DNA from: Patescibacteria group bacterium
GTDB taxonomy: Bacteria > Patescibacteriota > Patescibacteriia > Veblenbacterales > UBA10138
DNA length: 64,000 bases
NCBI GenBank assembly: GCA_041645215.1
Contig: JBAZQK010000005.1
Coordinates: 23,562 to 87,561, forward strand
Direction of reading: 5' to 3'
Within the stretch, counting starts at the first letter, position 1, and each line of letters starts with the position of its first letter. The notes under the pieces were generated by a model, which worked only from the letters and a program-made list of their open reading frames with translations, made no database searches and was not told the DNA's origin. This document shows, piece by piece, positions 1-64,000 of the stretch. Position numbers and translations under genes: made by a program.

Positions 1-549
1 ATCAGATTTAAAGAAAATAGTTTAGAATCAGAAAAGTCTCTTGAAAAGATGGTTGATGAAATGCTGGATAAAATGGTTTACTCAGGTGGCGTTCGTTTAT
101 ATATTAATAATAAGGGAAATCAAGGAGAAGAGCCCCTTGGTTATTATCCTCCTTCTGGGTTACATGGGAAATATGAGCCTATAGTTTCTGACTCAAAAGT
201 AGACTCTCTTATTTCCTATAAGGGAGATGCTGGAGATAATATGTTTGATTTTGATATGACACATTCTTCTTACGGTAAAAAAGGAGAAGACATTTTTCAA
301 ATACACGTTATTTGGCCTAGTAAAAGACAGGATCAAAATATTAAGATTAATTCAGATGATTTATTAGAAGGTTTAAAAAAACTTTTTGAGTCTGAATATA
401 AAAAAAAGTTTCCAGAAAGTGAGTTTCTAAAGAAATATAAAGAAGATATGGTATTTTGTTCTAAACTCGATGCGTTATTAGATACAATTGTGGTACGAAT
501 TGTTGCTTCACTTGAAAAATACCCAATAGTAAAAGTTAATCTAGGTTAA
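1..549 (+). CDS. Hypothetical protein, 5'-partial; the reading frame is open back to the window edge (first ATG at 49)
   Basis: ORF 49..549; frame has no stop between positions 1 and 48; AT-rich; no recognisable motif. Confidence 0.35.
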   Translation: MRFKENSLESEKSLEKMVDEMLDKMVYSGGVRLYINNKGNQGEEPLGYYPPSGLHGKYEPIVSDSKVDSLISYKGDAGDNMFDFDMTHSSYGKKGEDIFQIHVIWPSKRQDQNIKINSDDLLEGLKKLFESEYKKKFPESEFLKKYKEDMVFCSKLDALLDTIVVRIVASLEKYPIVKVNLG

Positions 550-712
550 TTTATGAAAATTTTTTAGATAGTTTAATAAATAAATTAACCCTCTCCATTA
601 CAGAAGAGGGTTTTTAATTGTAGTTAAAAAATTGTTTAGTCTTCGTCATCCTCAATTTCGTCTGCTAGAGATTTTTTAGGCTCTATTCCGCTGCCCTTGC
701 AATACGGGCAGG

Positions 713-1609
713 TTAATTTTTTACCGCTGTGAGGGTTAGTTGAGGTAAATCAAATAGTACTGTAGCCTTATCAATCTTGAAATACCAGCCAAGAATGTTA
801 ACTCTTTGATTAATTAATTCTTGGTTTAATTTTTGGACAAAGGTTCTTTTTTCGCTTTCGCTGGTACCCGAGAATAGGCTGTTTGTACAATAGATTTGTA
901 GAGATTCAATAACCTTTTTATAATCACAATTTAAACTCCGATCTAATTTATCAAATAAAATGTTAGCTTGAATTGTTAGGATTACGTCTCTTATCCCTCC
1001 CTCTAAACATTTAATATTGCCTATGGGCTGTAATTCAATTTTTTGTGATTCATGGAATAAGGTCGGCACATTAATTGGTATTATTTGGTTAAATTTGAAC
1101 TTATCGCCTTTCAGTAAAACTTGATTCCTTTTTATTATTACTTGATTTTCACCTACTATGAATGTGTTATTCAACACATTAAACTGTAATACTACACTTA
1201 TTGAAACAAGTATAAAGGCGAAGGCGTTAAAGTAATTAGAGAAGTTAGTATTATTGTTACTTAATATCAAGTAGCTTATTGGTAACATTAATACTGTGGC
1301 TATAGGCATGGCGGTTTTTCTCAAGGTTTTGGTCATTGCCGGATTTATTATTTTTAACGGTTGTGGATGGAGTGTGAAAGCTGTTTCAATTTTTCCAAAC
1401 ATCCAATGGTTAATAATAAGTCCCCAAATAAAACCAAAGAATGCAGAGGTAATGAAGAGTAGCGTGTTTTCATTTTGTGACAGCCGCAATATCACGCTAC
1501 AGAATAGTTGAACAATTAGCCAAATTACCATACCCATTAGGATACTGATTATTCCGGATAGGGTGTAGGGTTTGTAATAGTTTGTTAAGGAAATATTTTT
1601 GCTAAGCAT
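713..1609 (-). CDS. Hypothetical polytopic membrane protein
   Basis: 298-aa ORF with several hydrophobic helices (e.g. ILMGMVIWLIVQLF, FITSAFFGFIWGLII); no catalytic motif recognised. Confidence 0.4.
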   Translation of the reverse strand: MLSKNISLTNYYKPYTLSGIISILMGMVIWLIVQLFCSVILRLSQNENTLLFITSAFFGFIWGLIINHWMFGKIETAFTLHPQPLKIINPAMTKTLRKTAMPIATVLMLPISYLILSNNNTNFSNYFNAFAFILVSISVVLQFNVLNNTFIVGENQVIIKRNQVLLKGDKFKFNQIIPINVPTLFHESQKIELQPIGNIKCLEGGIRDVILTIQANILFDKLDRSLNCDYKKVIESLQIYCTNSLFSGTSESEKRTFVQKLNQELINQRVNILGWYFKIDKATVLFDLPQLTLTAVKN

Positions 1610-1722
1610 GGATTCCTCCTCGTTGATGTTTGTTTTATTTGGTTATACCTTAGTTTAATTTAGTTTATTTGTCAACCAGAACACTCCACCATTAATAATG
1701 GTGATTTTTTTTATCTTACTTC

Positions 1723-1772
1723 TATCTAGCAACTGCTTCGCTGCTCGCGAGCAGCGAAGCAGTTGCTAGATA
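1723..1772. repeat. Perfect 50-bp palindrome (25+25) in a divergent intergenic region
   Basis: tatctagcaactgcttcgctgctcg|cgagcagcgaagcagttgctagata read directly; the arm core caactgctt/aagcagttg recurs at 41727..41764. Confidence 0.9.
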
Positions 1773-1887
1773 AGTGATGACGGTTCTTGTACAAACCGTT
1801 GACAGTCCAGCTAAAGGGTGGTAAAAAGAAAGGTAAATAAACACTGAAGTTTAACAATAAATGTCAAATAAGCCATAGGAGGATAAA

Positions 1888-2556
1888 TTGGCCATACTAG
1901 AGAAGGACAAGTCGTTTGTATTAGTAGTACTTGGAAAAAATTGGGTGGAATATCCGTCTAAAAATCCACCAGCTGGTTGGAAGCTGGAATTAAGCCGAGA
2001 TTCAAAAGTTACGGCCCTGGCCGCCGGAGTATTGGCTGAAAAGTATCATGGAATAAAAAAGATAATTTTTGTCACTGGTCATACGGCCGGCAAAGATTGG
2101 CCAACCGGGGCTGAAGAAATGCACAAGTACGCTTCAGACTATTTCCCAGTATTAAGAGGCAATAAAGTTCTTTGTGAAACCGAAAGTATAGATACGGCGC
2201 AAGGGGCGGAAAAGGTAAGAACAATTTTGGCTGAACGTAATTTGTTGGATGAAGTGGTTGTACTTTTAACCGTGGGCTATCATTGTAAAAGAGCACTTAA
2301 GATTCATAAAAACTTCGGGTTTAAAAATATTATTTACTATAAATCCGAAAGTGTTTTGGCTGAAAGTTTTAACTCTGCGAATGCTAAACGTGTTTGTTGG
2401 AAAGCTTTGAAAGATTACAGGAATTATAGTCTGTTGCGCAAATTCAAAAAGTGGCTGGAGGAGGTAATATTAAGACTAGTCTTAATATTTGACCCTTACG
2501 GCCGCAAATTGCGGGGTGTAACAAATATAATTTGTCATCAAAAGGAGGTAAAATAA
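1888..2556 (+). CDS. DUF218/YdcF(ElyC)-like family protein
   Basis: TTG start 6 nt after AGGAGG; the segment VTGHTAG...ETESIDTAQGAEKV resembles the DUF218 core. Confidence 0.5.
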   Translation: MAILEKDKSFVLVVLGKNWVEYPSKNPPAGWKLELSRDSKVTALAAGVLAEKYHGIKKIIFVTGHTAGKDWPTGAEEMHKYASDYFPVLRGNKVLCETESIDTAQGAEKVRTILAERNLLDEVVVLLTVGYHCKRALKIHKNFGFKNIIYYKSESVLAESFNSANAKRVCWKALKDYRNYSLLRKFKKWLEEVILRLVLIFDPYGRKLRGVTNIICHQKEVK

Positions 2557-2557
2557 A

Positions 2558-2974
2558 ATGAAAATATCTAAGAAGTTTCTTGGTTGGATTATTGGCTTGG
2601 GGGTGTTAGTAATTGTTGTTGGTTTGTTTATTGAATATCACTATCGTAATTATTCTTATACGGTTAGTGTAGGAAGAATAGAAAATGTGAAATATATTCT
2701 TACGCACGAACGTGGCGATTATACCATATCAGCCCAAAAATCATTTTCTAGCGATGAATTAGTAGACATTAACGTCCATTCTTATAATATAAGAAAATTT
2801 ACAGACGTTCCGAGTTGGCAGCTGCGCTGGGTTGCTTATAAAAGAATTTATAAAGACCCCGGTGGCGTAGTAATGGATGAATATGAATTTCATCTTAATT
2901 ACGACGCTGATATTGGCGGAGCCGGTTGGAACCATGGTAAGCGGGGTCATGGGCGGACTGCAGTAATTTATTAA
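2558..2974 (+). CDS. Hypothetical membrane-anchored protein
   Basis: N-terminal TM helix (WIIGLGVLVIVVGLFI); AGGAGG RBS; immediately downstream of the previous gene, likely co-transcribed. Confidence 0.4.
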   Translation: MKISKKFLGWIIGLGVLVIVVGLFIEYHYRNYSYTVSVGRIENVKYILTHERGDYTISAQKSFSSDELVDINVHSYNIRKFTDVPSWQLRWVAYKRIYKDPGGVVMDEYEFHLNYDADIGGAGWNHGKRGHGRTAVIY

Positions 2975-3002
2975 AAGTTTAAATCAAAAAATTTTTACTC
3001 CG

Positions 3003-3037
3003 AGTGGATTCAAATTTGAATCCACTCTTTTTTATTT
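3003..3037 (+). terminator. Rho-independent terminator hairpin
   Basis: gagtggattcaaatttgaatccactc followed by a T-run; a second hairpin at 3042-3070 (gacctagacaactaggcc) can terminate efp on the opposite strand. Confidence 0.65.
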
Positions 3038-3095
3038 AAATAAAAAGACCTAGACAACTAGGCCTTTTTATAATTGTACGGTGTTTAATGCCTGT

Positions 3096-3662
3096 CTAGG
3101 CCCGTTCCACGTAGTCGCCGGTTTCGGTGTTCACGACTATCATCTCATCATTCTTTATGAACAGTGGCACGTTGATAGTAATGCCGGTTTCCAGCTTGGC
3201 CTGCTTAGAACCGCCGGTAGCGGTATCGCCTTTAACGCCGGGTGGAGTTTCCACTACCTTGAGTTTAACTTTTTTCGGCAATTCCACGTTAATCGGTATA
3301 TTATTAAAATTAAGAATATTAACCTCCACGCCGTCGGTCAGGTAACCAACCTGTTCACCGAGCGCCTCGCGGGTAAAATCAAATTGTTCAAATGTCGTCT
3401 GGTTCATAAAGTGACAGCCAGCTTCGTCCGCATAAAGAAAATCAGCCCGCACCCGGGCCATATCAGCCTCTTCTACTTTATCGCCTGGTTTAAAGGTTTG
3501 TTCCAATACTTTGCCGTTAAGCAGATTCCTCAACTTAGTCCGCATGACCGGTTTGCGCTGGGCGGTGCGCATAAACGACGCTTCCAGTATCTGGTAGGGA
3601 TCGTCGTTAACCAGAATATTAAGGCCAATTTTAATGGAGTTGAGCGATGGTAATACCGCCAT
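3096..3662 (-). CDS. efp: Elongation factor P
   Basis: Full-length similarity to EF-P (KPGKG-like loop, OB folds); start taken at the internal Met (MAVLPSLN) rather than the ORF-track start. Confidence 0.9.
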   Translation of the reverse strand: MAVLPSLNSIKIGLNILVNDDPYQILEASFMRTAQRKPVMRTKLRNLLNGKVLEQTFKPGDKVEEADMARVRADFLYADEAGCHFMNQTTFEQFDFTREALGEQVGYLTDGVEVNILNFNNIPINVELPKKVKLKVVETPPGVKGDTATGGSKQAKLETGITINVPLFIKNDEMIVVNTETGDYVERA

Positions 3663-3680
3663 AAATATTAGATGAAACAA

Positions 3681-3917
3681 TTATCTGGCGACAAACGGAA
3701 TTAAGGCCATCATGCGTGAACGCTTAATGGCTGTGGCCAATTTGCGTTGGTGCTTCATACAGCTGCCGGTGCGGCGGCGCGGCAGAATCTTGCCGTAGCC
3801 AGACAGGAATTTTTGCAAAATACGCGTATCTTTATAATCAACCTCGTTAAACCCGTTTACGCAAAAGTAGCATTCGCGGGTTTTCATAATAGGCTGTGAT
3901 TTTTTATTACTATTCAT
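3681..3917 (-). CDS. rpsR: 30S ribosomal protein S18
   Basis: RRRTGSCMKHQRKLATAIKRSRMMALIPF is the S18 signature; lies in an rpsF-ssb-rpsR operon. Confidence 0.9.
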   Translation of the reverse strand: MNSNKKSQPIMKTRECYFCVNGFNEVDYKDTRILQKFLSGYGKILPRRRTGSCMKHQRKLATAIKRSRMMALIPFVAR

Positions 3918-3963
3918 AGCAATCTTAAATAATTACCCTCTAGGCGTGATTATGGTTTAGTTA

Positions 3964-4392
3964 TTAAAAAGGTATTTCCTCAATGTTAGTCTCGGTTTCC
4001 GTGGCGTTGCCGTCGGCTACAATAGTTGTATCTTCAACCGGACTTTCTGCGGCTGGTGCGTTAGCCCGATCAAGCATAATCATATTGTCGGCAATAATTT
4101 CGGTGCGCCAATGTTTTTGGCCTTGAGCGTCGTCCCAGGAACGGGTTTGAATACGTCCTTCAATAAAAACTTTGGCGCCTTTTTTTAAATACTGGGCGCA
4201 GATTTCGCCTAATTTTCGCCAGGCGACAACATTGTGATATTCAGTTTTTTCCTGGCGTTCACCGGCCGCGTTTACCCAACGCAGATTAGTGGCTACGCTA
4301 AAAGTAGTTACATTGGTTCCCTGGGGGGTAGTGCGACTTTCGGGGTCGCGGGTAATGTTACCCAGTATCATGGCTTTGTTAAGATAGTTCAT
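3964..4392 (-). CDS. ssb: Single-stranded DNA-binding protein
   Basis: OB-fold SSB similarity (ILGNITRDPE...VAWRKLGE) and an acidic C-terminal tail ending EEIPF. Confidence 0.9.
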   Translation of the reverse strand: MNYLNKAMILGNITRDPESRTTPQGTNVTTFSVATNLRWVNAAGERQEKTEYHNVVAWRKLGEICAQYLKKGAKVFIEGRIQTRSWDDAQGQKHWRTEIIADNMIMLDRANAPAAESPVEDTTIVADGNATETETNIEEIPF

Positions 4393-4458
4393 AAATTAAT
4401 CCTTTGTCGCCGGCTGGCCTGTGTGACAGGTGCCGACGCTAAGCCAATAAGATTTAGT

Positions 4459-4953
4459 TTATTTGACAATTTCTTTTTTTAAAATTTCCTCCAGCCGTTT
4501 GTCCAGTTCATCAAGTTCAACTTTAGTCTTTTCAACCCTTACGGTCTTGGTTGTGGTTTTAGGGCGTTGGGGGGCGCTGGCCGCCAATTCATCAGCCTCA
4601 TTTTTAGCTTGTAGTCGGCCCAGTTTTTCCTGGAAAGCTTTTTCACGAGCAATTTGTTCCGGCGTTTTTTTCTGTTTGCTTAAAATTTGTGACCGCAGTA
4701 TTTCGCTGGATAAACGCAACCAATTAGTGATGCGGGCCAAATTCGTCGGCTCTAAATCAAATTCAATTACGACATGGGTTCCATGACGCAAATGATTAAT
4801 AGCATAAGCTAATTTGCGTTTACCCAAGTCCTCTTCCATGGTAATTTCAGCTTTGTTTTCCAACAACATAGCCCTGATTTTTTCTTGGATAGCGGCTTCG
4901 TCATTAACACCGACCTTTGCCGGAATAATGTACATTAGTTCGTAGTGCTTCAT
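4459..4953 (-). CDS. rpsF: 30S ribosomal protein S6 with C-terminal extension
   Basis: MKHYELMYII...GKRKLAYAI matches the S6 family; first gene of the rpsF-ssb-rpsR operon; structured leader at 4954-5170 (hairpins tccgccttcgggcgga and gcgcttatttgctaagcgc). Confidence 0.85.
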   Translation of the reverse strand: MKHYELMYIIPAKVGVNDEAAIQEKIRAMLLENKAEITMEEDLGKRKLAYAINHLRHGTHVVIEFDLEPTNLARITNWLRLSSEILRSQILSKQKKTPEQIAREKAFQEKLGRLQAKNEADELAASAPQRPKTTTKTVRVEKTKVELDELDKRLEEILKKEIVK

Positions 4954-5174
4954 AGGGTTAATTTAGGTAAATAAAAAACGCTTGTTTAATGTGCCCTTAA
5001 GAGTAAAACCCCTCTAACCCTCAAGGAATCCGCCTTCGGGCGGAATATGGCGCGCTTATTTGCTAAGCGCTTAATGTGCGGTTAGATTAGCACAGGTCGC
5101 ATATAAACGCAAGATTGGTTGAAGCTAAGGTTTATGTACTTTTACAAACAGTTTTTATGTGATAGCTTACTATT

Positions 5175-6377
5175 ATGGTTCAACCATATTTATTTATCTT
5201 AGGTCGCCAGCCAGCTCTTAGTGTCGCCGAGATAGCGGCGGTGGCCAAGCGGCGGCAAATTAATTTGACTTGGCGCAAGATAACCCCGCTTTATGCTATG
5301 GTGGAGGCTGATTTGCCTGGTGATTTTTTTAACGATCTGGCTGGTACGATAAAATTAGCCGAGGTGCTAGGCGAGGTTGATTATAAACCCGAGGCTATTA
5401 AGGCGGCCGTTTATAAACAATTATCAGGTTTTGTTGATGAGTGTTTGTTTGGCTTTAGTTGGTATGGTCGTCGTCCGCCTCGTTGGTTGCGCGGAATAGG
5501 CATGGAGCTGAAACGTCAACTTAAAGAGTCGGGCGGGCATGTTAGATTGGTTGAATCACGCGACAATGTTTTATCTTCGGTGGTAGTAAAGAAAAATCAT
5601 TTATTGCCGCCGCGTGGCAGCGACCTAATTTTGTTACCTTTGAGTGCGGACAAGGTATTGATGGCTTTGACCGTGCGCGTGCAAGAATTTGCCGACTGGG
5701 CCGAGCGCGATTACGGCCGGCCGGCTCGTGATGCACAGGTTGGTATGTTGCCGCCTAAGTTAGCTCATTTAATGGTTAATCTGGCCCAAAGCCAATTGAC
5801 TGATGCTTTGTTGGATCCGTTTTGCGGTTCGGGTACGGTTTTACAGGAAGCCGCCAGCCTTGGTTTTAAGGTTTTGTGGGGCGCTGATATTGACGATAAA
5901 GGCATTAAACGCACTGAAACCAATTTAAAATGGTTAAAACAAGCTCAACCGAAGTGGGAGTTTGATTGGCATTTGTTAGTGGCTGATGTGCGGCAATTAG
6001 CCAATCATATTAACGACATTAAGTTTGGCGCCGTGGTGACGGAGCCGTATCTGGGCCCGCCGCGACGGTTTAAAGATATGAACCAGTATCGTCAAGTTGA
6101 AAGCGAGTTGCTGAATTTGTATGGCGCGACTTTAAAAACCTTGTTTAATTTGGTAAAGCCAGGTGGCCGTTTAGTCATGATTTGGCCATTGTTTAATAGC
6201 GGTAGCCGTCAATATGCCTTGCCGTTAACAGGGGAGGCAAAAAAAATTGGTTGGATAATTGAAAATTGTTTGCCCGCGGCCGTGCCGGTGGAGTGGGTAA
6301 ATCTTCGTCATACGCTTATATACGAACGCCCGGACCAAAGAGTCGGGCGGGAAATAGTCGTCTTACGAAAGGTATAA
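5175..6377 (+). CDS. Class I SAM-dependent RNA methyltransferase (Trm11/RlmL-like N2-guanine or N6-adenine family)
   Basis: Motif I LDPFCGSGTVLQEA and motif IV-like VVTEPYLGPP. Confidence 0.55.
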   Translation: MVQPYLFILGRQPALSVAEIAAVAKRRQINLTWRKITPLYAMVEADLPGDFFNDLAGTIKLAEVLGEVDYKPEAIKAAVYKQLSGFVDECLFGFSWYGRRPPRWLRGIGMELKRQLKESGGHVRLVESRDNVLSSVVVKKNHLLPPRGSDLILLPLSADKVLMALTVRVQEFADWAERDYGRPARDAQVGMLPPKLAHLMVNLAQSQLTDALLDPFCGSGTVLQEAASLGFKVLWGADIDDKGIKRTETNLKWLKQAQPKWEFDWHLLVADVRQLANHINDIKFGAVVTEPYLGPPRRFKDMNQYRQVESELLNLYGATLKTLFNLVKPGGRLVMIWPLFNSGSRQYALPLTGEAKKIGWIIENCLPAAVPVEWVNLRHTLIYERPDQRVGREIVVLRKV

Positions 6378-6424
6378 TTTGGCAAAGTTGGAAATATTTG
6401 GTAGAGTAAGATATAATTAGAATT

Positions 6425-6552
6425 TAAAATGTAAATATCTCCGCCAAAGGCGGATCTGCCTCGGGCATGAAAAAATTAAAATGACAATGTAAAATAAAAA
6501 ATGGTTAGTCAAGTATTTCTATAATTTTGCATTTTGATTTTTCAATTTTGAA
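6425..6552. repeat. AT-rich palindromic intergenic element (same family as 27174, 28160, 29018, 60575)
   Basis: aatttaaaatgtaaatatc arm, a ccgccaaaggcgg core hairpin, and an attttgcattttgatttttcaattttgaatt arm. Confidence 0.6.
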
Positions 6553-6558
6553 TTAACT

Positions 6559-7569
6559 ATGATTCATTATCGCAATCGTTTAGGTATAGAACTTATAGAT
6601 TTGCATATCCATGTGGGTGGCGCTGTGGCGCCGCACATTATGTGGGAAATTGCGCATAAGCAAGGCTTAAAATTACCGGTAAAAAATTACTGGGATTTTT
6701 GGAAACTAATTACGGCCACGGATGAAACGGTTAATAGTTTGGAAGAGTATGTGGATATAATGCACCGTTGGACTGAGAAAATTCAATCCAGTCCCGAGGC
6801 GGTGGAGCGGTGTGTTTATTCGATTTTGGCCAAAGAGTACCGTTCGTCCAATGTTAACCAGATTGAAGTCCGTTTTAATCCCATGAAGCGTAATAAAGGT
6901 GGCGAGATGGATTTGGACCATATTATTCAAGCCGCTTTGCATGGTATGGATAAGGCTAGTTTGGATTATGGCGTGAAAGCTGGTTTGTTATTTTGCTTGG
7001 CGCGTGAATTCCCCTTTGAGCTGAATGAGATTATTGTGCGTAAAGCCATTAAGTATATGTCCTGGGGTGTGGTGGGTATAGATATTGCCGGTCCGGAAAA
7101 GCACACTTTTGAACAAGACCCGGATTTTGTTAGCTATCGAAAGTTATTTGCCGAAGCGCGAGCGGTTGGTTTAGGTTTAACCGTGCATACTGGCGAGACT
7201 AATGCCACGGGACCGGCGAGCGTGCGCCAAGTACTTAAAGATATTAAACCCGAGCGAATTGGCCACGGTATTCAGGCGGTCAAAGATGAGGCCTTGCTTA
7301 AAGAGCTGGCGGCGGCCGGAACCGTGCTGGAAATATGTCCATCTTCCAATTTGCAAACCAAAGCTGTAAAAGATGTGGCGGAATTGAAAGATATTATTTT
7401 TAAACTAAAAGAGTTTGGCGTTAAGTTCACCATTAATACCGATGGCCCTTACCTTTTAAACAGCAATATGAAAAAGGAGATTGAGTTGTTGTTGCAGAAC
7501 GAAATTATGACCGAAGCGGAACTTAAGGCTGCTTTTGACCTCGCCCGTCAAGTCAGCTTTATAAAGTAG
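6559..7569 (+). CDS. add: Adenosine/adenine deaminase family metal-dependent hydrolase
   Basis: Metal-binding motifs HIHVGG, HTGE and INTDGP match the adenosine deaminase family. Confidence 0.7.
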   Translation: MIHYRNRLGIELIDLHIHVGGAVAPHIMWEIAHKQGLKLPVKNYWDFWKLITATDETVNSLEEYVDIMHRWTEKIQSSPEAVERCVYSILAKEYRSSNVNQIEVRFNPMKRNKGGEMDLDHIIQAALHGMDKASLDYGVKAGLLFCLAREFPFELNEIIVRKAIKYMSWGVVGIDIAGPEKHTFEQDPDFVSYRKLFAEARAVGLGLTVHTGETNATGPASVRQVLKDIKPERIGHGIQAVKDEALLKELAAAGTVLEICPSSNLQTKAVKDVAELKDIIFKLKEFGVKFTINTDGPYLLNSNMKKEIELLLQNEIMTEAELKAAFDLARQVSFIK

Positions 7570-8016
7570 ATGGATATGCCGGCTAAAAAAATATACGAAG
7601 GCGCGGTAGTCATATTTTATCAAATAAAAAATGGCCAGCCGTTATTTTTGGTAGTGCAGAATACTAAAACCGGCAATACTGCTTTTGTAGCTGGCGCTAA
7701 AGAGGATTATGATAATTCCTTGCTCGCTACGGCGCAGCGGGAAATTAAAGAAGAATTGGGTTTTGATAAAAATCAATATCAGCTGATTTCAACTGAAATA
7801 AAGTACGAATTTATATTTGGGCCACAGAAAAAAGAACGAGCCGGGGCGACTGGCCATTATCAAGTATTTTTAGGCAAGTTTTACAATCCACTGGAAATTT
7901 CTTATACTCCGGAGTTAAAGACTGTTAAATGGCTGACCAGTGATCAAACACTGGAAGTTTTAACCTTTCAGGACTTAAAAGAGGTTTTTGGCAAAGTTAG
8001 AAATCTAATGCCATAA
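7570..8016 (+). CDS. Nudix hydrolase
   Basis: Nudix box GAKEDYDNSLLATAQREIKEELGF (Gx5Ex7REUxEExGU). Confidence 0.75.
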   Translation: MDMPAKKIYEGAVVIFYQIKNGQPLFLVVQNTKTGNTAFVAGAKEDYDNSLLATAQREIKEELGFDKNQYQLISTEIKYEFIFGPQKKERAGATGHYQVFLGKFYNPLEISYTPELKTVKWLTSDQTLEVLTFQDLKEVFGKVRNLMP

Positions 8017-8094
8017 GTCATCTGTGACCCGAGTGTACTTATTGTTTTTTCTTGTATCAGCGTGTTAACACATTAATACAAGACAAATAGTAAG

Positions 8095-8844
8095 TTATTT
8101 AAGGTTTGATAAGCCAATAACGGCGGCGAATCTTTTTTCCGGCAGGTTGGTTTGTTTAGCGCGATAGTGGGAAAAGAATTTATCGCTATGAGCCGTGCAG
8201 TCAGGACTAATGTGGAGTTTATTTTTAGTAACGCCGGAGGCTAGCAATTGTTGGGCGGCAAAACCAACCAAGTCAATATGAATTAAATTATTTTTGCTGG
8301 TTAAAAAATTTTGCCAAGTCGGGTTACCTATTTGTTCAATTTCGTTGTAAGCGTAGCAGCAGCTCTTGATAGCCGGTCCAATGCCCGCCACCAAATCACT
8401 TGGTTTAGTATTATAAAACTCGGTCATAGCTTTAATGGTTTTGCTGATTATTTGTAAATTGGCATTTTTCCTACCCACATGCACTAAAGCCGCCGCCTGA
8501 TTCATTGAGTCATACAACATTACTGATAAGCAGTCGGCGACTATGTGCCACAAATACAAACCCAATTCGTTGGTGATTAAACAGTCACTTTTGAGTTGGT
8601 AGTTGTCTTGCAGTACGCCACAGCCAGCATCAGCGGCCGTGACTTTAATAATTTTGTCGCTGTGCGCCAGTTCCGCGCTAACCACGCGGCTTGGGTGAAT
8701 ATTTAAGTCAGATAAAAATTTTTGCCGGTTTTGCCGCACTTCGCTGGCTTGCCCCCATTTAAACGACATATTGCCGTCAGTTGCTGTAGAAAAAGCGTGA
8801 AAAAGTTTGTTATATCTTGTTAGTTCAGAAATTTGGTAGAGCAT
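8095..8844 (-). CDS. pgeF: YfiH/PgeF family (DUF152) purine nucleoside phosphorylase / peptidoglycan editing factor
   Basis: AHSDKII, VADCLSVMLYD and HVGRKN match the conserved H-C-H motif regions of YfiH. Confidence 0.7.
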   Translation of the reverse strand: MLYQISELTRYNKLFHAFSTATDGNMSFKWGQASEVRQNRQKFLSDLNIHPSRVVSAELAHSDKIIKVTAADAGCGVLQDNYQLKSDCLITNELGLYLWHIVADCLSVMLYDSMNQAAALVHVGRKNANLQIISKTIKAMTEFYNTKPSDLVAGIGPAIKSCCYAYNEIEQIGNPTWQNFLTSKNNLIHIDLVGFAAQQLLASGVTKNKLHISPDCTAHSDKFFSHYRAKQTNLPEKRFAAVIGLSNLK

Positions 8845-9009
8845 AATGGAAAAATCCTAATTTCTAATATCTAATTTCTAAATAAATCCAAAATCGTAAT
8901 TTCCAAGCTAACTTAAGAACCGTTGATTTATTAGTTATGAAGAACTTTGATATTATTTAGGATTTATTTTTCTTATTCTTGATTCTTAATTCGTGATTCG
9001 TAATTCTTT
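8845..9009. repeat. AT-rich intergenic region with palindromic arms and a GAATNNN heptad array
   Basis: ggaaaaatcctaatttc ... tttaggatttatttttc inverted arms; on the minus strand, GAATTAC GAATCAC GAATTAA GAATCAA heptads (8975-9005); a related array lies at 23600-23692. Confidence 0.6.
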
Positions 9010-10077
9010 TTACACACTAAACCTAAAATGGCAGACATCGCCGTCTTGTATCACGTAATCTTTGCCCTCAAGGCGGAATTTGCCGGCAGTTTTGGCGCCA
9101 GCCTCGCCGCCCGTGGCCACAAAATCATCATAAGATATTACTTCAGCCCGAATAAAACCGCGTTCAAAATCCGTATGAATCACGCCGGCGGCTTGGGGCG
9201 CCTTAGTTCCGGCTGTGACAGTCCAGGCGCGTGATTCTTCCGGCCCGGAAGTGAGAAAAGTTATCAGGTTCAATAATTTGTAAGCGGCGTGGATTAATTT
9301 ATCAAGCCCGCTTTCTTGGAGGCCTAAATCTTTAAGCATGGTGCGGGCTTCTTCCACTGGCAAGTCAGCCAGTTCAGCCTCAAGTTTGGCGGAGATGGCA
9401 ATAGCGGGCGAAATGGCCATATCAGCCGTCACTTCAATCTTTTCCTCATCTACATTTAGCACATAAAGCAGTGGCTTAGCGGTAAGTAAGGGTAATTCGC
9501 GCAGTAATTCCAGTTCAGCCTCACCCAGCGTCATTACCCGTATGGGCTGGCCGCCAGCCAGGTGAGTTTGCATTTTTTCCAAAATCGCTATTTGTATAAC
9601 AGCCAGTTTATCCTGACCGGTTTTAAGTTTTGGCTTGAGGGCGGCTAATCTCTTTTCCACCGTTGCCAAGTCAGCCATTACCAATTCCAAATTTATAACC
9701 TCGGCGTCAGATTTTGGGTTAACCTCGCCTGATACGTGGATAATATTTTTATCAGAAAACGCCCGCACCACTTGCACGATAGCGTTCACCTCGCGGATAT
9801 TGGCTAAAAATTGATTGCCTAACCCCTCGCCTTGGTGAGCGTTTTTAACCAAGCCGGCAATATCCACGAACTCAATCGTGGTGGGAATGGTTTTGGCGGA
9901 TGAAGAAATTTGCGTTAATTTATTTAATCTCTCGTCCGGCACCGCAACTACGCCGACATTAGGATCAATGGTGGCGAAAGGGTAATTCTCAATATGAACT
10001 TGCTGACGGGTTAGGGCCTTGAATAAGGTTGATTTGCCGACATTAGGCAATCCCACAATACCGATTTGGAAAGACAC
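9010..10077 (-). CDS. ychF: Ribosome-binding ATPase YchF (Obg family)
   Basis: N-terminal GIVGLPNVGKSTLF G1 motif with ENYPFATIDPNVG; C-terminal TGS domain ending DGDVCHFRFSV. Confidence 0.9.
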   Translation of the reverse strand: MSFQIGIVGLPNVGKSTLFKALTRQQVHIENYPFATIDPNVGVVAVPDERLNKLTQISSSAKTIPTTIEFVDIAGLVKNAHQGEGLGNQFLANIREVNAIVQVVRAFSDKNIIHVSGEVNPKSDAEVINLELVMADLATVEKRLAALKPKLKTGQDKLAVIQIAILEKMQTHLAGGQPIRVMTLGEAELELLRELPLLTAKPLLYVLNVDEEKIEVTADMAISPAIAISAKLEAELADLPVEEARTMLKDLGLQESGLDKLIHAAYKLLNLITFLTSGPEESRAWTVTAGTKAPQAAGVIHTDFERGFIRAEVISYDDFVATGGEAGAKTAGKFRLEGKDYVIQDGDVCHFRFSV

Positions 10078-10300
10078 GTTAGTAAAGTTAAAAGTAAAAA
10101 ATCAAAAGTTAAAACTAGTGAAGGTTTTGCTTGCATCCCGCTCAGACGGAATAGTTACGATAAGCAACTAGCAGTTAAAATTTTTTAGTTTTGAGTTGTA
10201 GTTTTGACTTTTGCGATTTGAGTTTTGACCTGTTCTTTTATTTACTCTACCTTATTTTGACGGTTTGGCAAATTTGGTCTAACCGCCTTATACTGTATTT

Positions 10301-10756
10301 ATGATTAAAGTCGTGCTTGATACCAATGTGTTAATTAACGCCGACCGCGGCGAATTTAGTTACCCCAAACGGATTTTGGATTTGGTTTTGACTGGCCAGA
10401 TTAGGGCGATTATTACTCATCAAGTGCGACAAGAGAATCAATTGTTGGTTGAGCGGTTAATAAACGATGAACGACTTAAGCGGAGCATTATGAGTTATTT
10501 ATCTATGGCTACGGTAGTTAAGCCGGTTAAAGTTAAGGTTGAAATAGACGACCACGAAGATATTAAGTTATTGGCGGCGGTCATGGCAGGTGAGGCTGAT
10601 TGGCTGATTACTGATGACCGGCATTTGTTGGATGTTGGCCATATTAATAACAGTAAAATAGCAACTCCGGCTGATTTTTGGGCGTGGTGGCAAAATCAAG
10701 ATAGCCAGGCAGATAAAACTTGGCAAGAGTGGGCCAAAAATTTATTCCGCCATTAA
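10301..10756 (+). CDS. PIN-domain protein (putative ribonuclease / TA-toxin-like), orphan
   Basis: VLDTNVLI N-terminal acidic motif and a distal WLITDD motif typical of the PIN fold; no adjacent small antitoxin ORF seen. Confidence 0.6.
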   Translation: MIKVVLDTNVLINADRGEFSYPKRILDLVLTGQIRAIITHQVRQENQLLVERLINDERLKRSIMSYLSMATVVKPVKVKVEIDDHEDIKLLAAVMAGEADWLITDDRHLLDVGHINNSKIATPADFWAWWQNQDSQADKTWQEWAKNLFRH

Positions 10757-10773
10757 ACAAATCAGCGTTGTAG

Positions 10774-12585
10774 TTAGTTGGCTTCGTCCCGGGTCTGTCG
10801 GCGGGCGGCGGTTTCATCCAAAATAGTTTTGCGCAGGCGGATGTTTTGCGGCGTTACCTCTACCAATTCGTCGTCGCCGATATATTCCAAAGCGTCTTCC
10901 AAATCCATATCGCGAGGTTTGTCAAAATGTTCAGCCGAACCATCGCCTTTGGAGCGCATATTAGAAAGCTGTTTGGTTTTGCAAACGTTAACTCTTAAAT
11001 CGCCGCGTCGCGAGTGCTGGCCGACTATTTGACCTTGGTAGACTTTGAGGGCCGGTCCGACAAACAAAATACCTCGGTCCTGCACGTTTAACAGGCCATA
11101 GAGGTTAGTAATGCCGGCGGCGTAGGCTACCAGCGAGCCCTGTTCACGCTCGCGCCAGTTTCCCGGGTCAGGTTGAAAATCATAAAATAAACTATTCATA
11201 ATTCCCAAACCGCGAGTGTCAGTAATAAATTCGCTGCGGAATCCCAGCAGACCCTTAGTCGGAATAACAAATTCCAATGAGGCCAAGTTGTTGTCAATTT
11301 TCATTTCTTTCATTTCGCCCCGGCGAATGCCTAATTTTTGAATGACAATGCCGGCATAAGTTTCAGGAATCTCAATAAACACCTGTTCATAAGGCGTTAG
11401 AGTTACGCCATCAACGGTTTTGTTTATTACCTGGGGCCGTGAAACTTGCATTTCATAACCTTCGCGGCGGAGGCGTTCAATAAGAATCGCTAAATGTAAT
11501 TCGCCCCGACCCGATACCGTCCAGGCGGCCGCCTCAACTTCTTCCACGCGCAGGGCCACATCAGTTTCTAATTCCTTGAACAAGCGCTCCTTAATTTGTC
11601 GTGAAGTACAGTATTGGCCCTCTTGTCCGGCAAAGGGTGAATTGTTAACACTAACGGTAAGTTTTACGGTCGGTTCTTCAATTGTCAGTAACGGCAAGGC
11701 TTGAGGATTAGCCGGGTCGGCAATAGTTTCGCCAATAGTTATGTCTGGTATGCCGGCAATGGCCACAATATCGCCCGCCGTCGCCTCGGTGGTTTCAATT
11801 CGTTCCAGGCCGTTAAAAGTCATAAGCGAGAGCAGACGATAGGTGTCAAGTTCGCCGGCGCGATTAATATGGGCCACGGTTTGTCCGGCTTTTATAGTGC
11901 CGTGGAATATTCGGCCGGTCGCGATCCGTCCTTTAAAAGTATCAGCGCTTAGAGTGGTAACCAGCATTTGCAGCGGTTCGGCTGGATGGCCCGAGGGAGC
12001 CGGGACATTAGCCAGAATAGCTTCAAAAATCGGCGCGATGTCAGTCATTTTGCTTAAGTCGGCCGCGGTGCCGGCTAAGCCTTGCCGGGCCGAGGCGTAC
12101 ACCACCGGAAAGTCCAAGGAAGCGTCATCGGCTCCCAATTCAACAAATAAGTCAAAGGTTTTGTTAAGGGCTTCGTCTGGCCGGGCGTCGGCTTTGTCAA
12201 TTTTATTTATAACCACAATAATTTTAAGTTTCATTTCCAAGGCGCGGCGCAGGACAAAGCGGGTTTGCGGCATCGGCCCCTCTTTGGCGTCAATTAATAG
12301 TAAACAGCCATCGGCCAAAGTGAGCACTCGTTCCACCTCCCCGCCGAAGTCGGCATGTCCCGGCGTGTCAATAATATTAATTTTGGTGTCGTGCCATATA
12401 ACCGAGGCGTTTTTAGAAAAAATTGTAATACCACGTTCCTTTTCCAGTTCGTTGCTGTCCATAATTAAGTTGGTGTTCTGCAGTTCCTTGGTTAGTTTGG
12501 TGGCGGTTTGCCGCAACAAAGCATCCACTAGTGTGGTTTTGCCGTGGTCAACGTGCGCGATGATGGCTACATTCCGAATCTGCAT
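10774..12585 (-). CDS. typA: Translational GTPase TypA/BipA
   Basis: [24 protein letters not shown] ... DTPGHADFGGEVER; start taken at MQIRN (12585) rather than the longer ORF-track start. Confidence 0.9.
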   Translation of the reverse strand: MQIRNVAIIAHVDHGKTTLVDALLRQTATKLTKELQNTNLIMDSNELEKERGITIFSKNASVIWHDTKINIIDTPGHADFGGEVERVLTLADGCLLLIDAKEGPMPQTRFVLRRALEMKLKIIVVINKIDKADARPDEALNKTFDLFVELGADDASLDFPVVYASARQGLAGTAADLSKMTDIAPIFEAILANVPAPSGHPAEPLQMLVTTLSADTFKGRIATGRIFHGTIKAGQTVAHINRAGELDTYRLLSLMTFNGLERIETTEATAGDIVAIAGIPDITIGETIADPANPQALPLLTIEEPTVKLTVSVNNSPFAGQEGQYCTSRQIKERLFKELETDVALRVEEVEAAAWTVSGRGELHLAILIERLRREGYEMQVSRPQVINKTVDGVTLTPYEQVFIEIPETYAGIVIQKLGIRRGEMKEMKIDNNLASLEFVIPTKGLLGFRSEFITDTRGLGIMNSLFYDFQPDPGNWREREQGSLVAYAAGITNLYGLLNVQDRGILFVGPALKVYQGQIVGQHSRRGDLRVNVCKTKQLSNMRSKGDGSAEHFDKPRDMDLEDALEYIGDDELVEVTPQNIRLRKTILDETAARRQTRDEAN

Positions 12586-12931
12586 AATATTCTCTAGCTC
12601 CGAGTTACGCCATCCGCTGTGAGCGACTTGCCCCGCCAACGGCGGTGGCTTGCCCCGTGCCCTCCGACATTACGTCGGAGTGGTGCGGGGTGATGGCGAC
12701 GTTTGGGTATATTCATACGGAATATTTCTGAGCCTATTAGATGCTTTAATAAAAAATCCCCGTTGACGGGGTATTAAATTAATTAATACGATATGATAAT
12801 AGGCATTTTATAAGGTTTTGTCAATGGCAGTCAAGATAATTATGAAGATGAATCGAAGTTGATAATAATTTTTAGCAAATCAAAACCCCGTCCCGATGTA
12901 CATCGGGACGGGGTAGTTTAAAGTCTGTATT

Positions 12932-13291
12932 TTACCAACGACTGCCGCCGGAGTTACCGCCGCCAAAACCGCCGCGATTACCGCCGCCAAAACCGCCGCG
13001 TCCGCCGCCGCGATTAAACCCGCCGCTGCGCGGAGGCCGGTCGGCCAATGGTCGGGCCTCGGTGACCACGATAGTGCGACCTTCAAACTCTTTGCCATTG
13101 AACATTTCAACAGCCTTAGTCGCTTCGTCGTCGCTAGTCATTTCCACGAAACCAAAACCACGTGAACGGCCGGAAGCCCGGTCGATAACGATAGTGGCGG
13201 TTTCAACCGCGCCAGCTTGAGAAAAATAAGTCTTTAACGATTCATCGGTAGTGCCATAAGACAAGCCACCAACATATAACTTTTTCGCCAT
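12932..13291 (-). CDS. RRM-type glycine-rich RNA-binding protein
   Basis: RNP2 LYVGGL and RNP1 RGFGFVEM motifs; RGG/GGF-rich C-terminus; GC hairpin terminator at 12870-12905. Confidence 0.85.
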   Translation of the reverse strand: MAKKLYVGGLSYGTTDESLKTYFSQAGAVETATIVIDRASGRSRGFGFVEMTSDDEATKAVEMFNGKEFEGRTIVVTEARPLADRPPRSGGFNRGGGRGGFGGGNRGGFGGGNSGGSRW

Positions 13292-13569
13292 AGTATTTTC
13301 TTTCTAACCTAATAATAGTAGGTGTAAGGCGACCTTTTTCGCTTGACTTCTCTTTGCCTGCGGCCTTGTGGCAGCATTCACCTTGGGCACGGATTGACGT
13401 GATTGGGTTAGAAAGAAAACGGGCGAAGTTCACTTACATCTGGCTTTTATGCTACTTTATAAACCCGATTTTGTCAAGATAGCGATAATGATGCCATAAT
13501 TGAGCGTCAACGGGAAGTTAAAATGTTATTTGGAAATTTTATTTAGCCAAGATGCCATAATGGGTTTAA

Positions 13570-14967
13570 TTAGAATATTTTGGTTAGTAACAAGGACCAC
13601 AAAGTTATCGCGCTAAACACGCCAAAAAACAAAAATATCACCAGCATAATCAGGCGACGCCACCAGACCGGCTGGAGTACTTTTGGTAATAACTTACGGT
13701 TCATGAAATTAACCATGAAGATATGAACGAACATCGCCACGGCGTTAATAACCGCCCCGGTCACGATTAAAGTTTTTGGTTCATAAATATTAAGCAAGAA
13801 TAGAATGATACCAAAAGCGACTTGCGCCCACACAAAAGTAAAGTAAATTTTAGACAAATTAATTTCGCCGTGGCGGCCGATTTTTTTAAGCGCTAAATTT
13901 TCGGCCATAATCCGCGAGGTTGAATCCATAACTCCTAATTGGGTTTGCCACAGCATAATCGCCACCACTAGTAAAAACAAAACACCGATTAGCGGCAATA
14001 AAGTTTGGCCGATTATACGCCCCTCGTTAATGACAAAGTTAATACCTTGCGCGTTGCCGGGTAAGCCATAGGCGGTCGTGTAGCTAAGTACCATCAGCAA
14101 AAACATACCAACCAAACCTAAAAACCAAAAGACGAGCAAGTGTTCCAGATTGATTTTTTTCCACCAGGCTTTAAAGTTTTTTAGATTTTCTGCGGTCAGG
14201 TCAAAATCCTCGCCGCTTAGTTTAATAGTTTGTTTTTGTTTAAGGTTTTTAAACAGACCGGAAATTTTTTGGGCGTAATAACCCATGCCGTAGCCTTTTT
14301 CTTTAATATAAATTGATTGCGTAAGGTTAAGATTGCCGCCGGCGCCGGAGTAGGCGAAGGCCGCCAGGAAGGTGGCCAAGCTTAGGCCTTCCGGCAACCA
14401 GCGATAGCCTTGGCCAATCCCGATTAAGCCCTTGCCCAATTCCAGCCAATCAGTACCGCGACTTAAGATGACTGCTAATATAAAAATTAACGGCAAGCCG
14501 ATAAATATTATAGTGCGGGTTATTTTTTCCATTCGCTCATAAACCGTTTGCCCCGAACTAAGAATAAAGCCGATTAATATTAAGAATGTTATAGCTATCC
14601 ACTTAAAATTAGTGAGGCCCAGGAGACCGGCAAACACTTTGGCCGCCGCGGCAATGATTCCCGGCAAACCAAAACCTAAAAAAGTGGAAATTATAAACCA
14701 CCAGGCGGCCCACGGCCAGATTTTATTTAAACCTACAAACACGCTTTCACCCTTTACCAGCGCGTAGCGTTCAATTTCCATATTGATAAAGAATTGAAAG
14801 GTAATGCCCAATAGCGCCCCCCAGGCAATACCCAAACCAACATTGCTGGTTAAGTACGGCCACAGTATTACCTCACCCGAACCAAAACCCAGCGCCAGTA
14901 TGATAAAACTCGGGCCTAAGATTTTTTTAAGCGGTATGTTAGCCGGCGGAAAGGGTTTATTGGACAT
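13570..14967 (-). CDS. Polytopic membrane transporter, Nramp-like (divalent metal transporter family)
   Basis: About 11 TM segments; N-terminal GPSFIILALGFGSGEVILWP resembles the Nramp GPG/DPGN region; tentative. Confidence 0.45.
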   Translation of the reverse strand: MSNKPFPPANIPLKKILGPSFIILALGFGSGEVILWPYLTSNVGLGIAWGALLGITFQFFINMEIERYALVKGESVFVGLNKIWPWAAWWFIISTFLGFGLPGIIAAAAKVFAGLLGLTNFKWIAITFLILIGFILSSGQTVYERMEKITRTIIFIGLPLIFILAVILSRGTDWLELGKGLIGIGQGYRWLPEGLSLATFLAAFAYSGAGGNLNLTQSIYIKEKGYGMGYYAQKISGLFKNLKQKQTIKLSGEDFDLTAENLKNFKAWWKKINLEHLLVFWFLGLVGMFLLMVLSYTTAYGLPGNAQGINFVINEGRIIGQTLLPLIGVLFLLVVAIMLWQTQLGVMDSTSRIMAENLALKKIGRHGEINLSKIYFTFVWAQVAFGIILFLLNIYEPKTLIVTGAVINAVAMFVHIFMVNFMNRKLLPKVLQPVWWRRLIMLVIFLFFGVFSAITLWSLLLTKIF

Positions 14968-15197
14968 AAATTCGTAATTTAAATAAGAGTAGCCTGCTTT
15001 GTAGTAAATATGCTTTTTAAGTATATTAGCTAGATGCGACGGAGAACGTCGCGGGGGAAATATTACAAATAATCCCTTTGATTGGGGGTGATAGTGGAAT
15101 GATTTTTATGTAGTTTTTAAGCGTCACCCCGGCATTGGTGTATTCTTCGTCAGTATCAATTCGGGTGATTATTTCGTCAAAGTATAAATGATTCATA

Positions 15198-15593
15198 TTA
15201 CTTTGTTGGTCGCGGATATAACCACACCAGTACGCCGGTAAAAACAAATCCCAAAATTCCCTCAGTTACAGTTTGCACGGCTTTGTCCGGCGCGCCCAAG
15301 GCAGCAAAGTCAACTTTATAAATAATAAAAATACTAAACAGGCTGGCTATAAACGAGACGCCAATTATTACTTTTAAAATGTCTATATTTTTAACCGGGT
15401 CACGCGCCACAGTTAGGAGCAGGCTGGTTACAATAATAGCCGCTAGCGCAATAACCGAATCGTGGTAAGGGGTGTATAACCGGCCATCGTAAAAGGGGAA
15501 TATAGTTAACCCCCACCAGTGTGCCATGGCGCCGATTAAATAATACAGCGCCCCTAAGACTAAAACGATTTGCAGTAGTTTAAGTTTATTCAT
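15198..15593 (-). CDS. Small hypothetical membrane protein
   Basis: 131-aa ORF with four hydrophobic helices; no motif recognised. Confidence 0.35.
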   Translation of the reverse strand: MNKLKLLQIVLVLGALYYLIGAMAHWWGLTIFPFYDGRLYTPYHDSVIALAAIIVTSLLLTVARDPVKNIDILKVIIGVSFIASLFSIFIIYKVDFAALGAPDKAVQTVTEGILGFVFTGVLVWLYPRPTK

Positions 15594-15682
15594 ACAAGTA
15601 AGCTTATCACAAGATTGGTGATTATAAAAAAATCCCGCTGTGATTTAAGCGGGATTTTGTGGCCATGGGCCACAGGGGAAAA

Positions 15683-17293
15683 TTATTTTAGATAATAGTT
15701 TAACCGGCGCCAGAAGGCCGGATTTTTGTTGTAATCAATAGTACCGTGCATAAAATATTCAGTACCATCGGAAAATTTTAATTTGTTTTTTAACTTTATT
15801 AATTGGCCATTAGAAAATTCAACCATGAACAATGAATCAGGAAATTGTTTTAGCAATTTTACAGCCGGATTATCTTTTTCCAGGTTGATTTTCAATTTAC
15901 CGGTTGCGGTAACAAGATAAGTCGGATAAACACCGGCGGCTAACGTAGGGTAATCATCATTCGGCAGAATTGGTGTTTTGCTGGTTACACCGGCAATGGG
16001 ATAAGGCCCAATGTAAGAATCGTACCAGTAGGGTACTTGGCTTATGGGTAACGGCTTCCAGCCATTGGCCTGTAACATGTCAAAAGCTTTATTTAAGTAT
16101 TTGCCTTGACAGCTTTTGTCAGCCAATTCACCAATTTTTTTATTGAATTCTTTAAGCCAACAGATTATATCGTTGAACTCAATTTTTACCGGAAACGGTT
16201 TATTAATCAACTTTATTTGGAATAACCAACTAGTGAACAAATCTATGTTTAAACCATTTTCCTGTAAGAATAGCCAGAACATATAACCTTTGTTGTAAGC
16301 TGTTTCAAATTTACTATCGCAGAAAGGATTAAGACGCAGGTTATTGCAATTTTGAGCAAGTTTTGCTCGATAGGCCATTATTGACAGCCAGCCCGCAAAG
16401 TAATCTTGGGGTGTGTATTTCATAGCCAGAAAGGTCACCAATCCTTCAATTAAGGCGATAGAGTTAGAAGTATGAAAACGTCTGTCGCTCATGGCATATT
16501 CTTTGGCTCCAATTGAGCGTCCCCATAGACTGTGCATTACTTCGTGAAATACTCCTTGTTCCGCTAGGTTATGATAGTAAAAACTGGTTACTACATAAGG
16601 AGAGTTAAAATGTTCCAGCCCGAACATTGGTTCACTTATATAGTGAATCAGGCCGTATTTAGCTCCTCCGTAATTTTGCACTCTTTTATGCCAATAAGTT
16701 GGAGCTACTTGGCCAATGTTAGCTATGGCTTTATCAGTCGCCGCCATAACGTCGTTTAGTTTTGAATGGGTAAGACTGTCTTGCCAGCAATAAACCACGG
16801 TAATTGAATCCACTTTATTGAGTGCTGACGGTTTTATTTGGTATTTGTCTTTTTCCAAAAGATACATGGGAAATTCTCTGCCGGTATCATAATTGGGAAA
16901 GCATACCTTGGCTTGTTTACCCGTCCACATTTTTCCATACCAGAATAAATCAACCCCTTTTGGTATATTTACTGTTACCGAGAGTTTTTGGTTCATATTT
17001 TTGGGCACTGGTCCGGAGCTTATGTGAAAAATGATGGATTTTCCTATTTTGCCGGAACCTGATTCGCGTTTGAACGGAAATAACCTGGCTTGATATGTTT
17101 TGGACTTTACTTTTTTAAAAGTAAGAGATGTATCTATCCAATGGTTTCCGGTTGTGAATTGAGGAAACGCCACATTTTTTGTTGTCAATTTTACCGTAAC
17201 CGTATTATCAGTAAAACTGACAAGCATTCTGTTCTGACCGAAAATGTTTATTGCGGCCAAAACAATAAGACAAAACAATAATTTGCTTTTCAT
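15683..17293 (-). CDS. Secreted zinc metallopeptidase-like protein (HExxH)
   Basis: Signal-peptide-like N-terminus MKSKLLFCLIVLAAINIFG; HEVMHSLWG zincin motif. Confidence 0.5.
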   Translation of the reverse strand: MKSKLLFCLIVLAAINIFGQNRMLVSFTDNTVTVKLTTKNVAFPQFTTGNHWIDTSLTFKKVKSKTYQARLFPFKRESGSGKIGKSIIFHISSGPVPKNMNQKLSVTVNIPKGVDLFWYGKMWTGKQAKVCFPNYDTGREFPMYLLEKDKYQIKPSALNKVDSITVVYCWQDSLTHSKLNDVMAATDKAIANIGQVAPTYWHKRVQNYGGAKYGLIHYISEPMFGLEHFNSPYVVTSFYYHNLAEQGVFHEVMHSLWGRSIGAKEYAMSDRRFHTSNSIALIEGLVTFLAMKYTPQDYFAGWLSIMAYRAKLAQNCNNLRLNPFCDSKFETAYNKGYMFWLFLQENGLNIDLFTSWLFQIKLINKPFPVKIEFNDIICWLKEFNKKIGELADKSCQGKYLNKAFDMLQANGWKPLPISQVPYWYDSYIGPYPIAGVTSKTPILPNDDYPTLAAGVYPTYLVTATGKLKINLEKDNPAVKLLKQFPDSLFMVEFSNGQLIKLKNKLKFSDGTEYFMHGTIDYNKNPAFWRRLNYYLK

Positions 17294-17475
17294 TTTTTCT
17301 CCGAGTTTTTAAGGTTGTTTTTTGGTTTTAGTAACTGTGTATATTAATATTGATTTGTTTTGTTGTCAATACCGTGTCGCGGCATACCGGGCATTGACAT
17401 TTTGTATATATTGAACTATTATAACTTGCTAGTCTCAAATAAATAAATTCTAAAACAAAAATAAAGGGTGTTGTT

Positions 17476-17823
17476 ATGGCACAGATTACATTTAAAAACA
17501 AAAAAGGTATCTTTATATTGAAAATTGAGGGGGAGTTTACAGACTCAACTTCAACTAAAGAATTTAGTAATCAGGTGGAAAAATATGTTGAGGAGTGTAA
17601 AGATAAAAAAATCACTCCAAAAATAATTATTGATTTAGAAAAAGTTCATTTTATGAACGCCACTGGTTTAGGAGTGTTAATATGGGCTTTTACAAAAACT
17701 AAAAATTTGAATGGTAAAACAATTCTCGTAAATCCAAGTGAAAAAGTTGTTAGTTTGTTAACTATTACAAAACTGATTACCGTATTTACGGTTACCTCAA
17801 TGGAAGGGGCCTTAAAGATCTAA
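17476..17823 (+). CDS. STAS-domain protein (anti-sigma-factor antagonist family)
   Basis: HFMNATGLGVLI and KTILVNPSEKVVSLL match the SpoIIAA-like fold; TTGACA-17-TATTAT promoter at about 17394-17425. Confidence 0.65.
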   Translation: MAQITFKNKKGIFILKIEGEFTDSTSTKEFSNQVEKYVEECKDKKITPKIIIDLEKVHFMNATGLGVLIWAFTKTKNLNGKTILVNPSEKVVSLLTITKLITVFTVTSMEGALKI

Positions 17824-17988
17824 AAAAATAGTTTAAAATTTTCTCTGAATGTCCAGAAAGGGGTGATTAATTTGCCCCTTTTTAATTTGGTGAGCCTGTG
17901 TCTTTAGCGTAGCCGGGGGTGTTTAAAAAATTAAAACAATTTTGATTTTTATATAGAACAAGGATAAACTAAAGGCATTATAAGCAAT

Positions 17989-18996
17989 ATGAATCTTAAC
18001 CAAACAACGGGTTATTTGCCGGTGGTGGCCGCTTTGCTCGGAAATATTATAGTCATGGTGATAAAATTCCTGGCCGCCCTTTTTTCCGGTTCTGTGTCCA
18101 TGTTTTCCGAAGCGGTTCACAGCTTAGCCGATACTTTAAATCAGACTTTGCTGATAATAGGCTTGCGCCGTTCTTTAAAAAAGCCGGATGAAGTTTTTAC
18201 CTATGGCTATGGTTATGAACGTTTTTTCTGGGCTTTGATATCAGCCTGCGGCATTTTCTTTATTGGCGCCGGTATTACAATTTATCGCGGCGTAATGGCC
18301 TTGCTTGAGCCGAAAGAAATTATAGTTCAGCCTTTGGTATTTATAGTTTTGTTAATTGCTTTGGCGGTTGAATCCGTAACTTTTTTATTGGCGGCCCGGG
18401 AGTTAAAACGTCATTACCCCGATTTGTCTCGGTGGCAAAGATTGCGGGTAGGCGACCCCTCCACCTTGGCCGTTTTATTGGAAGATGGCTTGGCGATTTT
18501 GGGAGTTATGATCGCGACTACGGCCATCGGCCTGACCTATTTAACCGGCAGCTATGTTTGGGATGCCGTGGGTTCAATAATCATTGGTATATTCTTGGGA
18601 GTAGCGGCGGTTGTATTAATTATGAAAAACAAGGGTTACTTGATTGGTAAATCTATACCCGAATCTATGCAGGAGAAAATTATTGAATTGTTGGAAGCTG
18701 ATCCGGCGATTGAAAAAGTATTGAATTTTCAATCCAACGTGCTGGACGTGGGCATTTATCGCGTTAAGTGTGAAGTAGAATTTAACGGTTCAGTGTTATT
18801 GAAAGAGATTTATAAAAAAAGTTCTTTGCGCGCGCAGTATCAGGAAGTTAAAGACGATTATGAGGAGTTTAAAAGGTTTTGCGTGGATTATGCCGACCGC
18901 ATTCCGAGGTTAGTGGGCAAGAGAATTGATGATTTGGAAACCAAGTTAAAAAAAGATTATCCCGGTATAAAATATATTGATATTGAAATTAATTAA
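17989..18996 (+). CDS. Cation diffusion facilitator (CDF) family transporter
   Basis: FSEAVHSLADTLNQ signature with six TM helices and a C-terminal cytoplasmic domain. Confidence 0.8.
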   Translation: MNLNQTTGYLPVVAALLGNIIVMVIKFLAALFSGSVSMFSEAVHSLADTLNQTLLIIGLRRSLKKPDEVFTYGYGYERFFWALISACGIFFIGAGITIYRGVMALLEPKEIIVQPLVFIVLLIALAVESVTFLLAARELKRHYPDLSRWQRLRVGDPSTLAVLLEDGLAILGVMIATTAIGLTYLTGSYVWDAVGSIIIGIFLGVAAVVLIMKNKGYLIGKSIPESMQEKIIELLEADPAIEKVLNFQSNVLDVGIYRVKCEVEFNGSVLLKEIYKKSSLRAQYQEVKDDYEEFKRFCVDYADRIPRLVGKRIDDLETKLKKDYPGIKYIDIEIN

Positions 18997-19008
18997 AAAA
19001 TATTATTA

Positions 19009-19046
19009 ACAAACTCGTTCACCCGCAAAGGGTGAACGAGTTTGTT
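19009..19046. terminator. Bidirectional terminator hairpin between convergent genes
   Basis: aacaaactcgttcacccgcaaagggtgaacgagtttgtt perfect stem-loop. Confidence 0.6.
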
Positions 19047-19134
19047 ATGGCGGAAGGAGTGCCCACCTGCCGGTAGGCAGGGAATTCTTCCTCGCCCAGG
19101 CACATAGCCGGGGTGCGTCATTCCCAGCCGCGGT

Positions 19135-19635
19135 TTACTCTATTTTGATTATCTTACATTCAATGCTTTTGGCTGCTGACCGGTAGGTTAGGCTGTCGCC
19201 CACTTGGCACCCTATTAAGGCGGAACCAATAGGCGAGTGGTGAGAGATAACCCCCTGATTCGGATTGGTTTCGGCTGAACCGAGTATCAGGTAAGTTTTT
19301 TGTTTGTCGGCAATTTCAACAGTGACGTGGTGGCCAAGTTGCACCGTAGCGGCGTTCTTAGCTGGCGTAATTACCTTAGCGCTCTTTAACTGTTCTGCCA
19401 GCTCAATAATCCTTTGGTTTAGGTTACGCAAGCGCCCTTTGGCCAGGGCGTAGGCGGCATTTTCGGAAAAGTCGCCCATTTCCCCCAGCCGTTTCATTTC
19501 GGCGGCTACGCGCGGACGCTGGTATGTTTTTAGGCTTTCCAATTCGTGCTTAAGTTCAGCCAACTTTACCGCCGTCAGGTGCGGGTCGGGTTTAGCGTGA
19601 GTATACTTGCCTGACTTTCGTATGGGAATTTGCAT
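19135..19635 (-). CDS. greA: Transcription elongation factor GreA
   Basis: Coiled-coil N-terminal domain (LKHELESLKTYQRPRV...GDFSENAAY) and FKBP-like C-terminal domain. Confidence 0.85.
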   Translation of the reverse strand: MQIPIRKSGKYTHAKPDPHLTAVKLAELKHELESLKTYQRPRVAAEMKRLGEMGDFSENAAYALAKGRLRNLNQRIIELAEQLKSAKVITPAKNAATVQLGHHVTVEIADKQKTYLILGSAETNPNQGVISHHSPIGSALIGCQVGDSLTYRSAAKSIECKIIKIE

Positions 19636-19650
19636 TTGATTAGTCTGGAA

Positions 19651-20115
19651 TTATGAACCTAAGAGTTGTTGGTCCACCGGAGGATTGGAGAAATAGGCAC
19701 GAGCTGTACAATTCAACTCCATTAACTCAATCATCTCCATATCCGTTCGTGTGATCAGTTTAAATCCTGGGCGAGAAAGGCATTCCTTCTTAAAAGAGGG
19801 ATAGTCCGCGACAGTGAAATCAGCATCGCCTCGTTCTGGTTTTGTGGGGTCAGGAATACGAATTTTCAAAATTCGGAGTACACCCGCCACGGTTTCAAGG
19901 TCGGTTATGTGATACAATAGGCCAGAGTTCATCTCTTTCACAACCTTGCCAATAGTTTGGGTCGCTTCAATTAATTCTTTGTATTCGGTGTCTGACTGCG
20001 CGAAGATGCAAGCGTAGTTCACTGGGGCATTAGGTTCTAAGGTGTGCCTATCCTTTAGTGCTTTTGCCTGACTAACGATATCCTTCACGAGTTTCTTGAG
20101 TGTATTAGTATTCAT
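19651..20115 (-). CDS. Hypothetical protein
   Basis: 154-aa ORF; no motif recognised. Confidence 0.35.
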   Translation of the reverse strand: MNTNTLKKLVKDIVSQAKALKDRHTLEPNAPVNYACIFAQSDTEYKELIEATQTIGKVVKEMNSGLLYHITDLETVAGVLRILKIRIPDPTKPERGDADFTVADYPSFKKECLSRPGFKLITRTDMEMIELMELNCTARAYFSNPPVDQQLLGS

Positions 20116-20355
20116 ATTAAGGTAGGTGGGTTATGTCCGATAAAATTGTTATAGTGGTGTACTTGGGTTAAGTACTCAAAATATACAAATATTATAAAGC
20201 ATTTTAACGATTTGGTTAAACTGATTTTTCAAGCACTCAGATCGCTGTCTAATTTACAAAATGAGACAAGTGAGACACCACTTCAAAGAATTGGTTAAAA
20301 GTGATAGAATACAGAATATAAGAAGAAAAAAATTTGAAAATGATATCATAATTTT

Positions 20356-21141
20356 ATGAAAGAGTATTTAGAATTTGCAAAAAAACTTGCTAAAGAAGCC
20401 GAGGAAATAGCTTTAAAATATTTTAGTTTTGAAACGGAAAATACTTGGAAGGAAGACGATACGCCATTAACGAAAGCTGATACGGAAATTAATGATTTGG
20501 TTATAAAAATGATAAATGAAACTTATCCAAACCATAGTATTTTAGGAGAAGAAGAAAGCAATAAAAAAGAAGGGTCACAATGTGTTTGGGTTTGTGATCC
20601 GATTGATGGGACTATAGCTTTTTCTTGTGGCCTACCAATATTTGTTTTCTCAATTGCTCTTGTTGATCAATCAAATGGCCAGCCTATTTTAGGATTAATA
20701 AATGATCCAATAATGAAAAATATGTATTGGGCGTGTAAAGATGGCGGAGCATATAGAAATGGTCAAAAAATATTTGTATCAAAGGATACTACTTTAAAAA
20801 ATACATATTTAAATACCGGCGCTTCAGGAGAAGATGTTGGTTTTTCACCCCTACCACTTATAAAATCACTAAGTGAAAAGAAATGCACGCAAATGAAATT
20901 TCCTTCTTTTATTTATGGTGGCGTTCAAGTGGCTAACGGAAAGTTTGTTGGAGCTGTATATTATGGAAAATACGCTCATGATGTTGCTGCATTAAAAATT
21001 ATTACTGAAGAAGCTGGTGGAAAAGTTACAGATTTAAATGGAGATGAAAGAAGATACGACCAGGATGGAATTGGCTGTGTAGTTTCCAATGGGATTCTTC
21101 ATGATGAAATATTAGAATATGTTAAGTTGGGTAAATTGTGA
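20356..21141 (+). CDS. Inositol monophosphatase family protein (SuhB/HisN-like)
   Basis: WVCDPIDGT matches the IMPase W(x)DPIDGT signature; clearly more AT-rich than its neighbours. Confidence 0.8.
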   Translation: MKEYLEFAKKLAKEAEEIALKYFSFETENTWKEDDTPLTKADTEINDLVIKMINETYPNHSILGEEESNKKEGSQCVWVCDPIDGTIAFSCGLPIFVFSIALVDQSNGQPILGLINDPIMKNMYWACKDGGAYRNGQKIFVSKDTTLKNTYLNTGASGEDVGFSPLPLIKSLSEKKCTQMKFPSFIYGGVQVANGKFVGAVYYGKYAHDVAALKIITEEAGGKVTDLNGDERRYDQDGIGCVVSNGILHDEILEYVKLGKL

Positions 21142-21437
21142 TTCAAAACTAACTGATTAATACACAAAAACAGCGACCGCAAAAGTCGTTGTTTTTATTT
21201 ACAATTTTTTAGGCAGTCGGGTCACGCCGATAAGAAATTGTCTTGGCGGAGAGGGTGTTTTCGGCTTCGGCTCTCGTCGTCCTCCTTAGGAGGACTCCTC
21301 GGGTTAGCCACCGCCTATGGCGGGATCCCGCCTTCATTTAAATTTTAGATTAGCATAGTGGCGGGACAAACCGTTGCCTTAAACCGCCCACCGCTACGCG
21401 GGGCCCCGCCACAGGCGGTGGTCGGCCTAATTCTCAA

Positions 21438-21530
21438 TTGGCGGAAGGGATGGGATTCGAACCCATGAGGCGCTTTTCATGGCGCCACGGTTTAGCAAAC
21501 CGTTGCCTTAAACCACTCGGCCACCCTTCC
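21438..21530 (-). tRNA. tRNA-Ser (anticodon GCT), CCA encoded
   Basis: Cloverleaf built by hand: acceptor ggaaggg/cccttcc, anticodon arm acggt-ttGCTaa-accgt, long variable arm, T-arm atggg-ttcgaat-cccat; flanked by the inverted 11-mers aattctcaattg / caattgagaatt. Confidence 0.8.
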
Positions 21531-21935
21531 ACCAATTGAGAATTAACTAACCAGTTTTTTAAAAGATTCTTCTCTTTTATAACTTTTTATCTCAAATTCT
21601 CTCTTATAGGCTTACTGTTTGTTATTAAACTGTTCATTATAAATTAATATTCAAGGCGCTCCCCATTTTGTAGATTTATTACCTCCTTTGTTATGCCTTT
21701 TCAAACGAGTTGCTGTACTTGTAGTTGAACCTACATAATATCTGCTGGATATCAGACTCTTAATTATATAGATATAATACATAGCTCTTCCGAATTCTGA
21801 AAATTGGCGGAGGCGAGAGGCCCGGTAGTATTAAGCTGCGCTTAAACTACTGGGTAAAATTCTCACCTTAGTTTAGAATAGCAGTTTTTCCACCCAAGGT
21901 GGATATGCCTCTGGTGGACAAGATTCCTTACTAGT

Positions 21936-22004
21936 GCGGAGAGGGTGGGATTCGATCCCTCGGTACCTTGCGGCACAACGGTTTTTCGCGACCCCGTAAG
22001 AGAG
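21936..22004 (-). other. tRNA-derived 3' fragment (T-arm plus acceptor 3' strand) directly abutting tRNA-Ser(TGA)
   Basis: gagggatcgaatcccaccctctccgca resembles the 3' end of tRNA-Ser(GCT) (gggttcgaatcccatcccttccgcca); no matching 5' acceptor strand found. Confidence 0.4.
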
Positions 22005-22091
22005 CGGTGGGGGCGAGATTCGAACTCGCGGTCCGTTTTGGCGGACTCCGGTTTTCAAGACCGGTGCACTAAACCACTATGCGACCCCACC
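22005..22091 (-). tRNA. tRNA-Ser (anticodon TGA)
   Basis: Acceptor ggtgggg/ccccacc, anticodon arm ccggt-ctTGAaa-accgg, long variable arm, T-arm gcgag-ttcgaat-ctcgc; CCA not encoded. Confidence 0.8.
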
Positions 22092-22459
22092 ATAAGATTA
22101 TATTAGATTTATTGTGAAGTTTTTCCGCCTCCGCTATTAATGTTCAGCTTCGGCGGATTGCTGTTTGTTGCCAATCGCGTCGCTCTTGGACAAACAGGGA
22201 ACAAGACTGCCGCCTTCAACCGCTCGGCCACCCCACCGCTCTCTTACGGGGCAAGTTGTCCGATTAAACCCCCGCCCCGTGTCCCCGCTTAGCGGGGTAC
22301 TATCGGGGACTCTCGCACCTCTCTGTACTGATTTAGAATAATGTTGCTTTTGTCACTCCGGTTTATCCCGTCTTGTCTGCGGGTCACGCCTTCAAAAAGC
22401 TAACTTAGTATAGTAATTGACAGTTTAAGTGTCAACGCTACGAATTAACTAACCGTTAA

Positions 22460-23578
22460 TTAACTAACCCATTGCCAGTTAACAAATCGCGCTACGCTTA
22501 ATATTAACAGCGGTATGGAAATGGCCAAATACAAATACCACAGCCATTTATTTTTTAGCTGGCTAATTACTATAAATATGGGCAATATTGCCAATATAAA
22601 GCGGGGCAGGCTGCCGAGTGTGTCGGAGAAAAGCGAGGGTAATATAGTGAGAACAGCCAACAAAGCGTAGCTTTTATCTAACCGCCATAGTTTGGGCAAA
22701 CATATAAGTACCAATCCCAGCGCCGCCAGCTCGCTCAAATGAACTAGCCACCGGTCGCCCTGGGTTAAAACATTGTGAATCGTGCCGGCTAATAATTTAT
22801 GCGGCCAAACTAAGTGCCGCGCGGCCAAAGTTTGGCCGTGCAGCCAAGCCAATGGATCACCGACCAGGTAGTAAAGGTATACACTAAAAGCCACTAGTCC
22901 GAGCGGTGGAATTAAAAGCGGTATTAAAGTACGCCGGTTTAGTAACTTTTTATTAAGCCACTGTTTAGTTAGTAGGACTGGCCACAAAAATATTCCCACT
23001 GGCCGACTGGCGCTGGCCAGTCCAGCTGTTACACTTGAGCTAAACCAGTGATTTTGTTCAACCAGCTAAAATGTTAAAGCTGACAGCAGCAACAAAGTGG
23101 ATTCGCTATAGGCACTAACCATAAAAAATGATGTTGGAAACGCCAATAAAGTTATTAGGCTGTAGTTGGCTGTTAAGCGAGAGTATTTTTGATCAAGCCA
23201 GCGCCAAAATACTAAACTAAAAAGCAGAGCCATTGCGTTTGCTATTACCACTCCAGCTAACAAAGAGCGCAGGTTTGTAACCAGTTTAGTTATTTTCCAT
23301 AACAGCGGGTAAAGCGGGAAAAAAGTAACATTGGACATAGCATCGGTTTTAAACCAATAACTATGATCAACAATGCTGGCGTACCAGCCGCTGTCCCAGC
23401 GGGCAAGCAGCGGCGCTTGTTGTTCCCAAGGCCAAGGATTAATAGGCGGCGTTAAATAAAAATTCGCCAGCCGGGCGACAATTTCTATACTTATCCGCCA
23501 CAGTAAAAAAAATAACAGCGGCGTCAGCCACCAGTACTTATTAAGCAGGGATTTAAGTTTGTAGAAAAAGTTAACCAT
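22460..23578 (-). pseudogene. Polytopic membrane glycosyltransferase-like gene interrupted by one in-frame TAG (ORFs 23066..23578 and 22460..22999 share a frame)
   Basis: Upstream ORF ends ...LLLSALTF-TAG; the following 22 codons have no stop and lead in-frame to the GTG start of the next ORF; WDSGWYASIVDHSYW motif resembles PMT/PIG-V-type transferases. Confidence 0.5.
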
Positions 23579-23692
23579 GATTATTTAGTATTCAGTTTTT
23601 TTGTATTCTCAATTCCTAATTCATGATTCCTAATTCTAACTATTCTTAACTCGCTCTTCGGTATTCGTAATTCCATTTTCTATTTTGGTATA

Positions 23693-24418
23693 TTATCCTT
23701 TGGCCACGGTCAGTCCCCAGACTTCCATAGCGCCGGCCGCTTTAAGCAGTTTGGCGCATTCTTGCAAAGTGGCGCCGGAGGTGTAAACATCGTCAACCAA
23801 AATATAAACTTGGTTTTGGCAATCAATTCCCGCTTTTAATTTGAAGACGTTTTGCAGATTTTGTCGGCGTTTAGCCGGGTCGGTTATTTTACTCTGCGGC
23901 TGGGTGCCGCGCGTTCGTTCAATGATATCGGCTATTTGCAAATTAGCCGCCTCGCTAACCACCTGCGCCAACAGCGCGGCTTGGTTAAAACCGCGTTCGC
24001 GCGCTCGCCACTTGGCCAATGGTACGGGTACCAAAAACCAGTTGCTGCGCGGCGTTGCGTGCCAGGGCGGCGGTAAATTGTAGACGCGCAAGGTGGTAAT
24101 AAGTATTTGCCCCAAAATCGGCACCGCGGCCGTTAAGAATTGGTATTTTAAACCGGAGATTAATTTTTTTATTAAGCGGTTGCTGTAAGATTGGCTGCAC
24201 CACAGGCCGTTCAGCGATTGGTTGCTATTACAGTTTTCACAAAACTCACCAACCGGACTGTTGGCGCCGCAAGTCGGGCAAGTTAGTTGTCGGGGATAAG
24301 TTAGTTCAGCTAAGCAGAGCGGGCAGGCCCAGTCGTTAAATTGGCCGCAACCGGCACAACGTTGCGGGAACAAAGCTTCCACCAGCCAATTAAAAAATTG
24401 TTTTAAAGTTTGCCTCAT
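23693..24418 (-). CDS. comFC: ComF family protein (double zinc ribbon plus phosphoribosyltransferase domain)
   Basis: CxxC pairs (CAGCG...CPLC, CPTCG...CENC) and a PRTase motif ILVDDVYTSGAT. Confidence 0.8.
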   Translation of the reverse strand: MRQTLKQFFNWLVEALFPQRCAGCGQFNDWACPLCLAELTYPRQLTCPTCGANSPVGEFCENCNSNQSLNGLWCSQSYSNRLIKKLISGLKYQFLTAAVPILGQILITTLRVYNLPPPWHATPRSNWFLVPVPLAKWRARERGFNQAALLAQVVSEAANLQIADIIERTRGTQPQSKITDPAKRRQNLQNVFKLKAGIDCQNQVYILVDDVYTSGATLQECAKLLKAAGAMEVWGLTVAKG

Positions 24419-24644
24419 AACCTTCCAGTTAAAGATGGTGAGATGGTTTCAAAACTCATTTCTGCTGTAATTTCATCTTTTCGGCTGCGACTTCGTCAGG
24501 CTTCGCAAACAGGATTTCACCGTAGTTCTACTACGTTTCAATTCTTTTGGCCGCCTTCCTCGTCTCGTTCAATCCGCCCAAGTTTTCTTTCAGAAAATTT
24601 AGGCGGACGCCACGAAAGAGTTTTGGAACCATCTCGCGGTAAAA

Positions 24645-27173
24645 TTATTGAATTATAAGTTTACCGTCTTTAACTTTAATTTTAACTTGACCGGACAGTT
24701 TAATTGTCCCCGCAATCAGTTGGTTGGTTAAATTATCCTCCAATTCGCTTTGTAAAAGTCGTCTGATGCCGCGCGCCCCTTGTTCGGGCGAGAAGGTTAA
24801 ACGAGCAATGGCGCGGGCGGCCCCCGGCGCTAAACGCACGGTAAGTTTTATTTTTTGCCGCGTCAGGCGTTGGTTGAATTCGCTTATTTGCAGCTGAACG
24901 ATTTTAGCCAGGTCAGATTCGGACAGGGGATTGAATACCAGTACGCCGTCCAGTCGGTTTAAAAATTCAGGCCGGAAAAATTTTTTAACCTCGTCCAGCA
25001 ACTGGTTTTTGGTTTGTTGGAAATTGGCCTGAAAGTTTTCCAGGGTTGATTTGCCGCCGGCGTCAAAACCAAGCCGGGCTTGTTGGTTTAATTCATTCAA
25101 ACCCAAATTGGACGTCATTATTATAAGGGTGTTTTTAAAGTTGATTTGTTTGCCGGCGGCGTCGGTTAAATGGCCGTCTTCCAGAATTTGCAGCAGCAAG
25201 TTAAACACATCAGGATGGGCTTTTTCAATTTCATCAAACAATACCACACTGAATGGTTGCCGTTTAATAAGGTCGGTTAACTTATTACTGTCTTTGTAGC
25301 CAACATAGCCGGCCGGAGCGCCAATCAGTTTAGAAATGTTAAAGGCTTCGGAAAATTCCGACATATCCAAACGAATTAAGGCGTGGCGGTTTTTAAATAC
25401 TTGTTCGGCTATTACTTTGGCCAGTTCAGTTTTGCCCACGCCTGACGGTCCCAGAAAAATGAATGAGCCGATCGGGCGCAGTGGATTGCCCAAACCCAAC
25501 CGGGCGCGGCGGATAGCCTGCGTGATCGCTTGAATAGCTTCGCTCTGGCCAACTATATGCTGACCAATTAAGGCTTCCAGTTTATTGAGTTGCAAGCGTT
25601 CCTTGGCCACCAGTTCGGTTAGCGGCACGCCGGTGATTTGGGCCACGATTTCGGCCACTTGTTGGCGGGTAACTGTCAATTTGGGGTTGGCGGGGCGGGG
25701 GTCAAATTGACCAGCGAGCTGATCTAAACCAAGGGCTACTTTACCAGCCTCGGTTTTGTAGCTCATCGCCTGTGAGAAATTTTCCAGCTTGATGGCATTT
25801 TCCTTAGCTTGGTTTAACTCTTTTAGTTTAGTTTCCAGTTCGCGCCGAGTTATTAATTTGTTGTCAGTTGGTTGAGTAACTTTTAGTTTGGAGGCGGCTT
25901 CGTCCAGCAAGTCAATGGCCTTATCAGGTAAAAATTTTTCCGGCAGATAGCGCTCGGACAATTCCACCGCCGCCTCAATCGCCTCGTTGCTTATATTAAC
26001 ACCATGAAAAAGTTCATAATTATGGCGCAGGCCGTTGAGCACGCTAATGGTTTCCGCCGGCGTTGGTTCGGCGACTTTAACCACTTGAAAGCGGCGTTCC
26101 AGGGCCGCGTCGGATTCAATTGATTTTTTATAGTCTTCCGGCGTGGTGGCGCCAATGCAGCGGATTAACCCTTTGGCCAAAGCCGGCTTGATAAGGTTGG
26201 CCAGGTCAAGCGATCCCGGCGCCGCGCCCGCGCCGATAATGGTGTGAATTTCGTCAATGAATATTATTATTTCCTCGTGAACCTTAAGCTCGTCCAATAT
26301 TTGTTTAAGCCGGTTTTCAAATTCGCCCCGGTACATTGTGCCGGCAATAATTAGTCCCAAATCCAGCGCGTAGATTTTTTTGTCCATTAAGAATTCCGGC
26401 ACTTGGCCGTCCATAATTCGTTTGGCTAAACCTTCCACAATAGCGGTTTTACCCACTCCGGGGTCGCCGAGCAGCAGGGGATTGTTTTTGGTGCGCCGCG
26501 CCAGAATATTTATTAAGCGGTCAATTTCGCCGTGGCGGCCAATTACCGGGTCAACTTTACGTTGGATTTCGTCAGCGGTTAAGTCAGTACAAAAAAAATC
26601 AAGCGCCGGCGTTTCGGCGCCAGCCTGGTCGTCGGTTTTTTCTTCATTGTCAAGCAAGAGCTGTGCTAAGTCGGGAAAACGCGAAGCGCTTTTTAAAGCC
26701 GATACCACTTGCAATTTTAATACAGTGGGGGTTATGTCTAACTTTTTCCACAGGTCAGATATAGTTAAGTCGTCACTAATGGTAAAGGCATAGAGCAAGT
26801 GTTCACTGCCAATGTAGTGGTGATTAAATCGCCAGGCGGTGGCGATTGATTTTTCCACCAGCTTTTTAGCGGTAACCGTTAAATAATCGGTCAATATAAT
26901 CATCCAGTTTACCGGTTCGTAAGGCGCCGGCGCTAGTGGCGGCCGGGTAACAACATTGTCCGTCACCGAATTGTACAACCGTTGTCGGACAGTTACCGGT
27001 GTTAAAGTTTGTTTGTTTAAAAAATCATTAGCTAACGAGCCTTGTTCCAAAGTCAGGGCATAAAATAAATCAACCGCCGTTACCTGCGGCCGGCCAGATT
27101 CGGCCGCGACGCGATGGGCGATGGCTAAAATGCGTTGATAATGAGTGGTGAATTTGGAGAGAATGTCCGGCAT
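24645..27173 (-). CDS. Clp/Hsp100 family AAA+ chaperone (ClpB/ClpC-like), two nucleotide-binding domains
   Basis: Clp_N-like N-terminus; Walker A GDPGVGKT (NBD1) and GPSGVGKT (NBD2); RFQVVKV sensor region. Confidence 0.85.
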   Translation of the reverse strand: MPDILSKFTTHYQRILAIAHRVAAESGRPQVTAVDLFYALTLEQGSLANDFLNKQTLTPVTVRQRLYNSVTDNVVTRPPLAPAPYEPVNWMIILTDYLTVTAKKLVEKSIATAWRFNHHYIGSEHLLYAFTISDDLTISDLWKKLDITPTVLKLQVVSALKSASRFPDLAQLLLDNEEKTDDQAGAETPALDFFCTDLTADEIQRKVDPVIGRHGEIDRLINILARRTKNNPLLLGDPGVGKTAIVEGLAKRIMDGQVPEFLMDKKIYALDLGLIIAGTMYRGEFENRLKQILDELKVHEEIIIFIDEIHTIIGAGAAPGSLDLANLIKPALAKGLIRCIGATTPEDYKKSIESDAALERRFQVVKVAEPTPAETISVLNGLRHNYELFHGVNISNEAIEAAVELSERYLPEKFLPDKAIDLLDEAASKLKVTQPTDNKLITRRELETKLKELNQAKENAIKLENFSQAMSYKTEAGKVALGLDQLAGQFDPRPANPKLTVTRQQVAEIVAQITGVPLTELVAKERLQLNKLEALIGQHIVGQSEAIQAITQAIRRARLGLGNPLRPIGSFIFLGPSGVGKTELAKVIAEQVFKNRHALIRLDMSEFSEAFNISKLIGAPAGYVGYKDSNKLTDLIKRQPFSVVLFDEIEKAHPDVFNLLLQILEDGHLTDAAGKQINFKNTLIIMTSNLGLNELNQQARLGFDAGGKSTLENFQANFQQTKNQLLDEVKKFFRPEFLNRLDGVLVFNPLSESDLAKIVQLQISEFNQRLTRQKIKLTVRLAPGAARAIARLTFSPEQGARGIRRLLQSELEDNLTNQLIAGTIKLSGQVKIKVKDGKLIIQ

Positions 27174-27268
27174 GATAGGAAATTAAAAATTGAAAAATCA
27201 AAATGCAAAATAATAAGGTAAAATCCAGAAATTGAATTTTTATTTTTTATTTTTGAATTTTTAATTTC
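27174..27268. repeat. About 90-bp AT-rich palindromic hairpin element
   Basis: aggaaattaaaaattgaaaaatcaaaatgcaaaat ... atttttgaatttttaatttcct, near-perfect inverted arms. Confidence 0.8.
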
Positions 27269-28159
27269 CTATGCCATTTGCCGCAAAGCTTTTACCCGTT
27301 CGGCAAGGGGCGGATGAGTGGAGAGCAATTTAGTCATACGCTTGGCGCCGGCGCCAAACGGTGAGCTTATGTACAGATGAGCCGTCGCCTGCGAAGCCCG
27401 TTGCAACGGCTGGCCGTCGGCCGCGATTTTTTCCAAGGCCCGGGCCAAACCTTCGGGGTAGCGGGTAGCCAGCGCGCCGGCGGCGTCAGCCAAGTATTCG
27501 CGTTTGCGTGAAATCGCCAATTTAATAAGATTAGCGATTAGGGGGGACAGTATGGCTAAGATTAAGCCGACCATCATAATTACGCCACTGCCGTTGTTTT
27601 GATTGCCAAAGCGGCGGCCGGCGCCAAAAAATAATTGCGAACGTAAAAATATATCGGACAAAATTACTATCATGCCAACCAAAACAATCACCAGCGTGCC
27701 CAGACGAATGTCTAAGTTTTTAATGTGGGATAATTCATGGGCAATTACGCCTTCCAGTTCCTCGTTGGCCAGTTTGGCCACCAGGCCTTGGGTTAAGGCA
27801 ATGGACGAGTGTTGCGGGTCGCGACCGGTGGCAAAAGCGTTCATAGCCTGGTCCGGTATCAGGTAAACTTTTGGCATGGGCAAGCCTTGGCTAATGCATA
27901 AATTTTCTACCAAATTCCACACGTATGAATTATCCGTCTTGCTGATAGGGTAAGCTCCCGCCAGGCCAAGGGCGATTTTATCGCCGGCGTAGTAGCCGGT
28001 TAACGCCATTACAATCGCGATTAGGCCGGCGATAGTTAGCGGGCCATATAAAGAGCCGCTGGATAAACCCATTACATAGCCGAGCGCCAGTATAACCACC
28101 AAGAATATGGTTATTAAGGCCCAGGTTTTTTGCTTGTTAGCGGTAATTTGGGAGTACAT
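27269..28159 (-). CDS. htpX: Protease HtpX (M48 family)
   Basis: HELSHIKNLD HExxH motif; TM helices; paired with lemA as commonly seen. Confidence 0.85.
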   Translation of the reverse strand: MYSQITANKQKTWALITIFLVVILALGYVMGLSSGSLYGPLTIAGLIAIVMALTGYYAGDKIALGLAGAYPISKTDNSYVWNLVENLCISQGLPMPKVYLIPDQAMNAFATGRDPQHSSIALTQGLVAKLANEELEGVIAHELSHIKNLDIRLGTLVIVLVGMIVILSDIFLRSQLFFGAGRRFGNQNNGSGVIMMVGLILAILSPLIANLIKLAISRKREYLADAAGALATRYPEGLARALEKIAADGQPLQRASQATAHLYISSPFGAGAKRMTKLLSTHPPLAERVKALRQMA

Positions 28160-28384
28160 GATAGGAAATTTAAAATTGAAAAATCAAAAATTAAAATGAA
28201 GAAAAATAATTTTAAATTTTACATTGCCTGCCCGCCAGCGGCCTCGCTTAATTAAAAATAAGTTATTTAGTGTTATGTCTTTTTGTTTAACACTATCGTT
28301 GGCCTTAGGACAGGCTTTGGCGGGCATCGTTTAGCGGGGCAGGCGGGTTATTTTTCATTTTGATATTTACATTTTTAATTGTCT
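28160..28384. repeat. About 220-bp composite intergenic element (AT-rich arms plus GC-rich core), copy 1 flanking lemA
   Basis: ataggaaatttaaaattgaaaaatcaaaa ... ttttacattgcctgcccgcc ... ggcaggcgggttatttttcattttgatatttacatttttaatt; long-range complementarity between cattgcctgcccgcc and ggcgggcaggc.. Confidence 0.7.
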
Positions 28385-28942
28385 TTAAAATTTTACCTCC
28401 ACATTCGCCTTTTCCGCTTCATTATCCATTTCAAAAAATTCCCGCTTGGCAAAGTTAAAAGTCTGGCCGACCAAATTGGAGGGGAAGGTTTCCAAAGCGG
28501 TGTTAAGGTCGCGTACCAAGCCGTTGTAAAAGCGGCGAGCGGCCTGAATTTTATTTTCGGTATCAGCTAACTCGTCCTGCAGTTTGGCAAAATTGACATT
28601 GGCTTTTAGTTCCGGGTAAGCCTCGGCCACGGCGAACAAACTTTTTAAAGCGTCACTTAGCATGTTTTCGGTTTGTTGCTTGTCAGCCACGCCTTGGGCG
28701 TTAATCGCCCGACTGCGCGCTTCGGTTACGGCGGCAAAAACTTTAGCCTCGTGCGCGGCGTAACCCTTGACCGTGCTGACCAGGTTGGGTATTAGGTCGT
28801 GGCGGCGTTTAAGCTGCACGTCAATATCGCTCCAGCCCTCGGCGCTGCGATTTTTTAAGGTTATTAGCCGGTTAAAGGTGGCAACTAACCAGCCGAGCAA
28901 TATAGCCGCGCCGCCGATGATTAGCCAAGCAAGTGTGGACAT
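28385..28942 (-). CDS. lemA: LemA family protein
   Basis: N-terminal TM segment followed by the LemA domain (NRLITLKNRSAEGWSDIDVQLKRRHDLIPNLV). Confidence 0.85.
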   Translation of the reverse strand: MSTLAWLIIGGAAILLGWLVATFNRLITLKNRSAEGWSDIDVQLKRRHDLIPNLVSTVKGYAAHEAKVFAAVTEARSRAINAQGVADKQQTENMLSDALKSLFAVAEAYPELKANVNFAKLQDELADTENKIQAARRFYNGLVRDLNTALETFPSNLVGQTFNFAKREFFEMDNEAEKANVEVKF

Positions 28943-29017
28943 ATTATTTAGTAATTAATGATAAATTATTAATATTTAGCAAATTGTAGTTTAGCATTTT
29001 GACGATAAAAAATCAAC

Positions 29018-29240
29018 CATAGGAAATTTAAAATGTAAATATCAAAAATAAAAATTAAATTTCTGAATTTTACATTTTACATTGCCTGCCCGCCATCAGC
29101 TTCTTGCAATCAACGTACTTTAACTAAGGCGGTAAAGCGTTGATTTATAAAGCGGGTGTGTTTGGTATAGGCTTAGGCAGGTTGGTTATTTTACATTTTG
29201 ATTTTTAAATTTTGCATTAATTAAATAAAAATAGGCCCGT
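29018..29240. repeat. About 220-bp composite intergenic element, copy 2 flanking lemA
   Basis: ataggaaatttaaaatgtaaatatcaaaaataaaaatt ... ttttacattttacattgcctgcccgcc ... ggcaggttggttattttacattttgatttttaaattttgcatt; same architecture as 28160..28384. Confidence 0.7.
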
Positions 29241-29281
29241 TTTAGCGAACCCATTTTTAATCAGTTTGCTAAAATATTGCT

Positions 29282-29824
29282 TTACTTTATATTCAGCACT
29301 TCAATGCGTGAAGCCGTAAATTCTGTTTGGTCCTTAATGTTGGCGGCCGAGACCACTGTAACTTGGTCACCGGTTTTAATATCAGACAATTTTATATTCT
29401 CTTGTTTGAACAGGTTGGCGCCGCCTTCCTTGGGCAGTACCTTGGGAATGGTGCGGCTGATGATTTGGGTGTTATCGTCAGCTTTTACCTTAAGCGCAGT
29501 TTCGACTTTTAAGTAATTTACATTTGGTTTGGCTGAAACCGTAATCGTGTCGCCAGCGACGGCGGTAACTTCGCCAACATAGGAGTAAACCTCGCTGGGT
29601 ACTACCGGAGCCGGTGGTTGGTTAGGATTAGGCTGTTCATTGCCGTTGGCGGCCGCTTGTTCTTGGTTGGTTAGATTAGCCTTGTCGGATTTATCGCCCG
29701 CTGGCTTGTTAGACGATAAATAATAACCAATGGCGACTAAGACTATCGCCACCAAGGCAACTACCACTAAAATCGTGGTGGTGTTGCTACTGGGCTTTTG
29801 CGGGGACATTGGCGTGTCATTCAT
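29282..29824 (-). CDS. Hypothetical membrane-anchored protein with Pro/Asn/Gln-rich linker
   Basis: N-terminal TM helix ILVVVALVAIVLVAIGYYL followed by a low-complexity region. Confidence 0.4.
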   Translation of the reverse strand: MNDTPMSPQKPSSNTTTILVVVALVAIVLVAIGYYLSSNKPAGDKSDKANLTNQEQAAANGNEQPNPNQPPAPVVPSEVYSYVGEVTAVAGDTITVSAKPNVNYLKVETALKVKADDNTQIISRTIPKVLPKEGGANLFKQENIKLSDIKTGDQVTVVSAANIKDQTEFTASRIEVLNIK

Positions 29825-30213
29825 AGGTTTTATGTTAAGTGGCCGGTTTAACCGGCGAAATAAATTTCTAGATAAACTACCTTTATACTTTACTAGCTTT
29901 ACCCGTAAGTTGTCAAAATAATTACCAATGCCATATCTGTAGTAAGATTCGCTCGCTCATTAGGAATGGGTTTTTAATCATGTTTGCTTAGAAGCAGATA
30001 ATATGCTATAATAAACTTATATTACTGGTAATTAGAAATTTACGGCTGTTAGATTTAGGAATTAAAGGTTATAATAGTAGTTAAGGTAATCTACCATTAT
30101 GATTGTTATAGACACCGAGCGCGAATTCCATTTTGTCCTTCTTCGTCCACCTTTTCGGGGACTACGGCGGAGCAGGCTGGCTAATATGCTATAATAGCTT
30201 TATCTAAGAACTA

Positions 30214-33200
30214 TTGGTTAAGAATTTGGGTTTTATGCGCCAATCAAAATTTGTCCCGCCTACGGCTAAAAATAATAATAACCCATTATATCGCGCCCAA
30301 AGCTCCGTTCGTGTTTTAGCGAAAGCTGGAGTTTTTTTGTTTGGCTTAATAGTAATCGGTCTAATTATTCCACTGTTGCCGGTTAAGGCCGTCTCGTCTA
30401 CACCCAATGCGCCCAGCGGTTTATATAAATCCAGTTCTACCGCTACCAGCATTACTATAAATTGGACTGACAACTCAAGCAATGAAACCGGTTTTAGAAT
30501 ATACCGCAATGGCTCTCTGTATGATTTAGTCGGGGCTAATACTACTTCTTATACTGATACCGGTTTAGCCTGCGGCACTACTTATTCTTATTATGTAACG
30601 GCAATTAATAGTGTTAGTGCTCCACCGCCTCCTAGAAGCGGTTCCACCAGCTATAGCGCCAGCAACACCAATAGCTGCACGCAAAACTATTCTAGTTATA
30701 GTTTGAGTTTGGCCGCCGGAGAAACCCTAAATATTGGAACCTGCGGCGTGGCCGGTTCTTCAGGCAGTGGTGATACTTATTTACGGTTGTATTTGGGCGG
30801 CAGTGAGGTAGCTTCTAACGATGATGCTTGCGGGGTGTTGAGTAATATTAGTTATACGGCTTCTAGCGCCGGCACTTATGTGCTGCGCATGGGTTGTTAT
30901 AGCAGTGGCAGTTGCAGCGGCACCGTGGCCTATACAATCAACAGTTTGGCGCTAAAAACGCCGTGGTCGCCGGTCGCCAAAGTTTTTAATTGGTTTAATA
31001 GAGAACTCGGTTTAGTTAAAACAGCCGCGGCCCAGACGGTTTACGAATCTACTGCGTCTAACACTATTAGCGCTAGTACGGCCGCCTGTCCAGATACTAC
31101 TCCGCCCACTAACCCAACTTCTCTAAGCGCTTCTGGTTCACCTTGTTCAGGCAGTAATCCTTTGGCTTGTTCCAGTACCGCGCCGTCTTTAACTTATTCC
31201 TGGAATGCCGGGACTGATGCCGGCTCCGGCATTGCCGGCTATCAAGTAGTTTTGCAAGATTCCACCACTGCCGCTTGGGTAGCCTCGGCTACCGTGGGCA
31301 ATGTTTTAAGCGCTTCTCTTTTTCCCAGCGGTTTAGTTAATAATCGCACTTATTATACCTGGGTGCGGGCTTATGATAATGCCGGTAACTGGAACGGGGT
31401 ATTTTTAATGGGTAATAGCGTTGTGCCGCAAAATGAGACCACTCCGCCCACCGGCAGCGTCAATCCAGTCTCGGGCACTAGTTACAGTGCTTACAGCTAT
31501 AATGTTACAGCCTCTTATACTGATGCCAGTGGAGTGGCCTCTATAACATATTGTACTGTTGATGGCACTTCTAATTGTTCTCCTTCTATTACTTCTGCCA
31601 CTAGTTCTGTGGTTGTAACAATTGCTAGTCCAATAATTACTTTTTGCCACTTTGGTACGGATACGTTAGGCAATTCTAGCGCTGTAGCTTGCGGTACTTA
31701 TTATTTAAGGCCAACCCAACCGAATTCTATTGCGCTTTCTACCAATCAGAATAATGGTAACGTTACCATAGGCTGGTGGGATACTGCCACCAGTGAATCT
31801 AGTTTTGGAATTGCCAGAACCGGCCCAAGTAATACTATTTTTTCAGCTCCAGCTAAAAGTGGCACCGGTTGGACCAGTTATACTGATGTTTCTTGTCCGA
31901 CAGGCGGTACTTATACTTACGCGGTGTCGGCCTGTAACGCGGCTGGTTGTAGCAATGCTATTTCCGATTCAATTATTAAGCCGAGCTGTGACACCACGCC
32001 GCCCAGTGGTACTGTCAACTTTAATCCCAGCGTGAATTATACTTCAGCCAGCAGTTCCGGGGTAGATTTAGGTTGTAGTGATGTGGGTGGTAGTGGTTGT
32101 TCCACTTATAAACTATACGGCCCTAATGATTCTAGTTGCAGTAGCAGCTTAATTACGTCTGGCAGTTATTCTGGTCCAGTTTCAACTACAATAAATTTGG
32201 GCGGGCAGGGGGCTAAGGCTATTAGCGCTAAGTTTACCGATGTGGCGGGTAATAGCAGTTGTGTATCGCAAAGTATTTATGTTGATACTACTCCTCCTAC
32301 TGGCAGCGTATCCATAAACAATGATGCCACAACTACCAGTAGCGCCAATGTTACTTTAACTTTAACTTGTTCTGATAATACTGACCCTGATCTACGAGTC
32401 TTAGCTCCCCCTAGCAATAAATTCGCTTTTGTTTCAAAAATTCTGCATTGGTTAGGTTTGAATTGGATAGCCGAGGCTTTCATCGGCCCCACCGGCAAAG
32501 GCGGATGTCAGTCGTATAATGTTTACACTAGTGGTAATTGTTCTGGTTCGGCTGTTAGTAACGGTACGGCTCCGCAAAGTAGTAATTCCATCACTGCTTC
32601 GGCCACTTTGTCGTCGGGTAGCGGTACCAAGTACATCAGCGTGCAATATATGGACGGCGCTGGCAATACTTATTGCGCTTCCGATAGTATAGTTTTAGAT
32701 ACCACCCCGCCGACTTGTTCAGTAGCTGCTTCCGGCTCCACCTTAACCGCCACTTGCTCTGACACCGGCGGTTCCGGTTGCACCCAAGCCACCAAAACTC
32801 AAACCGCTACCACCACTGGCACTTATACTTTTAATTTCAGTGATAATGCCGGTAACAGCGGTTCTTGTTCGTATCCTTATACGGCTGTGCAGCTGCCGAC
32901 AGCTTGTACCAGCGTGGGAGTTACTTCGATTGTTAGCGGTAGTGGCGCTACCAATGTAACGCCAGTTACTTTCCAGTGTTATGGCTCGTCCGGCGGGTCG
33001 CCTAATGAATATTTGCATACTTATTATTTGAATGGTTCATCTCCGGTTGTGGTAGGTAATCAGCCTTCTTATTTGAACTTAACTTTAGGGCAAGGAACTT
33101 ATGCAGATTGTATTCAGGCTCATAATTCAGCCGGTTACAGCGGTACTACTTGCGGTTCTATGGTAGTAGATACTCAAGGGCCAATTCCGGACGCTGCCGT

Positions 33201-33609
33201 TACTGAAGTTGGTTCAAAAGAGTACAGCCTAACCCCAACTTCAATATTTACCAATATCAAAGGGTCTCGTTATGCAAAAGGTACCACTAGTACCAATGCT
33301 AATGACCCCGCTTTTAGTCTTACTTTGCCTGTAACGAGCCTTTCTGGATTAAAAACTGCAACCTGTGTTCTTAATAAGGGTGCAACTCAAGTAGGAGCGT
33401 CTGTTGGATGTAGAAATTCTAATAATCAAATAAGCGTGTCTTTTACTCCTTACAGTTATACGACAGGTACGAATAATAATGATAACAACGGAGATTATTC
33501 TATAGTAGTAAGTGCAGCGGATAATGCTGGTAATATAAAGAATAATTTTTATACAAGCAGTGTTTTAAATGTTAATAATTTGAAACCCAGTATTACTAAT
33601 GTTCGTTAA
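30214..33609 (+). CDS. Giant Ser/Thr-rich cell-surface protein with fibronectin type III-like and PPC (pre-peptidase C-terminal)-like domains
   Basis: N-terminal TM anchor; FN3-like segment PNAPSGLYKSSSTATSITINWTDNSSNETGFRIYRNG; PPC-like segment GDTYLRLYLGG...SAGTYVLRMGCYS; no T9SS tail. Confidence 0.6.
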   Translation: MVKNLGFMRQSKFVPPTAKNNNNPLYRAQSSVRVLAKAGVFLFGLIVIGLIIPLLPVKAVSSTPNAPSGLYKSSSTATSITINWTDNSSNETGFRIYRNGSLYDLVGANTTSYTDTGLACGTTYSYYVTAINSVSAPPPPRSGSTSYSASNTNSCTQNYSSYSLSLAAGETLNIGTCGVAGSSGSGDTYLRLYLGGSEVASNDDACGVLSNISYTASSAGTYVLRMGCYSSGSCSGTVAYTINSLALKTPWSPVAKVFNWFNRELGLVKTAAAQTVYESTASNTISASTAACPDTTPPTNPTSLSASGSPCSGSNPLACSSTAPSLTYSWNAGTDAGSGIAGYQVVLQDSTTAAWVASATVGNVLSASLFPSGLVNNRTYYTWVRAYDNAGNWNGVFLMGNSVVPQNETTPPTGSVNPVSGTSYSAYSYNVTASYTDASGVASITYCTVDGTSNCSPSITSATSSVVVTIASPIITFCHFGTDTLGNSSAVACGTYYLRPTQPNSIALSTNQNNGNVTIGWWDTATSESSFGIARTGPSNTIFSAPAKSGTGWTSYTDVSCPTGGTYTYAVSACNAAGCSNAISDSIIKPSCDTTPPSGTVNFNPSVNYTSASSSGVDLGCSDVGGSGCSTYKLYGPNDSSCSSSLITSGSYSGPVSTTINLGGQGAKAISAKFTDVAGNSSCVSQSIYVDTTPPTGSVSINNDATTTSSANVTLTLTCSDNTDPDLRVLAPPSNKFAFVSKILHWLGLNWIAEAFIGPTGKGGCQSYNVYTSGNCSGSAVSNGTAPQSSNSITASATLSSGSGTKYISVQYMDGAGNTYCASDSIVLDTTPPTCSVAASGSTLTATCSDTGGSGCTQATKTQTATTTGTYTFNFSDNAGNSGSCSYPYTAVQLPTACTSVGVTSIVSGSGATNVTPVTFQCYGSSGGSPNEYLHTYYLNGSSPVVVGNQPSYLNLTLGQGTYADCIQAHNSAGYSGTTCGSMVVDTQGPIPDAAVTEVGSKEYSLTPTSIFTNIKGSRYAKGTTSTNANDPAFSLTLPVTSLSGLKTATCVLNKGATQVGASVGCRNSNNQISVSFTPYSYTTGTNNNDNNGDYSIVVSAADNAGNIKNNFYTSSVLNVNNLKPSITNVR

Positions 33610-33696
33610 ACAATTATTTTATTGTTAAACTTTAAAAATCAACCTTAATTGGGTTGATTTTTTGCTTTATCTTAGCCAAGATATCCACTTATGCCC

Positions 33697-33725
33697 TTGA
33701 CAAAATAGTGTTTAGGGTGTATGAT
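33697..33725 (+). promoter_or_regulatory. Sigma70-like promoter TTGACA-17-TATGAT upstream of BNR paralog 1
   Basis: cccTTGACAaaatagtgtttagggtgTATGATg; the -10 segment and downstream sequence are conserved upstream of paralogs 2 and 3 (35690-35790, 37670-37760). Confidence 0.5.
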
Positions 33726-33857
33726 GAATTGTTAAATTAAAATAAACAGTGGATAATATAAATAGTCATTGCGAGCGGAGCGAGTGTGCTCAAAATGACA
33801 ATAACAAAGTTTTTTAAAAAAGTCATAATATTAAAAACTAAATATAAAGGTGCAATA

Positions 33858-35477
33858 ATGAAACGATTGTTAAACATATCGTTAGTGTTGCTCTTTGTAG
33901 CAACACTGTCTTACGGCCAGTGGCAGCAAGTTACCAACTGGGATCCTAAACAGCAACTTGAAGCTGTTTGTTCTGTGGATAATAATGTTTGGACAGTAGG
34001 CAATGGCCATCCTTCAATATATCACTCTACTGATTCAGGAAAAACCTGGTCAGCGCAACTAGAGCCAGGCACAGAGGCGGCCGCATACAACGCTGTTCAG
34101 TTTGTCAACAAGAACTTGGGTTATATAGCCGGTGGTCCTATCAGTGGTGAAGATTACGGTGTAATCTTAAAAACCACCACTGGTGGCAGCAGTTGGTTCC
34201 GGCTTAATAATCCTGTAGCCAGCGGTATCAGATGTATGTTTTGGGCCGATAGTTTAAATGGCTGGTTAGCCGGAGGTACTAGGCAGTTATACTATTATAA
34301 AGATACTACTGGTACTAATGGCGGCTTGGTCTGGCGAACTACTGATGGGGGTTTCACGTGGAATATTCAAAAATTTGGTAAGCCAAGATATGGATTTTGG
34401 CGTATTCAGATGTTGTCAAATGGTTTTGGTTGGCTGTTAAGCATGAACGAATTGTATACAACTTCTGACTTTGGTTCTACTTGGCGCAAATACAACAGCT
34501 TGCCACTGTCAGGCGATTATGAGTATTTTCAATTGGTTGCCAAAGCAAACAAAGTCTATATAGTCTTGCGTTCATTTTCATTGAACAAAACTCCAGTTTA
34601 TATGTCGCAGGATAATGGTTTGAACTGGCAGTTGCTTAGTGAATTGAATGGTTTGCCGCTTCGTCCCAATTCTTTGCTTGCTATTGATGAAAATGATTTG
34701 TATTTTGTTGGAAACGATTGGCAAATAAATAGTTATATTCTAAAATCTACTGATGGCGGAAAAACTTGGAAAGTTGATTTTCAGGTTGGTATGAATAGCG
34801 GTGAAATTTATTACACATTACAAATGAGTCCTGATATGAAAACCGGTTGGGCAGTTGGTTCACAAATCTGGCGCTATGTTGTTCCGCCCACGCTCAATGT
34901 TAATCCTGATAAGGTGGCTAGAGCTGGTACGCCGTTTGTAGCCCGGTATTCAACCTATAAGACCTACCCCGGTGATAATATGGCTACGGCAAAAGTTGAC
35001 TATCCTAGTTGGTTAAGCGTGGTATCAAGTACGGAGATTAAAGGCACAGTGCCAAATTCTCTGTTACACAAGAAATTCGTTTTCCAAGTTACGGCTACTA
35101 CAACCGAAGGCGGATTTAAGACTTTCAAGTCGGATTCCATTTATGTGGATGACGTGGTTTGGGTTGAGCCAAATGAAGTTCCAACTAAATTCTCGCTTAG
35201 CCAAAACTATCCTAATCCGTTCAATCCCAGCACCACTATTAGTTATACCATTCCAACTAGTACCGACGTAAAATTAGTGGTTGTTAATACTCTTGGCCAA
35301 GAAATTGTCACTTTGGTCAACGAATACAAAGTTGTTGGCACTTATGAAGTAGTTTTCTCCGCCCAAGGCGGATCCGCCTCTGGCGGAAATGCCAGCAATT
35401 TGCCCAGCGGTATCTACTTCTACCGCTTAACAGCTGGCAACTTCGTCAGCACTAAGAAAATGATGTATCTAAAATAA
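33858..35477 (+). CDS. Secreted BNR/Ycf48-like repeat protein with He_PIG-type Ig domain and T9SS C-terminal sorting domain (paralog 1)
   Basis: Signal peptide MKRLLNISLVLLFVA; repeated TTDGGKTW / STDSGKTW BNR motifs; C-terminal SLSQNYPNPFNPSTTISYTIP...LPSGIYFYRL...KKMMYLK (Por_Secre_tail type). Confidence 0.7.
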   Translation: MKRLLNISLVLLFVATLSYGQWQQVTNWDPKQQLEAVCSVDNNVWTVGNGHPSIYHSTDSGKTWSAQLEPGTEAAAYNAVQFVNKNLGYIAGGPISGEDYGVILKTTTGGSSWFRLNNPVASGIRCMFWADSLNGWLAGGTRQLYYYKDTTGTNGGLVWRTTDGGFTWNIQKFGKPRYGFWRIQMLSNGFGWLLSMNELYTTSDFGSTWRKYNSLPLSGDYEYFQLVAKANKVYIVLRSFSLNKTPVYMSQDNGLNWQLLSELNGLPLRPNSLLAIDENDLYFVGNDWQINSYILKSTDGGKTWKVDFQVGMNSGEIYYTLQMSPDMKTGWAVGSQIWRYVVPPTLNVNPDKVARAGTPFVARYSTYKTYPGDNMATAKVDYPSWLSVVSSTEIKGTVPNSLLHKKFVFQVTATTTEGGFKTFKSDSIYVDDVVWVEPNEVPTKFSLSQNYPNPFNPSTTISYTIPTSTDVKLVVVNTLGQEIVTLVNEYKVVGTYEVVFSAQGGSASGGNASNLPSGIYFYRLTAGNFVSTKKMMYLK

Positions 35478-35617
35478 AAATAATTCTGCCAAGCATCGCG
35501 CTTGGCAAGTCAAAAATAAAGGGTTCATTCAGGTGTTAATTCTCATACAGTTTTCTATAATTGATTACTGCGAGATTTAACACCTTATTTTTTTGTCTTT
35601 TTATCTTTTTTACATTT

Positions 35618-35700
35618 TTCCAATCAAGCAAATACTTCCATACTTCCCAGTATCAAAGTAATTGACGATTTTATAATTATTATGATTTATGCTAAGGTAA
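35618..35700. repeat. Dispersed hairpin element, copy without GC insert
   Basis: caaatacttccatacttcccagtatcaaagtaattgacgattttataattattatgatttatgct; stem aaatactt/aagtattt; related copies at 37590, 39598, 43200, 50362. Confidence 0.75.
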
Positions 35701-35824
35701 CTTGTTAAATAAGATAAAATAGCGTTTAGGGTGTATGATGGATTGTTAAATCAAAATAAACAGTGGATAATATAAATAGTTGAACCAAAAAAGTTTTTTA
35801 AAAACATATATAAGGAATCTAGTC

Positions 35825-37435
35825 ATGAGAACAATAGTTAAGTTGTTCCTAGTTTTGTTTGTATTATTTGTTGCCCCTGTAATGGCTCTTTACCAGCAGG
35901 GAGTTTCATTGCCAACGCAATGGACCAATGTCAGCTCGGAAATAGACTTGTATGCTATTGAAACACTGGACGGCGTGAATGTTTACGCTGCCGGCGGCGC
36001 TAAAATACTCTGCTCTCATAATGGTGGTCAAACCTGGACCAAGCCAGTAACTGATGATGTCTGGTTTAAAGGCATTAAAGTATTTGATAATAACAATGTT
36101 TTAGTTTACGGCGGCGCTTACGGCGACGGTGTTATTTATCAAACCACCGATGGCGGCCAAACCTGGACCATAAATCGTTTAACCGGCCTTAATCTTATAA
36201 TGTCCATGCATTTTTTGGACAGGTTAAATGGTTGGATAACGAGTTATGACGTTGTGGAAATTAATCTTATGGTCATTCGTATACACAAAACTACCGACGG
36301 CGGCCAAACCTGGACTCTAGCCCATTCTTTTATTAGTAGTTATAGACTGCGAAGTATTTGGGCAGTCAATCAAAATACTGTTATAGCCGCAGGCGATAGT
36401 GCTCGAGTTATTATAACTACCAATGCTGGTGTAACCTGGAATAAGATTACTATGCCTAGTGCTGGTCTTACTACTAGCTTTGAATCAATTGTGTTTACCA
36501 ATAATTCTACCGGCTTAATAGCAGGAAATCAGACATCAAGTCAGGGTAATTATGTATTTAAAACTACCGATGGCGGTAAAACTTGGACAATTGTTTTTGG
36601 TAATAAAGATTATTATATTTACCATTTGCAAATGCTGGATAGTAATAATGGTTACGCGGTTGGACAAGTAGGTAAATGGAACCCGGGTAGGATATATGGT
36701 GCCTTATTTAAAACTACTGATGGTGGAAACAATTGGCAGGAAATGTTAGCTAACGGCGATAATAATGCTTACTACGGTGTTAGTTTTATCAATCAGGAAA
36801 GTGGTTTTATCGCTGGTCTTGATGGCATCTATAAGTATCAAAATCATTGGCCTAAGTTTAATATTACCAGCCTAGCCACCGTGGCTTATGTAGATAGTAC
36901 TTATCGGCAAAAGTTGCAGGCGACTGACGTAGATGGCGATAGTCTGCGTTTCAGTTTGGTGAACAGTCCGGTATTCTTGCACATAGTTGATAGTACAATC
37001 ACTGGCAAGCCAACCACTGCTGATACAGGTAGTTATTTAATTACAGTGGTAGTTAGCGATGGCAAGGGTGGAACTGACACCTTAAAGTATAACCTTAAGG
37101 TAGATAAGCTAACTGGTATTGATGATAGTCAAACTGTTCCAGTTACTTATAGTTTGAGCCAAAACTATCCCAATCCGTTTAACCCAAGTACAACTATTGT
37201 TTATTCCATTCCAACCTCCTGCCAAGTTAAGCTTCAAGTTTTAGACATACTTGGCCGAGAAATCGTTGAGTTAGTCAACGAGCAAAAATTCGCTGGCAGT
37301 TACGAAGTAGTTTTTTCCGCCCAAGGCGGATCCGCCTCTGGCGGAAATGCCAGCAATTTGCCTAGCGGTATCTACTTCTATCGCTTGCAAGCTGGCAACT
37401 TCGTCAGCACTAAGAAAATGATGTATCTAAAATAA
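35825..37435 (+). CDS. Secreted BNR/Ycf48-like repeat protein with T9SS C-terminal sorting domain (paralog 2)
   Basis: Signal peptide MRTIVKLFLVLFVLFVAPVMA; TTDGGQTW repeats; He_PIG-like segment; C-terminal SLSQNYPNPFNPSTTIVYSIP...YFYRL...KKMMYLK. Confidence 0.7.
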   Translation: MRTIVKLFLVLFVLFVAPVMALYQQGVSLPTQWTNVSSEIDLYAIETLDGVNVYAAGGAKILCSHNGGQTWTKPVTDDVWFKGIKVFDNNNVLVYGGAYGDGVIYQTTDGGQTWTINRLTGLNLIMSMHFLDRLNGWITSYDVVEINLMVIRIHKTTDGGQTWTLAHSFISSYRLRSIWAVNQNTVIAAGDSARVIITTNAGVTWNKITMPSAGLTTSFESIVFTNNSTGLIAGNQTSSQGNYVFKTTDGGKTWTIVFGNKDYYIYHLQMLDSNNGYAVGQVGKWNPGRIYGALFKTTDGGNNWQEMLANGDNNAYYGVSFINQESGFIAGLDGIYKYQNHWPKFNITSLATVAYVDSTYRQKLQATDVDGDSLRFSLVNSPVFLHIVDSTITGKPTTADTGSYLITVVVSDGKGGTDTLKYNLKVDKLTGIDDSQTVPVTYSLSQNYPNPFNPSTTIVYSIPTSCQVKLQVLDILGREIVELVNEQKFAGSYEVVFSAQGGSASGGNASNLPSGIYFYRLQAGNFVSTKKMMYLK

Positions 37436-37589
37436 AAAAATCTGCCAAGCATCGCGCTTGGCAAGTCAAAAATAAAGGGTTCATTCAGGTGTTAATTCTC
37501 ATACAGTTTTCTATAATTGATTACTGCGAGATTTAACACCTTATTTTTTTATTATTCTTATCTTTTTTCATTTTTCCAATCAAGCAATT

Positions 37590-37672
37590 ACTTCCATACT
37601 TCCCAGTATCAAAGTAATTGACGATTTTATAATTATTATGATTTATGCTAAGGTAACTTGTTAAATAAGACA
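37590..37672. repeat. Dispersed hairpin element copy (no GC insert)
   Basis: Near-identical to 35618..35700. Confidence 0.75.
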
Positions 37673-37875
37673 AAATAGCGTTTAGGGTGTATGATGAATT
37701 GTTAAATTAAAATAGACAGTGGATAATATAAATAGTCATTCTGAAGCTGATGTTCATCGGCTGAAGAATCTAAAGCGAATAATCAAAATGTTACAGATTT
37801 TTCGCTTCGCTCAAAATGACAATAAAAAAGTTTTTTAAAAAAGTTAATAATATCAAATAAATAAAAGGTGACAAA

Positions 37876-39462
37876 ATGAAACGATTAATTATTTTAATCG
37901 TAATACTTGGTTTAGTTTTTTCTAAACCGGTAATTGGTCAATGGACCAAAGTAACTCAAGGCAATTACATGGGCCTTGAAGACATATCGTTTGCCGATGC
38001 TCAGAACGGCATTGCGGTATCTGACCTTGGTCTGCATTATACAACTGATGGTGGCAAAACCTGGCCTGATTATGCTGATTGGAATATGCTCTGGAAATCA
38101 TACACTTATGTGCATTTTCTAGACAATCAGACTGGTTGGATTTTAGGCTATGACGCGGGTGAGCCAGGATACTTTTTTAAAAGTATTGATGCTGGCAAAA
38201 CCTGGCAACAGGTGCAGAATCCGGTTAATGGGTTGATGTATAAAATGTTCTGGCTTAATTCCAATATTGGTTATGCTTTTGGCGGCACGCGCGGCCTCTT
38301 ATTCCGTGGCGACACTACCGGCACTAATGTTGGCTATATTTGGAAAACAACTAACGCTGGCACCACCTGGACCGCCGCCGCAGTTGGCAAGCCTTATGGC
38401 GGTTTTAACGATATGTGGATGCAGTCAAATGGCAAAGGCATACTGATTGGTCCGTATGTTATGTATTCAACGACTGACTTTGGTAATTCCTGGCAAAAGA
38501 AAAATTTTCTTCTTCAAACTAATGAAATATTAAAGAAAGTTTATTTCTTTAATGAGAATGATGGATTTATTTTTTCTTTTAAGTATAAAAATGGTTCATA
38601 TACCAGGTTATATAAAACCAAAGATGGCGGTGCAACTTGGCAATTATGGTCGGAAATTAGTAAGTTTGATATAGGTTTTATGAGTCCGGTTTGTGTGGTT
38701 AATGTTAATAATATTGTGTTATCAGGTAGTTATAGTAATTCGGTAGACACAGCCAATTATCAAGTCAAGCGTTCTATTGATGGCGGTAAAACTTGGCAAA
38801 CCGAATTAACGAATTTTGATAACAATGATTATATGCAGACCATCAAAAAGTTCGGTAACACCTATTGGGGTGTTGGCGCACAAATTTGGCGCTGCGATAA
38901 TGTACCTCCAATGTTTACTGTCAATATAGGCGATTCAATAGCCTATGTTGATTCGCAATATATCCAAGCCTTACAAGCTGTTGACGTGGAAGGTGACCCC
39001 TTAACGTTTAAATTATTAAACGCTCCCCAATTTCTGTCTGTGGCTGATAGCTATGTAAAAGGAATTCCCCGGTCTACCGATATTGGCAAATATGTCATAA
39101 GAGTTGAGGTGTCAGACGGCAAGGGTGGCAAGGATACATTGTCCTATAACCTGAAAGTTGATTTCGCCACCGGCGTTGAGGATGAATTAAGTATTCCAAC
39201 TGAATTCTCGCTTAGTCAAAACTATCCCAATCCGTTTAACCCCAGCACAACCATTAGTTACAGTATTCCAACTTCCTGCCAAGTTCGTTTAACAGTTTTA
39301 GACATACTTGGCCGAGAAATCGTCACATTGGTTGACGAGCATAAATTCGTTGGCAGTTACAATGTAACTTTCACCGCCAGCAATTTGCCCAGCGGTATCT
39401 ACTTCTACCGCTTAACCGCTGGTACTTTCACAAATACCAAAAAAATGACACTCGTTAAATAA
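37876..39462 (+). CDS. Secreted BNR/Ycf48-like repeat protein with T9SS C-terminal sorting domain (paralog 3)
   Basis: MKRLIILIVILGLVFS signal peptide; BNR motifs; VDVEGDPLTFKLLNAPQFLSV He_PIG-like segment; C-terminal NYPNPFNPSTTISYSIP...YFYRL. Confidence 0.7.
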   Translation: MKRLIILIVILGLVFSKPVIGQWTKVTQGNYMGLEDISFADAQNGIAVSDLGLHYTTDGGKTWPDYADWNMLWKSYTYVHFLDNQTGWILGYDAGEPGYFFKSIDAGKTWQQVQNPVNGLMYKMFWLNSNIGYAFGGTRGLLFRGDTTGTNVGYIWKTTNAGTTWTAAAVGKPYGGFNDMWMQSNGKGILIGPYVMYSTTDFGNSWQKKNFLLQTNEILKKVYFFNENDGFIFSFKYKNGSYTRLYKTKDGGATWQLWSEISKFDIGFMSPVCVVNVNNIVLSGSYSNSVDTANYQVKRSIDGGKTWQTELTNFDNNDYMQTIKKFGNTYWGVGAQIWRCDNVPPMFTVNIGDSIAYVDSQYIQALQAVDVEGDPLTFKLLNAPQFLSVADSYVKGIPRSTDIGKYVIRVEVSDGKGGKDTLSYNLKVDFATGVEDELSIPTEFSLSQNYPNPFNPSTTISYSIPTSCQVRLTVLDILGREIVTLVDEHKFVGSYNVTFTASNLPSGIYFYRLTAGTFTNTKKMTLVK

Positions 39463-39597
39463 AATTTTCTGGTGTCATTCTGAAGCCCTCCTTAAGAGGG
39501 CTGAAGAATCTAATAAAATAATGGTTTAGGTGTTAGAGATGCAGTACTCATAATCAGTATTCGCTCTAACACCTTATTTTTTATCGCGAACTCTTTT

Positions 39598-39700
39598 TGA
39601 CAAATACTTCCATACCCACGCACCAGCCCGACCAAGTCGGGGCGGTGCGGGACTTCGCTTCCCAGTATCAAAGTATTGGTCGATTTTATAATTATAGATC
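39598..39700. repeat. Dispersed hairpin element copy carrying a GC-rich hairpin insert
   Basis: aaatacttccataCCCACGCACCAGCCCGACCAAGTCGGGGCGGTGCGGGACTTCGCttcccagtatcaaagtattggtcgattttataatta. Confidence 0.75.
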
Positions 39701-39998
39701 CAATATGCCATTGACAAGGGTATATTTTAGAACTATAGTAAAGTGTTAAATCTATAAAAATAGTTCATACTATTAAATAGTCCCGTTGTTGTTTTGAGAA
39801 GTTAGTCATTGTGTAGTTCTTGTCTGTCATTGCGAGGAAGTCGATTCATATCGGCTGACGCGGCAATCTCATTCTTCTTAAACCAATAATAAAGTGTCAT
39901 CCTGCTTGCCCCGCCTTGGCGGAGGAACAAAGTGAAGGATCTAACAAAGTTTTTTAAAAAAGTTAATAATATTATAAACAAACTATAAAGGTGATAAG

Positions 39999-41588
39999 AT
40001 GAAACGATTAATTATTTTAATCGTAATACTTGGTTTAGTTTATTCTGAACCGGTAATTGGTCAATGGACCAAAGTAACTCAAGGCCAGTTTAAGGGCCTT
40101 CAAGATGTATCGTTTGCCGACGCCAACAACGGCACTGCTGTTGCTGACCTTAGTACATACCGCACCACTGATGGCGGCCATACTTGGTCAGTTTATCCAG
40201 ACTGGAATATGATTTGGAAATCATACACCTATGTTCATTTCTTGGATAATCAAGTCGGTTGGATACTAGGCTATGACGCGGGTGAGCCAGGCTACTTTTT
40301 CAAAAGTATTGATGCTGGCAAAACTTGGCAGCAAGTTGCCAATCCGGTTAATGGATTAATGTACAAAATGTTCTGGTTAAATGCCACTGTTGGTTATGCT
40401 TTTGGCGCCACGCGCGGCATCACTTTCCGTGGCGATACTACCGGCACTAATGTCGGCTATGTCTGGAAAACAACTAATGCTGGTACCACCTGGACCGCGG
40501 CCGCAGTCGGTAAGCCTCGTTGGGGTTTTAATGATATGTGGATGCAGCCAAGCGGAAAGGGTATATTAATTGGCGGGTATGTTATGTATTCAACTTCTGA
40601 TTTTGGTAATTCCTGGCAAAAGAAAAATTTCCTTCTTCAACCTAATGAGATATTAAAAAAAATATATTTCTTTAATGAGAAAGATGGATTGATTTTTTCT
40701 TTTAAGGCAGAAAATGATGGTTCATATACTAGGTTATATAAGACAAATAACGGTGGTATAACCTGGCAATTGTGGTCGGAAATTAGTAAGTTTTATATAG
40801 CTTTTATGAGTCCGGTTTGTGTGGTTAATGTTAATAATATTGTACTATCAGGTATTTATTATAACTCAATAGATACATTAGATTATCATATAAAACGTTC
40901 TATTGACGGCGGTAAAACCTGGCAAACTGAATTAAGGAATTTTGATAGCAACGATTATATGCAGACCATCAAAAAGTTCGGTAATACTTATTGGGGTGTT
41001 GGCGCGCAAATTTGGCGGTGCGATAACGTACCTCCAATATTCACCATTAACATTGGCGATTCAATAGCTTATGTTGATTCGCAGTATACTCAAGCTTTAA
41101 AAGCTGTGGATGTAGATGGTGACCAATTAACATTTAGGTTGCTAGGTGCTCCTCAATTTCTGTCTGTGGCTGATAGTTATGTAAAAGGAATTCCCCGGTC
41201 TACTGACATTGGCAAATATGTTATAAAAGTTGAAGTGTCAGACGGCAAGGGTGGAAAAGATACTTTGTCTTACAACCTGAAAGTTGATTTCGCCACAGGT
41301 GTTGAGGACGAATTAAGTATTCCAACTAAGTTCTCCTTAAGCCAAAACTATCCTAATCCATTCAATCCAAGTACAACTATTAGTTATTCAGTTCCAACTT
41401 CCTGCCAAGTTCGTCTAACGGTTTTAGACATACTTGGCCGAGAAATCGTTACACTAGTTAACGAGTATAAAGTTGTTGGCACTTATGAAGTTAATTTCTC
41501 CGCCAACAATTTACCTAGCGGTATCTACATCTACCGCTTAATCGCTGGTCAGTTCTCACAAACCAAAAAAATGACACTCATAAAATAA
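39999..41588 (+). CDS. Secreted BNR/Ycf48-like repeat protein with T9SS C-terminal sorting domain (paralog 4)
   Basis: About 85% identical to paralog 3 by eye; same signal peptide and C-terminal NYPNPFNPSTTISYSVP...YIYRL. Confidence 0.7.
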   Translation: MKRLIILIVILGLVYSEPVIGQWTKVTQGQFKGLQDVSFADANNGTAVADLSTYRTTDGGHTWSVYPDWNMIWKSYTYVHFLDNQVGWILGYDAGEPGYFFKSIDAGKTWQQVANPVNGLMYKMFWLNATVGYAFGATRGITFRGDTTGTNVGYVWKTTNAGTTWTAAAVGKPRWGFNDMWMQPSGKGILIGGYVMYSTSDFGNSWQKKNFLLQPNEILKKIYFFNEKDGLIFSFKAENDGSYTRLYKTNNGGITWQLWSEISKFYIAFMSPVCVVNVNNIVLSGIYYNSIDTLDYHIKRSIDGGKTWQTELRNFDSNDYMQTIKKFGNTYWGVGAQIWRCDNVPPIFTINIGDSIAYVDSQYTQALKAVDVDGDQLTFRLLGAPQFLSVADSYVKGIPRSTDIGKYVIKVEVSDGKGGKDTLSYNLKVDFATGVEDELSIPTKFSLSQNYPNPFNPSTTISYSVPTSCQVRLTVLDILGREIVTLVNEYKVVGTYEVNFSANNLPSGIYIYRLIAGQFSQTKKMTLIK

Positions 41589-42023
41589 ATTATTTTTAAT
41601 AGGTGTCATTCTGACCCCGTCAGACGAGGGAAGAATCTAATAAAATATCAATATATCTTCGAGGAGGTCATTCAGTACTCTATAATCCAGTACTCCGGCC
41701 ACCTCCTTTTAATTTAATTTTAAATCAGCAACTGCTTCAGTGCTTCGCAGCGCTAAAGCAGTTGATAGGTAGGAGATGATAATTATAACTCCAACATTGA
41801 CAGGGTTTAGACGAATCTATAATTGATTCCTCGTCTAAATCCTTTTTAATTTGGCTGTAATAAGCCATTTTTGTTAAATATGCACAATTTGAATTTGCCA
41901 GATTTGTTTTTTTATTATAAATTAAATATGTGCTTGTGGGCGCAAGCCCCGTTCAGCTAAGGATTTCCTAAGCTGAAGGCAAGCACATAACAACACCCCG
42001 CCTACGCGAGGTGTTTTTATTGT

Positions 42024-42491
42024 TCATTCATCGGCAATATTGTCAGTATATAGCTTTTGTGGCTCGCCGTGTTTAAGTTTTGAATAAGGCATTACACTCC
42101 AGAAAGTAATATTACCATCGCCAACCCGCCTCAATATGACTCGAATTTTAATTTGTTTTTGTCCGACTATTGCCACCAAAGCCCAATACTGAACTTCTTT
42201 GGTAAGGGATAGCCCGTCTCGTTTAGATTTTTTACCAATAATGATAAGGCTTTTTCGGTATTCTTGTACCGTACCGGATTTTTCTATTACTTTAAAAGCC
42301 AGCGGCAATAAACTGAATTTTAGCAGTTGTTCTTTTTTGTTTCTTTCCCGACGAGCGGAAAATTGTAAATGATGCAAACCGTCGGAATTAAGAATTATAT
42401 TAGTTTCAAAATAAGGATTATAAATACTATTTCGTGATTGAAAGAAGTTTTTAGCAATCGTTTTCTTTTCATTGAAATACGTGATGTCCAT
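42024..42491 (-). CDS. Hypothetical protein (island gene)
   Basis: 155-aa ORF, AT-rich, flanked by about 50-bp direct repeats at 41818-41870 and 42548-42595. Confidence 0.4.
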   Translation of the reverse strand: MDITYFNEKKTIAKNFFQSRNSIYNPYFETNIILNSDGLHHLQFSARRERNKKEQLLKFSLLPLAFKVIEKSGTVQEYRKSLIIIGKKSKRDGLSLTKEVQYWALVAIVGQKQIKIRVILRRVGDGNITFWSVMPYSKLKHGEPQKLYTDNIADE

Positions 42492-42590
42492 ATTTTTAGT
42501 TTATCAATTTTATAACAAAATGCAATCTGGCGGCGACCCTGAAGATCTATAATCGATTTCTCGTCTAAACCCTATTTAATTTGGTTGTTA

Positions 42591-43061
42591 TTAATGTTTA
42601 TCAGAAAGGACAGTTAGAGCGTGAGCTATCAAAATCTCAATGACCTTTTTGTCCGAATTATAGCAAGCTATAAAATCATCAACCCGCATAAGACTTCGTT
42701 CAAACGCGTCTTGGCTGGGTATGAAGTCGCTCAATCGGCAATCGCGGGAGGTATAAAACAACATTTGTTTATCATTCCCCTCAAACTGCAGAGTGGCGAA
42801 GGGAATCGCCTGACCATCTATTATAACGCCTGATTCTTCTTTTACCTCTCGCTGTAAGGCCGAGAGTAGGTTAGTATCCCCTGGCTCAACATGTCCGCCT
42901 GGTACATCCCAGCCTCGCTCATTCCGAGTTGCAATAATCTGACCATCTATAAAACCAAGCAAAAATACTGCGCTTACCGATTGTTTTTGAGGCAGGTGGT
43001 TCTCATCAATATACTGGATATGCAATTGGCCCAGTGTAATTTTTTCCAGTGGAGTAATCAT
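42591..43061 (-). CDS. Nudix hydrolase
   Basis: Nudix box GGHVEPGDTNLLSALQREVKEESG. Confidence 0.75.
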   Translation of the reverse strand: MITPLEKITLGQLHIQYIDENHLPQKQSVSAVFLLGFIDGQIIATRNERGWDVPGGHVEPGDTNLLSALQREVKEESGVIIDGQAIPFATLQFEGNDKQMLFYTSRDCRLSDFIPSQDAFERSLMRVDDFIACYNSDKKVIEILIAHALTVLSDKH

Positions 43062-43199
43062 TATTTCTTTCCCATTTGATTTAGTTGATTCAAGTCCTTA
43101 TCTTATTTATCTACGATCAACTGTTATTATATTATCATTTTACTTTTTATTCAAAACCAGTCTTTTTACCCTATAGGTGTTTTTTAATTTAAACGAATT

Positions 43200-43275
43200 A
43201 GTGCAAATACTTCCATACTTCCCAGTATCAAAGTATTTGTCGATTTTATAATTGTCATGATTTATGCTTAAGAAT
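43200..43275. repeat. Dispersed hairpin element copy overlapping the 3' end of the Nudix gene
   Basis: gtgcaaatacttccatacttcccagtatcaaagtatttgtcgattttataattgtcatgatttatgcttaagaatc; supplies the last 8 codons and the stop of the 43255..43785 gene. Confidence 0.75.
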
Positions 43276-43785
43276 CTCTTTATGCATTTCTGTGGTAATT
43301 GAGTTGCACCAATTATCAGGATTATCGTTTTTGTCAGCCAGGTATTCATCAAAACTAAGCCACCGCGTAGCTTCAATTTCGCCATCTTTAAAATTAAATT
43401 GAGTTGATGCTTGGTTTAAATAAAAAGCCAACATAACAGTTAGGTGTTTGTAATTTTCGCTCCTTTCTTTCCGCCAACAGGCTAGCCGACCATCATTAAG
43501 GTTTAGTCCCAGTTCTTCGTTTATTTCCCTGGCAACATTTTGTTCAAAGTTTTCCCCCTTAGCCACGTGCCCGCCAAAGTAAGTTTGCCATTTATTGGGA
43601 TTACCCTCGTTGTTAGTGGAGCGCTTGGAACAGAGAATTTTTCCATCAGGATTAATTACCCAAATATTGGTAACAGCATGCCAAATTCGGTATGGTTTTT
43701 GGTGTGCCTCGGCGCGGGTATGAGGTTCTACTGGGTTGCCGTTTTCGTCAAAGCAGGCTAGTAGTTCTGACGTATCTTTGGACAT
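43255..43785 (-). CDS. Nudix hydrolase
   Basis: Nudix box GGHVAKGENFEQNVAREINEELG. Confidence 0.75.
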   Translation of the reverse strand: MSKDTSELLACFDENGNPVEPHTRAEAHQKPYRIWHAVTNIWVINPDGKILCSKRSTNNEGNPNKWQTYFGGHVAKGENFEQNVAREINEELGLNLNDGRLACWRKERSENYKHLTVMLAFYLNQASTQFNFKDGEIEATRWLSFDEYLADKNDNPDNWCNSITTEMHKEILKHKS

Positions 43786-44072
43786 GATGTTCTATTAGTA
43801 ATCAGATACTATGAATTATAACATGAAAATTACAAACCCAAATTCTGCGAGATGGTCATACAGTACTCTTATTTAGTACTCCGACCACCTCTTTTTAATT
43901 TACCCTTGGCCTTGATTGTTTTGGTATTTATGCTAAAGTAACATGTTAAGTAAGGCAAAACCATTTTTTAGGAGTATAGTAAAGTTAAATTAAAAAAGAG
44001 TGGTTGAAATGTAATTATAAAGAAATAAATAAAGCTTTTTAAAAATTTGTAAACAATCTCAAGGGGTATGTC

Positions 44073-45710
44073 ATGGAAAATAATAAGAAAACAGTAGTAT
44101 TAGTTACCCCACCGTCGCATACTCACCGTACAGCCGAAGAAAACCTGGGAATTGGCTATTTAGCCTCAAGTTTGAGAGCTAAAGGTTTCCCAGTGGTAAT
44201 TATAGATGCTTGGTTATATAACTATCCAATAAATATTCTAGTGGAGAAAATATTGACGATAAAAAATATTCTTTTTGTCGGCATTTCTTGTTATCGGTCA
44301 TCTTTGGATGACGTTGGAAATGTTATAAAGCAACTTAGACCGCTTGGTTATAATGGTGTTGTTACAGTTGGTGGATTTGGTCCAACTTTTCATGATTCCG
44401 ATTTTCTTTCTGTTGGTGTGGATGTTGTGTTAAAAGGAGAAGCGGAAGATTCAATAGTTGAATTAGCTAACTTATTAAATAATCGCAATTATCAAAAAAA
44501 CAACTTATCTAAAATATCTGGAGCATCTTGGTTAGGCCAAGCTGGACAAATCAACCGCACTAATCCCATTAAGGCTGATCATTTAGATTCCTTGTTCTTT
44601 CCAGCGAGAGATACTATGGCAATGAATTTACAAATGAAAAATCCAGCTCATCTTGTTACCAGCCGTGGTTGCACTTCTAATTGCTTGTTTTGTTCCATAA
44701 TCTCGTTTGAGAGACTGACAAAAAATAGGGTTACCTGGCGACAGCGCAGTATAGGCAACATAATTGAAGAGATAAAATATCTTTTTAACGAATATGGCAT
44801 ATCTACCTTTAAAATCGTGGACGATAGCTTTATAGAAGAAGGTAGAGATGTGGTTTGGACGGAAACTTTCCTTAATGAGTTGCGCAAAAATAACCTTAAA
44901 ATTCGATTCCGCACTCAGGTAAAAGCGAACGTTCTAACCAGTGAGTTAGTTGTTTGCTTAAAAGAAGCCGGTTGGTTTTCGACCAGTGTCGGTATTGAAA
45001 ATTTTGCTGAGACGGCCTTGCGTCGGATGAATAAGTCTTCTAGTCTTGAGCAAAATTTAAACGCCTTGGCTATGCTAGAAGAAAACGGTATTTACGTAGT
45101 CATGAATCTGATCCTTTTTGATCACAGCACGACTTGGTCCGAGTTAAAAGAAAATCTCTTTTACTTAAACAAGTTTAGCTGGCCGGTCATTAAGGGTTTA
45201 TTTACGGAAATGTACGCAGCCGAAGGTACGGCTTATTCCAGATTGTTGAAAAAAAGGGGCGAGCTGCTACCCAATAGTAATTTCATGAATAGGCAGTATA
45301 ATTTAGTCAATCATGATGTGGGGGTGATTTATACTTGTTTAAAGAAATGGCATAAGTCCCATTCAGCCGTATATGATCACGCTATAAACGTAATTGCCGC
45401 GCCTAAAAACTTGCCAGATTATGGTTATCAGAAGTATTTCAGGGTTTATCGACCGCTTTATGATTTGGATTTGCAGTTTTTTGCCAAGTTAATTAGTTTA
45501 CTAGAACAGTCTGCTCATAAACAACTGCCGCAAGCCCTGGAGTTTACTAATAACTTTATAACAAATACAAAACAAATTTTCGCCACAGTGGAAGGGGAAG
45601 TAACAGATTTAGATTTAGACTTTGGTATTTCTTACCAAGCCGAGTCTAATCCTTTTTTACACATCCCAGGAGATAGAAATGGAAAATCTCATAGAAAAAA
45701 TACCTCCTAA
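44073..45710 (+). CDS. B12-binding domain radical SAM protein
   Basis: N-terminal Rossmann-like B12-binding region (VVLVTPPS...GISCY...VTVGGFGPT); CxxxCxxC cluster motif TSRGCTSNCLFCS. Confidence 0.75.
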   Translation: MENNKKTVVLVTPPSHTHRTAEENLGIGYLASSLRAKGFPVVIIDAWLYNYPINILVEKILTIKNILFVGISCYRSSLDDVGNVIKQLRPLGYNGVVTVGGFGPTFHDSDFLSVGVDVVLKGEAEDSIVELANLLNNRNYQKNNLSKISGASWLGQAGQINRTNPIKADHLDSLFFPARDTMAMNLQMKNPAHLVTSRGCTSNCLFCSIISFERLTKNRVTWRQRSIGNIIEEIKYLFNEYGISTFKIVDDSFIEEGRDVVWTETFLNELRKNNLKIRFRTQVKANVLTSELVVCLKEAGWFSTSVGIENFAETALRRMNKSSSLEQNLNALAMLEENGIYVVMNLILFDHSTTWSELKENLFYLNKFSWPVIKGLFTEMYAAEGTAYSRLLKKRGELLPNSNFMNRQYNLVNHDVGVIYTCLKKWHKSHSAVYDHAINVIAAPKNLPDYGYQKYFRVYRPLYDLDLQFFAKLISLLEQSAHKQLPQALEFTNNFITNTKQIFATVEGEVTDLDLDFGISYQAESNPFLHIPGDRNGKSHRKNTS

Positions 45711-46833
45711 TGAGAAATTAAGCATAGAAAATATCGGCTGGACATTAGGTAACGATTGTCCTTATAGATGCAATCAATGTTACAGTCTTACTGCCAGGTT
45801 AAAAGGTAAAGACTTGGAAAGCAAACACGTTGATAGAATAGTTGACCAATTAAGCATAAACAAGATAAAGACAGTTAATTTAGGTGGCAATGAGCCAATA
45901 TTCACTAACGGTTTGGATGTTAAAAAGACTAAATTGCCTTATATTATTAAGTCTTTAGTAGATAAGAACATCTTGGTCGGCTTAACCACGGCTGGTGTGA
46001 CACTTCAACACCTGATCAGGTATTATGGCGACTACTTTTTACTGCTTAATGATGTTGATGTAAGTATTGATAGTCCTTTTAAATGGGAACATGATAAAAA
46101 CAGGGGAGCTCAGTTGTTTGATTCGGCTATATGGGTCGCCAATATGTGTCAGGCTCAGGGGATTGAGCACACTTTGGTAATGTGCGGTATGAATTGGAAT
46201 CTCTCAGAAAGTCATTTGCAAGGCTTGATAAATTTAGCCAAAGCAACGGGTAGTAACTTGAGAATAAACTACTTGAAACCGATTGAAGAAAAACATTTGG
46301 ATATTTTTCCAAGTGCGCGACAATATTATGAATCGGCACAATACTTGATTGACAGATGTAGTATAGTTGATTTGGGTGAGCCATTACTGTCCTCGGTTTA
46401 TTCTGATTTGGAAAAAGGGTGTCCTTGCGGTACGAAATCTTTTAGAATTCATTCCATCACCCCTGATGGCAAGGTGCCGGTTAGCCCCTGCGTTTATATG
46501 CACGATTATCGGTATGGGGACTTACTTAAAGACGATTTGATAGATATCATCAACTCAAATCAATTTAAAGCCTTTCGTCAAAGACGAAGTAACCCAGCAA
46601 ACATTCCAGGATGTAATTGCTGTGAACACTTAAATAGTTGTCGTGGTGGTTGCGCTGCCCGTTCCAGTTTATTTCATAAAAATAAAAATATATTAGAAGT
46701 GAAAGATCCTTATTGTTTAAAGGATTATACTGAAACAATTGTGGGTTCGTCACTTATTTCTGATGTTAATTTTGGGCAAAAATCATTGGTACATAGAGAT
46801 TATTTGTGTACCCTTATCTTATCGCCTAAGTGA
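45679..46833 (+). CDS. Radical SAM protein with SPASM C-terminal domain (maturase-like)
   Basis: CPYRCNQC radical SAM motif; C-terminal Cys-rich SPASM-like region (CPCGTKSF...CVYMHD...GCNCCEHLNSCRGGCAARS); start 6 nt after GGAGA and overlapping the upstream gene by about 30 nt. Confidence 0.75.
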   Translation: MENLIEKIPPNEKLSIENIGWTLGNDCPYRCNQCYSLTARLKGKDLESKHVDRIVDQLSINKIKTVNLGGNEPIFTNGLDVKKTKLPYIIKSLVDKNILVGLTTAGVTLQHLIRYYGDYFLLLNDVDVSIDSPFKWEHDKNRGAQLFDSAIWVANMCQAQGIEHTLVMCGMNWNLSESHLQGLINLAKATGSNLRINYLKPIEEKHLDIFPSARQYYESAQYLIDRCSIVDLGEPLLSSVYSDLEKGCPCGTKSFRIHSITPDGKVPVSPCVYMHDYRYGDLLKDDLIDIINSNQFKAFRQRRSNPANIPGCNCCEHLNSCRGGCAARSSLFHKNKNILEVKDPYCLKDYTETIVGSSLISDVNFGQKSLVHRDYLCTLILSPK

Positions 46834-46899
46834 TAAAACAATGTTATAATTAAATGAGGAAGTTTAAGGCTTCCTCATTATTATTTTCTCATTAAATTT

Positions 46900-47244
46900 A
46901 TGGTAACCCAGGCCAAAAATTTTCTTAATAAAATTGTTAAAGTGAAGATTGATAGGCCATTAGGTGCCAAGCACCCTAAACATGATTTTATTTATGAAGT
47001 TAATTACGGGTTTGTGCCGGGTACTTTGAGTTCTGACCAAAAAGAATTGGATGCTTATGTTTTAGGAGTGGATGGGCCATTGGAAGATTTTGAGGGTAGA
47101 TGTATAGCAGTTATTCATCGTACCAACGATGATGATGATAAATTGGTAGTTATAGCGCCAAATTCTCCAAATATGTCAGACGAAGAAATAATGAAAAGGG
47201 TGAATTTTCAAGAGCAGTTTTTTAAGTCTCATATTATTAGGTAA
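46900..47244 (+). CDS. Short inorganic-pyrophosphatase-like protein
   Basis: NYGFVPGT and LDAYVLGVDGP resemble the family I PPase NYGFIPxT / DGDPLDVLV motifs; only 114 aa. Confidence 0.45.
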   Translation: MVTQAKNFLNKIVKVKIDRPLGAKHPKHDFIYEVNYGFVPGTLSSDQKELDAYVLGVDGPLEDFEGRCIAVIHRTNDDDDKLVVIAPNSPNMSDEEIMKRVNFQEQFFKSHIIR

Positions 47245-47307
47245 TTGTTCTTTGTAATAAAAATAAATGGCCTCCATTAAATGGCGGCCATTTTATTAAA
47301 TATGATT

Positions 47308-48204
47308 TTATTTAATCATGAAATCGGGTAGATATTCGAAGTGAGTACTTTTGTTAGTAACATGTTTCTTTTGTTCACGGCAGTTACATTTTATGCCTTT
47401 GATTTTAGAAAGTTTGGGTAGAGCGGCAAGAAATATATCAAACGTCTTTTTTCTGCCAGTAATGATGTTGTTATCAATACATGTGCGAGCCAAAGGATCT
47501 TGCGCTAAAAAACGTGCTCTAAGTTTTCTATCATCAATCGTAGCCGCTAATCCAACATAATGACATCCAGCTTCTCTGGCTAGTGTTGCCTCTATGTCAG
47601 CGGTTTGACCGACAACATCCCATCTGTTTTTTGCATAATAATTTAATTCAGCTTCTGTTTCAATGCGAGGATAACCATGAAAGCAGACGTATATACCTTT
47701 TTTGTGCACTTTAAAGGGTATAAGCTTTGTTGATTGTATTAAGACATCCGTGGCTTCAGCACAAAATGGTTTAAGCATATCAACGTTTCTAAAGCCAGTG
47801 TCCATGTTTCTTGTTTGATCATAACCACCCATGCCGACTAAATCGTTTAGGATGTATACATCGCCAGCCTGGCTGTTGGGCTTGATTGAACCACAAGTAA
47901 ACGTTCCAACAATCGTTTCTATACCCATACTTGAAAGTGTTTCTTGTGTAAGGAGGAAATTAATTTTTTGTGACGTAGATCTAATTCGATCAAATCTTCC
48001 ATATATGATAATAAATGGAATACCCGCATGTTTAGTTAAAAAACAGCGATTGTGGATGCCGATTTTTGTTTCTACTATGATGTGATTATACGGGTTCTTA
48101 TTTAAGAACCAGTCAGGTCTAGCAATAATAGCGACCTTAGTTTTGAATTCCTTGCTGGCTTGGGCAAGTGACTCAAAATTTACGTAAAGACTTTGACTTA
48201 TCAT
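47308..48204 (-). CDS. PNP/MTAP-family nucleoside phosphorylase with Cys-containing C-terminal extension
   Basis: GTFTCGS and VCFHGYPRIETEAE resemble MTAP/PNP phosphate- and ribose-binding regions; extra C-terminal tail ...KCNCREQKKH. Confidence 0.6.
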   Translation of the reverse strand: MISQSLYVNFESLAQASKEFKTKVAIIARPDWFLNKNPYNHIIVETKIGIHNRCFLTKHAGIPFIIIYGRFDRIRSTSQKINFLLTQETLSSMGIETIVGTFTCGSIKPNSQAGDVYILNDLVGMGGYDQTRNMDTGFRNVDMLKPFCAEATDVLIQSTKLIPFKVHKKGIYVCFHGYPRIETEAELNYYAKNRWDVVGQTADIEATLAREAGCHYVGLAATIDDRKLRARFLAQDPLARTCIDNNIITGRKKTFDIFLAALPKLSKIKGIKCNCREQKKHVTNKSTHFEYLPDFMIK

Positions 48205-48205
48205 A

Positions 48206-48832
48206 TTAACTCCTTTGTATAGGTATTACTTGAGAAATTATTGACAAGCATTCATTGATTGAGTTTTTTTCTGTATCCAGCATTAAGTAATTTCTATGCA
48301 ATCTAGTTACATGATAGATCAATCGTTCTTGCATAGTTGAAATCAAATCTGGTTTATTGAAAAACAAATGATCAATTTCAGTACTATTGCTGTTATCTTT
48401 AATTCTTTTGAGTATAATGTCTGGATTGGCTTGTAAAATAATAGTGAGATGAGGATTGATCAATAAGTTTCTTCGCAAATATTCATCAAGTAATAAAGAA
48501 TCAGCGTTTAGGTTGTGAATTTCTCTGAAGGTTGTTATTGATAAATCATATCTTTCTTGTACAACTGTTTCTCCTCTAGCAATACTCGGCAGAATAGAAT
48601 CACTTGTATCAAAAATGCAATCAGCCCAGTAGAAGGCAGTTGAATAACCAAGATCAGTTATTTCTTTTGATTTGACTTCGCTGGAAAAAGGGGAATTGCT
48701 CAAAGCGCCTCGTTTGTGTCGGATAATTTGTTTGCTATTGTTTCTTAATAGTTTAACTAACTCAATAGCCAGAGTCGTTTTTCCGCATTTAGGAGGAGAC
48801 TCAAAGACTATGAATAATCCTGGATTTTTCAT
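48206..48832 (-). CDS. Thymidylate-kinase-like P-loop (d)NMP kinase
   Basis: Walker A ESPPKCGKTT and DRY-like VVQERYDLS motif; 1-bp gap from the phosphorylase gene suggests an operon. Confidence 0.55.
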   Translation of the reverse strand: MKNPGLFIVFESPPKCGKTTLAIELVKLLRNNSKQIIRHKRGALSNSPFSSEVKSKEITDLGYSTAFYWADCIFDTSDSILPSIARGETVVQERYDLSITTFREIHNLNADSLLLDEYLRRNLLINPHLTIILQANPDIILKRIKDNSNSTEIDHLFFNKPDLISTMQERLIYHVTRLHRNYLMLDTEKNSINECLSIISQVIPIQRS

Positions 48833-49032
48833 GTCATTACCTCTTATTTAGTTTGTAATATACAATTTCAATTTAATTGATTTTGTTATTGTGTTTAGTT
48901 TTTGTTACTTTTTGTTTATCATATCTTAGTATTATTTGAGGTAAAGTCAAGCCTTGCTTTTTTTCTGTTAATTTGCTAGAATATTTTGAATAAATAAAAC
49001 TAAAAAAGAATATTAAAAATAGAGGTATAAAA

Positions 49033-50295
49033 ATGAAAGAAAAAATAACTTATGGTCTTGATTTTGGAACTTCCAATACGGCCATTGTGGCTAATTATAA
49101 GGGAATTCTTAGACCAATCCCCTTGTCTTCTGATGGCAGTTTGATAACTCCAACCGTATTGTATTTTCCGCCGGATGGCAGAGTGTACAAATTCGGAGAT
49201 GAGGCCGTTAAAGAATATCTCGCCCGAAAAATGAAAGGCAGATTTATGCAGTCGCTTAAATCGTTTTTACCAAGTGAGTCTTTTTCTGGAACTTATATCT
49301 CCGGTTTTGGGCACAGGTATCTGCATGACTTGATTGCCCTTATATTTTCCGAGGTTAAAAAAAGAGCCGACATTCTGATTGGTGAGAACATAAGATCGGT
49401 AGTTATCGGTATACCAGCTAAATTTGTTAATGAATTAGACAACTCTTCAAGAAATTTAGCAGAAGAAAGATTGCGCATGGCCGCTGATATGGTTGGTTTT
49501 AAAGAAGTTAATTTTATTTTAGAGCCAATAGCCGCGGCTTATTACTACGAAACTTTATTAAATTCATCGGAAACTGTTTTGGTTGGTGATTTTGGCGGCG
49601 GTACTACAGATTTCACTATTATGAATCTTTCTCCAAATGGTAATAAAAAAATTGACCGCAAGGACGATATTTTGGCAACCAGCGGTATACCCATAGCCGG
49701 GAATAACTTCACTTCGGACTTAATGCGCAACAAGTTGCTTAAATACTTTGGCCAAGGTAGCAAATTTAAGTCTTGGGACAAGTGGTTAGAAATGCCCGTT
49801 CATATTTTACAAATGATATGTAAATGGGAAAATTTAGCCTTTATGAGGACTCCGGAATACCGCAAGACCATAAATATGCTTCTCAATAAAACAGATGATT
49901 ACGATGGTATATCAAGATTGCACACTCTAATAGAAGATAATCTTGGTTATACATTGTTCCAATCTATAGAAAGAGCCAAAATTGAGTTGTCGGGAAATGT
50001 TGTATCAAAGATATTGTTTTCGGAAAGCAACATTAAAATTGACGAGGAGGTGTCTAGAGAGGAGTATGATTATTTGATAGGTTATATGTACGAAAAGATA
50101 GATGAGACTATACAAGAAATGTTAAAGGTCTCATCAAAAAATCCGAAAGATATCGATGCGGTATTCTTAACTGGCGGAACTTCTTTTACTCCACTGATAA
50201 AAGATTATTTTACTAAGAAGTTTGGTAAAAATAAGATTAAAAGTAAAGATAATTTTACCGATGTTGCCAACGGTTTGGCCGCTTCGATGGTATGA
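49033..50295 (+). CDS. Hsp70-family ATPase, nucleotide-binding domain only (YegD-like)
   Basis: Phosphate 1 GLDFGTSNTAIV, phosphate 2 VLVGDFGGGTTDFTI, and adenosine motif VFLTGGTSFTPLIKDYF; no substrate-binding domain. Confidence 0.7.
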   Translation: MKEKITYGLDFGTSNTAIVANYKGILRPIPLSSDGSLITPTVLYFPPDGRVYKFGDEAVKEYLARKMKGRFMQSLKSFLPSESFSGTYISGFGHRYLHDLIALIFSEVKKRADILIGENIRSVVIGIPAKFVNELDNSSRNLAEERLRMAADMVGFKEVNFILEPIAAAYYYETLLNSSETVLVGDFGGGTTDFTIMNLSPNGNKKIDRKDDILATSGIPIAGNNFTSDLMRNKLLKYFGQGSKFKSWDKWLEMPVHILQMICKWENLAFMRTPEYRKTINMLLNKTDDYDGISRLHTLIEDNLGYTLFQSIERAKIELSGNVVSKILFSESNIKIDEEVSREEYDYLIGYMYEKIDETIQEMLKVSSKNPKDIDAVFLTGGTSFTPLIKDYFTKKFGKNKIKSKDNFTDVANGLAASMV

Positions 50296-50361
50296 AATGA
50301 TTTCTAAAAATTGAACGGGACTTGAGAAATTGATTTTAATCAACTCAAGTCCCTATTTATT

Positions 50362-50525
50362 TGCCTGCGATTAGTGCAAATACTTCCATACCCACACACC
50401 AGTCCCGTCTGACGGGACCAGCCCGACCAAGTCGGAGCGGTGCGGCCTGCCCGCCTTGGGCGAGGACTTCGCTTCCCAATATCAAAGTATTGGTCGTTTT
50501 TAATTATCACAATTTATACTTAAGA
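50362..50525. repeat. Dispersed hairpin element copy with a longer nested GC-rich insert
   Basis: gtgcaaatacttccataCCCACACACCAGTCCCGTCTGACGGGACCAGCCCGACCAAGTCGGAGCGGTGCGGCCTGCCCGCCTTGGGCGAGGACTTCGCttcccaatatcaaagtattggtcg... Confidence 0.75.
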
Positions 50526-50639
50526 ATTTCCCTATATGTTTCCGCAGTAAAGGGTTGTCGCAGGACAACCCTTATTAATTGATTGCATGCATTTGACATA
50601 TTTTTTGTATTGTATTAGGATATAGAAAAATAGTTCTTT

Positions 50640-50970
50640 GTAAGAAATCTAAAAATCAGTGACCAGGAATAGTAGGCTATTTAAGTCTAGCCGAGAGAGG
50701 GGAGAATAGTGTGAACTCCCTCTAGACCAATAGTTCGAATGGCCCTGCGAGATGTAAGCCGAAATTGGCTGACTTTAGCCAAAAGTAGTCTTTACCGGGA
50801 TTTACCCGCCGTAACCATGGGTTAGAACGTGTTGCCCCAAGCAAAGCGTTCTGAAAGCGTTCTCCGCCTCGGCGGAGAGAATAAAGGTGGTACCGCGAAG
50901 GTTGATATGACCTCCGTCCTTTAAACAGCATAGCTTGACTATGTTGTTTGAGGGATGGGGGTTTTTTGTT
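50640..50970 (+). promoter_or_regulatory. Candidate T-box riboswitch leader (tRNA-sensing antitermination element)
   Basis: T-box signature AAAGGTGGTACCGCG at 50882-50896; terminator-like hairpin aaacagcatag..ctatgttgttt plus T-run at 50920-50966; Stem I-like distal region with CTAG..GAGAGA..AGTGTGA..CTAG at 50686-50724; TTGACA at 50593; GC hairpin 50553-50577 upstream. Confidence 0.5.
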
Positions 50971-51037
50971 TAGCTCTTTAACAACTATATAGAATGTAAA
51001 AACAAATTATAAAAATAAAATAATAAGAGGTGTAGTT

Positions 51038-53593
51038 ATGCAAGCAAAAACATTTGAAGTATTAACTGTGTCTTTAGACCAATGTTTAATTGAGGGCCCT
51101 AGTCGTGTTGGCATTAAGGCTTGGCGTCTAGCGCAGTTAGACAGTTATGGTTATAAGGTTCCACCAGCCTTGATTATCCCGGCTGATGAGGTTGTTCGTA
51201 TTTGGAAAGATGGGCAGCTTATAATATCTGACGAAATCGTAAGTGATTTGTGGCATTACAGTTGTAAAAGATTAGAGGCAGGTAGTTTAATTGTTCGTAG
51301 TAGTGGACAAGAGGACGGTGAAAAATTATCTTTCGCTGGGCAGTTTAAATCTATAACTGATGTAAATTCAGTGGAGGAATTTAAGGAAGCTCTGCGTAGT
51401 TGTATAGCTTCTTCAGAGTCTGGTTCAATACAGAATTATAGTAAGGTTATGAATGGCAAAAATTACAGCGAGGGATATTCAGTAATGATAATGCCCCAAA
51501 GAGATTGTGTTTTTTCAGGGATTTTATTTTCGGAGGTGCATGTCAATGGCAACGAATCTGATCTTATCGTTTTGCAAGTTACACATGGTAATAACTTTGG
51601 TTTAACTTCAGGTTCAGAGTCTGGAGATATTCTGTATATTGACAAGTTAGATGGTTCAATAATATGCAGTATACCGCAAAAAAGAAAAGTTGCCGGATTT
51701 GATTCCGTAACCGTTGAGAGACTGTATAATATGGCGTTGGCTCTTGAAACTAAGTTTGGTTTTTCAGTTGATTTAGAGTGGGGGGTAATGCTTGATGGAA
51801 CCATTGAACTTTTTCAAGTGCGGCCAATTACTACCCTTAATAGCCCAGATTCATCCAATGTTCGTTTAAGGAGCATAATACAGACAGATTCCTTAATGAA
51901 AGCATCTTTGCTTAGTTTAAAAGACAGGCATATATCATTGGATGTTAATTACTGGAGTGACCAGAATATCGCTGAATTGATTACAGACCAACCTTCACGT
52001 ATGGCATTTGGTATATTTACTTACATATTTGCTCACGGTGACGGTGCAATTAAAATTGGCCGTAATCAAATGGGGTATGATATAGGCGATGAATTGACAG
52101 ACGGTTTTTTTGAGCTTATAGGTGGCCGACCGCGTTGTAGTATCATACACGACGCTCTAACCTATAGGGTGAAAGGAATACCACTGGACGATTATGTTAG
52201 TGGATTTATATCTCGTTATTTAGATAAAATTAAAAATAACGTACAATACGCTAACTATCCAGAGGTGGTGTTATATGAACAAAATCCAGCGCAAGATTCG
52301 CTTATTGAAATGTTTGGTAGTGAAAAGGGAGAGCAGTATGCTAAATATTACCAAAATTTTTTCGATAGAGTTAATCAGCTTGAGAAAACAGTGGTAGAGG
52401 AATTTAAATTATCTTTTGAACCAAGTTTTATTAAGTATATTGAAGGTAAAAGAGATGATATCGCCGGATTAGACTCTTCAGATTTGGGAGAGCTAGTGAA
52501 CTATGCGCAATCAATACTGGATCATTTGAGAACAGTAAGTTGTGTAATGTTTGTAAAGATAGCAAGGCTAGGATTCTTTGCTTATGCCCGTTTACGGGAG
52601 CTACTCAATGGCGAATTTGGGGAAAACAAAGGCAGACATCTTCTCGATCAAATGACCGCCGGACTGGAAGACGACTCATCAATGTTATTTAACGTTAGAC
52701 TTGCCCAGTTAAGAGATGAAATTGTCGACATCGAGTCGGTACTGTTAGAATTCGGACATTTGGGACCAAACGAATTGGAGATAGCCAATCCTAGATATCA
52801 TAATCAAGTTGATATACTTAAGAAATTATCTCAAAGGATTCAAGGAAATCCAGCTAACGAATTACATAATCGTGCGGTCGAGGCCGATAAGGTAACTAAT
52901 GAGGTCGCAAGCTCGTTGGATGAGTCTTTGGCCGCTAAACTGCGCAAGGATGTTAAAATTGCTAGACGTTATCTTGCTCTTCGCGAACGTGCTAAATATT
53001 ACTTTCTCATGGAATATGATTGTTTGCGTCAGGCATTGGAAAAAATTTCTTCAGAACTAAAATTGGAGCATAGGTTAATATTCGAACTGGATCCGCGTGA
53101 GTTGTCTCTCTTGGTTAGTGATATTCCCCTGGCATTATTGCTGATGAGAAAGCGCTACCAAGAAAGGGATATCCTGGCTAATATTCATATACCTCCAGTG
53201 ATAACACTTAATAACTTGGGAGACATCGGCCAAGATTCTTATGATCCTACTGAGAAAATCATGATGGGTATAGGTATTACGCCAATAGTAACGACCGGTG
53301 AAGCCATAGTTGTTTTAGATCCTAACGATACGGAAGGCCTATCAAGATTAAAGCCAGGTATGGTGCTTGTTGCCAAGACTACCGACCCTACTTGGGCACC
53401 GATTATTGCTGCTGTAGGCGGTAATGGTGCTTTGGTGACTGAAATAGGCGGACCGTTGGCTCATGGGGCAATAGTGGCACGTGATCTCGGTATAGCTTGT
53501 GTACAAAATGTTCCCATGGTAACCAAAAGAATACAAAATGGAAATATTGTTAAAGTTGATGGTAAAAATGGAATAGTTACAGTTTTATCTTAA
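51038..53593 (+). CDS. PEP-utilising dikinase-like enzyme with rifampin-phosphotransferase-like domain order (N-terminal ATP-grasp/PPDK_N, C-terminal swivel phosphohistidine domain)
   Basis: N-terminal RVGIKAWRLAQL (PPDK_N VGGK-like); C-terminal PEP-utilising mobile domain GEAIVVLDPNDTEGL...GGPLAHGAIVARDLGIACV; no TIM-barrel PEP-binding domain. Confidence 0.7.
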   Translation: MQAKTFEVLTVSLDQCLIEGPSRVGIKAWRLAQLDSYGYKVPPALIIPADEVVRIWKDGQLIISDEIVSDLWHYSCKRLEAGSLIVRSSGQEDGEKLSFAGQFKSITDVNSVEEFKEALRSCIASSESGSIQNYSKVMNGKNYSEGYSVMIMPQRDCVFSGILFSEVHVNGNESDLIVLQVTHGNNFGLTSGSESGDILYIDKLDGSIICSIPQKRKVAGFDSVTVERLYNMALALETKFGFSVDLEWGVMLDGTIELFQVRPITTLNSPDSSNVRLRSIIQTDSLMKASLLSLKDRHISLDVNYWSDQNIAELITDQPSRMAFGIFTYIFAHGDGAIKIGRNQMGYDIGDELTDGFFELIGGRPRCSIIHDALTYRVKGIPLDDYVSGFISRYLDKIKNNVQYANYPEVVLYEQNPAQDSLIEMFGSEKGEQYAKYYQNFFDRVNQLEKTVVEEFKLSFEPSFIKYIEGKRDDIAGLDSSDLGELVNYAQSILDHLRTVSCVMFVKIARLGFFAYARLRELLNGEFGENKGRHLLDQMTAGLEDDSSMLFNVRLAQLRDEIVDIESVLLEFGHLGPNELEIANPRYHNQVDILKKLSQRIQGNPANELHNRAVEADKVTNEVASSLDESLAAKLRKDVKIARRYLALRERAKYYFLMEYDCLRQALEKISSELKLEHRLIFELDPRELSLLVSDIPLALLLMRKRYQERDILANIHIPPVITLNNLGDIGQDSYDPTEKIMMGIGITPIVTTGEAIVVLDPNDTEGLSRLKPGMVLVAKTTDPTWAPIIAAVGGNGALVTEIGGPLAHGAIVARDLGIACVQNVPMVTKRIQNGNIVKVDGKNGIVTVLS

Positions 53594-53687
53594 AAACTAA
53601 AATAATCTTGTAAAGGGAGTCTATTTATGGACTCCCTATTTTTATTTTCAATTATTTGTTAATATTACTTTATAATTAAAGTAGTTT

Positions 53688-54380
53688 ATGGATTCCAATA
53701 GCATACAATTTTTCTTTATTCGTCATGGTCAATTGGTTGAACCTTACTTGAATCATTTAGTTATGGATTATTCTACTTTAAGTGATTTAGCTACGAGCGC
53801 ACTTGACCCTGGTATTAATAAGAACGCCATTGATTTATTTAATAGACAAACGAGCGGGCTTGATTTTTCGGCTGTTTCACGAATCTATTATAATAATTCC
53901 GGTTTTCAATCACGCCGTTCATTGGAATCGGCTAAAATTATGGCCGAAGTTTTTTTAAGGCGCTATAAAAAAGAAATAACTCCGGTTGGTTTGTCGGAAC
54001 TTAAAGAGGTTCGTTTTGATGTTCGGCAGCTAGTGAGTAAAGATGATTTTAAAATCAATGGTATGCCAGCCATTAGGACAGCTTTGTATAGTTCTTTTGT
54101 TAACGGCGGTAGCGCCGAGTCAATAGTTGAGCTAGAAAAGCGAATTGGCGTTATTAACAGCGTCGCGGCCAGGCGTGCTCTTAAAAGAGAAAGCGTATTG
54201 TTTGTTACTCATGATTTTTTTATGCGGGTGTTGGAGGTTTATATAAATCGTGCCGATAGGTTGCAAGGAGTAACGATAAATGATTTTGAGAAAACCTCGC
54301 TTAATTCGTATTTTTCTGGTTTTTTAACCACTACTGAATTTAATAGTCTTACGCGCTGGGGTTCAGATATATTTAAATAA
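53688..54380 (+). CDS. Histidine phosphatase superfamily (PGAM-like) protein
   Basis: N-terminal FIRHGQ (RHG catalytic motif) and distal VTHDFFMRV. Confidence 0.55.
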   Translation: MDSNSIQFFFIRHGQLVEPYLNHLVMDYSTLSDLATSALDPGINKNAIDLFNRQTSGLDFSAVSRIYYNNSGFQSRRSLESAKIMAEVFLRRYKKEITPVGLSELKEVRFDVRQLVSKDDFKINGMPAIRTALYSSFVNGGSAESIVELEKRIGVINSVAARRALKRESVLFVTHDFFMRVLEVYINRADRLQGVTINDFEKTSLNSYFSGFLTTTEFNSLTRWGSDIFK

Positions 54381-54431
54381 ACAATATAAACCTGAAAAAT
54401 ACCAAGGCGGTATTTTTAACAGCGGAGCTAT

Positions 54432-54848
54432 ATGAGCACAAAATGTAAATATCAAATTACCGTTGGGGGCGTACTGTTAAAACAGAATAAGGTTTTATTG
54501 CTACAGCGGGCAGCCAGCGAAAGAGTGTTGCCAAATTTGTGGGAACTGCCGTCGGGCAAAAAAGAAACGACAGAAACTATATGGCAAGCATTGGTTAGAG
54601 AGTTTAAGGAAGAAACCGGCTTAAAGGTAAAAATAGTTAAACCGATTTCAGTTTTTGATTATCGGCTTATTAAAGATAGGCAAAAGGTTTATACTACGCA
54701 AATTAATTTTTTAGTTAAATACACTGGCCGTAGGTTAGAAATAAAACTAAGTCCGGAACACAGGGCTTATAAATGGGTAGGTAGGAAGGATTTGAAGAAA
54801 CTAAAAGTTTCCAGGGAAATAAGTAGGGTTGTAAATTCCGTTTTGTGA
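54432..54848 (+). CDS. Nudix hydrolase
   Basis: Nudix box SGKKETTETIWQALVREFKEETGL. Confidence 0.75.
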   Translation: MSTKCKYQITVGGVLLKQNKVLLLQRAASERVLPNLWELPSGKKETTETIWQALVREFKEETGLKVKIVKPISVFDYRLIKDRQKVYTTQINFLVKYTGRRLEIKLSPEHRAYKWVGRKDLKKLKVSREISRVVNSVL

Positions 54849-54939
54849 AAATTCTCCCCAATGTTTAGCCGGGGGAGTTTTTAGTTTAGCTTAACCAGCG
54901 CTATTTGATAAATTATGGTAAGCCATTTATAGTGTTAAT

Positions 54940-56019
54940 ATGAAAGGCGCTATAGTAATTAAGATCGGCAGCAACTCATTGCTCGACACGCAAGGTAATA
55001 TCGACCACGCGTTCCTCCGGAGGGTTGTGAGTGTGCTTAAGGAAATACAAAGTCGAGGGAAGTTTTCTTTATTGGTGTTGTCTGGAGCGGTATTAACCGG
55101 CAAGTCTGACACATCAGCGTTAGCCTCATATGCGGCCCGGGCCGCCCGTGGACAACTAATTATCACAGCCTTAATGCATCAACTTGGTGAATCAGCGGGT
55201 GTGAAATTTAGTCAGTTTCTTATTTCACGGCAAGATATTGTTGACCGCGGTCGCTACAATACTTTGCAAAAGACTTTTCAGGAAAGTCTTAATGCCGGCA
55301 TTATTCCGCTTATAAACGAAAACGATGCTACGGCGGCGGCCCAGACTCATGATTTTATAGATAATGATCAAGTGGCCACTATTGTTAGCATGGTAGTTGG
55401 TGCAGAGAGTTTATTTTTATTTACTAATGTGGCTGGCGTTTTTCGCGCCGCGCCAGACGATGAAATAAAAGAGGAGCAGGCTCCTATAGCTTGTATTACA
55501 GATGTGAATAAAGAATTGATGAGTATGTATATAGGCAAAAAAAGTCTAGTTGGCCGTGGCGGTATGGAATCAAAACTGAGCGCCGCTCGTTTGGCTAGTT
55601 TTGTCGGTATTACCACTTATATTCTGGATGGGAGAATAATTGAACATGCGCTTGAGATAGTTGATGGTAAACAGTGTCGTGGCACTGTTTGTTTACCATG
55701 GCCACAACCGATTTCACTGACTGATCGTAGCCGACGGTTGATTGTTTCACACACATCAAGCGCGAGTATTAAGGTTGATGTCGGTGCGGTGGCGGCTCTT
55801 CATCAGCGGAAAAGTCTATTGGCTGTTGGTGTAACACGTGTCTATGGTACTTTTGATGTTCAAGACTCGGTTGAAATAATTGATTACAACAATCACCCAA
55901 TCGCACTCGGTGTATCGTCTTTGTCCAGCGTTGAACTTAGTAAAATAATTACGGCTAAGGACCGTCCGTTTAATGTTGAGGTAATACATGCTGATAATTT
56001 AATCTTGTTTCCTTTATGA
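54940..56019 (+). CDS. proB: Glutamate 5-kinase with C-terminal PUA domain
   Basis: AAK-family N-terminus IVIKIGSNSLL; PUA-like C-terminus; overlaps proC start by 4 nt. Confidence 0.85.
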   Translation: MKGAIVIKIGSNSLLDTQGNIDHAFLRRVVSVLKEIQSRGKFSLLVLSGAVLTGKSDTSALASYAARAARGQLIITALMHQLGESAGVKFSQFLISRQDIVDRGRYNTLQKTFQESLNAGIIPLINENDATAAAQTHDFIDNDQVATIVSMVVGAESLFLFTNVAGVFRAAPDDEIKEEQAPIACITDVNKELMSMYIGKKSLVGRGGMESKLSAARLASFVGITTYILDGRIIEHALEIVDGKQCRGTVCLPWPQPISLTDRSRRLIVSHTSSASIKVDVGAVAALHQRKSLLAVGVTRVYGTFDVQDSVEIIDYNNHPIALGVSSLSSVELSKIITAKDRPFNVEVIHADNLILFPL

Positions 56020-56852
56020 AAAAAAATAATATCGTAGTTATTGGCGGGGGCAATATGGGCCAGGCCTTTATCCGGTGTTTATTACGGCTGCCTGGGGTTT
56101 TGCCCCGCGATATTACGGTGGTGGAACGCAATTCAACCAAGCGCCAAAAATTGGCTGCACGTTTTTTAATAAAATCTGCGCCGGATTTATCATCACGGCT
56201 GCTTAACCAGGCTACGGTGGTTTTAGTGGCAGTTAAACCGCAGGATTTTCCCGGCGTGGCCGTATTAATGCGCGGCCAGCTTCCCCAAACCGGTTTACTG
56301 ATATCAATTATGGCCGGGGTTAGATTGGCCACCGTGCAAACGGCGGTTGATTTTACACGGGTGATTAGAGTAATGCCGAATTTGCCAATGATTTTAGGCC
56401 AAGGTTTTTCGGCTTGGTGCGCGAGCCGCCGGGTAACTAGGGAACAAAAAACTTTTATACGCGCGCTGTTGTCGGCTGGTGGCCAGGAAACTGAAATTCG
56501 TGATGAAAGCCTGTTTGACGCCATTACGGCGGTCAGCGGTTCCGGACCGGCTTATATTTTTTCTATGGTGGACAATTTGATGGCCGCGGCGGTTCGTTTA
56601 GGTATAAAAACAGACGTGGCTAAGAAAATGGTAATGCAAACTATCAAGGGTAGTGTGGCTCTGCTGGAGCAATCAGCTGATTCACCGTCTGCCTGGCGCC
56701 GACGCGTAACTTCTAAAGGTGGAACAACCGCGGGCGCCTTTCGTATTTTAGACAAAGCTCATCTTGATAAGCTGTGGTTTAGGGCCTTAACAGCCGCGGT
56801 CCAGCGTTCATATTCACTGTCGGTTTTAATTGACAGACAGTTGCGAAAATAA
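56016..56852 (+). CDS. proC: Pyrroline-5-carboxylate reductase
   Basis: NADP-binding IVVIGGGNMGQAF; catalytic VTSKGGTTAGAF (SPGGTT-like). Confidence 0.85.
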   Translation: MKKNNIVVIGGGNMGQAFIRCLLRLPGVLPRDITVVERNSTKRQKLAARFLIKSAPDLSSRLLNQATVVLVAVKPQDFPGVAVLMRGQLPQTGLLISIMAGVRLATVQTAVDFTRVIRVMPNLPMILGQGFSAWCASRRVTREQKTFIRALLSAGGQETEIRDESLFDAITAVSGSGPAYIFSMVDNLMAAAVRLGIKTDVAKKMVMQTIKGSVALLEQSADSPSAWRRRVTSKGGTTAGAFRILDKAHLDKLWFRALTAAVQRSYSLSVLIDRQLRK

Positions 56853-56871
56853 TAAGGCAATTCGAAATTTT

Positions 56872-58131
56872 ATGACCAATTTTAATACTACTTTGCCAAG
56901 AGTTAAGCTGGCCGCCGGCGCAGTACAGCAGTTAAGTGGCCAAACCAAGAATGCCGTACTGCGGGATTTACGCCGCGGGCTGATAGCTTCAACTAAGGAA
57001 ATTCTACTGGCCAATGACAAAGATTTTTTGCGTTTGCCGGCCGCTTATCCTCATGCTGATAGGTTAAAATTAACGCCAACGCGTATTTTAGGAATGGCGA
57101 AAAGTTTGCAGGCAGTGGAACGCCTGGCTGACCCAACCAACCGTTTGCTTGACCGTCGCGTGCTAAAAAACGGATTAACGATTGAGCGGCGTACGGTTCC
57201 GCTGGGCGTGATTGGCATTATTTATGAAGCCCGGCCCAATGTGACGGTGGAAGTGTTTAGTTTAGCTTTTAAAGCCGGTAACGCCTTGCTGCTTAAAGGC
57301 GGCCGCGATGCTTACGAAACCAATAAAGTTTTGGTTGATTTGATTCACCGGGTTTTGCGTAAGCACAAAATTTCGCCCGACGCCGTAACCTTGATTAATG
57401 CTTTTAAACCCGCGGACACTGAACGCCTATTAAAGGCCAACCAATATATTGACGTTATAATTCCGCGCGGCAGCAATCGGTTAATTAATTATGTTCGCAG
57501 TCACTCTACGATACCGGTAATTGAAACCGGCGCCGGGGTGTGCCATATGTATGTGGAGCGGTCAGCCAATTTAACCTGGGCCGTCCGCCTAGTGTTTAAC
57601 GCTAAAACCAGGCGGGTTAGTGTGTGTAATGCTTTAGACACACTACTGGTTGATACTAGTATTGCGCCACGTCTTTTTAAAAAATTGGCGCCCGAGCTGG
57701 CTAAGGCGGGGGTGGTAATTTACGCTGACAAAAAAGGCTACCAAATTCTTAAAACCGGTTACCCGAATAACTTATTGCACCAGGCTAGACCAGCGCATTT
57801 TGGTAAAGAATTTCTCAGTTTAGCGATGAGTGTGAAAACGGTGCCTGATTGGCGCGCCGCCTTTCAGCATATTAGTCGCTATACCTCCAAACATTCCGAA
57901 GGTATAATTACCACTAATCAAAAATTAGCAGCTAAGTTTCAGCAAACTATTGATGCGGCGGCGGTCTATGTTAACACCTCAATTGGTTTTACCGACGGCT
58001 ATGAGTTTGGCTTGGGTGGCGAGATTGGCATCAGCACGCAAAAGTTGCAGGCCCGCGGCCCCCTGGGACTTTCAGAATTGGTTACTTACAAATGGTTGGT
58101 TACCAGCCGCGGCGTCACTCGGCCCGGATAG
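56872..58131 (+). CDS. proA: Gamma-glutamyl phosphate reductase
   Basis: ARPNVTVEVFSLAFKAGNALLLKGG and VSVCNALDTLLV (catalytic Cys region); start taken at MTNFNT (the ORF-track start 56830 is in the same frame); terminator hairpin 58168-58205. Confidence 0.85.
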   Translation: MTNFNTTLPRVKLAAGAVQQLSGQTKNAVLRDLRRGLIASTKEILLANDKDFLRLPAAYPHADRLKLTPTRILGMAKSLQAVERLADPTNRLLDRRVLKNGLTIERRTVPLGVIGIIYEARPNVTVEVFSLAFKAGNALLLKGGRDAYETNKVLVDLIHRVLRKHKISPDAVTLINAFKPADTERLLKANQYIDVIIPRGSNRLINYVRSHSTIPVIETGAGVCHMYVERSANLTWAVRLVFNAKTRRVSVCNALDTLLVDTSIAPRLFKKLAPELAKAGVVIYADKKGYQILKTGYPNNLLHQARPAHFGKEFLSLAMSVKTVPDWRAAFQHISRYTSKHSEGIITTNQKLAAKFQQTIDAAAVYVNTSIGFTDGYEFGLGGEIGISTQKLQARGPLGLSELVTYKWLVTSRGVTRPG

Positions 58132-58622
58132 TTTAATCGGTTTTTCACAGTTTGATAATCAAAAATCATTCCGCCTGACGGCGGAATGATTTTTGAATGC
58201 CAAGTTACTTAATCTTCTTAACCATCGTTTTTAAACAACTGGTGCACACTTTTAAACGTTTGCCATTAATCACTTTGCTTTGCAAATTAATATGCTGACG
58301 CCTAAGTGTCGGAATGTTGGAGTGACTGCGCGAAATCGCTTTCAGATATCCGCGGGCGCACATAGCACAGGTTCGGGCCATAAATTATTTTCCTTCGCCC
58401 TGATGTCTCTGGACGTTAGTTAAGGAATAAAAATTAAAATAACTTTTCGTAAGTTTATTTAGTAACCAATTGTTGGCTACGGCAGAATTTCACCTAGACA
58501 CCGCAATTATAAAACTGTGGAGTTCATTTGAACAGTTAGCTGAATTATTATAGTATAACTTGTAGGCCTAATAAGGCCACAAGCTTTGCCCAGTATAACA
58601 TAATCTATATCAGCGTCAAGCT

Positions 58623-59261
58623 ATGGACATACAATTGTTATTCTTCCTGATAATAATCATTCCCTCGGCCATCATGCATGAGTACGCTCATGCCTGGGCG
58701 GCCGACCGTTTGGGCGACCCCACGCCGCGTCTGGCCGGGCGGCTTACGATTAATCCGGTGCCGCATATGGATATGTGGGGAACGCTGATTTTGCCGTTTT
58801 CCTTATTTTTGTTAACCAGCGGCCAATTTTTGTTTGCTTATGCCAGGCCCGTGCCGTTTAACCCGCTGGCCTTGCGTTGGCAAAGATGGGGTTCGGCGGC
58901 AGTTGGTGTGGCCGGTCCGGGCATTAATTTAATCGTCGCTTTTATATTGGGGCAGTTAATCCGTTTTTTACCGCTTAATACCTTTAGTGATTTGTTGTCA
59001 GTTATAGTTTATGCCAACATTTTACTGGCCGTGTTTAACTTAATACCGATTCCGCCGCTGGACGGGTCTAAGTTGTTGTACGCGCTGTTGCCTGATCGTT
59101 GGTATGCCGCTAAAGTTTGGCTGGACCGTTACGGCATATTTTTACTGGTGATATTCATTTTATTCCTGTTTGATTGGGTGCGGCCGGTTATATTATTCCT
59201 ATTCAATTTGGCTACTGGTCCGGTTGGATTCATTAGTTTGTTCAATTTTTTTGGTTCTTGA
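58623..59261 (+). CDS. Small M50 (site-2-protease-like) membrane zinc metalloprotease
   Basis: HEYAHAW HExxH motif in the first TM helix plus a distal LDGS motif; polytopic. Confidence 0.6.
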   Translation: MDIQLLFFLIIIIPSAIMHEYAHAWAADRLGDPTPRLAGRLTINPVPHMDMWGTLILPFSLFLLTSGQFLFAYARPVPFNPLALRWQRWGSAAVGVAGPGINLIVAFILGQLIRFLPLNTFSDLLSVIVYANILLAVFNLIPIPPLDGSKLLYALLPDRWYAAKVWLDRYGIFLLVIFILFLFDWVRPVILFLFNLATGPVGFISLFNFFGS

Positions 59262-59286
59262 CAAGCCGTCGCGGTACTGTTATGAT
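59258..59286 (+). promoter_or_regulatory. Sigma70-like promoter TTGACA-17-TATGAT for the str operon, followed by an about 390-nt leader
   Basis: cTTGACAagccgtcgcggtactgtTATGATgg; leader 59296-59682 is GC-rich with several hairpins. Confidence 0.5.
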
Positions 59287-59682
59287 GGCTTATGAGTTGT
59301 AAGGTTACTAACTCATTTTTTTATCCGCCTTGGCTAATAAATACAGTCCAACAGACTGCTAATTAATTCGAAAAGGCTGGTTAAGGCTTCAGCGGGTTTC
59401 ACTGAAGGTCGAGCTTTTATTAAATTACCGCCGTATTTATCCTTTTTCGTCCCGATGTGGGCGGTACTTCGGTGGCTTCCGAGTTTCATACTTGTAGAAC
59501 TTACGCGCTTGCCGTTTTAGGGGCGGGCGCAGCCCGACCCCTCAAGCGGCTTTGGCCAATTTCTTTGTTAAAACCTTTGCTTTTCGCTCACCGTAGTTTT
59601 ACTACGGCTTGCTCAAATGCTCGGTTTTGCCTCGAACTTGGCCCAAACGCGTAAGTCCTAACTTGGCAAAAGTTAAGCAGTT

Positions 59683-60099
59683 ATGCCGACAATTAACCAA
59701 TTGATGCGCCAAGGGCGCAAGAGTTCAGTTCGCAAATCCAAGACTCCGGCGTTGGAGCCGGTTTTTAATACGCTTAAACGTAGTCGCACTATGTTGCCTA
59801 AAAGTAGCCCGTTTAAGCGAGGCGTTTGTATTAAAGTAACGACTACCACACCCAAAAAACCAAACTCGGCTTTGCGAAAAATTGCCCGTGTCCGATTATC
59901 TAATGGTATGGAAGTTACGGCTTATATCCCGGGTATCGGGCATAATTTGCAGGAACACTCCATTGTCATGATTCGCGGCGGACGGGTTAAAGATTTGCCG
60001 GGCGTGCGGTATCATATTGTGCGCGGTGTTTACGATACCTCTGGCGCGGACAAGCGCAAACAAGGCCGTTCTAAATATGGTGTTAAGAAAGGTAAGTAA
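59683..60099 (+). CDS. rpsL: 30S ribosomal protein S12 (with an about 14-aa insertion relative to the E. coli protein)
   Basis: PTINQL...[10 protein letters not shown]...[13 protein letters not shown] conserved; extra segment [20 protein letters not shown] after ALE. Confidence 0.95.
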
Positions 60100-60107
60100 T
60101 TTTTAAT

Positions 60108-60575
60108 ATGCGTGGAAAAAAGAAAACGCCGAAACGTAATATTTTGCCCGACCCCAAGTATAACAGCGTGGTGTTGTCTCGTTTTATTAATAAAATAATG
60201 GAGCGCGGCAAAAAAACCGTCGCCCGCAAGATAGTTTACCAGGCGCTGGCCGTGATTGCCGACACCACCAAGCAGGACCCGTTGGAAGTGTTTGATTTGG
60301 CAATGAAGACAGTCGCCCCGCAAGTTGAAGTTCGGGGGCGTCGGGTTGGCGGCGGTAATTATCAGGTGCCGGTGGAAGTTCGGGGCGAGCGGAAACAAAC
60401 CCTGGCGATGCGTTGGCTAATTCAAGCTTTTCGGGCCAAAACCGGCCGGGCGTCGCATTTAAAGCTGGCGGAAGAATTGATGTTAGCCGCCAAAGGCGAA
60501 GGTGACGCGATTAAGAAAAAACAGGATGTGCACCGCATGGCTGAGTCTAACCGCGCCTTCGCGCACTTCGCATAG
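60108..60575 (+). CDS. rpsG: 30S ribosomal protein S7
   Basis: Typical S7 sequence (VLSRFINKIMERGKK...MRWLIQAFR). Confidence 0.95.
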   Translation: MRGKKKTPKRNILPDPKYNSVVLSRFINKIMERGKKTVARKIVYQALAVIADTTKQDPLEVFDLAMKTVAPQVEVRGRRVGGGNYQVPVEVRGERKQTLAMRWLIQAFRAKTGRASHLKLAEELMLAAKGEGDAIKKKQDVHRMAESNRAFAHFA

Positions 60576-60675
60576 TTTAATGCAAAATTGAAAAATCAAA
60601 TATCAAAATGATAATGCAAAGCCCGAAATGATTAACTAATTTTTCATTTTGATTTTTCATTTTTGAATTTTTATT
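60575..60675. repeat. AT-rich palindromic intergenic element between rpsG and fusA
   Basis: aaaattgaaaaatcaaatatcaaaatgataatgcaaag ... tttttcattttgatttttcatttttgaatttttatt. Confidence 0.7.
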
Positions 60676-62757
60676 ATGCCTCGTGAATACAGTCAGGACA
60701 AAACCCGTAATTTTGGTGTAATCGCTCACATTGACGCCGGTAAGACCACAGTCTCAGAGCGGATTTTGTTTTATACCGGAAAGAAACACAAGATCGGCGA
60801 GGTGCACGAGGGCGAGGCGACGATGGATTGGATGGAGCAAGAAAAAGAGCGCGGTATTACTATAACCGCCGCCGCCACCACTTGTTTTTGGAAAGAGCAC
60901 CGGATGAATTTGATTGATACCCCCGGCCATATTGATTTTACCGTGGAGGTTAAACGCAGTTTGCGCGTTTTGGATGGTGGGGTGGTGGTATTTGACGGTG
61001 TGGCCGGAGTAGAACCGCAGTCGGAAACTAATTGGCGCTACGCTGATGATTATATGGTGCCGCGAATTTGTTTTATTAACAAAATGGACCGCATGGGGGC
61101 GGATTTTTACGCTGACTTAAAATCAATTTACGACCGTTTGACTAGGAACGCCTTCGCCCTGCAGTTACCAATCGGGGCGGCCGACACTTTTACCGGTTTG
61201 ATTGATTTATTAACGCGACGGGCCATTGTTTATACGGATGAGTTGGGTCAGAAATGGGAAGAGAGTGACGTGCCGGATGATATGAAAGATTTAGTGGAGG
61301 ATTATCGCCATCGGTTGGTGGAGGCGATTGCCGAGCATAATGATGATTTGTTGCAACTTTATTTGGAAGGCAAAGAAATTCCGCTGGCGGATTTAAAGCG
61401 CGGCTTGCGCCGGGCTTGTATTGCCAACGCCCTGGTGCCGGTGTTCTGCGGTTCAGCGCTTAAAAACAAAGGCGTGCAGTTTTTGTTGGACGCGATTGTG
61501 GATTATTTGCCATCGCCGTTGGATGTGCCGCCGATTAAGGCCACTGACCCTAAGACCGGAGCGGTGATTGAGCGCCAGCCGCTTGACAGTGAACCGTTTA
61601 CCGCCTTGGCCTTTAAAATCGCGACTGATCCGTTTGTCGGCAAACTGGCTTTTTTTAGGGTATATTCCGGCACGCTTAAATCAGGTTCATATGTGTTGAA
61701 TGCGTCCAATGGCGAAAAGGAAAGAATCAGTCGCATTGTTCGTTTGCATGCTAACTCGCGCGAGGAGGTTAATGAAGTTTATGCCGGTGAAATTGCCGCC
61801 GCCGTCGGCTTAAAAGCGACTACGACCGGTAACACTTTGTGCGACGTTGATCACCCGGTGTTGCTGGAATCAATTGTATTTCCCGAGCCGGTTATTTCAG
61901 TGGCGATTGAACCTAAAACCAAGGTGGATCAGGAAAAAATGGGTTTTGCTTTGCAAAAACTGGCCGAAGAAGATCCAACTTTCCGGGTGCGGAACAATGA
62001 GGAAACCGGCCAGCTTATTATTTGGGGTATGGGCGAGTTGCATTTGGAAATTATCGTTGATCGTTTAAAACGCGAGTTTAAAGTTGAAGCTAACATTGGT
62101 CGGCCGCAGGTGGCTTATAAAGAAACGATTACCAAAATCGCTCAAGCCGAGGGTAAATATATCCGTCAAACCGGCGGTCATGGCCAATATGGTCATTGTT
62201 GGGTCAGAGTTGAACCGCAGGCGACGGGTAAGGGCTTTGAATTTGTGGACGAGGTTAAGGGCGGATCGATTCCGCGCGAATTTATTCCGGCGGTGGGCAA
62301 GGGTATTAAAGAAGCCATCGAGAACGGTGTTTTGGCCGGTTATCCCATGGTTGATGTTAAGGCGGCGGTTTATGATGGTTCTTACCATGACGTTGACTCG
62401 TCCGAGGCGGCTTTTAAAATTGCCGGCTCATTAGCCTTTCAATCAGCTTGCCGACAAGCCAATCCGGTAATTTTGGAACCAATCATGAAAGTTGAGGCGG
62501 TGACGCCGGAAAATTATATGGGTGATGTGATTGGCGATTTAAATTCTAAGCGCGCGCAAATTCTGGAAATGCGCGACCGAATTGGGGTTAAGGCCATAGA
62601 CGCCATGGTGCCGTTGGCGGAAATGTTCGGTTATGCCACTGGTTTGCGCTCTATGACCCAAGGCCGTGGTTCTTATACCATGGAATTTGACCATTACGCT
62701 GAAGTGCCGCGTCATGTGACCGAGGAGATTATCGGTCAAAAAAATAAAGGCGCTTAA
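60676..62757 (+). CDS. fusA: Elongation factor G
   Basis: [17 protein letters not shown] and NKMDR GTPase motifs; full length 693 aa. Confidence 0.95.
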
Positions 62758-62760
62758 ACT

Positions 62761-63006
62761 ATGAAATTGGATTTAACCAGATTATTGCCGCTATTACAGC
62801 GGCGGGAGCGAATAATATTAGTTTTACCGGGCGAAGAACCGATCGTGCTGTTGTCGCTGGCTGATTACGAACGTTTGTCACCACTGTCCAGTTCGGCTAA
62901 ATCAGCCCGGACCGATGAATCAACTGTTCATCAGCTTGAAATTATTGACCCGCCCGCCAGTTCAGTGGAAGATGACGACCAATATTATCCCGAGCCGTTG
63001 GAATAA
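62761..63006 (+). CDS. Small Phd/YefM-like antitoxin-fold protein with acidic tail, orphan
   Basis: RERIILVLPGEEPIVLLSLADYERL resembles the Phd/YefM N-terminal region; no toxin partner adjacent; sits between fusA and tuf. Confidence 0.4.
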   Translation: MKLDLTRLLPLLQRRERIILVLPGEEPIVLLSLADYERLSPLSSSAKSARTDESTVHQLEIIDPPASSVEDDDQYYPEPLE

Positions 63007-63188
63007 CCGCCGCCACCGCTGCCCCTTGTCAAAGTTTTAAGATTATGCTAGAGTTATCAAAGTCTAAACTATTAATAAAATTCATATTTAACGACATTAA
63101 TTTTGGCTAGGCAATTAGCTTGATAACCCTTAAATATAAAGGTGATTAAGTTAAGCGAGCCTTAAGCCACAAAGGAGAAAGTAATTTT

Positions 63189-64000
63189 ATGGCCGAAAAA
63201 TTTGATCGTTCCAAACCGCACATCAATGTGGGCACGATTGGCCACGTTGATCACGGCAAAACCACGTTAACCGCTGCTATTTTGCAGGTTTTAAGGTTGG
63301 CTGGTTTTTCCTCGCAAGACAAGGGTGTGGACCAAATTGATAACGCGCCCGAGGAAAAAGCCCGTGGTATTACCATAAATACCGCGCACGTGGAGTATGA
63401 GACGGCCGCCCGCCACTACGCTCACGTTGACTGTCCCGGCCACGCTGATTACATCAAAAACATGATTACCGGCGCCGCCCAGATGGATGGCGCGATTTTG
63501 GTCGTGTCCGCGACTGACGGCCCAATGCCGCAGACGCGCGAGCACATTTTGCTGGCTCGTCAGGTGGGCGTACCTTACATTGTCGTATTTTTGAACAAGG
63601 TTGATATGGTGGATGACAAAGATTTGATTGATTTGGTTGAGGAAGAGATACGGGACTTATTAAAGAAATATGAATTTCCGGGCGACCAAACCCCGATTAT
63701 TCGCGGCAGCGCGCTTAAGGCTTTGGAAGCGGCCAAGGCCGGTAAATTAGATGACCCGTACGCGCAGGGGGTATTGAGTCTGCTTAAGTCTTTGGATGAG
63801 TATATTCCTCTTCCGCAGCGCGAAACCGACAAACCGTTCTTAATGCCGGTTGAGGACATTTTCTCCATTGAAGGCCGCGGCACGGTGGTTACCGGCCGGA
63901 TTGAACGCGGTATTTTAAAACTTAACGACGAAGTTGAAGTTATTGGTTTACGCGATACCCAAAAGACTGTTATTACCGGCATTGAAATGTTTAACAAGTC
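63189..64000 (+). CDS. tuf: Elongation factor Tu, 3'-partial (runs off the window end)
   Basis: AGGAGA RBS; [31 protein letters not shown]...DCPGHADY...NKVD. Confidence 0.95.

Follow-up and report, generated by a model that had tools for sequence, protein, structure and literature searches.

A T-box precedes the gene of an RPH-like dikinase in a 64,000-nt stretch of DNA (hereafter, the window) from a Patescibacteria (CPR) MAG, that of an ultra-small groundwater bacterium. This observation, made in an earlier note on the same DNA, is confirmed, and both sequence and folding support the view that the leader acts as a transcriptional attenuator. Very probably, the T-box responds to tRNA-Trp and governs the dikinase, so that the enzyme and its partner phosphatase would form part of a Trp-starvation regulon, where the pair may supply a substrate for salvage.

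When the whole window was scanned with Rfam at the gathering threshold, only two tRNAs were returned, so that a local E-value scan was needed. The RF00230 model matches the leader over its entire length (model positions 1-219 of 219; 91.3 bits, E=1.3e-20), far beyond chance, and the leader was missed in the threshold scan only because its score is 1.7 bits lower than the curated gathering cut-off of 93 bits. Orthologous leaders overall score 100-112 bits (e.g. 100.3 in locus L003 and 99.8 in L007), and another T-box, in L010, reaches 112.3 bits. The alignment of Stem I reveals the K-turn, an S-turn (AGUA/GAA) specifier loop with its codon, the AG bulge and the distal loop; the last two correspond to the AG-rich bulge and loop in which the earlier note had recognized a Stem-I-like distal module. 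The TTGACA box reported in front of the leader is also present, paired with TAGGAT at 17-nt spacing, and a GC-rich element 5' of this promoter had no matches in an Rfam comparison.

Table 1. Features of the dikinase locus (positions in the window)
Feature	Position	Strand	Basis or remark
Promoter-like TTGACA-17 nt-TAGGAT	50593-50621	+	10/12 consensus matches; consensus match only, function putative
T-box leader (Stem I, Stem II, IIA/B with F-box, Stem III, antiterminator)	50650-50924	+	RF00230
Stem I	50660-50751	+	RF00230 alignment read against sequence
K-turn of Stem I	UGA 50660-62 with GAG 50749-51	+	RF00230 alignment
Stem I helix	CAGG 50664-67 with CCUG 50744-47	+	RF00230 alignment
S-turn	AAUAGUA 50668-74 and GAA 50737-39	+	RF00230 alignment
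AG bulge	~50693-50699	+	aligned to RF00230 AG bulge
Distal loop	~50705-50716	+	aligned to RF00230 distal loop
CCA proposed earlier as specifier	50727-50729	+	internal loop of distal Stem I; not the specifier
Specifier triplet UGG (Trp)	50740-50742	+	RF00230 alignment
T-box core AAAGGUGGUACCGCG	50883-50897	+	sequence, RF00230 alignment and folding
7-nt bulge UGGUACC	50888-94	+	inside T-box core
Antiterminator helix	50884-50921	+	50884-87 with 50918-21; 50895-902 with 50910-17
Intrinsic terminator	50910-50967	+	24-bp hairpin (50910-50962), then U6; -36.7 kcal/mol
851-aa small-molecule dikinase (ATP-grasp, helical substrate domain, phosphohistidine swivel)	51038-53593	+	Pfam, motif, structure model
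Terminator-like hairpin and T-run	53614-53637	+	directly 3' of dikinase gene
230-aa histidine-phosphatase-superfamily protein	53688-54380	+	conserved dikinase partner; adjoins dikinase in 26 loci
138-aa NUDIX hydrolase	54432-54848	+	same dikinase-phosphatase-NUDIX tail in L092; unit membership uncertain
proB, proC, proA	54940-58131		downstream of dikinase

The T-box signature AAAGGTGGTACCGCG noticed earlier is found at 50883-50897, and UGGU in its bulge (50888-91) constitutes the pairing site for the tRNA 3' end (G73-C-C-A). The terminator hairpin with its T6 run follows as described, except that it begins ~13-17 nt past the core rather than ~30. Since the 3' strand of the antiterminator (50910-21) lies wholly within the 5' strand of the terminator, the two folds are mutually exclusive, and folding returned competing structures of about -11 kcal/mol (MFE of the antiterminator region, -10.9 kcal/mol) and -36.7 kcal/mol. 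The same placement of the antiterminator strand inside the terminator strand is seen in 15 other leaders.

The specifier loop reads GAA-UGG-C, with UGG at positions 2-4 from its 3' end, matching the TBDB rule, and complementary to the CCA anticodon of tRNA-Trp. In the window, the specifier is followed by C50743, where a conserved purine normally sits; orthologous leaders have UGG-A or UGG-G. The leaders from 20 distinct orthologous loci all keep UGG itself. The variable base of the T-box is only U or C (UGGU or UGGC) in these leaders, in agreement with G73, which nine out of ten linked tRNA-Trp genes in related genomes carry. Matching to the tRNA rests on these relatives because tRNA-Trp, trpS and trpB are not encoded in the window. 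We therefore predict that the T-box senses tRNA-Trp and not tRNA-Pro. A specifier shifted by one base (GGC, Gly) was rejected: tRNA-Gly, with U73, needs UGGA, only UGGU and UGGC were found, and the orthologs read UGG-A or UGG-G.

The earlier note had proposed a Pro-specific T-box, with CCA within ctagACCAAtag (50722-50733) as specifier, which would link the dikinase to proBCA 1.3 kb downstream. The UGGU bulge would indeed pair with A73, typical of bacterial tRNA-Pro, and proBCA is found next to the dikinase once more, upstream of the trp-dikinase cluster of L087, the only other locus in which the two adjoin. However, the ACCAA stretch aligns to the internal loop at the 3' side of the distal helix of Stem I and not to the specifier loop, and is unconserved among orthologs (GGCCGC in L002, ACCUCC in L003); UGGC, present in half of the orthologous leaders, could not pair with A73. 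Although proBCA does lie downstream, it is preceded by three terminator-like hairpins and its own promoter-like site and is absent from ~40 other loci. Its control by the T-box, implied earlier, was ruled out on these grounds, and proBCA is predicted to be a separate transcription unit. Comparative data thus already contradict the Pro reading, which we regard as exceedingly improbable.

The domain composition given for the 851-aa protein in the earlier note (ATP-grasp followed by a C-terminal swivel domain, in the order of RPH) agrees with Pfam, the catalytic motif and the structure model alike. Pfam searches detected only PPDK_N (ATP-grasp) and the C-terminal swivel domain of PEP-utilizers; the PEP/pyruvate-binding TIM-barrel domain (PF02896) was not among the matches. 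The catalytic His809 resides within T801-E-I-G-G-P-L-A-H809, and this motif is invariant among the orthologs compared. When the AlphaFold model (pLDDT 87) was compared with known structures, those of RPH-Lm alone matched over the full length, with ~17% identity. The NCBIfam models for RPH (NF041857/NF000283) give 121 bits (cut-off 999) and 78 bits (cut-off 1700), and all PEP synthase models score far under their own cut-offs. Judging from these scores, the protein is neither RPH nor PEP synthase; it is a member of a subfamily restricted to CPR, and its conservation over many lineages resembles that of a housekeeping gene. Two-component forms occur in L005 and L041. A distant subfamily (L029-L034, 30% identity) was excluded from functional inference because its neighbours are Peptidase_U32 and NMT1 and because the T-box is absent there.

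Members of the dikinase subfamily are almost always paired with a phosphatase, which in some relatives is of the low-molecular-weight type. In the 230-aa partner found here, the catalytic set (R12-H13-G, R77, E107 and H175) is conserved in at least 25 of the 26 sequences, and the structure model (pLDDT 94) has neighbours with the histidine-phosphatase fold (branch 1, PGM-like). Partner orthologs match PF00300, whereas the window copy has no Pfam hit. Fold searches with the dikinase and the phosphatase confirmed both folds and gave no clue to the substrate. Co-transcription of the pair is not assured in the window, because a terminator-like hairpin follows the dikinase gene. A 225-aa protein beside TrpB2 in L097 was considered and found to lie outside the phosphatase-partner family.

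T-box leaders also precede orthologous dikinases elsewhere, namely, in 20 distinct loci whose proteins share 35-58% identity; in eight orthologous dikinase loci, a T-box was undetectable. The leaders fall into two Stem I architectures with covarying helices, and all have UGG in the specifier position and terminator plus U-run platforms. In the short class, the specifier is located in a 5-nt 3' bulge, UUGGG. The same short-Stem-I leader stands ahead of trpB2-trpS in three independent contigs. L087 carries two Trp T-boxes, of which one precedes trpC-trpB-trpA and the other the dikinase. In addition, trpS (TIGR00233, 290 bits, above the cut-off) is present in at least 13 dikinase loci and tRNA-Trp(CCA) in at least nine; in L012, TrpB2 (PRK12391, 738 bits) is encoded between the T-box and the dikinase, and the unit of L094 includes a Trp-repressor-family gene and an EamA transporter. 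No dikinase was found within 8 kb in the TrpB2 loci L096-98, and the 64-kb window holds none of trpS, trpB2, tRNA-Trp or the other genes of this island. Because the same type of Trp T-box controls the trpB2-trpS and trpCBA operons, the dikinase-phosphatase pair is predicted to belong with them to one CPR Trp-starvation regulon. The dikinase is, as first noted, an unusual T-box target.

We propose the following scenario. Transcription would start at the TTGACA/TAGGAT promoter, and Stem I of the nascent leader would present UGG to the CCA anticodon of tRNA-Trp. The G73-C-C-A end of an uncharged tRNA would pair with UGGU and prop up the weak antiterminator, allowing read-through into the dikinase gene; with a charged tRNA, the far stronger terminator with its U6 tract would form. 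In the enzyme, the ATP-grasp domain would phosphorylate His809 on the swivel domain, which would then hand the phosphate to a substrate held in the central helical domain. By association with its neighbours, our best guess is that the dikinase transfers phosphate to a precursor or co-substrate with a hydroxyl group, for use in Trp salvage of the tryptophan-synthase type. Examples would be a non-canonical serine kinase that turns L-serine into O-phosphoserine for use by TrpB2, or a kinase re-phosphorylating scavenged dephospho-intermediates or indolic precursors from the host. Supply of O-phosphoserine would suit the TrpB2 of L012, though not the canonical TrpBA encoded in L087, and a partner that resembled a phosphoserine phosphatase would work against a serine kinase. 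The dedicated phosphatase, with the histidine-phosphatase fold here and of low molecular weight in some relatives, could strip the phosphate at a later step or recycle surplus product. Dikinases of the RPH type transfer phosphate to hydroxyls of small aromatics and can be scavenging enzymes, and in the Hpe pathway a dikinase step is followed by dephosphorylation (PMC12167813). Tentatively, and with somewhat less than even confidence, we suggest that the pair represents an unrecognised step of Trp acquisition in CPR, which, by ATP-driven phosphorylation, makes or traps a substrate of enzymes of the tryptophan-synthase type and is switched on by uncharged tRNA-Trp.

Other roles of the dikinase have to be weighed against this one. 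The nearest solved structures are rifampin phosphotransferases, and rph-like genes of CPR genomes have been included among resistance genes (PMC8651080), so the enzyme might detoxify rifamycins or a TrpRS-blocking antibiotic (indolmycin- or chuangxinmycin-like), with the T-box sensing inhibition of TrpRS; such an inhibitor would presumably raise uncharged tRNA-Trp and induce the dikinase. This is unlikely given the RPH equivalog score and structural identity reported above. Moreover, the partner phosphatase would reverse drug inactivation, the regulatory signal and neighbourhood are common to the biosynthetic trpCBA and trpB2, and conservation over many CPR lineages is that of a housekeeping gene. 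Still less probable, in our opinion, is a divergent PEP synthase/PPDK-type enzyme of central metabolism that would provide PEP for aromatics or regain ATP from the AMP of aminoacylation. Orthologs are named 'PEP-utilizing enzyme' or 'pyruvate, water dikinase' in databases and do have ATP-grasp and swivel domains in common with such enzymes, but the TIM barrel is missing and the PEP synthase models fall far below their cut-offs.

The strikingly close position of the pair to trpS and tRNA-Trp genes, with NUDIX and HIT genes close by, could alternatively mean that it acts on TrpRS or on tRNA-Trp itself, tuning charging when the tRNA is uncharged. Both alternative partner types, the LMW-PTP and the histidine-phosphatase type, include protein phosphatases. 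Against a macromolecular target, all characterised RPH-type dikinases use small molecules (PMC12167813), the central domain, large and helical, is a homologue of one that binds small molecules, and the co-regulated trpB2 and trpCBA are metabolic genes; we consider such a target distinctly unlikely.

For amino acids, CPR bacteria presumably rely on hosts, and how they carry out and regulate salvage is poorly known. Our results indicate that T-box riboswitches are in use in these bacteria; among them is a compact form that acts on transcription and has only a minimal Stem I. Other members of the dikinase family are known for inactivating antibiotics or degrading aromatics, and this dikinase goes by the name 'PEP synthase' in databases or figures as a rifampin-resistance gene; the riboswitch places it in a testable context of Trp supply and cautions against over-annotation of the resistome. 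Identification of the substrate could reveal a new route to Trp and show the swivelling phospho-histidine mechanism put to a new use. No open-access literature linking T-boxes to Patescibacteria or the candidate phyla radiation was found, nor any on a T-box with PEP synthase and tryptophan. The kind of riboswitch is known, whereas the role of the enzyme appears to be undescribed.

The window leader has the same elements as the Trp T-boxes of Firmicutes (RF00230; leaders of trpS, the trp operon and rtpA-ycbK), namely, K-turn, S-turn specifier loop with UGG, AG bulge, distal loop, Stem II, IIA/B, Stem III, UGGN T-box core and competing antiterminator and terminator; as in Firmicutes, the CPR type also governs classical Trp genes (trpB2-trpS, trpCBA). 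It differs in its host, in its target, which is a dikinase rather than a synthetase, biosynthetic enzyme or transporter, and in the base that follows the specifier, C where a purine is usual. In many CPR orthologs, Stem I is much reduced in length. Ultrashort-Stem-I T-boxes of Actinobacteria (ileS) were reportedly described by Sherwood et al. in 2015, and structures of the M. tuberculosis ileS T-box are said to date from 2019. Similarly to these T-boxes (PMC11297988), CPR leaders of the short class have neither an AG bulge nor a distal platform, and they retain Stem II together with the IIA/B pseudoknot region. However, the actinobacterial examples regulate translation, whereas CPR short-class leaders are transcriptional, because all end in terminator hairpins and U-runs, and place the specifier in the 3' bulge.

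On the enzyme side, RPH (PDB 5HV1, 5FBS; NF041857) has the same order of ATP-grasp, helical substrate and swivel His domains, the latter with T/SxxGGxxxH, whereas the dikinase is distinguished by Trp T-box control, a partner phosphatase and low sequence identity. The phenolic small-molecule dikinases HpeHI, CreHI and PpsAB, and PigC/RedH, belong to the same wider family, with a phospho-His route to a substrate hydroxyl and two-component forms, as in two of our loci; they serve catabolism or pigment synthesis, with no known link to amino-acid supply or riboswitches, and the similarity is at the level of the family only. TrpB2 indole-salvage synthases reportedly prefer O-phospho-L-serine, a finding attributed to Busch et al. 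2014 (Biochemistry). TrpB2 (PRK12391/TIGR01415) is a different enzyme, and its link to the dikinase via O-phosphoserine supply is hypothetical, but in CPR it is under the same type of Trp T-box and, in L012, is co-transcribed with the dikinase.

The leader upstream of the 851-aa dikinase contains every element that the earlier note had read from the sequence, namely a promoter-like TTGACA, a T-box sequence and a terminator hairpin followed by T6. A local scan with the Rfam T-box model (RF00230) yielded a full-length match with 91.3 bits (E=1.3e−20), which is 1.7 bits under the curated cut-off of 93 bits. Such a shortfall, treated in the earlier note as refuting a T-box, is not taken as refutation here, because of the very small E-value, the alignment of all structural modules and the scores of orthologous leaders, which reach 100 bits. 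The aligned modules include the K-turn, a specifier loop with the AGUA/GAA S-turn, the AG bulge, the distal loop, Stem II, IIA/B with the F-box, Stem III and the T-box core. The antiterminator, whose exclusivity with the terminator had been left for folding, can form: 50884-87 pairs with 50918-21 and 50895-902 with 50910-17, and the 7 nt in between (UGGUACC) bulge out. The 3′ strand of this antiterminator is contained entirely in the 5′ strand of the terminator. The fold energies (about −11 kcal/mol for the antiterminator versus −36.7 kcal/mol for the terminator) are as expected for a switch in which the antiterminator depends on tRNA for its maintenance. At gathering thresholds, an Rfam scan of the whole window returned two tRNAs and nothing else; these are tRNA-Ser genes (21439-21530 and 22004-22091, minus strand) with anticodons GCU and UGA, ~500 nt apart.

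Terminator-like hairpins follow the dikinase gene, the gene of its partner phosphatase and the NUDIX gene, and proB has its own promoter-like site. Thus, the T-box directly governs the dikinase, whereas proBCA, which the earlier note had pointed out downstream, is a separate unit beyond these three hairpins. Between the T-box promoter and the Hsp70-like gene, where the intergenic DNA is otherwise AT-rich, there is also a GC-rich structured stretch (50365-50505; MFE −47.7 kcal/mol, z=−2.9), with no Rfam match on either strand and no second copy in the window.

Coordinates of the T-box leader in the window and of related features in compared loci (L-numbers)
Feature	Locus	Position	Remark
Promoter-like site TTGACA-17-TAGGAT	window	50593-50621	upstream of 851-aa ORF
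T-box leader	window	50650-50924	local RF00230 match, all 219 model positions
T-box sequence AAAGGTGGTACCGCG	window	50883-50897	
Terminator hairpin	window	50910-50967	24 bp, then T6
Compact Stem I (example)	L009	3008-3043	
tRNA-Trp(CCA)	L007	7188-7264	
tRNA-Trp(CCA)	L009	2746-2820	
tRNA-Trp(CCA)	L012	183-259	
tRNA-Trp(CCA)	L018	3480-3551	
tRNA-Trp(CCA)	L024	8636-8711	
tRNA-Trp(CCA)	L041	6593-6783	two copies
tRNA-Trp(CCA)	L087	17057-17132	
tRNA-Trp(CCA)	L092	6065-6138	
tRNA-Trp(CCA)	L094	4608-4680	
Tandem Trp T-boxes	L087	6243-6513 and 9677-9931	
Trp-repressor-family protein	L094	8531-8812	PF01371, 69 bits
EamA transporter	L094	8853-9776	
Chorismate-mutase-methyltransferase fusion	L006	1677-2972	
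Chorismate-mutase-methyltransferase fusion	L009	1307-2551	
Chorismate-mutase-methyltransferase fusion	L085	8022-9266	
Chorismate-mutase-methyltransferase fusion	L091	12096-13229	

In the covariance-model alignment, the 3′ side of the specifier loop reads GAA-UGG-C (50737-50743). Given the TBDB rule that the specifier lies 2-4 nt from the 3′ end of this loop (PMC7778990), the codon is UGG, that is, tryptophan. The proline specifier CCA proposed earlier does not hold: its ACCAA (50726-30) belongs to the internal loop on the 3′ side of the distal helix and is not conserved in orthologous leaders. The latter carry GAA-UGG-A (L002, L003 and both L087 leaders), GAAAA-UGG-A (L007) or GAA-UGG-G (L091 and L041), while ten to twelve further leaders with a second, compact form of Stem I have U-UGG-G. 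The C in place of a purine after UGG in the window leader is unusual. In all leaders, the T-box bulge has U or C, and no other base, at its variable position; opposite the G73 present in nine of the ten tRNA-Trp(CCA) genes adjoining dikinase loci, this fits tRNA-Trp. By comparison, tRNA-Gly with its U73 would need an A in the bulge, and tRNA-Pro with A73 is unable to pair with the UGGC variants. The tRNA matching is based on related genomes, because the 64-kb window has no tRNA-Trp, trpS or trpB. The compact leader is also found upstream of trpB2-trpS in three unrelated, independent CPR (Patescibacteria) contigs (L096-L098, TrpB2 at 8001-9296), with no dikinase within 8 kb of TrpB2; classical Trp genes thus give an independent validation of the Trp assignment. 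Taken together, the comparative sequence data settle tryptophan as the predicted amino acid.

The compact class (L004, L006, L009, L010, L016, L017, L019, L023, L025, L028, L092, L095 and L096-L098) has a Stem I composed of a K-turn and one continuous hairpin, in which the only bulge is a 5-nt one on the 3′ side, UUGGG (UGG plus purine); both helices covary. Since Stem II, IIA/B and the terminator are retained, these are transcriptional T-boxes with a minimal Stem I. The L091 leader is intermediate, with the AGUA/GAA specifier loop on a plain hairpin, and that of L041 (about 700-892) is shorter still, presenting GAA-UGG-G in a small hairpin. All leaders examined have terminators and U-run platforms, and are thus transcriptional. 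In L006 (~3470-3700) and L009 (~3290-3480), about 250 nt separate the T-box terminator from the dikinase start codon, and this spacer contains a long hairpin, ACUCACAAACUGU...ACAGUUUGAGGUUU, conserved between the two.

As to whether orthologous dikinases elsewhere carry T-box leaders, a Trp T-box was found upstream of the dikinase unit at 20 distinct loci and was not detected at 8 others. The dikinase-phosphatase pair recurs among Trp-related genes: at least 13 loci encode a tryptophan-tRNA ligase (TIGR00233, 290 bits versus a cut-off of 177), and at least nine have tRNA-Trp(CCA), which in many CPR loci clusters with the dikinase and trpS, one of them with a tandem pair (L041; one of these two copies apparently has U73, not G73). 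In L012 a TrpB2-type enzyme (PRK12391, 738 bits) is encoded between T-box and dikinase; TrpB2 is widespread and highly conserved in Patescibacteria (74-96% identity). Tandem Trp T-boxes occur in L087, the first preceding an 85-aa ORF and trpC-trpB-trpA, immediately upstream of the dikinase unit, and the second preceding dikinase-phosphatase-GNAT-M20-BtpA-HAD genes. No trpD, trpF, trpE or trpG was seen within 22 kb, which raises the question of the source of the TrpC substrate. In L094, where no T-box is detectable, the pair is followed by genes for a Trp-repressor-family protein, which may stand in for the riboswitch as a protein-based regulator, and an EamA transporter; in L023 an EamA gene lies between T-box and dikinase. 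Other frequent neighbours are PLP decarboxylases, M20 or AstE/AspA deacylases and GNAT acetyltransferases. In both L018 and L094, trpS and the dikinase gene have the tRNA-Trp gene directly between them; L018, too, has no detectable T-box. A protein of ~414 aa in which a chorismate-mutase type II domain is fused to a SAM methyltransferase is repeatedly encoded next to trpS and the dikinase. A separate T-box in L010 (528-763, 112 bits) has the specifier loop GAA-CGA-G, possibly Arg, and precedes a 156-aa GNAT acetyltransferase (972-1442), a further CPR case of a T-box with a non-classical target.

Clustering of ORFs from 42 loci, together with Pfam-annotated contigs, revealed a ~225-aa protein 3′ of the dikinase in 26 loci. 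All catalytic residues of histidine phosphatases (R-H-G, R, E, H) are present in it, many of its orthologs match PF00300, and it is confidently predicted to adopt the histidine-phosphatase fold. The window copy, of 230 aa, shares 100% identity with a protein from an NCBI MAG labelled 'Patescibacteria group bacterium'. Where it is missing (e.g. L007/L083, L018, L089), a low-molecular-weight phosphatase (LMWPc) follows the dikinase, and the homolog P0067 is an LMWPc-dikinase fusion. These observations make a phosphatase a near-obligate partner of the dikinase.

Essentially every relative of the 851-aa protein comes from CPR (Kerfeldbacteria, Buchananbacteria, Sungbacteria, Parcubacteria, Pacebacteria). 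At its N-terminus this protein carries a PPDK_N ATP-grasp domain and at its C-terminus a PEP-utilizers swivel domain, with an invariant motif T801-x-x-G-G-x-x-x-H809. Its confident AlphaFold model (pLDDT 87) has as full-length structural neighbours only Listeria rifampin phosphotransferase (RPH) structures (E=2e−30, about 17% identity), while PEP synthase, PPDK and HpeI align only over the ATP-grasp or swivel modules. The protein falls far short of RPH itself (NCBIfam, 121 bits versus 999), is excluded as a PEP synthase because the PEP/pyruvate TIM barrel is absent, and has no match among the other named equivalogs. This makes it a divergent branch of the 'small-molecule dikinase' family that is confined to CPR. 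Split dikinases (L005 1-2250, L041 1010-3610, proteins P0014-P0019), in which separate ORFs encode the ATP-grasp part and, after it, the substrate and swivel parts (582 aa), parallel two-component HpeHI, CreHI and PpsAB. A distant subfamily (L029-L034, L040; about 30% identity) has neither T-box nor partner phosphatase, and its upstream neighbours, three Peptidase_U32-family genes and an NMT1/THI5-like gene, probably indicate a different pathway. One locus near-identical to the window around the dikinase (L001, JBBAAT010000109.1) was deposited as a 'Bacteroidales bacterium' MAG; it is probably mis-binned, because all other relatives are Patescibacteria.

Computationally, a tRNA-Trp-specific T-box attenuator stands in front of a dikinase whose ATP-grasp and phospho-His machinery is intact and which shares both regulation and neighbourhood with genes of the tryptophan-synthase type. 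Upon Trp limitation, uncharged tRNA-Trp would stabilise the antiterminator and the dikinase would be made; it may then spend ATP on phosphorylating a small molecule that aids the formation or salvage of Trp, with the phosphatase presumably acting later in the same route. As for this molecule, a scavenged indolic/aromatic precursor or a dephosphorylated intermediate (indole-3-glycerol, dephospho-CdRP) is a tentative candidate, consistent with the family chemistry, with the aryl-phosphate preference of LMW phosphatases and with the L087 trpCBA genes lacking trpD, trpF, trpE and trpG nearby. Conversion of serine to O-phosphoserine, which TrpB2 reportedly prefers, appears rather improbable: the trpB2-dikinase-phosphatase operon of L012 and the frequent occurrence of TrpB2 in CPR agree with it, but the canonical TrpBA of L087 and a phosphoserine-phosphatase-like partner do so poorly.

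Antibiotic detoxification is a less likely role. Characterised small-molecule dikinases phosphorylate hydroxyls of rifamycins, phenols and related aromatics via phospho-histidine (PMC12167813), and a resistome survey counts CPR rph-like genes as rifampin-resistance genes (PMC8651080), but the Trp T-box regulation makes this reading doubtful for the present subfamily. Also less likely are a PEP-synthase-like role, given the missing barrel, and an action on TrpRS or tRNA, the genes of which often lie nearby.

The Trp T-box points to an enzyme with a putative, though now well-circumscribed, physiological role, its predicted substrate being a small molecule. In the open-access literature we found no report linking T-boxes with Patescibacteria or with the dikinase family. 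The compact CPR Stem I resembles the actinobacterial 'ultrashort' Stem I, but acts through a terminator and not on translation. Compared with Firmicutes Trp T-boxes, the CPR leader is a member of the same family and works alike, but has another host and another target gene and, in many orthologs, a minimal Stem I.

Follow-up and report, generated by a model that had tools for sequence, protein, structure and literature searches.

An RPH-type dikinase and phosphatase gene pair under predicted tryptophan-specific control in Patescibacteria

The rifampin phosphotransferase RPH from Listeria monocytogenes (PDB 5FBS/5HV1) is composed of an ATP-grasp domain, a helical substrate domain carrying an R666/E667/K670 triad, and a C-terminal swivel domain with a phospho-carrier His. 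By published accounts, RPH requires no partner phosphatase (PMC4844700); PpsA and GWD likewise are not known to need one. RPH-homologous kinases also phosphorylate aromatic hydroxyls in phenol-type pathways, including HpeHI (hydroxyphenylethanones), CreHI (4-cresol), and phenylphosphate synthase. In the Hpe pathway, the phosphate is removed again at a later step (PMC12167813). The Cre pathway provides a second example. The prodiginine-condensing enzymes PigC, RedH, and HapC belong to the same dikinase superfamily and activate a carbonyl by phosphorylation so that a pyrrole carbon can attack, a chemistry that an indole could undergo. Kinases paired or fused with a histidine phosphatase (HP) superfamily domain acting on the same metabolite are established in PFK-2/FBPase-2 and PPIP5K/Vip1. 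T-box regulons, on the other hand, classically hold aaRS, biosynthesis, and transport genes, and those specific for Trp include trpS, the trp operon, trpXYZ, and rtpA-ycbK.

Here, a 64,000-nucleotide stretch (hereafter, the window) of contig JBAZQK010000005.1 (assembly GCA_041645215.1, positions 23,562 to 87,561) from a Patescibacteria group bacterium was examined for a locus in which an RPH-architecture dikinase is followed by a phosphatase. The initial annotation had described an RPH-like dikinase, a histidine phosphatase with an RHG motif, and a Nudix hydrolase, each of the genes having its own weak terminator-like hairpin. This observation was confirmed: all three ORFs are present on the + strand exactly as described and are correctly typed. 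The features of the locus, including an upstream T-box leader that had been missed, are as follows.

50593..50621 (+), sigma-70-like promoter (TTGACA-17-TAGGAT) for the leader and operon
50650..50924 (+), full-length predicted T-box leader RNA (tRNA-sensing riboswitch)
50740..50742 (+), specifier codon UGG (Trp) in the Stem I specifier loop (GAA-UGG-C, then helix CCUG pairing with CAGG)
50883..50897 (+), conserved T-box sequence AAAGGUGGUACCGCG, with the UGGU bulge (50888-50891) that pairs with the tRNA 3' NCCA end
50914..50968 (+), intrinsic terminator of the T-box expression platform (stem of about 20-24 bp plus U-run), overlapping the 3' strand of the antiterminator
51025..51032 (+), ribosome-binding site AAGAGGTG, read from the sequence 5 nt before the ATG at 51038
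51038..53593 (+), RPH-architecture dikinase (851 aa): ATP-grasp (aa ~1-270), helical substrate domain (aa ~270-735) with R649/E650/K653, and swivel domain with phospho-carrier His809
53614..53637 (+), hairpin (10-bp stem, 5 GC) plus T-run between the dikinase and phosphatase genes, a possible partial terminator or processing/stability element
53688..54380 (+), divergent histidine phosphatase of branch 1 (230 aa; catalytic R12-H13, R77, E107, H175) with a large cap insertion
54432..54848 (+), Nudix hydrolase (138 aa), a lineage-specific third gene of the operon
54853..54885 (+), terminator-like hairpin (CTCCCC...GGGGAG, then TTTTT) ending the operon

To determine whether the dikinase resembles RPH or PEP synthase, a point on which the initial annotation could have been refuted, profile searches and structure comparisons were used. 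The protein has an N-terminal PPDK_N domain (E=1.2e-18) and a C-terminal PEP-utilizers swivel domain (aa 772-845; E=9.3e-18), but no PEP-utilizers_C barrel (PF02896). Its AF2 model (pLDDT 88) matches RPH over the full length in a Foldseek comparison (5hv1, E=5.7e-31), whereas PpsA and PPDK match only the ATP-grasp and swivel parts; structural matches to the ATP-grasp domains of RPH and HpeI were also found. Within the family, K27, R87, E92/D93, D245/E247, and Q260/R262 of the ATP-grasp domain are invariant, as is H809, which lies in GGPLAH809GAIVAR and aligns with GGLMTH825GAVIAR of RPH. R649/E650/K653 align with the R666/E667/K670 triad of RPH and are also invariant, and relatives carry the PF27448 (Rph_4th) domain. 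In contrast, the scores are far below the cut-offs for true rifamycin-inactivating enzymes (121 versus 999 bits for the NCBIfam equivalog NF041857, and 78 versus 1700 for NF000283), for PigC and RedH (133 bits against a cut-off of 1300), and for all PpsA models (88-146 bits against cut-offs of 598-883). Sequence identity to RPH is about 16-17%, and the rifampin-contact residues could not be aligned by sequence.

The 230-aa protein carries the motifs FIRHGQ (aa 10-15) and VTHDF (aa 173-177) but falls short of the Pfam gathering score for PF00300 (His_Phos_1; 14.5 versus 21.7 bits, E=0.028), although about half of its relatives carry a precomputed PF00300 hit. Its assignment is confirmed instead by R12-H13-G14, R77, E107, and H175 being invariant or conserved in 24 sequences, and by its predicted PGAM-like alpha/beta fold (pLDDT 94.6), with Foldseek hits to dPGM, PspA, PhoE, and CobC at E~1e-6 and TM~0.6. 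No NCBIfam family was matched at E<=0.01, the curated equivalogs of cobC/gpmB/SixA-type phosphatases included, and no PDB sequence hit was obtained; since the protein also always travels with the dikinase, it is not a cobC/gpmB-type housekeeping gene. Both the dikinase and the phosphatase are soluble. The third protein has a Nudix domain (PF00293, E=3.5e-20) and a matching Nudix box (GX5EX7REUXEEXGU), but no specific equivalog is reached. A PADLOC search for anti-phage defense systems returned no hit for the dikinase or the HP, only the Nudix matching the candidate PDC-S07.

The gene adjacency is far beyond chance. In 40 distinct related lineages, all CPR-type, a phosphatase lies directly downstream of the dikinase in 33 of the 36 cases with downstream DNA. 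It is usually a member of this HP family and sometimes a non-homologous LMW-PTP with an intact CX5R/D motif, which replaces or joins the HP, three lineages carrying both phosphatases. One protein (P0098) is a dikinase–LMW-PTP fusion, with the LMW-PTP directly after the swivel domain, and split dikinases (ATP-grasp plus the rest; related lineages L037, L042, and L066) still keep the HP. In contrast, the Nudix is a lineage-specific addition: an orthologous downstream copy occurs only in the window and in one related lineage (L002), and Nudix genes are nearby in about 5 of 40 lineages. The suggestion that each gene has its own terminator is doubtful, because in relatives the gap between the dikinase and phosphatase genes is -47 to 161 nt and the genes are evidently co-transcribed. 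The hairpin at 53614-53637 was recovered by the terminator scan, while that at 54853-54885 is visible in the sequence but was missed by the scan, its loop appearing longer than the 8-nt limit.

The region upstream of the dikinase matches the Rfam T-box model RF00230 over model positions 1-219 with 91.3 bits (E=1.7e-20), which is 1.7 bits below the gathering cut-off of 93; leaders in relatives score 39-55 bits with E between 1e-5 and 1e-9. A Stem I with a specifier loop, the conserved T-box sequence with a UGGN bulge, and mutually exclusive terminator and antiterminator are all present. The terminator is strong: it was recovered by the terminator scan, and its fold gives -40.7 kcal/mol (z=-6.7 against shuffles). 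The specifier was assigned by the rule of nt 2-4 from the 3' end of the bulge (PMC7778990); UGG sits at the same position in all related leaders, in both canonical and short Stem I versions, and the flanking helix covaries (5/5 outer pairs; 0/500 shuffles reach the observed values for four of the five measures). The last base of the UGGN bulge is U or C across loci, which fits G73 of tRNA-Trp as found in neighboring tRNA-Trp genes, as well as the note on Trp T-boxes in TBDB. The promoter is the best match in the region (10/12 consensus), although promoter matches overall are not enriched over shuffles and its placement just 5' of the leader is an inference.

Homologous Trp T-boxes lie upstream of the dikinase in about 25 lineages. 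Lineages without a T-box carry leader peptides with WW or WxW plus terminators, against a background of 1.6% of small ORFs, and/or TrpR-family genes (PF01371, 6e-18), with TrpR-type control in 8 lineages. TrpRS is a neighbor in 12 of 40 lineages, tRNA-Trp genes occur in 10 lineages (against 4 other tRNAs in total), and trpB or trpBA occur in 3 lineages. A Trp-attenuated amino-acid racemase, N-acyl-amino-acid deacylases, and EamA transporters also recur. No description of such a system was found in the literature searched.

Taken together, these results suggest a tryptophan-starvation-induced operon of CPR/Patescibacteria, and the following mechanism is tentatively proposed as the most likely explanation, though at less than even confidence. 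Uncharged tRNA-Trp would bind the T-box leader through UGG:CCA and UGGU:GCCA pairing, stabilizing the antiterminator and allowing transcription to read through into the dikinase, phosphatase, and Nudix genes. The dikinase would work like RPH: namely, its ATP-grasp domain would load the beta-phosphate of ATP onto His809, releasing AMP and Pi, and the swivel domain would then dock on the helical central domain, where R649/E650/K653 would position the phosphate for transfer to a hydroxyl (or N-H) of a small acceptor, probably aromatic or indolic by family precedent. The phosphate would serve as a transient activating or handle group, to be removed from the product of the next, unidentified, step by the obligate partner phosphatase, an HP acting through His13 here and an LMW-PTP acting through Cys in other lineages. 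The net effect would be to supply tryptophan or a direct precursor to an organism thought to lack the de novo pathway. The analysis itself establishes the gene anatomy, the enzyme classes with their intact catalytic residues, the Trp-specific regulation, and the conserved coupling of kinase and phosphatase, whereas the small-molecule nature and identity of the acceptor, the existence of an intermediate step, and the contribution to Trp supply are inferred. The cap insertion of the HP, typical of small-molecule members of its superfamily, is in agreement with this view. However, no universally conserved third enzyme was found that could act between the two, so that taken literally the pair is a futile cycle, and tryptophan itself has no hydroxyl group. 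In addition, the neighborhood links are stronger to the charging machinery than to biosynthetic genes. The interpretation in the initial annotation is thus partly supported: an RPH-like kinase and a phosphatase form a functional unit, as indicated by conserved adjacency, non-homologous replacement, and a fusion protein, and a futile-cycle or control-point role remains possible, but antibiotic or xenobiotic detoxification has no support.

Among the alternatives, it is unlikely but conceivable that the pair makes and destroys a phosphorylated metabolite that signals or tunes the response to tryptophan starvation, in analogy to PFK-2/FBPase-2 or PPIP5K. This is the simplest reading of two opposing activities that are always co-expressed, once fused, and without a conserved intermediate enzyme, and kinase plus HP-domain architectures that control signal metabolites are established; however, co-regulated neighbors such as the racemase, trpBA, and deacylases look like salvage enzymes, T-box regulons classically have other contents, and no receptor or effector is evident. 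About as unlikely is a macromolecular target in the Trp-charging machinery, such as a side chain on TrpRS or a hydroxyl of tRNA-Trp, with the HP or LMW-PTP reversing the modification. The synteny with TrpRS and tRNA-Trp is the strongest observed; both phosphatase families include protein and P-N phosphatases (phospho-His, phospho-Arg, and phospho-Tyr), the HP SixA dephosphorylates a phosphocarrier protein of the PTS (PMC7948535), and one relative has a ThpR (RNA 2',3'-cyclic phosphodiesterase)–RppH-like Nudix fusion as its third gene, which hints at an RNA substrate. On the other hand, no RPH-type dikinase is known to act on a protein or RNA, the central domain has the RPH small-molecule-binding fold, a large cap goes with small substrates in known HP members, and TrpR-type control points to free Trp rather than tRNA integrity as the signal.

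A role of the phosphatase in resetting phospho- or pyrophospho-His809, for proofreading or gamma-phosphate removal, rather than in acting on the product, is doubtful. While the position of the LMW-PTP in P0098, the universal coupling, and the interchangeable phosphatase fold would be in agreement with it, RPH, PpsA, and GWD are not known to need such a partner, some lineages carry two phosphatases, and split dikinases keep the HP. A resistance kinase, perhaps against a TrpRS inhibitor or Trp antimetabolite, is very unlikely. The architecture is RPH-like, rph-like genes of CPR have been counted as resistance genes (PMC8651080), and a T-box would also fire if TrpRS were inhibited; however, the equivalog score is low, the distribution across CPR classes is broad with stable synteny, a co-expressed phosphatase would undo the inactivation, and TrpR and leader-peptide control respond to Trp supply. 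Housekeeping carbon metabolism, with a PEP synthase and a phosphoglycerate mutase or cobC-type phosphatase adjacent by chance, is already contradicted. Although database names read "PEP/pyruvate-binding domain-containing protein" and "pyruvate, water dikinase" and the HP fold hits include dPGM, the TIM barrel is absent, the His domain is C-terminal, all PpsA models score far below cut-off, the HP matches no NCBIfam model and is replaced by LMW-PTP in some lineages, and regulation is Trp-specific. A bolder possibility, less likely than not on present evidence but not excluded, is that the pair forms the core of a previously unknown ATP-driven route by which CPR bacteria, presumed to be tryptophan auxotrophs, make or recover L-tryptophan, for instance by a PigC-like, phosphorylation-activated coupling or conversion of an indolic precursor followed by dephosphorylation, or alternatively that it is a reversible phosphorylation cycle acting on the Trp-charging machinery. 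Either case would give RPH-type dikinases a new function and add a new member to the T-box, attenuator, and TrpR regulon.

Compared to RPH, the dikinase shares domain order, phospho-carrier His, and triad, but differs in its low sequence identity, its obligatory partner phosphatase, its Trp-specific control, and its restriction to CPR-type lineages. The phenol-type dikinases share the split two-component form (ATP-grasp protein plus swivel/substrate protein) seen in L037, L042, and L066; however, theirs are catabolic pathways with several intervening enzymes (carboxylase, P450, dehydrogenases), whereas here only the kinase and phosphatase are conserved and regulation follows amino-acid starvation rather than substrate induction. 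PigC has no partner phosphatase, and there is no evidence here for a condensation reaction. The kinase of PPIP5K is also an ATP-grasp, but the bifunctional kinase–HP enzymes lack a swivel His, are eukaryotic, and are not homologous as modules, and in the present family the only fusion seen is to LMW-PTP. PpsA and PPDK differ in domain order and in their PEP/pyruvate-binding TIM barrel, which is absent here. Finally, the leader resembles other Trp T-boxes in its UGG specifier and UGG[U/C] bulge, and an EamA transporter, the family of ycbK, is operon-adjacent in two lineages; in contrast, a dikinase and a phosphatase were not found as regulated genes in any of the T-box regulon descriptions searched.

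The three ORFs of the initial annotation exist exactly as described, all on the forward strand of the window:

51038-53593 (+), dikinase, 851 aa
53688-54380 (+), histidine phosphatase (HP), 230 aa
54432-54848 (+), Nudix hydrolase, 138 aa

The first ORF encodes an N-terminal PPDK_N ATP-grasp domain (E=1.2e-18) and a C-terminal PEP-utilizers swivel domain (E=9.3e-18), and has no PEP/pyruvate-binding barrel. All curated NCBIfam models that it hits (PpsA-like PRK06241, PigC, RedH, and RPH) score far below their cut-offs, for example 146 versus 883 bits, and 121 versus 999 for RPH. An AlphaFold model built on 29 homologues (pLDDT 88) matches Listeria RPH over its whole length (5hv1, E=5.7e-31), whereas PpsA and PPDK match only the ATP-grasp and swivel parts (E about 1e-9 to 1e-7). 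The phospho-carrier histidine (GGPLAH809GA) aligns with RPH His825, and the phosphotransfer triad of RPH, Arg666/Glu667/Lys670 (PMC4844700), corresponds to R649/E650/K653, which are invariant in the family. A central domain resembling that of PpsA/PPDK, which the initial annotation had named among the results that would refute its reading, was therefore not found, and with no TIM-barrel domain and only partial structural matches, PpsA/PPDK identity is rejected.

The 230-aa protein does not reach the Pfam threshold (His_Phos_1 E=0.028) and has no NCBIfam or PDB sequence match. However, its 30 relatives conserve R12-H13(G/S), R77, E107, and H175-D176, and its model (pLDDT 94.6) has the PGAM/histidine-phosphatase fold, with hits to dPGM, PspA, and PhoE at E~1e-6, TM~0.6, and 10-16% identity. 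The third protein is a Nudix hydrolase (E=3.5e-20) with a Nudix box. A hairpin at 53614-53637 was called terminator-like by a terminator scan, and a second hairpin at 54853-54885 is visible in the sequence.

Identical proteins are encoded on a 101-kb contig of an NCBI MAG labelled 'Patescibacteria group bacterium', where they are named 'PEP/pyruvate-binding domain-containing protein', 'hypothetical protein', and 'NUDIX hydrolase'. An 8.9-kb copy of the same DNA was binned as 'Bacteroidales'. Relatives come from MAGs labelled Kerfeld-, Buchanan-, Sung-, Falkow-, Magasanik-, Doudna-, Taylor- and Paceibacteria, and Saccharibacteria, although MAG taxonomy labels are unreliable. Elsewhere in the window, a large fn3-domain ORF (30214-33609) is followed by four paralogous BNR/sortilin-repeat proteins (the whole spanning 30214-41588). 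The four paralogues have C-terminal T9SS (Por_Secre_tail) sorting domains, which is unexpected for a contig labelled Patescibacteria; since the same island DNA on the 8.9-kb contig was binned as Bacteroidales, the taxonomy of the contig deserves checking.

To determine whether the three genes form a unit, 60 loci of this dikinase family were collected from genome and metagenome contigs and collapsed to 40 lineages at 95% identity. Family members score >=485 bits with the family HMM, and every other locus scores <=375. ORF calls in the related loci are mechanical, and the lineage counts depend on how far each contig extends. Of the 36 lineages with downstream DNA, 28 have the HP family immediately downstream on the same strand, one has HP after a 113-aa ORF, and four have instead a low-molecular-weight phosphotyrosine-phosphatase-fold protein (LMWPc, 1.2e-16); in the remaining three, an LMWPc or HP lies within a few kb. 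Gaps range from -47 to 161 nt. The LMWPc proteins keep the CX5R(S) loop and the Asp acid, and one protein (P0098, 976 aa) is a dikinase-LMWPc fusion. Three lineages have both phosphatases. An LMW-PTP-like gene accompanies HP in some of the collected loci (L019 7105-7734; L039 2384-2935; L053, where LMWPc is directly downstream of HP; and L002 1387-1944), and in L002 its catalytic Cys is replaced by Ser, suggesting that the two phosphatases may not be simple substitutes for each other. Some lineages split the dikinase into an ATP-grasp protein and a substrate/swivel protein, like the two-component kinases HpeHI and CreHI (PMC12167813). Conserved adjacency, non-homologous displacement, and a fusion together are strong evidence that dikinase and phosphatase work together. 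In contrast, an orthologous downstream Nudix occurs only in the window and in L002, and other Nudix genes are scattered nearby in about three further lineages. In locus L001, the third gene is an RNA 2',3'-cyclic phosphodiesterase (ThpR, 97 bits, above cut-off) fused to an RppH-like Nudix. Distant dikinase homologues in Chloroflexi and Actinobacteria have unrelated neighbours and no HP, and gave no functional lead. The reading of the three genes as a kinase/phosphatase module is thus partly supported: the kinase-phosphatase pair is a unit, whereas the Nudix is not a conserved part of it.

A major feature absent from the initial annotation is tryptophan-specific control. The 742-bp spacer upstream of the dikinase contains, in addition to an RBS, the following elements:

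50593-50621 (+), promoter-like TTGACA-17-TAGGAT
50650-50924 (+), full-length T-box leader (RF00230, 91.3 bits against a gathering score of 93, E=1.7e-20)
50740-50742 (+), specifier UGG (tryptophan)
50914-50958 (+), long terminator, plus a U-run (-40.7 kcal/mol, z=-6.7)

The T-box score is thus just under the curated Rfam threshold. The 3' side of the specifier loop reads GAA-UGG-C, followed by the helix CCUG pairing with CAGG; by the TBDB rule, the specifier is nt 2-4 from the 3' end of the bulge (PMC7778990), which makes it UGG. Between the upstream Hsp70-like gene and the T-box promoter lies a GC-rich segment unlike its surroundings (50390-50480), followed by a strong hairpin (50497-50579; AAGGGTTGTCGCAGGACAACCCTT). 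The mechanical 73-aa ORF at 50361-50582 is probably not a gene, and only weak, chance-level Rfam matches (E about 1-3) were found in this region.

T-box motifs followed by terminators lie upstream of the dikinase in about 25 of the 40 lineages, and Rfam confirms those tested, with E between 4e-9 and 3e-5. Leaders with a canonical Stem I read GAA-UGG-A, GAAAU-UGG-A, GAAAA-UGG-A, or GAA-UGG-G, whereas a second type has a very short Stem I with an invariant U-UGG-G next to a closing helix. That helix covaries: all 5 outer pairs show double changes, 90% of cells are paired against 76% in shuffles, and 0/500 shuffles reach the observed values for four of the five whole-structure measures. The T-box bulge is UGGU or UGGC, which fits a G73 discriminator and is the pattern that TBDB reports for Trp T-boxes; likewise, three neighbouring tRNA-Trp genes that were read all have G73. 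GGC (Gly) as an alternative specifier is rejected by this bulge and by conservation of UGG in both leader types.

Lineages without a T-box have short leader ORFs rich in Trp codons, followed by terminators, for example MKYTSPYKLNNSTWWALHSRKVLG, MKKLTQKINSMSWWAKLFLV, MNTRQNNQIKKLGKSWWGIELFTLASFC, MWGGDPDDWW, MKYNSHKNNITWWSLKGLLLG, and MKYIHGKNLHTIGWWSPLSIREASFDFFV. WW or WxW occurs in only 1.6% of 2,874 background small ORFs. In locus L008, the leader, an alternative 9-bp pairing, and the terminator form a classical attenuator, as read from the sequence. Eight lineages carry a TrpR-family gene next to the dikinase (PF01371, 6e-18). Only one lineage (L061) shows no recognisable Trp signal upstream, and there TrpRS follows the dikinase directly.

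The genes recurring within 6 kb of the dikinase were ranked by lineage count. Of the tRNA genes in these loci, tRNA-Trp(CCA) occurs in 10 lineages and all other tRNAs together in 4. The module therefore sits in a tryptophan-centred gene neighbourhood.

Table. Neighbours of the dikinase within 6 kb, with the number of lineages.
HP: 30
TrpRS (best PDB hit T. maritima TrpRS, 1.7e-77): 12
LMWPc: 9
TrpR: 8
Chorismate-mutase-like/methyltransferase fusion: 6
Group II PLP decarboxylase: 5
AstE/AspA-type deacylase: 4
Unannotated ~10-TM membrane protein beside TrpRS: 4
Hsp70-like: 3
trpB (TrpB1-type; with trpA in two): 3
M20 deacylase: 2
Trp-2,3-dioxygenase-family protein: 2
EamA transporter: 2
Amino-acid racemase with its own WxW leader: 2

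Among these neighbours, the fusion of a chorismate-mutase-like domain (TIGR01803/CM_2) with a class I SAM methyltransferase recurs between TrpRS and the dikinase in six lineages (L006 5677-6972, L017 6215-7321, L035 11697-12842, L012 3026-3820, L022 12578-13747, and L046). The unannotated protein of about 340 aa (L037 8343-9365 (-), also L042, L066, and one more lineage) has roughly 9-10 hydrophobic segments and no Pfam hit, and sits next to TrpRS in four lineages; it is not TDO-like but a multi-pass membrane protein, and is a candidate tryptophan transporter. The amino-acid racemase (TIGR00035, 157 bits) lies upstream of the dikinase and has its own leader peptide with W-S-W and a terminator (L008 6915-6968 and 7074-7766; L011 6911-6961 and 7059-7751), suggesting Trp-controlled racemisation, possibly D-Trp salvage. 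Genes of the tryptophan 2,3-dioxygenase family (PF03301, 2e-25) lie beside TrpRS and the dikinase in two lineages (L016 6506-7483; L061, downstream of TrpRS), such that, together with the group II PLP decarboxylases in five lineages, Trp-modifying enzymes share the same neighbourhood. Upstream of trpB-trpA in L002 (2150-2350) and L009 (60-220), a GGTGGAACCGCGG motif is followed by a strong terminator, but it is not recognised as a T-box by Rfam at E<=0.01, and no convincing Trp leader was found there. In the window, an Hsp70-family gene (YegD-like, PRK11678 2.5e-62) lies just upstream of the T-box (49033-50295), and a homologue recurs near the module in two other lineages (L016 3187-4485, together with Nudix genes, and L022 ~2506-3603).

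Further upstream in the window, a low-GC cluster (44073-48832, and 42024-43785) comprises a B12-binding radical SAM (PADLOC PDC-M51A, 3e-16), a radical SAM/SPASM protein (weak pVip similarity), a pyrophosphatase-like ORF, a PNP/MTAP-like phosphorylase, a dTMP-kinase-like protein (PDC-M51B, 9e-8), and two Nudix genes plus a hypothetical ORF on the minus strand. This cluster may be a nucleotide-modifying or candidate defence island, and it is not conserved with the dikinase module in relatives. The possibility that the whole low-GC 42-55 kb stretch is one nucleotide-modifying island including the three genes was considered but dropped, because the flanks differ in every relative. Likewise, a defence-system reading of the module is rejected, since PADLOC returned no hit for the dikinase or HP, and the upstream rSAM/kinase genes that do hit PDC-M51 are not conserved with the module. 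Directly downstream of the Nudix lies a complete proB-proC-proA proline-biosynthesis operon (54940-58131), with all three genes scoring above their NCBIfam cut-offs, in a lineage assumed to have minimal amino-acid biosynthesis. Two tRNA-Ser genes (GCT and TGA anticodons) lie about 500 bp apart at 21439-21530 and 22004-22091 (-).

Two points are regarded as shown, on evidence that is entirely computational: the operon responds to tryptophan or tRNA-Trp charging, and it encodes an apparently active RPH-type dikinase and an obligate phosphomonoesterase. What the pair acts on is inferred. By analogy with RPH, the beta-phosphate of ATP would be carried on His809 from the ATP-grasp domain to the central domain and passed to an acceptor (PMC4844700). 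Characterised relatives act on aromatic hydroxyls or related groups, and in the Hpe pathway the phosphate is a temporary handle, removed again after carboxylation (PMC12167813). The Cre pathway ends in the same way. Both proteins here are soluble, and the HP has a large cap insertion, which in known HPs goes with small substrates. Co-regulated or adjacent genes (racemase, deacylases, trpBA, and transporters) look like salvage functions. Transient phosphorylation of a small, probably indolic, metabolite on the way to tryptophan is therefore favoured, though only tentatively. CPR bacteria are generally presumed to lack de novo Trp synthesis.

The weak point of this hypothesis is that no conserved enzyme was found that could act between the kinase and the phosphatase, which leaves room for a signal-metabolite synthase/hydrolase pair, as in PFK-2/FBPase-2, for a macromolecular target in the TrpRS/tRNA-Trp machinery, or for a phosphatase that resets the phospho-enzyme. 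The idea that the dikinase is a serine kinase feeding an O-phosphoserine-dependent TrpB2 is weakened, as the adjacent TrpB is TrpB1-type (1e-148 versus 1e-28) and a phosphatase would destroy O-phosphoserine. A 'trap-and-release' uptake model, in which Trp is phosphorylated and then dephosphorylated, is rejected by kinetic reasoning alone, because at steady state it does not raise free Trp. Drug resistance, one of the possibilities raised in the initial annotation, and PEP synthesis are both unlikely.

CPR/Patescibacteria are a large share of bacterial diversity and are assumed to depend on hosts for amino acids, yet how they cope with scarcity of the rarest amino acid is not well understood. 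Here, three independent tryptophan-sensing mechanisms (T-box, Trp-codon attenuator, and TrpR) converge on one conserved dikinase-phosphatase pair, which is unusually strong regulon evidence for a function that no database names and makes a concrete, testable prediction for two soluble enzymes. Full-text literature searches found no paper linking T-boxes, tryptophan, CPR, and a dikinase, and the TBDB paper (PMC7778990) does not mention such targets. A resistome survey counted CPR rph-like genes as rifampin-resistance genes (PMC8651080), a practice against which the present finding warns. The parts themselves belong to known superfamilies. Relative to these, the pair represents a new functional family of RPH-type dikinases with an obligate phosphatase; relative to T-box biology, it adds a new gene class and a new member of the Trp T-box, attenuator, and TrpR regulon, and it documents short-Stem-I Trp T-boxes and classical Trp attenuators in CPR.
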